Shown piece after piece: positions 1-25,100 of a DNA stretch of 25,100 nt. The stretch spans positions 1 through 25,100 of the forward strand of contig JBBCAX010000093.1 of NCBI GenBank assembly GCA_051382335.1, read 5' to 3'. The notes under the pieces are model-generated. The model was not told the DNA's origin, searched no databases, and saw only the letters and a program-made list of their open reading frames with translations. Origin of the DNA: Deltaproteobacteria bacterium TL4 (GTDB lineage Bacteria; SAR324; NAC60-12). Numbering within the stretch: position 1 is the stretch's first letter; each line of letters opens with the position of its first letter. A program made the translations under genes and the position numbers.

Positions 1-172
1 ATTTCCCGTTTTTCAGGCCAAACCTATCATTAATTCTAATACGACTTTATAAGTCTCTGATTTTATTCAGGAGTAATATTGAGCAAATTGTTCAAAGTCC
101 AGTAATTAAAATACTTATTATTATTTCCCCAATTTCATTCACGGGTATTGGGCTATATATCACAGGATCGTG

Positions 173-288
173 TATGCTTAACTTCATTCCCTACGAGTCG
201 TGAATGGAGGCTTCAAACAGTCAATAATATACAAATATAATAGAATAGAAAATATTTTGCAACTCACAACTGCAAACGCTTAAGTATG
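173..288. repeat. Degenerate palindromic miniature element (possible IS200/IS605-like remnant)
   Basis: Ends TATGCTTAA (173-181) and TTAAGTATG (280-288) are imperfectly inverted. There is an internal hairpin CTTCATTC..GAATGGAG, and AGTCGTGA can also pair with TCACAACT. The core is AT-rich. Confidence 0.3.
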
Positions 289-342
289 AGAACCACCGCC
301 AAAGCCCTGCAATTTACCATAAAGGATTACCGCCGTTGCAAC

Positions 343-1935
343 TCAAACCAATTTTCCCAGCTCCATTTTGATGACGTGGTCTGCCAACGGGAAATAACGA
401 TAGTCATGGGTTACGGCAATGACTGTTTTTCCCTGGTCTTTAAAAGATTTTAACAAATGCTTATAAAAGAAATCCCGAAATTCGAGATCCTGATCCGCAG
501 CCCATTCATCGAAAATATAAATGGGTGAGGGCTCCAACAAAGCAACAATCATCGCAATTCTTTTTCTTTGTCCCGTGGATAAATTCAGCTCTGTAAACGC
601 TCCCTTTTCAAACTGGGTTTTATGCTCTATTTTCATGGTTTTTAATAACTCATAGACCTTCTCTTCAGGGACGTTTTCCAATCCGTAAAGCCGGTCGAAT
701 AAATGGAAGTCAGAAAAAATCACGGTAAACAATCCCCGATACTCCGACATCGCCACTTCCTGTCCATTTAGTAGTATTTTTCCGGATTCAGGGGCGTACA
801 GACCGGTTATCAATTTCAGCAAAGTCGTTTTTCCACTCCCATTGCCCCCTACTATAAAAACCAGCTCACCGGCTTTGATGTTGAGGGAGAGGGGGCCCAC
901 GTTAAAAGGATGGTCTTGTGACTCTTGATAGGAAAACGAGATCTGGTTCATTTCAAAAGTGGAAAATGATAACGCAGCGGGACCCTCAACTATTTTTTGA
1001 GAAAACGAGGGTATTTTTTCCAATTCGGCTTCAATTCTTTCCAAGCGTTTAAGTGCAAGCTGCGGTTCTGTCATTAAGGAGATTTGTTCCAACAAATAAT
1101 CGGCAGGCAACATCAAAATTCCAGCTAAACTCTTGATTATTACCGAGTCAAATGAGGGGAACAGTGGAATTATAAAGACAATGGTGAGCAGCAACAAGGT
1201 ATGAACACTGTCAAATATACCCACATTAATAGTCAGCGCTCGTCCCGCATGATTTTTGTTGGCATGAACTAGTTGTGCCTGATTTAATATTTCCACAGCA
1301 AAAAATTCCTGATTTTTGGCATGATGAAGCTTGAGTTCCTTTATTCCGTAAACCATCTGTCGGATTGAAGAAAAAAATCTTTGCTCATTTTCTTTGGCGA
1401 TACTGAGCGAGTGGCTCATTCGCGCATAGTTGAATCTGAAGATCAGTCCCATGGCCAGCATAACGCCAAGTACAGAAAGAAAGCTAATCATGGACACCGA
1501 AAGCAAATAAAGCAAAACGATAAAGGTAAACGTGAGTGCTGATATTAATTGCGCCACATTCAGAGAACTTTCAGAGATCTCATTGGTATCAATGGCGATG
1601 CTGTCATAAATTTCTTCCCGATTCAGTTTTTCAAAAAAAAACAATTCCACTTGTGAAAGTTTTTCTATGATTCGAAGGCGTTGTTGATGCACATAATCTT
1701 CCACAAAAATACTGGTATGGATGATGATCTGTCTCTCAATTATGAGAGATCCGATCATCGCAATAAAAAATAATAATACATAGCGATAATCGGAAATATT
1801 GTTGACTGCCATTTGCATGGAATGCCCCAGTACCGCAAGCAAAGAAAATTGAAAAACGGCATACAGCACAAATAAGATCAGAAACTTACGGCGTCCCTTC
1901 GCTGTTTTTTTTAAGAAAATATCTAGTAACTTCAT
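343..1935 (-). CDS. Cyclic peptide export ABC transporter (PvdE/SyrD/YojI family), fused permease-ATPase
   Basis: N-terminal TM domain; GIKELKL motif; Walker A GGNGSGKT; LSTGQRKR signature; FDEWAADQD Walker B; VTHD. Confidence 0.92.
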   Translation of the reverse strand: MKLLDIFLKKTAKGRRKFLILFVLYAVFQFSLLAVLGHSMQMAVNNISDYRYVLLFFIAMIGSLIIERQIIIHTSIFVEDYVHQQRLRIIEKLSQVELFFFEKLNREEIYDSIAIDTNEISESSLNVAQLISALTFTFIVLLYLLSVSMISFLSVLGVMLAMGLIFRFNYARMSHSLSIAKENEQRFFSSIRQMVYGIKELKLHHAKNQEFFAVEILNQAQLVHANKNHAGRALTINVGIFDSVHTLLLLTIVFIIPLFPSFDSVIIKSLAGILMLPADYLLEQISLMTEPQLALKRLERIEAELEKIPSFSQKIVEGPAALSFSTFEMNQISFSYQESQDHPFNVGPLSLNIKAGELVFIVGGNGSGKTTLLKLITGLYAPESGKILLNGQEVAMSEYRGLFTVIFSDFHLFDRLYGLENVPEEKVYELLKTMKIEHKTQFEKGAFTELNLSTGQRKRIAMIVALLEPSPIYIFDEWAADQDLEFRDFFYKHLLKSFKDQGKTVIAVTHDYRYFPLADHVIKMELGKLV

Positions 1936-3563
1936 TAAATGTTCCTGATCACTTGGTTTGAGACGATTTGACCTAACTCCATCCGTAGCAACCGATCGGC
2001 TTTATGGAAATAGCGCTCATCATGAGTGGTGCAAATAATGGTTTTTCCCGCACGTTGTAACTCCATTAGAAAGACTTCGTAAAAAAATTCACGGAATTGA
2101 GGATCCTGTTCCGCGGCCCACTCATCAAACACATAAAAGGGACGATCTTCCAAAGAGGTTGCAATCAAAGCCAGGCGTTTTTTTTGTCCGGTAGAGAGCA
2201 GAAGGTTCGTGAAGGCCCGGTCCACTATTTTGGTTTTATGAAAGAGTTCTAAATGATATAAAAGACGATCGGCTTTTGACAGATCCGGATCAGGAATTCC
2301 GTATAAGCGTTGAAATAAATGAAAGTCCGAAAAAACGGCAGAAAACAACTCCCGGTGACTTTCTTTAGAAATATGTTTTCCATTTAATAGAATTTGTCCG
2401 GAAACCGGATGATACAAACCGGTGATGATCTTCAGTAATGTGGACTTGCCACTGCCATTCCCGCCTGAAATAAAAAGGATTTCATTGGGGACAATATCGA
2501 GCGTGATCGGGCCAATATGAAATGTTTTTGAGCCTTCGATATCAGTATAATCAAAGGAAACCTCTTTCAATTCCAGGGATTGGATTGTCTTGGGGATATA
2601 CTTTTTTATATGAGGAACTTGTGTCGCACGTTCCAATTTTTCTTCAAAGGCATACAAACGCTCCAGGGCAAAACTGGCTTTAGTCAGATAAGGAAAGGAC
2701 ATGATCACTTGCATATAAAAGGCCCAGAGTACCATAAATAGCCCAACAATAGTGATGATCCCATTATGTTGAGAAAATTGAGGAAAAATATAGAGGATGA
2801 CGGCAAAGTTGAGATAAAAAAAGAAATATTCTGAGATAATCGCACTGCCTGTTAAAGACATGGATTGCTTTTTGAGAGGCACGATTTTTTGAAGGGTCGG
2901 AAGGATATGATTTGCCAGGAGATCCTTGCTTTTGTGAGCATATATTTTTAATTCTTTGAAGCCTTGAAGAAGTTGATTAAACAATCCAAAAAAATGGGTT
3001 TCATGTTCAATCAACTGGAACCCAATTTCCTGTGTTTTGTGATGTAAAAGTAAAGGCAAATAATACCCGCCAATGAAAATCAGGATGACTGGAATCATGA
3101 GTAGTGGAGAAAGCCAAAAAAGATAGGTTATCCCAATGATGAATGTGGTTATCGCAAAAAAGATCATGGTCAAGATTTGCAAGGAATAAGAAACACTTTC
3201 AGAATCTAAAGCAAAGGCCACATGAATTTCTGAAGATTCTATTTTTTCAAGATCTTTCAACACCGTATCGTTGAGTTTCGTCACTATCCGAACCTGAAGA
3301 TCTGTTAGTGCGCTTGTTCCCAACCGGTAAGATTTTTGGAAGGATATTTGTTTGAATACTAGATAGACCAACAGACAAATCAATGCCGTTATGGCATCAC
3401 GGTAGTCAACCTGCTTTTGACGTACTGTTAATTCCGCACTCGCGGTAATAGTTACCAGGAAAATAACGTAACTGATACTCGCAATGATCGAAGTAATAAG
3501 AATCATACTTCCTTCTGTCTCAGATTTGGAAAAAATAAATTTAAATAATTTTTTTTCAATCAT
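1935..3563 (-). CDS. Cyclic peptide export ABC transporter (PvdE/SyrD/YojI family), second paralog
   Basis: GFKELK, GGNGSGKS, LSTGQKKR, FDEWAAEQDP and TTHD motifs. Start placed at ATG 3563 (GGGAAG upstream); the ORF is open to 3596. Its stop overlaps the next start (TAATG). Confidence 0.9.
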   Translation of the reverse strand: MIEKKLFKFIFSKSETEGSMILITSIIASISYVIFLVTITASAELTVRQKQVDYRDAITALICLLVYLVFKQISFQKSYRLGTSALTDLQVRIVTKLNDTVLKDLEKIESSEIHVAFALDSESVSYSLQILTMIFFAITTFIIGITYLFWLSPLLMIPVILIFIGGYYLPLLLHHKTQEIGFQLIEHETHFFGLFNQLLQGFKELKIYAHKSKDLLANHILPTLQKIVPLKKQSMSLTGSAIISEYFFFYLNFAVILYIFPQFSQHNGIITIVGLFMVLWAFYMQVIMSFPYLTKASFALERLYAFEEKLERATQVPHIKKYIPKTIQSLELKEVSFDYTDIEGSKTFHIGPITLDIVPNEILFISGGNGSGKSTLLKIITGLYHPVSGQILLNGKHISKESHRELFSAVFSDFHLFQRLYGIPDPDLSKADRLLYHLELFHKTKIVDRAFTNLLLSTGQKKRLALIATSLEDRPFYVFDEWAAEQDPQFREFFYEVFLMELQRAGKTIICTTHDERYFHKADRLLRMELGQIVSNQVIRNI

Positions 3564-3825
3564 CGCTTCCCATAAATTATTGGAGTACCTCAACAACGAA
3601 TTGTGAGGTGTTTAGCTTATTATTTTAATGAGTCCTTAACTAATCTCCAAACCTAAGATCTTCAAGACAAAATCTTCAGGACCATTGTTTAGACTTGAAC
3701 TTCACGGGCTATAACGCCTACTTTGTGAACCTGAATCAGAAAATGCAGAAAGAACTGATCGAACGGACTGAATTCGGTATATGATCCGGGGGGATGGTTC
3801 ATCACACAGGCTGTGATTTCTATTC

Positions 3826-3854
3826 AAAAAGACAAGTCCTCAAGTCAGGACTTG
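3826..3854 (-). terminator. Rho-independent terminator downstream of the tricorn gene
   Basis: 8-bp stem CAAGTCCT/AGGACTTG with a 6-nt loop, followed by TCTTTTT on the minus strand, about 12 nt after the stop. Confidence 0.75.
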
Positions 3855-3865
3855 CTTCCTTTATG

Positions 3866-6800
3866 TTACTTCGTTGTTGGAAGTTTATTGGCCTTTTCTT
3901 CAAATTGCTTCAATAACCGCAGAATTTCCTCTATTGCGACTTCCAATTGAGGATCTTTTCCCTTTGCGTAATCCTGAGGAGCGTATTCCGCTTCAAGATC
4001 AGGTTCTACTCCCAGATTTTCGACAGACCACCCCGCATTATGAAACCAAATGGCATATTGGGGTTGTGTGGTGGTGGTTGAATCCACAAGTTGATATCTG
4101 CTGTCAATACCCACAACGCCGCCCCAGGTTCTTTTTCCGACGAGCGTTCCCAGTTTTAAAGTTTTGAAACTATGGCAAAACATGTCCCCGTCAGAACCAC
4201 AAAACTCGTTTGTCAGGGCAACCAGTGGGCCTTTGACGGTATGGTAAGGATAGGACTCCGGTGTGCCCCAACGAGGGACGTCATACCCCAAATGCTGGTG
4301 GGTCAATTTTTCAAGAATAAGAGGAGAAACCAAACCCCCGCCATTATATCGGACATCAATAATTAAGCCTTCTTTATGAGTTTGTGCCAGATATCCACGG
4401 TGAAACTCAGCCAGTCCCCAACTATGCATGTCAGGAATATGGATATAACCAATTTTCCCCTCAGAAGCCTCAGTCACTTGTTTGGCGCATCGAATGACCC
4501 AATCTCGATACCGAACCCGTTGGCTCCCTCGTAACGTATTGACCACAATATGACGAACCGGCGAGTCCTTTTCAGTGGATTTTAAGCTAAGGCATACATT
4601 CTGTCCTGCCTGATGGACCAACATCTCCTCCGGTGTTGTGTCTTTATCCAGTGGAACACCTCCTATCCCGACGATAACATCGCCTTCTTTGACTTGTATG
4701 CCAGGGATGCTTAAAGGCGAATGTTCTCCTTTTTTCCACACGTCTCCCTGATAAATACGTTGAATGACATACCCTTTCTCCTTGCTGTCATACGCCAACT
4801 CCGCGCCTAAATGTCCAATATGGTATTGCGGTGTGTAAGGATAATCGCCACCCCACTCGTAGGTATGAGAGGTTGCGAGTTCACCTTGCATTTCCCAAAT
4901 CAGGTCCGATAATTCTGAACGGCTTGCGATTCGATCCAAAAGTGGGAAATATTTTTGAGAGACTTGAGCCCAATCCACTCCGGAAAGTTCCTCATTCCAG
5001 AAAAATTCTTTCTGCAGTCGCCAGGCTTCTTGAAACATTTGCTTCCATTCCGAGGGATAATCGACAGAAATCCGAACTCTTTTAAGATCAAGCCAACCTG
5101 ATTTTCGATTAGCACCGCTAAGTTCCTCTCCTTCAATGAGTGAAATTCCGGATTCTATCACTCTGATTTGAGAACCTGAACTGTACAATAATGTTTTGGA
5201 AGAGGTGTTTATTTGCATCCATTCTACGGGGCTCGCAATTTGTTCTTGTTCTTGTTTCTCAAAATCATACATCCAAATGGTTCCTTCCGAATCAGCCTCA
5301 GAAATATCTGAGGGGAGATCAAAATCACCGTTTAAGGGAAACTCGCTGAAAAGCACCTTATTATGTAAGCCCAAAATCTGTTCGTATAAGCCATCAACCA
5401 CGGGAAATTCGATAATTCGCTGTTCTATACCTTCGAAATCAATTTCAATTCGAATTTCCGGTTCTTCTTTCTTTTTGGTTTTTTTAGGGGGTTTGGTCTC
5501 CTTTTTTTGAGTTTTTTCAGAATTTTTTGACTCCGTGCCGCCAGGAACAGGGGCGGGGGTTTCTAAGTCCACGGCCTTTCCCGGGGCATGTGGTTCTGGA
5601 AGGAAAGGATTGTATATATCTTTTTTCAGAGTGATCAAGTAAGGTTTGACGGATCTGGAGAAAGTCGTCGCAAATTGGACCGTATCCCAAATAGGATTGT
5701 AATTCCTTGACGATAGAAAATATAACCAGCGTCCCTCAGGATCAAAGGAGGGGCCGAAGTCGTATCGAATCGGTTGTGTGACCTGATGAATCTTTTTTGA
5801 TTCAAGATCCGCAATGAAAATGGCGGTTAAGTCCATATTGAGCGCTTTCGTATAGGCAATCCACCGACCATCAGGAGAAAAGGTAACGTCTTTTATTTCT
5901 TTGACAGCGGAACTGTCGAGCTTTTTCAAGCGTCCTTTATCTACATCCAAAAGGTACAGCTCCATACGACTGGTCGTCAGCACTACTTGATTTTTGTTAG
6001 GAGAACAGATAATGTCTTGAACCCTTCCTGCCGGAAGTTTGATTAAACGTTCTGGTTCCAAGACAGGATAGTGCTTAAATACAGCAAGTTTTTCTTCTTT
6101 AGGAGTTTGATCCGTCACGGTGACTAAGCGACCGTCAGGTAACCAACTGACCAAACGATAACGAACCCCATTTCGAATTCCATATTGAGTGACCGCGTCT
6201 TCCCATAAGGGCATCGAAAATAATTTTCCTCGAGAGGTCAAAGCCACCGCATGGCCATGCGGATGAATTTGAATATCCTCGAAGTACTCATCCCCATATA
6301 CGAACTTACGTTGAGTTTGCGTTTGAGGAGAATGCCATTGAATCGGAATAGGGTAAGCGTCTTTTGTTTTCAAATCATGTGCCCATAAATCGCCCCCCGC
6401 ATGATAAACAACATGCGTTCCATTGGTTGAAGGATATCGGACATAAAACTTCTGCTGAAAGGTTTCCTGCTGAAGCGCTTCACCCTTTAAGTCACAGGAA
6501 TAGAGATTTCCAAGGTCTTCATGATCTGAGATAAAGTAAATTCGTTTTTCTATCCAAAAAGGGTAGATTGGGTTTCCTTGGAGAGCCTTTAAGATCCGGT
6601 AAAAGTGGCCTTTCCCCTGAGGATCAATCCAAACTTCCCCTTGTGTTCCTCCTCGGTAACGTTTCCAGCGCGAGTTACTGATGGTATTCCGTCCTAAGAC
6701 CAAGCCTTTCGCCTTGGGAGCATAACTTAAAAAGGTGGCGGGACCATAGTTAAAACGTGTTATTTCTCTGGTTTTGTGAGAAACCATGTAAAGCCAGGCA

Positions 6801-7150
6801 TCATTATTGCGGTGAATAGCTTGATGAGCGCTGCGAAAAATTATATGCTGACTATCAGGAGTCCATCCGACAACATAAAGTGCGGTATTGAGGTAAGTTA
6901 ACCTTCTTAAGGGACCTCCTTCTGAAGGAAGGATATAGACATCGTGTTCCCCTTCTTCACGGGTGCAGCAGGCGATCCATTGACCATCTGGAGAATACAC
7001 CGGAGAGGCAATTTCACTACGGGCACTGGTTAAACGATAGGCTTTTCCTCCCTGCAGGTTAACTTGCCAGAGATCATCTTCGCAAAGGAACACCACTTGA
7101 TTCTGGTAAACCGTTGAATTACGAAAATATCCCTGATAATTTGATGCCAT
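3866..7150 (-). CDS. Tricorn protease homolog (peptidase S41: beta-propellers, PDZ, S41 catalytic domain)
   Basis: 1094 aa; repeated SPDGxW motifs; WKRYRGG; GELATSH; IDVRYNGGG; catalytic GSDGD; GKRTWGG; ENxGVEPD; DPQL. No evident signal peptide. Confidence 0.93.
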   Translation of the reverse strand: MASNYQGYFRNSTVYQNQVVFLCEDDLWQVNLQGGKAYRLTSARSEIASPVYSPDGQWIACCTREEGEHDVYILPSEGGPLRRLTYLNTALYVVGWTPDSQHIIFRSAHQAIHRNNDAWLYMVSHKTREITRFNYGPATFLSYAPKAKGLVLGRNTISNSRWKRYRGGTQGEVWIDPQGKGHFYRILKALQGNPIYPFWIEKRIYFISDHEDLGNLYSCDLKGEALQQETFQQKFYVRYPSTNGTHVVYHAGGDLWAHDLKTKDAYPIPIQWHSPQTQTQRKFVYGDEYFEDIQIHPHGHAVALTSRGKLFSMPLWEDAVTQYGIRNGVRYRLVSWLPDGRLVTVTDQTPKEEKLAVFKHYPVLEPERLIKLPAGRVQDIICSPNKNQVVLTTSRMELYLLDVDKGRLKKLDSSAVKEIKDVTFSPDGRWIAYTKALNMDLTAIFIADLESKKIHQVTQPIRYDFGPSFDPEGRWLYFLSSRNYNPIWDTVQFATTFSRSVKPYLITLKKDIYNPFLPEPHAPGKAVDLETPAPVPGGTESKNSEKTQKKETKPPKKTKKKEEPEIRIEIDFEGIEQRIIEFPVVDGLYEQILGLHNKVLFSEFPLNGDFDLPSDISEADSEGTIWMYDFEKQEQEQIASPVEWMQINTSSKTLLYSSGSQIRVIESGISLIEGEELSGANRKSGWLDLKRVRISVDYPSEWKQMFQEAWRLQKEFFWNEELSGVDWAQVSQKYFPLLDRIASRSELSDLIWEMQGELATSHTYEWGGDYPYTPQYHIGHLGAELAYDSKEKGYVIQRIYQGDVWKKGEHSPLSIPGIQVKEGDVIVGIGGVPLDKDTTPEEMLVHQAGQNVCLSLKSTEKDSPVRHIVVNTLRGSQRVRYRDWVIRCAKQVTEASEGKIGYIHIPDMHSWGLAEFHRGYLAQTHKEGLIIDVRYNGGGLVSPLILEKLTHQHLGYDVPRWGTPESYPYHTVKGPLVALTNEFCGSDGDMFCHSFKTLKLGTLVGKRTWGGVVGIDSRYQLVDSTTTTQPQYAIWFHNAGWSVENLGVEPDLEAEYAPQDYAKGKDPQLEVAIEEILRLLKQFEEKANKLPTTK

Positions 7151-7247
7151 GGACGTATCCTTTCCCTTTAGTGTTCTTTATTGATGTTACGTGTATAGAT
7201 TTTGCGGAAAGTTATTTTTTGTCAGTGTCTTGAATATTGGAGTTATT

Positions 7248-8945
7248 TTGAAACAAAAACCTGAAGCCTTAAACAACAACCCCTCCGACCCACAACAGCT
7301 TTTAGAAATTACAGCGGATTCTGAAAAAGGAAAGTCAACATTTGAGAAAGAGGATCCTCCTGCTTCAAACGTCTCAGCCTCAGACAAACGACAATTATTC
7401 AAACACGCCGGAATTATCACAGGGTTTACCTTAATTTCAAGGATTTTGGGAGCCGCTCGTGATCTTGTGATTTCTCATATTTTTGGAGCGGGCTTGATGA
7501 CGGATGCGTTTGTGCAGGCATTTACGATTCCAAACGTACTAAGACGACTCACCGCAGAAGGTTCAATGACCTTGGCGTTTATTCCAATATACACTGAAAT
7601 ACGGCAAAAGCGTGGGAGGGACAAGGCAAAAATTTTTGCTCAAAAAACTTTGGGGTTAGTCCTGTCGGTAACACTTTTGTTAACCCTGCTTGGAATGGTG
7701 TTCAGCCCTCAATTGGTTTTTCTGTTTTCCGCAGGATTTGTCACCGATCCTGAAAAATTTGAATTAACGGTCACCATGACGCGTTTGATGTTCCCTTATC
7801 TGATTTTTGTCTCTCTGGTTGCCCTGGCAATGGGCGTATTGAACTCAGAAAAATATTTTGCTTCGCCTGCAGCGGCACCGATATTTTTAAATCTCAGTAT
7901 TATCTGTGCTGCGCTTTTAATCGCTCCATTTCTTGAAAAGCCCATAATTGCGGTAACTTATGGGGTCTTGGCAGGAGGTTTAATTCAAGTCCTGCTTCAA
8001 ATACCCTCCCTACGAAAATTGGGACAAGCGTTACGTCCTTTAAACTTTAGGAAAGATCCCGACATCCATCGGCTATTACGCTTGATGGGACCGTCGATTT
8101 TTGGAGTTGCTGTCTATCAAATCAATATCATCATCCTGCGTAACCTTGCGAGCTTTTTACCCACAGGGCAACTGACGTATTATTATAATGCCAGCCGTTT
8201 GACGGAGTTAGTCCAAGGCGTATTTGCTTTTGCCCTGGCAACCGCCAGTTTCCCTGACTTGAGCCATCATTCCGCAAAAGAAGACTGGCAAAAAACCAGA
8301 GAGACCCTGACCCTGACTTTTTCCGCGACTATGTTCATCCTCCTCCCGGCAACGGTGGGTTTGATCACAGCGGCTTATCCTGTCGTTTCCATGATGTATC
8401 TCCATGGAGCCTTCACCTACGTTGATGTGGAACAAACGGCTTTAACCCTACAAGCCTTTGCGCTGAGTATTCCCGCCGTAGCGGGAATACGTTTATTGGT
8501 TTCGGTTTTCTATGCTTTAAAAGATACCAAAACACCGGTTGTGATTTCCTGTTTAAGTGTTCTGGTAACAGGCGTATTGGGCTGGTGGTGGAGTCGATCC
8601 TATCAGGTCATCGGTTTGGCCTTTGGTCTTTCGGTAGGCACCTGGTTTCAACTGGTACTCTTTTTTGTGTTTCTTTTACGTCAACAGGAATTTACCGGAG
8701 GTTGGATCCCTTTGGCCTCGATGAGCAAGCAACTCATTGCCGCAATAGTTATGGGAATTTTTGGTTGGAATTGCAGTATGAGGGGCAATTGGGAAGCAGG
8801 GATTTCTTTGCGTTCAAATTGGGGCCTATTATTTATAGTGCTTACAGGTTCCGCTTTGATCTATTTTTTAGTGTTGCTCGCGTTTAAAGAAACACATGCG
8901 CTTTCATGGTGGCAGTGGTTCCGAAAAAGAATCTCAAGATTTTAG
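7248..8945 (+). CDS. murJ: Lipid II flippase MurJ (MviN)
   Basis: TLISRILGAARD, AFTIPNVLRRLTAEGS, YNASRL and FYALKDTKTP motifs; many TM helices. Start placed at TTG 7248 after GGAG; the ORF is open from 7191. Confidence 0.93.
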   Translation: MKQKPEALNNNPSDPQQLLEITADSEKGKSTFEKEDPPASNVSASDKRQLFKHAGIITGFTLISRILGAARDLVISHIFGAGLMTDAFVQAFTIPNVLRRLTAEGSMTLAFIPIYTEIRQKRGRDKAKIFAQKTLGLVLSVTLLLTLLGMVFSPQLVFLFSAGFVTDPEKFELTVTMTRLMFPYLIFVSLVALAMGVLNSEKYFASPAAAPIFLNLSIICAALLIAPFLEKPIIAVTYGVLAGGLIQVLLQIPSLRKLGQALRPLNFRKDPDIHRLLRLMGPSIFGVAVYQINIIILRNLASFLPTGQLTYYYNASRLTELVQGVFAFALATASFPDLSHHSAKEDWQKTRETLTLTFSATMFILLPATVGLITAAYPVVSMMYLHGAFTYVDVEQTALTLQAFALSIPAVAGIRLLVSVFYALKDTKTPVVISCLSVLVTGVLGWWWSRSYQVIGLAFGLSVGTWFQLVLFFVFLLRQQEFTGGWIPLASMSKQLIAAIVMGIFGWNCSMRGNWEAGISLRSNWGLLFIVLTGSALIYFLVLLAFKETHALSWWQWFRKRISRF

Positions 8946-8987
8946 AGAGAAAACTATTAGATTTTAGGCGAATATTCATCACCCCAC

Positions 8988-9165
8988 CTAGGAGGCTGTC
9001 CGAGAATAGAATGTGAATTCGTAGGGTGGGTTAGCCGCAAGGCGTAACCCACCAAAAACCAGGTATTTTGGAGCAAAATGAAGCGTTTCGTATTAAAATT
9101 GGTGGGTTACGACTTCGCTTTGGCTCAGTCTAACCCTCCCTACGAGTTCTCGGACAGCCTCCTAG
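8988..9165. mobile_element. MITE-like element with perfect terminal inverted repeats enclosing a GTAG-type REP doublet
   Basis: CTAGGAGGCTGTCCGAGAA (8988-9006) is the exact reverse complement of 9147-9165. Internally, GTAGGGTGGGTTAGCCGCAAGGCGTAACCCACCA is paired with an inverted copy ending CCCTAC. Confidence 0.75.
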
Positions 9166-10805
9166 AGGCCCATGATCTTATTCCAATCCAGACCATATTT
9201 TCTGAGATATTTACTCAAACGATCGGAATCATTAGTTTGTGTTTTCTGTTGTCTGGAAACCCCATAGAGCTTCCGCCCCGCCTCTGCCAATGATTTGCAC
9301 TGCCTACAAATATTAATCACAGCGCCCAATTGATTTCGATCAAACAAATCCATAGTTTCGAGTTGTTCCTGAGTAAGGAGTGACGCGATCAGATCCACTG
9401 ACTTATCAGAAACCTCATCTTCGGTCCACAACCGGCGCAACCTTTGGATTTCGGTCTGGACTCTTTCTATTGAAATAATCCCCTCCTGGGCTAAAGTTCC
9501 CATTCTGACAATCACCGCGTTAAAATCTCTAAAGTTTCCCGGCCAGGTTGCCGCTTTGGAAATCGCGAACTCTAAAAATTGTCGGCGAGCTTCCTCCGTC
9601 ATGCGTAACTTCACTCCCAAAGCACAGGAAACCCGTTCCAGTTCAAATTCCAGGTTGGGTTCAAGGTCTTCAGTTCGTTGTCTGAGTTCCGGCAAGTGAA
9701 ACACCCATAGATTGATGCGAGAGAGCAAATCCAGCCGGAATTGCTTTTCCGTTACGGCTTGTTGTAAGTTCCGATTGGTTCCGGCAATGAGCTGAAAATC
9801 ACTTTTAATGGATTCATTGGAACCCAACAACCGAAATCGTTTTTCTTCAAGGGCTTCCAGCAGCATGGCTTGTTCATCCAACCCCAATTCCCCAATTTCA
9901 TCCAAAAACAAAATCCCCTGATCGGCGGCCTTCAGAAGACCGGAACGTTGTTTAATAGCTCCGGTGAAAGCGCCTGACACGTGTCCAAACAGCGTGGACA
10001 TGGCCATATCCCCACGCAAGGTTCCGCAATTGACAGAAACCAATTCTCCTGTAACCCGATTTTTCTGTTTTTTAAGCTCATAAATCCGCTTGGCTAGCTG
10101 GGATTTTCCTGAACCCGTGGGACCCGTCAACAAAATAGGATACACCGTGCGTATCGCCACTCGTTCCAATTCTTCGATGGTCGCGTTGAATGAAGCGTTC
10201 AGTGTGGAAATCCCCCACTTCAACCGCTGGATATCGGTGTGCGTTTCCTGCTGGAATCTCACGCGAAGTTTATCGTAATTCTGCAGATTGAGATCAATGA
10301 TTTGATAACAACCCGCTGCTCCTGAAGCTTTATCTTCGGGAGGAATACTTTGAATCAGTTTTGCGGGGAAACGTCTGGATTCGGTGAGTAGAAACAGCGA
10401 AATCTGGGTGATATGGGTTCCTGTTGAAATATGCACAAAATAATTTTCTTTCTCAACTTTGAAAGGATAGGTTCGGGAAAAATCATCCAATAACTGATAA
10501 ACCTCTTCTAATTCCCAAGGATTGGCAACAGACAACTCATGCAGCTTGACTTCCGTCCCTGTGGATTCCTGTGCTATCACCTGCTGCACCTCCAAAGCTA
10601 ATTTCCGAAATTCTGATTGAAAAATTAGTTCCAGACGCTGAACCTTAAAATCCGAATATCGACATAAATCCACCGTAGGACGCCACTTTCCCAAACGCCT
10701 TGGCGAATTTGTGTTGTCCAACTCAGCGCCTAAAATTCCTATCACAATATTGGGTAAGGTTTCTTTTTCTAACTCGGTCTTCGCGTTTTTTTCAGATCTC
10801 GTCAT
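9162..10805 (-). CDS. rtcR: Sigma54-dependent RNA repair transcriptional activator RtcR
   Basis: N-terminal RtcR/CARF-type domain (WRPTV, NPWELEEVY, HISTGTH); AAA+ domain GPTGSGKS, GHVSGAFTGA, LFLDEIGELG, WPGNFRD; C-terminal NDSDRLSKYL. Confidence 0.92.
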   Translation of the reverse strand: MTRSEKNAKTELEKETLPNIVIGILGAELDNTNSPRRLGKWRPTVDLCRYSDFKVQRLELIFQSEFRKLALEVQQVIAQESTGTEVKLHELSVANPWELEEVYQLLDDFSRTYPFKVEKENYFVHISTGTHITQISLFLLTESRRFPAKLIQSIPPEDKASGAAGCYQIIDLNLQNYDKLRVRFQQETHTDIQRLKWGISTLNASFNATIEELERVAIRTVYPILLTGPTGSGKSQLAKRIYELKKQKNRVTGELVSVNCGTLRGDMAMSTLFGHVSGAFTGAIKQRSGLLKAADQGILFLDEIGELGLDEQAMLLEALEEKRFRLLGSNESIKSDFQLIAGTNRNLQQAVTEKQFRLDLLSRINLWVFHLPELRQRTEDLEPNLEFELERVSCALGVKLRMTEEARRQFLEFAISKAATWPGNFRDFNAVIVRMGTLAQEGIISIERVQTEIQRLRRLWTEDEVSDKSVDLIASLLTQEQLETMDLFDRNQLGAVINICRQCKSLAEAGRKLYGVSRQQKTQTNDSDRLSKYLRKYGLDWNKIMGL

Positions 10806-10981
10806 TTTTTCTCTCCAGGTTCCATTTAAAATTTATCAATATTCCTTAATTTGGCCTTGCCTTTAAGTTTTTAATACTGATAGAAGCTTATTATCACTTA
10901 TCCATTATTCAAACATGACTTTGGGGGAAACATGTTTCGTATCACCGTTTCCTTTCCATAAAAATCATTTTACCGGAACTT

Positions 10982-11088
10982 CTATAGTGTTTCAGAAAAG
11001 TATTTTGGGCTGAGAGTGCAGGCGTCCCGCCTGCTTTTGTGGGCAGGATGCCCGCATTCTCATGAAAGACTTATCTGAAAGTCTATAG
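10982..11088. mobile_element. MITE-like element (TATAG-ended family) with a GC-rich internal palindrome
   Basis: 24-bp imperfect TIRs with 4 mismatches (CTATAGTGTTTCAGAAAAGTATTT vs CTATAGACTTTCAGATAAGTCTTT). Internal stem TGAGAGTGCAGGCGTCCCGCC..GGCAGGATGCCCGCATTCTCA. Related to 16897-17000. Confidence 0.65.
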
Positions 11089-11115
11089 TTTGGTTTAAAT
11101 GTAAACCTATTGAAA

Positions 11116-11203
11116 TGGTAGCCGGGGACTACGTGCCCCGGAAAAAACAGGGAAATCCCCTTGTTTTATGCGGTTTTTATGGGCACGTAGTCCCTCCCTA
11201 CCA
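11116..11203. repeat. GTAG-type REP doublet, copy 1
   Basis: TGGTAGCCGGGGACTACGTGCCC ... GGGCACGTAGTCCCTCCCTACCA form an inverted pair; a second copy lies at 11310-11366. Confidence 0.7.
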
Positions 11204-11255
11204 CTTTTTAGCCTTTAATTTCAACTGGTTGCAATATTGCGACAAAATATCAAAC

Positions 11256-11508
11256 GGCTACTCACTTAACCCCCATGAGACAAGTCTCACAACGAAGCAT
11301 GAAAGTAATTGGTAGGCCGGGATTACATGCCCTGCAAAATGAGGGGCACGTAGTCCCCTTCTACCACTTTCTTACAAAAACCGGGACACAGGGTAGGATG
11401 TGTTAGCCGGTAGGCGTAACGCCTCAATAAACCCGCCTCTGCCTGATGCGTTACGCTCGCAAGCTCACTAACACATCCTCCCCTGTGTCTCGGCTTAAGT
11501 GAGTAGCC
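11256..11508. mobile_element. Composite miniature element with perfect 14-bp TIRs enclosing two REP doublets
   Basis: GGCTACTCACTTAA (11256-11269) / TTAAGTGAGTAGCC (11495-11508). Contains doublets at 11310-11366 and 11381-11493; the latter (GTAGGATGTGTTAGCC..GGCGTAACGC) resembles the REP inside 8988-9165. Confidence 0.65.
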
Positions 11509-11618
11509 AAGATTTCTACCATCTAAAGGTTCTTAATATTTTGTTTTTGTTACAAATCCGCAACACCAGATCCGGTAGAGCCACATGCCTAGTGTCCCAA
11601 ATATTTGGCCAATGTGCA

Positions 11619-13040
11619 TCATTCAGGATTGAGACCTGTACTCGAAAAATCAGTAGAGGCTTTTTTCGAAAAATCATATTTTTTAATTTTAGCATTTAAA
11701 GTGACTCTGCTGATATCCAGTTCTTCCGCACTTTTGGTCAGGTGAAAGCGATTTTTTAGCAGGGTTCCGAGCAGGAGTTCCTTTTCAAGGGCCTCAATAC
11801 TTTTTTCCAGTAATTTTTCCGAAAAACGGGATGAAAAATATTCATACAGATTCAAATCTTCCCTGGAAGATCCGGGAGACACATTGGAGCGAACTTTAAA
11901 GTCTTCCAGTTCCAGACATGTGGAGGAAGAAAGAATCACCGCCCGTCGGATTGCATTTTGTAATTCACGGATATTGCCTGGCCATGAGTGGTTTGCTGCC
12001 TTTTCAAAAATTCTGTGATCTATATGGGAAATCGGTTTATTCATTTCTTCAGCATATCGACGGGTAAAATGAATCAGGAGTTCCTTCATATCCGTTTTTC
12101 TTTCACGTAAAGGCGGAAGTTCGATGTTGATACCATCCAGCCGATAAAACAGTTCCTCCCTGAAGGTTCCTTCCCTGATCAGTTGGGGTAAGTCATGATT
12201 GGTGGCTGCGATCACCCTGACGTCAACAGGCTGAAGGGAATTCTGCCCCAGTTTTTCAATATTTTTTTCCTGCAAGACTCTTAGGAGTTTAATCTGCAGA
12301 TTCAACGACATGTCCCCGATTTCATCCAGAAAAACGGTCCCTTTATCCGCAAATTCAAATTTGCCAGGTTTTTCCTGATAGGCCCCACTGAAGGCACCTT
12401 TAGCGTAACCAAAGAGTTCACTTTCCAGCAGATTTTCCGGAATGGCGGCGCAATTAATCGCGACAAAGTTTTTATTTTTTCTGGGGCTGTACTGATGAAT
12501 CAGTGTGGCCACCAGTTCTTTGCCCGTACCACTTTCACCGGTAATCAATACGGGAGAGTCCGTACCGGACGCACGAGCGATGATTTTCAATTCCGAATTA
12601 ATCGCGGGCGAAGAACCGACCAGGCTCCCCTTATGAAAAGGATAATCCCCAATGTAAAAAGCATTTTCATCCTTATTTTTCTGATTTTTAGGAAGGTGCT
12701 TTTGAATCATTTTTTCTAGTTCGACCTGCTCTATCGGTTTGACGACATAATCCGACGCGCCGAAGTTGATAGAATTCAGAACGGTTTCCGAGGTCCCAAA
12801 GCCGGTCATAAAAATAACCGGAATTTCATTAAATTGAGTTTTTATTTTTTTCAGTACCTCCAAGCCGTCTTCTTCTCCCAAGCGGTAATCCAACAGAATC
12901 AAATCAATAGGGTTCTGTTTCAGGAAGTCCAGTGCTTCACAGGAGTCACCAGCGGTATCGACACGGTATTGATCGGTCAGAACCCGTTTCATTCCGTAGC
13001 AAAGCGAGGCATCATCATCGATAATCAAAATTTTTTTCAT
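11619..13040 (-). CDS. Sigma54-dependent response regulator (NtrC family; AioR/ArxR-like by context)
   Basis: Receiver domain (IIDDD, LLDY, MTG, VKP); AAA+ GESGTGKE, ESELFG, GAFSGA, FLDEIG, WPGNIREL; Fis-like HTH. Start placed at ATG 13040 (MKKILIIDD). Confidence 0.92.
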   Translation of the reverse strand: MKKILIIDDDASLCYGMKRVLTDQYRVDTAGDSCEALDFLKQNPIDLILLDYRLGEEDGLEVLKKIKTQFNEIPVIFMTGFGTSETVLNSINFGASDYVVKPIEQVELEKMIQKHLPKNQKNKDENAFYIGDYPFHKGSLVGSSPAINSELKIIARASGTDSPVLITGESGTGKELVATLIHQYSPRKNKNFVAINCAAIPENLLESELFGYAKGAFSGAYQEKPGKFEFADKGTVFLDEIGDMSLNLQIKLLRVLQEKNIEKLGQNSLQPVDVRVIAATNHDLPQLIREGTFREELFYRLDGINIELPPLRERKTDMKELLIHFTRRYAEEMNKPISHIDHRIFEKAANHSWPGNIRELQNAIRRAVILSSSTCLELEDFKVRSNVSPGSSREDLNLYEYFSSRFSEKLLEKSIEALEKELLLGTLLKNRFHLTKSAEELDISRVTLNAKIKKYDFSKKASTDFSSTGLNPE

Positions 13041-14427
13041 GTTTAAATTCCAGCAAAAAACGTGCTCCCTGAGGGTATTCTTCATCGGTCCAGATTGTTC
13101 CGTTCATGGCTTGGACCAACATTTGAGTAATGGATAACCCTAAGCCGGTCCCCTTACTTTTCGTGGTAAAAAAAGGCATAAAAATTTTTTTAGCAATCCC
13201 TTGCTCCAATCCAATGCCATTATCGGTAATGTCAAATATCATGCTCTTTTTTTCAATTTTCGTGGTGATCTCCAGCTTTCTCGCACCGGCTTCTACCGCG
13301 TTATCCACTAAATTGGAGAAAATCCGCAGTAATTTTTCCTTGTCCGTCAAAAAAATAACATCGTTTTCCGTTTTTACGTTCACGGTAAGCGCGCTGCCGT
13401 ATCTTTGATCCGCATCAATCATCACTTCTTCCAGCAAGAACAGCAGCCTCTGCTCCGTAAACTGAAGTTCCATCGGTTTGGAAAAACCCAGCAAATCATT
13501 CACTCTTATCGCCAACCGGTCTGCCTCTTTTTCAATGACCGGCATATCAGGCTCAAAGCGGCAATTTCCGCACTCGGCGTTTATTTTGTGGGATAATAGC
13601 TTAATGGTCATAATCGGACTTTTCAGTTCATGAGCGACCTGTGCGGACATTCTTCCAATGGCAGCTAAATTTTCATGATGAGCCAACTGCTGTTCCTTTT
13701 CCCTGATTTTTTCCGTGGAATCCATCAACCTGACCGACATTTCAAACAAATTATCCCTGAGTTGATGGACTTCCAGAGGGGCATAACGGGGCAACCAGAT
13801 TTCCATGGGAAAAGTTTCAAAATCGGTTTCCTTGACTTTCTCGGTCAGTGTTTCCAGAGGTTTGGTCAGGAAAAAAATAATCTTGCCCCCAATCACGACG
13901 CCCATCATCAATACCAGGCACTGAAGCATCAAAAGACGGACCACTTTCAGGTAAATTTGAGCATTGATTTTGTCGGTATCAATCTCAAACACCTGATAGC
14001 CCAACAGAACATCGTTCACTTGGATCGGTTTATAGAACAGTCGAATTCCTGACTTGGGAGAGATGACTGTTGTCGCGGATGAAATGGCGGGTAAGTAGGG
14101 AAATTTGTGGAGGACAAGGGCATCCGTCAAATAGATTTTATCCTTATCCAGAATATAAACATTGAGTATCAGGGAGGACTTATCGGCAATTGCCTCAATC
14201 ACCTCATGAATGGTGAAAATATTCTGAAACAAAAAGGCTTCTGCTAATATTTCATGGACAATGGCATGCTGACTCGACAGTAGCTGTTCCAGATTCTCTT
14301 CGATAAACTTTCTTTGAAAGGAAAAAGTGATCACCAGGTTAATCAGCATGGTTGTCGCTCCCAGTCCGATAATCAGCAGGAAAATCTGATTCTTGGTTTT
14401 CCTGGGATACAGGCTATTCAGTTTCAT
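13015..14427 (-). CDS. Membrane sensor histidine kinase (AioS/ArxS-like by context)
   Basis: Two TM helices around a periplasmic domain; HAMP-like linker; H-box AHELKSP; N-box NLVDNA; DNGIG; FxPFFTTK; GTGLGL. Confidence 0.92.
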   Translation of the reverse strand: MKLNSLYPRKTKNQIFLLIIGLGATTMLINLVITFSFQRKFIEENLEQLLSSQHAIVHEILAEAFLFQNIFTIHEVIEAIADKSSLILNVYILDKDKIYLTDALVLHKFPYLPAISSATTVISPKSGIRLFYKPIQVNDVLLGYQVFEIDTDKINAQIYLKVVRLLMLQCLVLMMGVVIGGKIIFFLTKPLETLTEKVKETDFETFPMEIWLPRYAPLEVHQLRDNLFEMSVRLMDSTEKIREKEQQLAHHENLAAIGRMSAQVAHELKSPIMTIKLLSHKINAECGNCRFEPDMPVIEKEADRLAIRVNDLLGFSKPMELQFTEQRLLFLLEEVMIDADQRYGSALTVNVKTENDVIFLTDKEKLLRIFSNLVDNAVEAGARKLEITTKIEKKSMIFDITDNGIGLEQGIAKKIFMPFFTTKSKGTGLGLSITQMLVQAMNGTIWTDEEYPQGARFLLEFKHEKNFDYR

Positions 14428-15268
14428 GGAGAACCTTTTTCATTTGGAGAACGTTCCGAAAGGCCTTCGCTGGGGGAACACGAAAACGATCAATTTTCAA
14501 TTTACGTAAAATGTCTTTTCCTTCACGGGTACGATCCAAATCCAGAAAAATTTCCCTGATGAATAAAAATTCCTCTTGGCTCAACCTTGTCGAAGCAACA
14601 AGCGGAGGGGCGGTAAATTCATCCGATCTATGAATCACTTTAATATTTTGAACAGATTCAGGAGTTTCTTGCGCCATGAATTCAAAAACCAAACTATCCA
14701 CCGAAGCCGCCTCAACGACCCCTTTATTGACCAGAAGGATGGATCTGTCATGACTGTAGGTATAGTAAGATTTTTTGAAAAAATTTTCTGCGGAATATCC
14801 GTTTTTTTTTAATAAATAGTGCGAATATAACCATCCGCTGTTGGATAACGGGTCAGTGAAAGCAAAAATTTTGCCGCGTAATGCCTGAATGGAATCTATG
14901 TTAACTTTATTGTTGGTGATAATGAAAGCTTGATAGGTGGTTTTTCCTCTTACCTCGGGAACAACAATCACCCTGATTTGTGTCGGATCCAAATCCAGCA
15001 GGGATCCTGTACAAATACTGGCAAAATGGACTTTGGAGTTTTCAATGAGTCGATTCATTTCCCCATATTCTCGCTTAAATAACAGAACGATTTCTTTATG
15101 CGTTCTTTTGGAAAGATAATCGGTTAAATCCTTGTACAAAAACAGATTTTTTTCAGGAGAGATAATGGACGCTATTCCGAAAATCCACTGATTTTCCGCA
15201 AATATCCTTAAAGGAAGATTGGCAAGAAGGACAATAAACATTATCAAAAACGGGGCTTTTTTTAACAT
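14414..15268 (-). CDS. Periplasmic oxyanion-binding protein, PhnD fold (AioX/ArxX/ArrX-like)
   Basis: Signal peptide; LRGKIFAFTDPLSNSG, SHDRSI and AASVDS motifs; single Cys in ASICTG. Overlaps the kinase gene; no ABC permease or ATPase is adjacent. Confidence 0.85.
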   Translation of the reverse strand: MLKKAPFLIMFIVLLANLPLRIFAENQWIFGIASIISPEKNLFLYKDLTDYLSKRTHKEIVLLFKREYGEMNRLIENSKVHFASICTGSLLDLDPTQIRVIVVPEVRGKTTYQAFIITNNKVNIDSIQALRGKIFAFTDPLSNSGWLYSHYLLKKNGYSAENFFKKSYYTYSHDRSILLVNKGVVEAASVDSLVFEFMAQETPESVQNIKVIHRSDEFTAPPLVASTRLSQEEFLFIREIFLDLDRTREGKDILRKLKIDRFRVPPAKAFRNVLQMKKVLHETE

Positions 15269-15449
15269 TCCGAAGCATTAGATCGGGTTAGGCAAGAGGC
15301 CTTTGGCAGAAAAAATTTTTACTTCGCCCCAAAGATAGTCGTTATGCAGGAAAAAGAAAAGTAAATTATGTACAGAATGTTTCCATCATTGAGTAATAAC
15401 GTAAATAAAGTATACACAGCCAAAAATATTTTTAATTATTAATAAGTGA

Positions 15450-15462
15450 TATCAATAGGTTA
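15450..15462 (+). promoter_or_regulatory. IHF binding site
   Basis: TATCAATAGGTTA matches WATCAANNNNTTR exactly, with an AT-rich tract upstream, just before a -24/-12-like element. Confidence 0.65.
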
Positions 15463-15477
15463 TCTTTAATTATAAAC

Positions 15478-15494
15478 TTGGTATCATTTTTGAA
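15478..15494 (+). promoter_or_regulatory. Putative sigma54 (-24/-12) promoter for the porin/molybdoenzyme genes
   Basis: TTGGTATCATTTTTGAA reads as GG-N10-GA (TTGA instead of TTGC at -12). It lies next to an IHF site and diverges from a sigma54 activator gene. Confidence 0.6.
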
Positions 15495-15513
15495 GAAGAG
15501 ATAAGGGTTTAAA

Positions 15514-15682
15514 GAGTCATTGTTGCGGAATTAAACAGGGAGGAGTGTAGTCCCTCTTTTCTTCGGGAAAAAGTAATGACTCAAGTATCATTTTGCCGTC
15601 TTGAGTGTCCGCAAAAAATTCGTCTTAACGGATAATCTCAAGGCCAAGAAGTAGATTGACTCCTTGGTGTTGGGTAAGATGA
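15514..15682 (+). ncRNA. Candidate structured 5' leader RNA (two tandem three-way junctions)
   Basis: Stems 15514-15524/15572-15582 and 15588-15597/15673-15682 each enclose two hairpins. G-U pairs and a cUUCGg tetraloop favour the + strand. No family recognised. Confidence 0.45.
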
Positions 15683-15709
15683 GTTATTGAATTTCAAACA
15701 AGGAGTATT

Positions 15710-16753
15710 ATGAAAGTTGTATCAAAATTGTTGTTAGTTGTTGCTGTGGTGTTTTCAGGTTTTCAATCGGCTCAAGCCGCATGTATGAATGATAAGGCCT
15801 TCTGCTATAAAATAGATATCTATGCTGGTCTTTATATGAACACCCCAGAAAACACGGATCATGGGTACGCAACCACGAATACCTATGGACGTTCGGATGT
15901 TAAAGTTGTGAGTAATGTCGCGGAAAAAGATGGCTGGAAGGCGACAGGAACCCTTAAATTGGAACTTAATACCAAGGGAGATGGCGCGACCAATAAGGCG
16001 GATGAGGTTTATTTAGACCTTTCTAGCGGGGGTCTTTCCATCATCGCGGGATGGTTTAATCTGAAAGGGGATGGTTACAATGGCAGTGATTTGGGCGGAG
16101 CTTATCTCACAGAGGAGTCAGGCAGCAGTTGGCTTGGTGTTTACGGAGACAAAGCAGATGATGCTCCAACCTTGGCAGTCACTTATAAGGTGTTAGAGGC
16201 ACTCACATTGAAACTAGGGTTAATTGAAAAACAGAATGAACATACTACGACTGATGCAAGTGGCACAACAACGTCAGCTAATCTCCAGTCTCAAATCGTT
16301 GATTTCATTGCCGTCTATTCAGCAAGTGGACTTGCTGTTTCTTTTGAAATAGAAAATGCGTCAGAAACAGACAATGATGTTGCGGATGCCAAGGGGATTA
16401 CCGCTGGTGATTCAACTAGTGAAATGGGTTTAGGACTTCAATACACAGCAGGAATGTTTGCCCCCTTTGCCGCTTATGGAACTTCCAATGATGGAACCAA
16501 TACCGCAACAAATACTCTCGTAGGGATCGATTTACATGATGTCGCAGGAATGGGCATCACTGTGGGCACTGAACTTGGGGATGATGGCACAGGCAACGGA
16601 GAGGCAGGCGTCAACACTTGGACTAATACATTTTTTGCGCTTAAAATTCCTATGGGTCCTGGCAGTTTTACAGCGGGTTATGCTGCTACCGACAGAGTGG
16701 GATCTAAAGTGGTTGCGTCTCAGGTTGTTTTCGAATTCGCGGTTCATCTATAA
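15710..16753 (+). CDS. Putative outer-membrane porin / beta-barrel protein
   Basis: AGGAG RBS; Sec signal ending AQA; alternating amphipathic strands (GLGLQYTAG, PFAAYG, FTAGYA); Gly/Thr/Asp-rich loops; C-terminal strand VVFEFAVHL. Confidence 0.7.
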   Translation: MKVVSKLLLVVAVVFSGFQSAQAACMNDKAFCYKIDIYAGLYMNTPENTDHGYATTNTYGRSDVKVVSNVAEKDGWKATGTLKLELNTKGDGATNKADEVYLDLSSGGLSIIAGWFNLKGDGYNGSDLGGAYLTEESGSSWLGVYGDKADDAPTLAVTYKVLEALTLKLGLIEKQNEHTTTDASGTTTSANLQSQIVDFIAVYSASGLAVSFEIENASETDNDVADAKGITAGDSTSEMGLGLQYTAGMFAPFAAYGTSNDGTNTATNTLVGIDLHDVAGMGITVGTELGDDGTGNGEAGVNTWTNTFFALKIPMGPGSFTAGYAATDRVGSKVVASQVVFEFAVHL

Positions 16754-16896
16754 ATTAAACCTTGTTGAAAAGATGGCTAGGTCTTGTTCAACTTGTTTTT
16801 GAATTAGGGTGTCTAAAGTTAACTTTTGATAAGATTACTTTTCCCATTTTTTTAGCACTCCCAAAAATCAGGTAAAACTCCTCAGAAAAAAGGGCA

Positions 16897-17000
16897 TATA
16901 GATGTCCAAATAAGTTTTTTCCTGGGAACGAGGGCCTCTTGCCCTCACCGGAGGGCGGGACGCCCTCCCCCCCGAGACAGAACTTTTCTGGACATCTATA
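16897..17000. mobile_element. MITE-like element (TATAG-ended family)
   Basis: Perfect 12-bp TIR TATAGATGTCCA/TGGACATCTATA extending imperfectly to AAGTT. Internal GAGGGCCTCTTGCCCTC-ACCG-GAGGGCGGGACGCCCTC palindrome like that in 10982-11088. Confidence 0.7.
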
Positions 17001-17229
17001 CGTGCGATTTTTCTGGATCCATTTTTTGGGTAAGCCATTGGATCAATTTAGGCGCTCTGTGATGAATACGGCTGTTCTGTTTAGCGCTGAATAATATATT
17101 CTGGGTGCTGAGCGTTTATCGTGGTGGAGGCTCTGGGAAAGCTGGAGGAGTGGCCCCCGATTGAAGGAGTGAGATTTCGCAAAAAATGCTCCTTAAAATT
17201 AATATTGAACTTTTATTTAGGAGATAGAG

Positions 17230-18078
17230 ATGGAAGCAAAAGTCGAAGAAAGACAAAAAATATCACGACGGGGATTTCTCGTGACTACGGCAGCAGTAGG
17301 GGCTGCGGCTACGGTGGTTTCGCCTCGTTCATTGTTAGCGGAAACAGAACATCCTTCGCTAGAGGCCGCTAGAAAAAACAGTAACGTTCGTTGGGGCTTT
17401 GTTGTGGATTTGAGGCGCTGTGTGGGGTGTAAAGCCTGTTCCGTTGCCTGCAAGCAGGAAAATAACGTCCGTCTGGGGGTTTTTCGTTCCGAGGTTCGGG
17501 AACATGTCTCAGGAAACTACCCCAGTACAAAAAGAAATTTTGTTCCCTGGCTTTGCAATCATTGTGAAAATCCAGCTTGTCTTGAGAATTGCCCTGTTGA
17601 CCCTGTGGCTGCCGCTTATAAGTTTCCCAATGGAAAAATGGTAGAATATCAGAAGAAAGCTACATACAAAAGACCGGATGGCATTGTTTTGATCGATCAG
17701 GACCGTTGTGTCGGATGTGGAAATTGTGTGGATGATTGTCCGTATGGAGCACGGTATTTAGACCCAGTCAAACCCTCAGGAGGAGATCCCGATGATAACG
17801 CCGCGGATAAGTGTGATCTCTGTGTTCACCGGTTGGAAAAAGGAATCGTTCCCTCATGCGTCAACACTTGTGGAGCTGAAGCCCGCATTGTTGGTGATTT
17901 GAATGATCCGAACAGCGAGATTTCTAAAGTCATTGCCTCCAATAAGGATCAAATACGGGTTCTGTTGCCAGAGAAAAAAACATTGCCCCAAGTTTATTAC
18001 ATCGGGTTGAATGTTGAGGCTTATCGTTTGGGGATGGATGTCAAACTGGAAGCTGAAAAAGCTCAACAGGCATCATGA
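17230..18078 (+). CDS. Four-cluster [4Fe-4S] electron-transfer subunit (TtrB/PsrB/ArrB/DmsB family) with its own Tat signal
   Basis: AGGAG RBS; SRRGFL twin-arginine motif; Cys groups CVGCKACSVAC, CNHCENPAC..CP, CVGCGNCVDDCP and CDLC..CVNTC. Confidence 0.93.
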   Translation: MEAKVEERQKISRRGFLVTTAAVGAAATVVSPRSLLAETEHPSLEAARKNSNVRWGFVVDLRRCVGCKACSVACKQENNVRLGVFRSEVREHVSGNYPSTKRNFVPWLCNHCENPACLENCPVDPVAAAYKFPNGKMVEYQKKATYKRPDGIVLIDQDRCVGCGNCVDDCPYGARYLDPVKPSGGDPDDNAADKCDLCVHRLEKGIVPSCVNTCGAEARIVGDLNDPNSEISKVIASNKDQIRVLLPEKKTLPQVYYIGLNVEAYRLGMDVKLEAEKAQQAS

Positions 18079-18143
18079 ACGTGTAATAGAACAATTGATG
18101 GTACCCTTATTTGATGATAACATTTTTGTAAGCAGAGGCTAAC

Positions 18144-20699
18144 ATGACCCAACAAACTGAAATAAATCGAAGAAAATTTGTTAAATTAAGCGCCTTGGCA
18201 GGCGGTTTGGCCGCTAGCGGTATTTTGGCTAGCTGTACCAAAAAAGGAGACATTTCTCCTGCCCCTTCAAAAGTAGAATCGGCATCCGCCCTTTCCGACG
18301 GATCTTTGGCTGGGAAATTAGTGATGGGGGGAAAAGATATATCACCCACCACACAAAAAGAAAGAAAAGCCATTCCGACCGCCTGCTGGCAATGTGTGGC
18401 TCGTGATGCCGCCATTGGCTATGTGGAAGACGGTCGGATCGTTAAACTGGAAGGAAACCCTGAATCGCTTCGAACCAACGGAAAACTCTGTGCCAGAGGC
18501 CAGGGTGGTATTGGTCAGGTTTATAATCCAGACCGCCTGCTCTATCCTATGAAACATGTGGGATCAGAACGAGGCGACGGCCAATGGAAACGGATTAGCT
18601 GGGATGAGGCTTATGAGATCATGGTCTCCAAGCTCAAACCATTGATGGATAGTGGCCATCCGGAAAAAATTATGTTCCATTATGGCCGCATGAAAGGCAG
18701 CAGCAGCCCGATCATCAATGATTTCTTTTTTAAGACAACCGTAGGCACAAAAACGATTGAGGGACATACCTCCATTTGTGAAGGCGGGAAATGGACCGCG
18801 CAGGAATTAACCTGGGGGAATCATTATGACATCAATGATGTCGCCCATACCAATTTTATTTTGAATTTCGGCTGCAATTTTTTTGAGACGCATACCAGTC
18901 ACATCCCCTTTTCGCAACGTGTCGTCAAAGCCCAGACCCGTGGGGTCAAGATCGTGACCTTTGATGTCAGGCTGTCCAATACTGCCGCCCGTTCCGATGA
19001 ATGGATTCCAGTAAAACCGGGGACGGATGGGGCCGTGGTGTTGGCCATGTGTCATGTGATTATGAAAAATAATCTCCATGACGCTGACTACATTGAAAAA
19101 TGGACCAACGCTACAGTGGATGAGTTGAAAACCCATTTGGCGCAATATACACCAGAATGGGCTGAGGGCATCAGTGGAGTATCTGCCTCGAAAATTAAAG
19201 CACTGGCCCTTGAATTCGCTAAAGCCAAACCCGCGACGGTGGTTTCTTATCGGGGGGTTGCCGCTCATTATAACGTCGTCCAGTCTGAACGAGCGATGTT
19301 TCTTTTGGAGGCTATCTGCGGTTACTTGAATCGTAAGGGCGGACGGAATAAAGCCGTCGGTGGTAAATGGAAAAATTCCTATAAGCCCGTTGATGGGGTT
19401 AAAGGCCTGAAAGTCAACAAAGGAGACGGCTTGGCCTATCCTACTCATGGTGTCTGTCAACAAGTGTTGCCCTTGATTAAGGATGGGAAATTTGGACGTC
19501 CTGACGTTTATATCACGTATTGCTATAATCCAACGTATGTCAATGGGGATTGCGGAGGTAATATCGCGATTATGAAAGACAAGAGTTTGATTCCGTTTAT
19601 TATTGCCAGTGATGTTTCCTATGGAGAAGGAACCTCGTTGGCCGATTTGATTTTGCCGGACGCGACCTATCTGGAACGCTGGAATTGGGATGATATGGTT
19701 TCCTACGATCAGGTTCCTGAATTTTATATCCGCCAGGCATTGATTAAGCCCTTGGGAGAAGCCGTCGATTTTTCCAATGTGGGGATTGAACTGGCAAAAC
19801 GTTTGGGTAAACCGCTGCCGTTTTCCAGTGCGGAAGAGTTTGTCAAAAATGCCTGTGAAAACACCCCTGAAATAAAAGCGGTGGGAGGTTTTGAATACAT
19901 GGTTCAGCATGGCGCATGGCATGATAAAAACGCCAAGCCGAAGTACAGTTCCCATGAAAAAGTTATTTCAGGAGATGCCCTGAAGGATGTCAAATACACA
20001 CCCGCAGGACGAAAAGGGGAACAAGTGGTTTATACTGGCGATATATATGATGATAAACATTACGTCGGCGTAAAAGTCGGAGATGTGGTCTATGAAGGAT
20101 TCAAACCCGACAAAATCGCCAGGAAAACAGGGCTGTTGAGTCTATATTCCGATGAGTTGAAAGACAAAGGATTTGACCCGCTTCCTTCCTGGATGCCTAT
20201 TCCTGATCACCAGGATATTCAAGAAAATGAACTCGTCATGACGACTTACAAAGTAAGAGTACAAACCCATTCTCGTACTCAGAACTGTAAGCTATTGAGT
20301 GAATTGTATCATGACAATCCGGTCTGGATTAACACGCAAACCGCTAACAGACTGGGAATCCAAAATGGAGGAAAGGTCAAGCTGACCTCCAAGGTTCTTG
20401 GAGTTTCCAAGGAATATGACGTCAGGGTCACCGAAGAAGTTGTGCCGGGAGTCGTCGCTATTTCCCATCACTGCGGTCATTGGCAGCATGGTGAATATGC
20501 CTCCGGAAAATCGGCAGCGTATCGGGACAACGTGAACACCCCCTCAGAAGGATGGAACGATGTGAAGGATGTGGACCTTAAACTGAAATGGTGGAAAAAA
20601 AACGGAGAGCATCCCAACTGGCTGATGCCCAATGACTCTGATCCTATCGCCGGACAAATGAGGTTTATGGATCATGTGGTTCAGGTTATGCCGCTCTAG
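18144..20699 (+). CDS. Mo/W-bisPGD (DMSO reductase family) catalytic subunit, ArrA/ArxA/TtrA/PsrA-like branch, substrate unknown
   Basis: NRRKFV Tat motif plus LASC lipobox; CWQCVARD-X27-C; LCARG; YNPDRLLYP; WKRISWDEA; HTSIC (probable Mo-ligand Cys212); PGTDGA; ADLILPDATYLER; THSRT. Confidence 0.92.
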   Translation: MTQQTEINRRKFVKLSALAGGLAASGILASCTKKGDISPAPSKVESASALSDGSLAGKLVMGGKDISPTTQKERKAIPTACWQCVARDAAIGYVEDGRIVKLEGNPESLRTNGKLCARGQGGIGQVYNPDRLLYPMKHVGSERGDGQWKRISWDEAYEIMVSKLKPLMDSGHPEKIMFHYGRMKGSSSPIINDFFFKTTVGTKTIEGHTSICEGGKWTAQELTWGNHYDINDVAHTNFILNFGCNFFETHTSHIPFSQRVVKAQTRGVKIVTFDVRLSNTAARSDEWIPVKPGTDGAVVLAMCHVIMKNNLHDADYIEKWTNATVDELKTHLAQYTPEWAEGISGVSASKIKALALEFAKAKPATVVSYRGVAAHYNVVQSERAMFLLEAICGYLNRKGGRNKAVGGKWKNSYKPVDGVKGLKVNKGDGLAYPTHGVCQQVLPLIKDGKFGRPDVYITYCYNPTYVNGDCGGNIAIMKDKSLIPFIIASDVSYGEGTSLADLILPDATYLERWNWDDMVSYDQVPEFYIRQALIKPLGEAVDFSNVGIELAKRLGKPLPFSSAEEFVKNACENTPEIKAVGGFEYMVQHGAWHDKNAKPKYSSHEKVISGDALKDVKYTPAGRKGEQVVYTGDIYDDKHYVGVKVGDVVYEGFKPDKIARKTGLLSLYSDELKDKGFDPLPSWMPIPDHQDIQENELVMTTYKVRVQTHSRTQNCKLLSELYHDNPVWINTQTANRLGIQNGGKVKLTSKVLGVSKEYDVRVTEEVVPGVVAISHHCGHWQHGEYASGKSAAYRDNVNTPSEGWNDVKDVDLKLKWWKKNGEHPNWLMPNDSDPIAGQMRFMDHVVQVMPL

Positions 20700-20736
20700 T
20701 TTTTAGGTTTCGATTTAAATCGAAATGTTTTCCACA

Positions 20737-20762
20737 AGGGTGGTTTAGGCCACCCTCTTTTT
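20737..20762 (+). terminator. Rho-independent terminator/attenuator after the catalytic subunit gene
   Basis: Stem AGGGTGGT/GCCACCCT with TTAG loop, followed by CTTTTT. Confidence 0.7.
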
Positions 20763-20794
20763 ATAGCTGTCTTTCAACTTCAGCATGAGTTGAT

Positions 20795-21436
20795 TTGACC
20801 GAAACGAGCTTTATGGATAAACCACTTACCCCACTGGAACGATCAAAAATTTACTATTGGTTGTCAAGAGTCTTTCGCTCGGAAATCTCTCTTGATTTTC
20901 TGGATACGATTCTGGACAACAAAGCTCTGCTTCAGAACGTAGGTTTTGAATTGGACGAAGTTTTTTTTTCTACGGAAAAAGAGTCTCTTCTGGAACAACT
21001 GGCGATCGAATATACCCGTTTATTTCTTGGGCCTGGAAGTCATATCTCTTTGGTGGAATCCGTTCATAGACCAGAATGTGGTACTTTTTGGGGTGAATCA
21101 ACTTCGGAGGTGGTAAAATTTTTTTCCCATTATGGACTTTCTCCCGCAGCGGACAATCGTGAATTTCCTGATCATCTGTCTCTTTGCCTGGAGTTTATGG
21201 GCAAGTTGACCGAATTTGAACAAACCGCAAGCGACGAAAAAAGGCAACCTGAAGCCAATCAGTGTCTCGCCGCGCAAAAACTCTTCTTTACCCAACATAT
21301 CCATAATTGGGTTCCCCATCTTTGTGAGTTGATCATAACAAAAGCGGCACTCTCTTTTTATCGGGAATCCTCCAGGATGACCCAACAATTCATCCAGAGT
21401 GAAGCGGAATTTTTTAACACCATACAATATCCCTGA
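20795..21436 (+). CDS. TorD/DmsD family maturation chaperone
   Basis: EYTRLFLGP, ESVH, EFPDHLSLCLEFM and FFTQHIHNW motifs. Alternative start at ATG 20813. Confidence 0.92.
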   Translation: MTETSFMDKPLTPLERSKIYYWLSRVFRSEISLDFLDTILDNKALLQNVGFELDEVFFSTEKESLLEQLAIEYTRLFLGPGSHISLVESVHRPECGTFWGESTSEVVKFFSHYGLSPAADNREFPDHLSLCLEFMGKLTEFEQTASDEKRQPEANQCLAAQKLFFTQHIHNWVPHLCELIITKAALSFYRESSRMTQQFIQSEAEFFNTIQYP

Positions 21437-21493
21437 ATTCGACTTTATTTTTAGGGGATTAATCCTATATTTTCGCATCCATGGAGTCAACAC

Positions 21494-21739
21494 ATGCAGA
21501 TCACCCTCGTCGCCTATGCCGTTTTGAGTGATATGATTTCAGATATTCCTTTTGTCCTTGAAGTGAGTGAAGGCACCACTGCGGAACAATTGATGCGTTT
21601 GCTTGCGGAGAAATATCCTCAGGCCGACAAAATTATTCCCTATACTCGTTTAGGCTGTAGAGACGATTATGTTGACAAAACCACTAAACTGGTTTCCCAG
21701 CAGGAATATAGCTTGATACCGCCGATCAGTGGCGGATAA
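21494..21739 (+). CDS. moaD: Molybdopterin synthase sulfur carrier subunit
   Basis: 81 aa ubiquitin-like protein ending IPPISGG; GGAG RBS; adjacent to moaA and moaE. Confidence 0.88.
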   Translation: MQITLVAYAVLSDMISDIPFVLEVSEGTTAEQLMRLLAEKYPQADKIIPYTRLGCRDDYVDKTTKLVSQQEYSLIPPISGG

Positions 21740-21760
21740 ACAGAATTTAATTTTTTTTAA

Positions 21761-21924
21761 TATTTTCCGATTCACCTTTCCTAAGGAAACAGGGAAGAAA
21801 ATGACTGGCGAGATTTACTAAGTTTCAGCAGACTAACTCGCCCAAGTCGTCCATGACTAAGGAATGGTGAACGATAGGGTTGTCGGGAAAACCTGGCAGC
21901 CTCCCGTGTTTGGAAAGGAGAATA
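21761..21924 (+). promoter_or_regulatory. Moco/Tuco-class riboswitch (MOCO RNA motif)
   Basis: P1 TATTTTCC/GGAGAATA covers the moaA RBS; CCTAAG receptor-like motif; AGGGTTGTC-GGGAAAACCT-GGCAGCCT P4; hallmark 3' GCCTCCCGTGTTTGGAAAGGAG directly upstream of moaA. Confidence 0.85.
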
Positions 21925-21928
21925 CGTA

Positions 21929-22891
21929 ATGTTGGATAGTTATGGCAGGACCATAAATAAGCTACGTCTTTCAGTTGGTAGTGTCTGTAACTTAGGTTGC
22001 ATCTACTGTGTTGATCGTGCTCAAGATCATTGCCCATCATCATCACCACTTTCTTCCGAGCAGCTTTTAAAGCTGGTCGGTTTGCTCAAAGACAGTGTTG
22101 GTATTGAAAAAATCAGACTGACTGGCGGAGAACCGCTGCTTTTTAAACCGCTTCCCCACTTGATTGAAGGGTTATCTACCTTAGGGCTTTCTTCCATCGG
22201 ATTGACTACCAATGGTGTTTTGCTGGCCAACCAGGCCGCTCGTTTGAAAGCGGCAGGACTCCAGAAAATCAATATCAGTCTGGACTCGGTGGACTCCAGC
22301 CATTTCAAGACTATTACCCGCGGGGGACGTCTCTCGAAAACGCTCCAGGGCATTGAGTCTGCCGTTCGGGAGAACCTTCAGATAAAAATCAACACCGTGG
22401 TGATTCGAGGAATCAACGAGAGCGAAATTCTCGATATTTTGGATTTTGGATTAAGCCGGGGAATTGAAGTACGTTTTTTGGAATTGATGAAGATGGGGCC
22501 GTTATACTGCCAGTCCCCCTCATCGTTTTCTTCCCATTTCGTTTCCATGCGGGAAATCCTGGAAAGCATCCGTCAAAAATATTCCTTCAAACGCCTTCAG
22601 GAAGAAGAAAACGATGCAACCGCCATTCGGTTTCGTTTGCCCGGAGGCACCTTTGGGATAATCGCCAATGAAAGCGCGCCGTTTTGCCGAACGTGTTCCC
22701 GGTTGCGGTTATCCGTCAATGGGGAACTATTCGGTTGTCTAAGTCATCCCCAGCCGATTTCCATCAGGCATGTGCTGGAACATCCCCATCCGGAACAGGA
22801 ATTACACCAACTCGTGGAGCAAGCTGTACGGCAAAAACGAACTGACTTTTTCTCGGGTTCTCCCTTGAAAATGTCCTATGTTGGCGGCTAA
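21929..22891 (+). CDS. moaA: GTP 3',8-cyclase
   Basis: DSYGR..LRLSV; CNLGCIYC; RLTGGEP; TTNG; NISLDS; RFLELM; FCRTCSRLRL..C; C-terminal MSYVGG. Confidence 0.95.
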   Translation: MLDSYGRTINKLRLSVGSVCNLGCIYCVDRAQDHCPSSSPLSSEQLLKLVGLLKDSVGIEKIRLTGGEPLLFKPLPHLIEGLSTLGLSSIGLTTNGVLLANQAARLKAAGLQKINISLDSVDSSHFKTITRGGRLSKTLQGIESAVRENLQIKINTVVIRGINESEILDILDFGLSRGIEVRFLELMKMGPLYCQSPSSFSSHFVSMREILESIRQKYSFKRLQEEENDATAIRFRLPGGTFGIIANESAPFCRTCSRLRLSVNGELFGCLSHPQPISIRHVLEHPHPEQELHQLVEQAVRQKRTDFFSGSPLKMSYVGG

Positions 22892-22959
22892 AGTCTAAGA
22901 ACAGAAGTCATTTTTCAGAACTCATTACTGACGAAAATCTTAAAGAAGGGAGGAATTCA

Positions 22960-23397
22960 ATGTCATTCCTTACGCATAAAACCATTGCCATTGAGGAATT
23001 ATTGCACCGGGCGCACCATCCTGAAGCCGGGGCGGTAATCCTCTTTTGCGGGGATGTCCGCAATCATAATCAGGGAAAATCCGTTATTCATTTGGAATAT
23101 CAGGCCCATGTCTCTATGGCTGACGAGCAAATCCGGAAAATCGTTGAAGAAGCGCGGCAGCAATGGCCGTTGCATTACGTGGAAGTAATCCATCGCCTGG
23201 GAATCATCGCAATCCAGGAGTGTTCCGTCGCGATTGTGGTATCGGCCTCTCATCGTTCTGAGGCTTATGAAGCCAACCGGTTTATTATTGACACACTGAA
23301 ACATTCCGTTCCGATCTGGAAAAAAGAATACTATCAGGATGGCACCTCGGAGTGGAGTCAGGGCTGTGAAGCCTGTGCGCTTCATCAGGAAAAATGA
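22960..23397 (+). CDS. moaE: Molybdopterin synthase catalytic subunit
   Basis: GAVILFCGDVR, LEYQA, HRLG, HRSEAY and LKHSVPIWKKE motifs; GGAGG RBS. Confidence 0.95.
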   Translation: MSFLTHKTIAIEELLHRAHHPEAGAVILFCGDVRNHNQGKSVIHLEYQAHVSMADEQIRKIVEEARQQWPLHYVEVIHRLGIIAIQECSVAIVVSASHRSEAYEANRFIIDTLKHSVPIWKKEYYQDGTSEWSQGCEACALHQEK

Positions 23398-23416
23398 TTT
23401 AAAAACAGGAGTTGTC

Positions 23417-24607
23417 ATGAAATGTATTCTGCCTCACGGCATCCGTTTTAATCGCAATGAATTCGCCGGAGCCTTCGGTGATATCGGCACCGATTTGCCC
23501 TTAATCACCATGATCCTGTTGGTGTCAGGAATTGATACGGCCAGTGTCCTGATCCTGTTTGGACTGATGCAGGTATTCTCTGCTCTGGTCTATGGCATCC
23601 CAATGCCGGTACAGCCGCTTAAAGCCGTGGCCGCCATTGTGATTGCCGAAAAATTAACCGGCCCTGTGATTTACGGGGCAGGCTTGAGCATTGGGCTGCT
23701 TATGCTGCTGCTGACCGTCACCGGAGGAATTACCTGGTTGGCGAGGGTCATTCCCAAAGCGGTGATCCGGGGTATTCAGTTTGGCTTGGGCATTAAATTG
23801 GCGCTGCTAGCCTTGGGGAATTACGTTCAATCCGAAGGCCTCTGGGGATGGTCCTTGGCCGGTATTGCCTTTGTATTCAGCATCCTGCTGCTGGGAAATC
23901 GCAAATATCCACCTGCTCTGTTGTTGATTGGTCTTGGCGTGATTTACGCTATGGTGTTTAAACTGGATCTGATCACGCTTCCTCAGAAGGTGGGATTTGC
24001 CTGGCCCCAATGGTATTTCCCTGAATGGAAGGACTTGATACAAGGTTTTTTCCTTCTGGCAATCCCACAAATCCCATTATCCTTGGGAAACTCCATTTTC
24101 GCCACACAGCAAATTGCCAAGGACTTGTTTCCTGAAAAGCAAATTACGGTTAAAAAAATCGGTTTCACCTATTCGCTGATGAATTTGATTGTGCCGTTTT
24201 TGAGCGGCATCCCTGTCTGTCACGGTTCCGGAGGCATGGCGGGGCATTATATGTTCGGAGGCAGAACCGGAGGATCTGTGATAATTTACGGAGGACTATA
24301 CCTCGGATTGGGACTGCTGTTCAGTCAACACTTTGCGGACATCGTCCAAGTGTTTCCCCTACCAATTTTAGGCGTGATTTTATTTTTCGAGGGATTATTA
24401 TTGATGCGATTCATTGCGGATCTTATGAGAAGCAAAACTGATCTCTCTATCGCTTTGCTGGTGGGTGTCATTGCCGTGGGATTGCCCTACGGCTTTCTCA
24501 TCGCGATGTTGGTTGGCACGTTTCTTCATTATGCCTCGCTCAAATTTTCTCTGGGCTTTCATTCCTGTTTTGAAACCGACACACTGCCGCCTCCTGATAC
24601 CCCATAA
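23417..24607 (+). CDS. Putative molybdate/sulfate transporter (MOT1 family)
   Basis: NEFAGAFGDIGT, PMPVQPLKA, IRGIQFGLG, PQIPLSLGNS and PVCHGSGGMAGHYMFGGRTG motifs. Start placed at ATG 23417 after AGGAG. Confidence 0.9.
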   Translation: MKCILPHGIRFNRNEFAGAFGDIGTDLPLITMILLVSGIDTASVLILFGLMQVFSALVYGIPMPVQPLKAVAAIVIAEKLTGPVIYGAGLSIGLLMLLLTVTGGITWLARVIPKAVIRGIQFGLGIKLALLALGNYVQSEGLWGWSLAGIAFVFSILLLGNRKYPPALLLIGLGVIYAMVFKLDLITLPQKVGFAWPQWYFPEWKDLIQGFFLLAIPQIPLSLGNSIFATQQIAKDLFPEKQITVKKIGFTYSLMNLIVPFLSGIPVCHGSGGMAGHYMFGGRTGGSVIIYGGLYLGLGLLFSQHFADIVQVFPLPILGVILFFEGLLLMRFIADLMRSKTDLSIALLVGVIAVGLPYGFLIAMLVGTFLHYASLKFSLGFHSCFETDTLPPPDTP

Positions 24608-25100
24608 GGTTCCCATCAATAACGCCACACACGCTTCCACCACGGCCAGTCCCCCTTCAATACCGCCTTTGACTTTGTACTGAATGCCTTGTTCAACGCG
24701 ATAAAAACGCTCAATGCCCTTTTTGAAGGGAATTCCGGATACCGTTCTTTTGGGCTTAGAAAGTGTTTGTATGGATATGAGCGCCCGTTATTTTCCCGCC
24801 TTAAAAGAGAGGATCAATGATGATGATTTTTTTAATAAAGTAGTAACCATTGAGGTTTTTCAGAAATTATAATTTTTGCTTGTCACCGGCTCCTTGTTTG
24901 TGCTATAGATAGTCAGAAAATAAATGTCGTACTTGAATTTTTTTCGGTGTAAAAAATGACCCCCTGAAAAGGCCGTGAGAGCGTTTTTCATACAACATGA
25001 ATGTCATTGATCGTAAAAATTTCAGCCCCCCTACAGGCTCTGTTAAAGAGTCCTGAGAGGATGTCCTCTAAAATTTTAGTCCTACTTTTCCTATTTGTCA

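What the first reader, a model, noticed from the sequence alone, without database searches (positions are those of the whole stretch)
11619..24607. Self-contained oxyanion-sensing molybdoenzyme island: XSR sensor, porin, B-A-D enzyme genes and riboswitch-controlled Moco supply
Seen: binding protein, kinase and sigma54 activator diverge from porin, FeS subunit, catalytic subunit, TorD, moaD, riboswitch, moaA, moaE and MOT1. Known: PhnD-fold X + S + R triads control arsenic enzymes (aioXSR, arxXSR, arrXSR). As I recall, X-S-R with B-A-D is also the gene set of the anrXSRBAD antimonate reductase cluster of Geobacter sp. SVR. Inference: this is an inducible periplasmic oxyanion respiration module (As, Sb, Se or S oxyanion) of an uncharacterised type, extended with its own porin and cofactor-supply genes.
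Basis: partly seen in the sequence, partly recalled or inferred. Interest (0 to 1): 0.88.

Follow-up and report, generated by a model that had tools for sequence, protein, structure and literature searches.

The report
Arsenic-sensing molybdoenzyme cluster, antimonate-reductase-like
This bacterium carries an arsenic-type sensor next to an exported molybdenum enzyme that likely reduces arsenate or antimonate; the layout recurs in many bacteria, and most neighbouring cofactor genes are the cell's ordinary single copies rather than a private supply.

Summary
All eleven genes and the riboswitch are real. The binding protein is an AioX/ArrX-type arsenic sensor: best structure match ArrX, all seven pocket residues kept. 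The catalytic subunit is neither ArrA nor PsrA/PhsA. It belongs to a large clade of unassayed sequences that includes the EbN1 'UnkA' branch of Duval 2008. It keeps the Gly-Arg, His and Mo-Cys that align with ArrA's arsenate site, and has Asp in place of the third Fe-S cysteine. The sensor accompanies the enzyme in 23 of 32 long related loci; porins and Moco genes recur too. 'Self-contained' fails: moaA and moaE are single-copy lineage genes, the riboswitch precedes moaA in 18 of 19 relatives, moaC/moeA/mobA lie elsewhere, and no quinol-oxidising subunit is in the window. Most likely an inducible periplasmic As(V)/Sb(V) reductase, probably in the Anr antimonate reductase clade. I could not fetch AnrA, so that membership is untested. 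Control by XSR is inferred; the promoter signal is weak.

The parts
11619..13085 (-). R: sigma-54-dependent response regulator (likely start at the second Met, about 13040)
   Evidence: PF00072, PF00158, PF02954; GAFSGA present; rpoN found in the genome
13015..14427 (-). S: membrane sensor histidine kinase
   Evidence: HisKA and HATPase_c; two hydrophobic segments
14414..15268 (-). X: AioX/ArrX-type arsenic-oxyanion binding protein
   Evidence: ArrX 158.8 bits, AioX 116.6, PhnD/PtxB at most 58.4; Y68, C86, Y112, S142, S144, H173, D191 match the seven AioX pocket residues; closest named relatives are Deferribacterota proteins at 44-47%
15450..15462 (+). IHF-consensus site (consensus recalled), weak
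   Evidence: Exact match; reached in 5.4% of 500 shuffles
15478..15494 (+). Candidate sigma-54 promoter for porin-B-A-D, degenerate (GA at -12), not significant alone
   Evidence: 4.7 bits against 12-21 for 14 family sites; 24% of shuffles reach it; a -12 GA variant also occurs in L143 and L038
15710..16753 (+). Porin, paralogue of a host porin
   Evidence: Porin_4 (6); 62% identical to a porin on G000 C50 in an unrelated context
16886..17011 (.). Genome-wide inverted-repeat element between porin and B; not part of the module
   Evidence: 61-nt arms; 161 BLAST hits in the genome
17230..18078 (+). B: Tat-exported four-[4Fe-4S] subunit
   Evidence: Fer4_11 and TAT_signal; 16 Cys (127); below TtrB and ArrB cut-offs
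18144..20699 (+). A: Mo-bisPGD catalytic subunit; Tat motif, lipobox-like LASC, Fe-S motif C81-C84-D88-C116, G181-R182, H208, Mo-ligand C212
   Evidence: Pfam; below every NCBIfam cut-off; motif counts; alignment to ArrA 6cz7 and PsrA 2vpw; trees
20737..20766 (+). Terminator-like hairpin between A and D
   Evidence: 8-pair stem plus T tract; consensus match only
20795..21436 (+). D: TorD/DmsD-type chaperone
   Evidence: PF02613 (6); single copy in the genome
21494..21739 (+). moaD, upstream of the riboswitch
   Evidence: ThiS, C-terminal GG; single copy (16)
21753..21936 (+). Moco RNA riboswitch without P3, with a long P2 insertion, covering the moaA ribosome-binding site and ATG
   Evidence: RF01055 61.2 bits; only copy found in the genome; folding z -3.7 (79); alignment with 18 relatives
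21929..22891 (+). moaA, lineage housekeeping copy
   Evidence: TIGR02666 over cut-off; orthologues in 21 of 24 family genomes
22960..23397 (+). moaE, lineage housekeeping copy
   Evidence: PF02391 (6); orthologues in 22 of 24 family genomes
23339..24607 (+). MOT1-family molybdate transporter, accessory
   Evidence: PF16983 (6); found in 0 of 24 family and 1 of 16 order genomes searched

Best explanation
The cluster likely encodes an inducible periplasmic reductase for a pentavalent arsenic-group oxyanion, arsenate as first guess and antimonate as second, placed beside the cell's ordinary molybdopterin genes. Predicted steps: the oxyanion would enter through the porin and bind X at its Cys/Ser/His pocket; X would trigger S, which would phosphorylate R, which would activate sigma-54 transcription of porin-B-A-D. 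D would mature A; A and B would be exported by Tat, with A probably lipid-anchored. Electrons would come from quinol through a DsrP/NrfD-type membrane protein, an Fe-S protein and c-type cytochromes encoded on contig C359, then through B and an Asp-ligated FS0 cluster to the Cys-bound Mo. The ars operon on C231 would export any As(III)/Sb(III) that enters the cell. The riboswitch would feedback-repress moaA translation for the whole cell. Shown: gene identities, motifs, clade, synteny, copy numbers. Inferred: substrate, direction, induction, electron donor, anchoring, metal.
For: X: ArrX is the best structure match and all seven pocket residues are kept. In ITC, AioX, ArxX and ArrX bound only arsenite or arsenate (ArrX also phosphate), not antimonite, selenate, thiosulfate or tetrathionate (PMC5908839 passages). 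A: G181-R182 aligns with ArrA G164-R165, and H208/C212 with ArrA's His/Cys; PsrA has Gly-His and no His there. PMC12949373 section 4.2 reports Gly-Arg in all As-metabolising enzymes it compared and not in true Ttr. GR, HT and CE are each in 119 of 119 close homologues; GR...HxxxCE is in 120 of 120 EbN1-type homologues. X lies beside the enzyme in 23 of 32 loci of at least 12 kb. In the host's order the 4 other genomes with X are among the 5 with this enzyme; the other 4 X copies in the phylum flank ArrA-type genes. arsC or acr3 adjoin 5 of 32 loci, including Azoarcus KH32C. Colinear X-S-R-porin-B-A-D occurs in L001, L038 and L040, with phosphate-selective O/P-type porins. In relatives a cytochrome/Fe-S/NrfD block follows B-A-D; its 44-70% homologues are on G000 C359. 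AnrA is cited as a DMSO-reductase-family Sb(V) reductase; its X-S-R-B-A-D gene order is recalled.
Against: No member of this clade that I could fetch has been assayed, and AnrA was not available. The family enhancer GTTAC-N6-GTAAC (11 of 14 related promoters) is absent here, and the sigma-54 site is not significant. A repeat element separates porin from B. PMC5908839 says pocket residues do not fix ligand choice and that XSR trees follow host phylogeny, so 'ArrX-like' need not mean arsenate. 27 of 32 loci have no ars gene in view, and two of the five positives supplied the query sequences. The closest in-phylum homologue (G053, 58%) has no XSR on its 8.7-kb contig. Overall A scores higher to PsrA than to ArrA (205 vs 141 bits; 373 vs 336). 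No structure model could be made.
Confidence: 0.65

Rival explanations
1. The enzyme works in the oxidising direction, as an anaerobic As(III)/Sb(III) oxidase like Arx, feeding electrons into the quinone or cytochrome pool.
For: The EbN1-type sister subclade has an AioX-like sensor (211.9 bits to AioX, 126.9 to ArrX), sigma-54 promoters and an extra polyferredoxin after D, which recalls ArxB'. Gly-Arg is shared with Arx. The genome has an ActB-like subunit with cytochrome and NrfD-type neighbours on C159.
Against: This X and the X of L001 in the same subclade score best to the arsenate binder ArrX; no polyferredoxin gene lies in the window; the only substrate cited for a B-A-D enzyme of this general kind (Anr) is reduced, not oxidised.
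Confidence: 0.15
2. It is a sulfur- or selenium-oxyanion reductase (thiosulfate, polysulfide, tetrathionate, selenite) that has taken over an arsenic-type sensor.
For: Best database matches are PsrA/PhsA (340.9 bits, cut-off 694). Tat signals on both A and B and B-before-A order are Ttr traits. Rhodanese genes adjoin L060, L063 and L085. DsrO/DsrP-type partners are sulfur-metabolism modules.
Against: PsrA lacks the Arg and His kept here; true Ttr lacks Gly-Arg (56); the X family bound no S or Se oxyanion tested; A falls outside the Psr/Phs-like clade; the TtrA model gives 104.5 bits against 1750 (7).
Confidence: 0.12
3. The neighbourhood is a mosaic: XSR, B-A-D and the moa block sit together but XSR no longer controls the rightward genes in this genome.
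For: Weak sigma-54 site, no family enhancer; repeat insertion before B; X is lower in GC (0.38 vs 0.47 for A) and closest to Deferribacterota proteins; porin and moa genes are host-type.
Against: All frames are intact; R keeps its receiver Asp and GAFSGA; X is single-copy and no ArrA-type gene was found elsewhere in the genome; R's helix-turn-helix differs from those that go with the enhancer, so another site is expected.
Confidence: 0.08

Closest known systems
Anr respiratory antimonate reductase (AnrA of Desulfuribacillus stibiiarsenatis MLFW-2 and Geobacter sp. SVR)
   Same: DMSO-reductase family, distinct from ArrA (papers). Gene set X, S, R, B, A, D with no membrane subunit matches anrXSRBAD as recalled; that colinear order occurs in this enzyme's subclade.
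   Different: Sequence relation untested: AnrA and both primary papers were unavailable. Here XSR is divergent and a porin precedes B. SVR is described as not respiring As(V), whereas this sensor is most like an arsenate binder.
'Unk' clade of Duval et al. 2008 (PMC2500031), divergent Azoarcus/Aromatoleum EbN1 branch
   Same: B-(C)-A order, Cys Mo ligand, related to Arr/Psr/Ttr, function unknown in that paper. An EbN1 protein (CAI09802.1) is in the sister subclade; Duval's UnkA is YP_160703.1 (47); that these are one protein rests on a recalled accession mapping.
   Different: About 39% identity to that branch; no NrfD subunit; ArrX-like rather than AioX-like sensor. Duval gives the Fe-S motif as C-x2-C-x3-C-x27-C, while both subclades mostly have Asp at the third position.
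Respiratory arsenate reductase ArrAB with ArrXSR
   Same: Tat-exported A and B, Cys Mo ligand, aligned Gly-Arg and His (61), ArrX-type sensor, often no C subunit.
   Different: 156.8 bits against a cut-off of 1600 (7); separate clade (117); order B-A, not A-B; GRM rather than GRY; Asp at FS0; sigma-54 regulator, unlike the CitB-type ArrR of Chrysiogenes.
Arx anaerobic arsenite oxidase with ArxXSR
   Same: XSR triad with a sigma-54 activator beside a Cys-ligated Mo enzyme.
   Different: No ArxB' or ArxC in the window; B precedes A; no ArxA reference was in my trees.
PsrABC/PhsABC/SrrABC
   Same: Best-scoring solved structure (2vpw) and NCBIfam model.
   Different: Half the cut-off; A-B-C order there; no Arg/His pair (61); separate clade (117).

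Membership tests
DMSO reductase (Mo/W-bisPGD) family, Cys-ligated Psr/Arr/Ttr branch | Molybdopterin, Molydop_binding and Fe4S4 domains; Cys as metal ligand; Tat signal | tested here: met
AioX/ArxX/ArrX arsenic-sensing proteins | Seven pocket residues including the Cys absent from PhnD | tested here: met
   7 of 7 (101-103; residue list from PMC5908839)
AioX/ArxX/ArrX arsenic-sensing proteins | Encoded with kinase and regulator, not with ABC permease and ATPase | tested here: met
AioX/ArxX/ArrX arsenic-sensing proteins | Binds arsenite or arsenate | not testable with these tools
   Needs ITC
Anr antimonate reductase | A subunit groups with AnrA of MLFW-2 and SVR | not testable with these tools
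   AnrA could not be fetched (33, 46, 86, 122 gave none); primary papers not held
Anr antimonate reductase | Gene set X, S, R, B, A, D (recalled) | tested here: met
   the reference order itself is from memory
Anr antimonate reductase | Sb(V) reduction and induction by antimony | not testable with these tools
   Bench test
ArrA | NCBIfam NF041714 score and placement in the Arr clade | tested here: not met
   156.8 bits vs 1600 (7); ArrA-type proteins of the same phylum give 1119-1296 (119); outside the 7-row Arr clade, SH-aLRT 100 (117)
ArrA | Gly-Arg (R165) in the substrate site | tested here: met
PsrA/PhsA/SrrA | NF012032 score, clade, A-B-C order with membrane subunit | tested here: not met
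   340.9 vs 694 (7); outside the Psr-like clade (117); no C gene (5, 6)
TtrA and Ttr-like arsenate reductases | About 1000-aa A, B-C-A order, NF011567 score | tested here: not met
   851 aa, 104.5 vs 1750, no C; Tat on both A and B is shared; no TtrA reference in my trees
ArxA | Placement within the ArxA/ArrA lineage; arxB'ABC genes | tested here: inconclusive
   No named ArxA was available; A is outside the clade of ArrA-scoring proteins; gene set differs
Moco RNA riboswitch RF01055 | Covariance score over gathering threshold, upstream of a Moco gene | tested here: met
Moco RNA, P3-containing (Moco-sensing) type | P3 stem present | tested here: not met
   P3 absent here and in 18 of 18 relatives; P3-less RNAs correlate with tungsten use in PMC2408646 section 11 (90)
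Self-contained island | Cofactor genes dedicated to the module and a complete electron path | tested here: not met

The most novel reading that the evidence does not exclude
A widespread third type of respiratory arsenate reductase, neither Arr nor Ttr-like, with an aspartate-ligated first Fe-S cluster and interchangeable electron-input modules (NrfD, multiheme cytochromes or none), spread across many uncultured phyla and invisible to arrA surveys; the antimonate reductase Anr would be one specialised offshoot of it.
Probability: 0.3. Interest if true: 0.7.

Novelty: new member of a known kind. Interest (0 to 1): 0.42.

Why it matters
The single locus is one more copy of a recurring architecture. 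The value lies in the clade: two searches each filled 120 rows with full-length members, automatic names call them thiosulfate reductases or generic dehydrogenases, and no NCBIfam model covers them. If they reduce arsenate or antimonate, marker-gene surveys miss part of the As/Sb cycle. The locus offers direct tests: a soluble sensor for ITC, a two-subunit enzyme, and a natural Cys-to-Asp Fe-S variant.

Tried and rejected
AnrA anchor: not obtained. The Kambara 2024 paper is not held; six paper searches and supplement searches gave no AnrA sequence, motif or homologue list; one supplement was unreadable and may list Anr accessions. A Trichlorobacter plasmid gave no route to Geobacteraceae genomes; three cluster look-ups named no Geobacter or Desulfuribacillus protein. 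Expression: no sequencing run was listed; this is no evidence. Earlier findings: three look-ups returned nothing. Tungsten reading of the P3-less riboswitch: not supported in this genome, since no AFOR_C match, the one PBP_like_2 match is PstS and a ModA-like gene exists; the metal stays open. Sigma-70 promoter scan: 12 sites against 16.2 expected. A 27-nt direct repeat upstream of porin and B (78%) was not treated as a signal. ESM Atlas gave only generic names. One motif tally failed through a spacing error and was redone in 129. Rows dropped: 11 of 199 before the tree (NarG-like, fragments, over-long); the tree used 50 hand-picked rows; neighbour counts use 32 of 105 loci (at least 12 kb and carrying GR...HxxxCE).
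Full report
Observation. RF01055 scores 61.2 bits at 21753-21936. It lies between moaD and moaA and covers moaA's ribosome-binding site and start codon. The window is the whole of contig C93 of a 6.59-Mb, 445-contig genome scored 100% complete. The host lineage was not named by any search.

The sensor. X matches ArrX best (158.8 bits), then AioX (116.6); PtxB/PhnD transport proteins score at most 58.4. PMC5908839 (passages) lists seven pocket residues including a Cys that PhnD lacks; all seven are kept (Y68, C86, Y112, S142, S144, H173, D191). In that paper AioX and ArxX bound arsenite, ArrX bound arsenate and phosphate, and none bound antimonite, selenate, thiosulfate or tetrathionate. It also warns that pocket residues do not fix selectivity and that XSR trees follow host phylogeny. 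The closest named X homologues are from Deferribacter and Seleniivibrio. In the host phylum X occurs in 9 of 88 genomes: this one, 4 of the 5 others that carry this enzyme family, and 4 in which it flanks ArrA-type genes.

The enzyme. A is below every NCBIfam cut-off (PhsA 340.9/694, ArrA 156.8/1600, TtrA 104.5/1750). Its 119 best homologues are 51-60% identical. All 119 keep G181-R182, H208-T209 and C212-E213; the third Fe-S ligand is Asp in 106 and Cys in 13. The family profile aligns the Gly-Arg with ArrA G164-R165 and the His and Cys with ArrA's (H189 and C193 by offset; that H189 contacts arsenate is recalled), while PsrA has Gly-His and no His. PMC12949373 section 4.2 (read whole) reports Gly-Arg in all arsenic enzymes it compared and not in true Ttr, untested by mutation. 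A 50-row IQ-TREE (quick search, SH-aLRT only) puts A in a 9-row clade (99) and the Azoarcus/Aromatoleum proteins in an 8-row clade (99), both inside a 28-row group (99) apart from ArrA-scoring (100) and Psr-like (99) rows; a 188-row FastTree agrees. Group labels were mine, checked for some rows by NCBIfam. No AnrA, ArxA or TtrA reference was in either tree, and the 28-row group also holds proteins without the Mo-ligand Cys and one long branch. Duval 2008 (PMC2500031; passages and one supplement row) described an EbN1 protein as a divergent branch of an 'Unk' clade of unknown function; an EbN1 protein is in the sister subclade.

Synteny. I compared 105 loci. Of these, 32 are at least 12 kb and carry the GR...HxxxCE signature: X in 23, NrfD in 21 (two more by blastp), cytochromes in 8, a porin in 9, arsC or acr3 in 5, Moco-related genes in 13. 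Two of the ars positives supplied the queries; of the Moco hits one is a weak partial match and one is a MobA-like stretch inside a kinase ORF. L001, L038 and L040 have colinear X-S-R-porin-B-A-D; Azoarcus KH32C has divergent XSR, B-C-A-D and arsC, arsD, arsA, acr3.

Not self-contained. moaA, moaD, MOT1, X and D each hit once in the genome and moaE once in full. moaA and moaE have orthologues in 21 and 22 of 24 family genomes. The riboswitch precedes moaA in 18 of 19 relatives, none with A, D, moaE or MOT1 within 1.5 kb. moaC, moeA-type genes, mobA and a ModA-like gene lie on other contigs. MOT1 is accessory (0 of 24), and the gathering of moaD, moaA, moaE and MOT1 beside the enzyme was seen only here among those relatives, which leaves room for selected clustering. 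The porin is a 62% paralogue of a host porin. No NrfD or heme protein is in the window; relatives place a cytochrome/DsrO-like/DsrP-like block after B-A-D, and its homologues are on C359 in two copies. An ars operon is on C231.

Regulation. R has the receiver Asp and GAFSGA, and rpoN is present. Related loci have clear sigma-54 promoters, and 11 of 14 have a GTTAC-N6-GTAAC enhancer. Here the best sigma-54 site (15478) scores 4.7 bits and is reached by 24% of shuffles, the enhancer is absent, and an IHF-consensus match lies 15 bp upstream (5.4% of shuffles). R's helix-turn-helix differs from those paired with that enhancer. Control by XSR is therefore inferred from synteny, not shown.

Riboswitch. 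It lacks P3, as do all 18 relatives aligned, and alone carries a 60-70 nt insertion. PMC2408646 section 11 (read whole) ties P3-less RNAs to tungsten use in 17 of 19 organisms. This genome showed no AFOR_C match and no TupA-like hit, but has ModA-like and MOT1 genes, so the metal is open; molybdenum is the default.

Literature seen. Passages: PMC13284237, PMC12183865, PMC11521347, PMC10100899, PMC7331816, PMC6011840, PMC5908839, PMC2500031. Named sections: PMC12949373 (4.2), PMC2408646. Whole text: PMC8032467. Kambara 2024 and Abin and Hollibaugh 2019 were seen only as reference lines; anrXSRBAD is recalled. In searches I found no paper that assays a member I could match by sequence or mentions the Asp-ligated cluster; the library lacks the two primary Anr papers, so this is no claim of absence.

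Verdict. A real XSR-linked As/Sb-type molybdoenzyme cluster. Most likely an As(V) or Sb(V) reductase (0.65: about 0.38 arsenate, 0.27 antimonate); oxidase 0.15; S/Se enzyme 0.12; uncoupled 0.08. I put membership in the Anr clade at about 0.6, untested. It is a new member of a known kind; the interest lies in the size and unassayed state of the clade.

Noticed in passing
window 21753-21936: Moco RNA lacks P3 (tungsten-correlated type) across the host family, yet no tungsten marker was found in this genome; this copy alone has a 60-70 nt P2 insertion.
   Followed up: partly
window 16886-17011 and about 10960-11500: Short palindromic repeat families with 161 and 170 BLAST hits in the genome.
   Followed up: partly
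window 24900-25100: The last 200 bases recur at 99-100% on five other contigs, probably the end of a mobile element that broke the assembly.
   Followed up: no
window 9162-10805: rtcR over the NCBIfam cut-off (709 vs 650) with no rtcA/rtcB ORF beside it in the window.
   Followed up: no
window 343-7150: Two tandem cyclic-peptide-export-type ABC transporters and a tricorn-type protease.
   Followed up: no
G000 C359 6600-23100 (L176): Two copies of a tetraheme cytochrome, DsrO-like and DsrP-like block among further multiheme cytochromes; candidate electron donor.
   Followed up: partly
G000 C231 13700-19400: ars operon (arsR, permease, arsC, acr3, arsD, arsA) next to an ABC transporter cluster.
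   Followed up: partly
G000 C117 10630-11130 (L171): ModA-like gene matched in two pieces near the contig end.
   Followed up: no
L038 2888-4984: Sensor kinase ORF with a C-terminal MobA-like stretch (34% over 196 aa) in an X-S-R-porin-B-A-D locus.
   Followed up: no
L023, L060, L062, L136-L138, L140, L142-L144, L027, L048: Conserved GTTAC-N6-GTAAC palindromes 55-140 bp upstream of sigma-54 promoters: likely the activator site of the EbN1-type subclade.
   Followed up: partly
P0284, P0287, P0293 and others: Many relatives within the larger clade lack the Mo-ligand Cys motif and may be cofactor-less subunits.
   Followed up: no
L165-L168 (G081, G075, G080, G074): ArrA-type operons with X and a kinase-activator-like fused ORF in another family of the same phylum.
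   Followed up: partly
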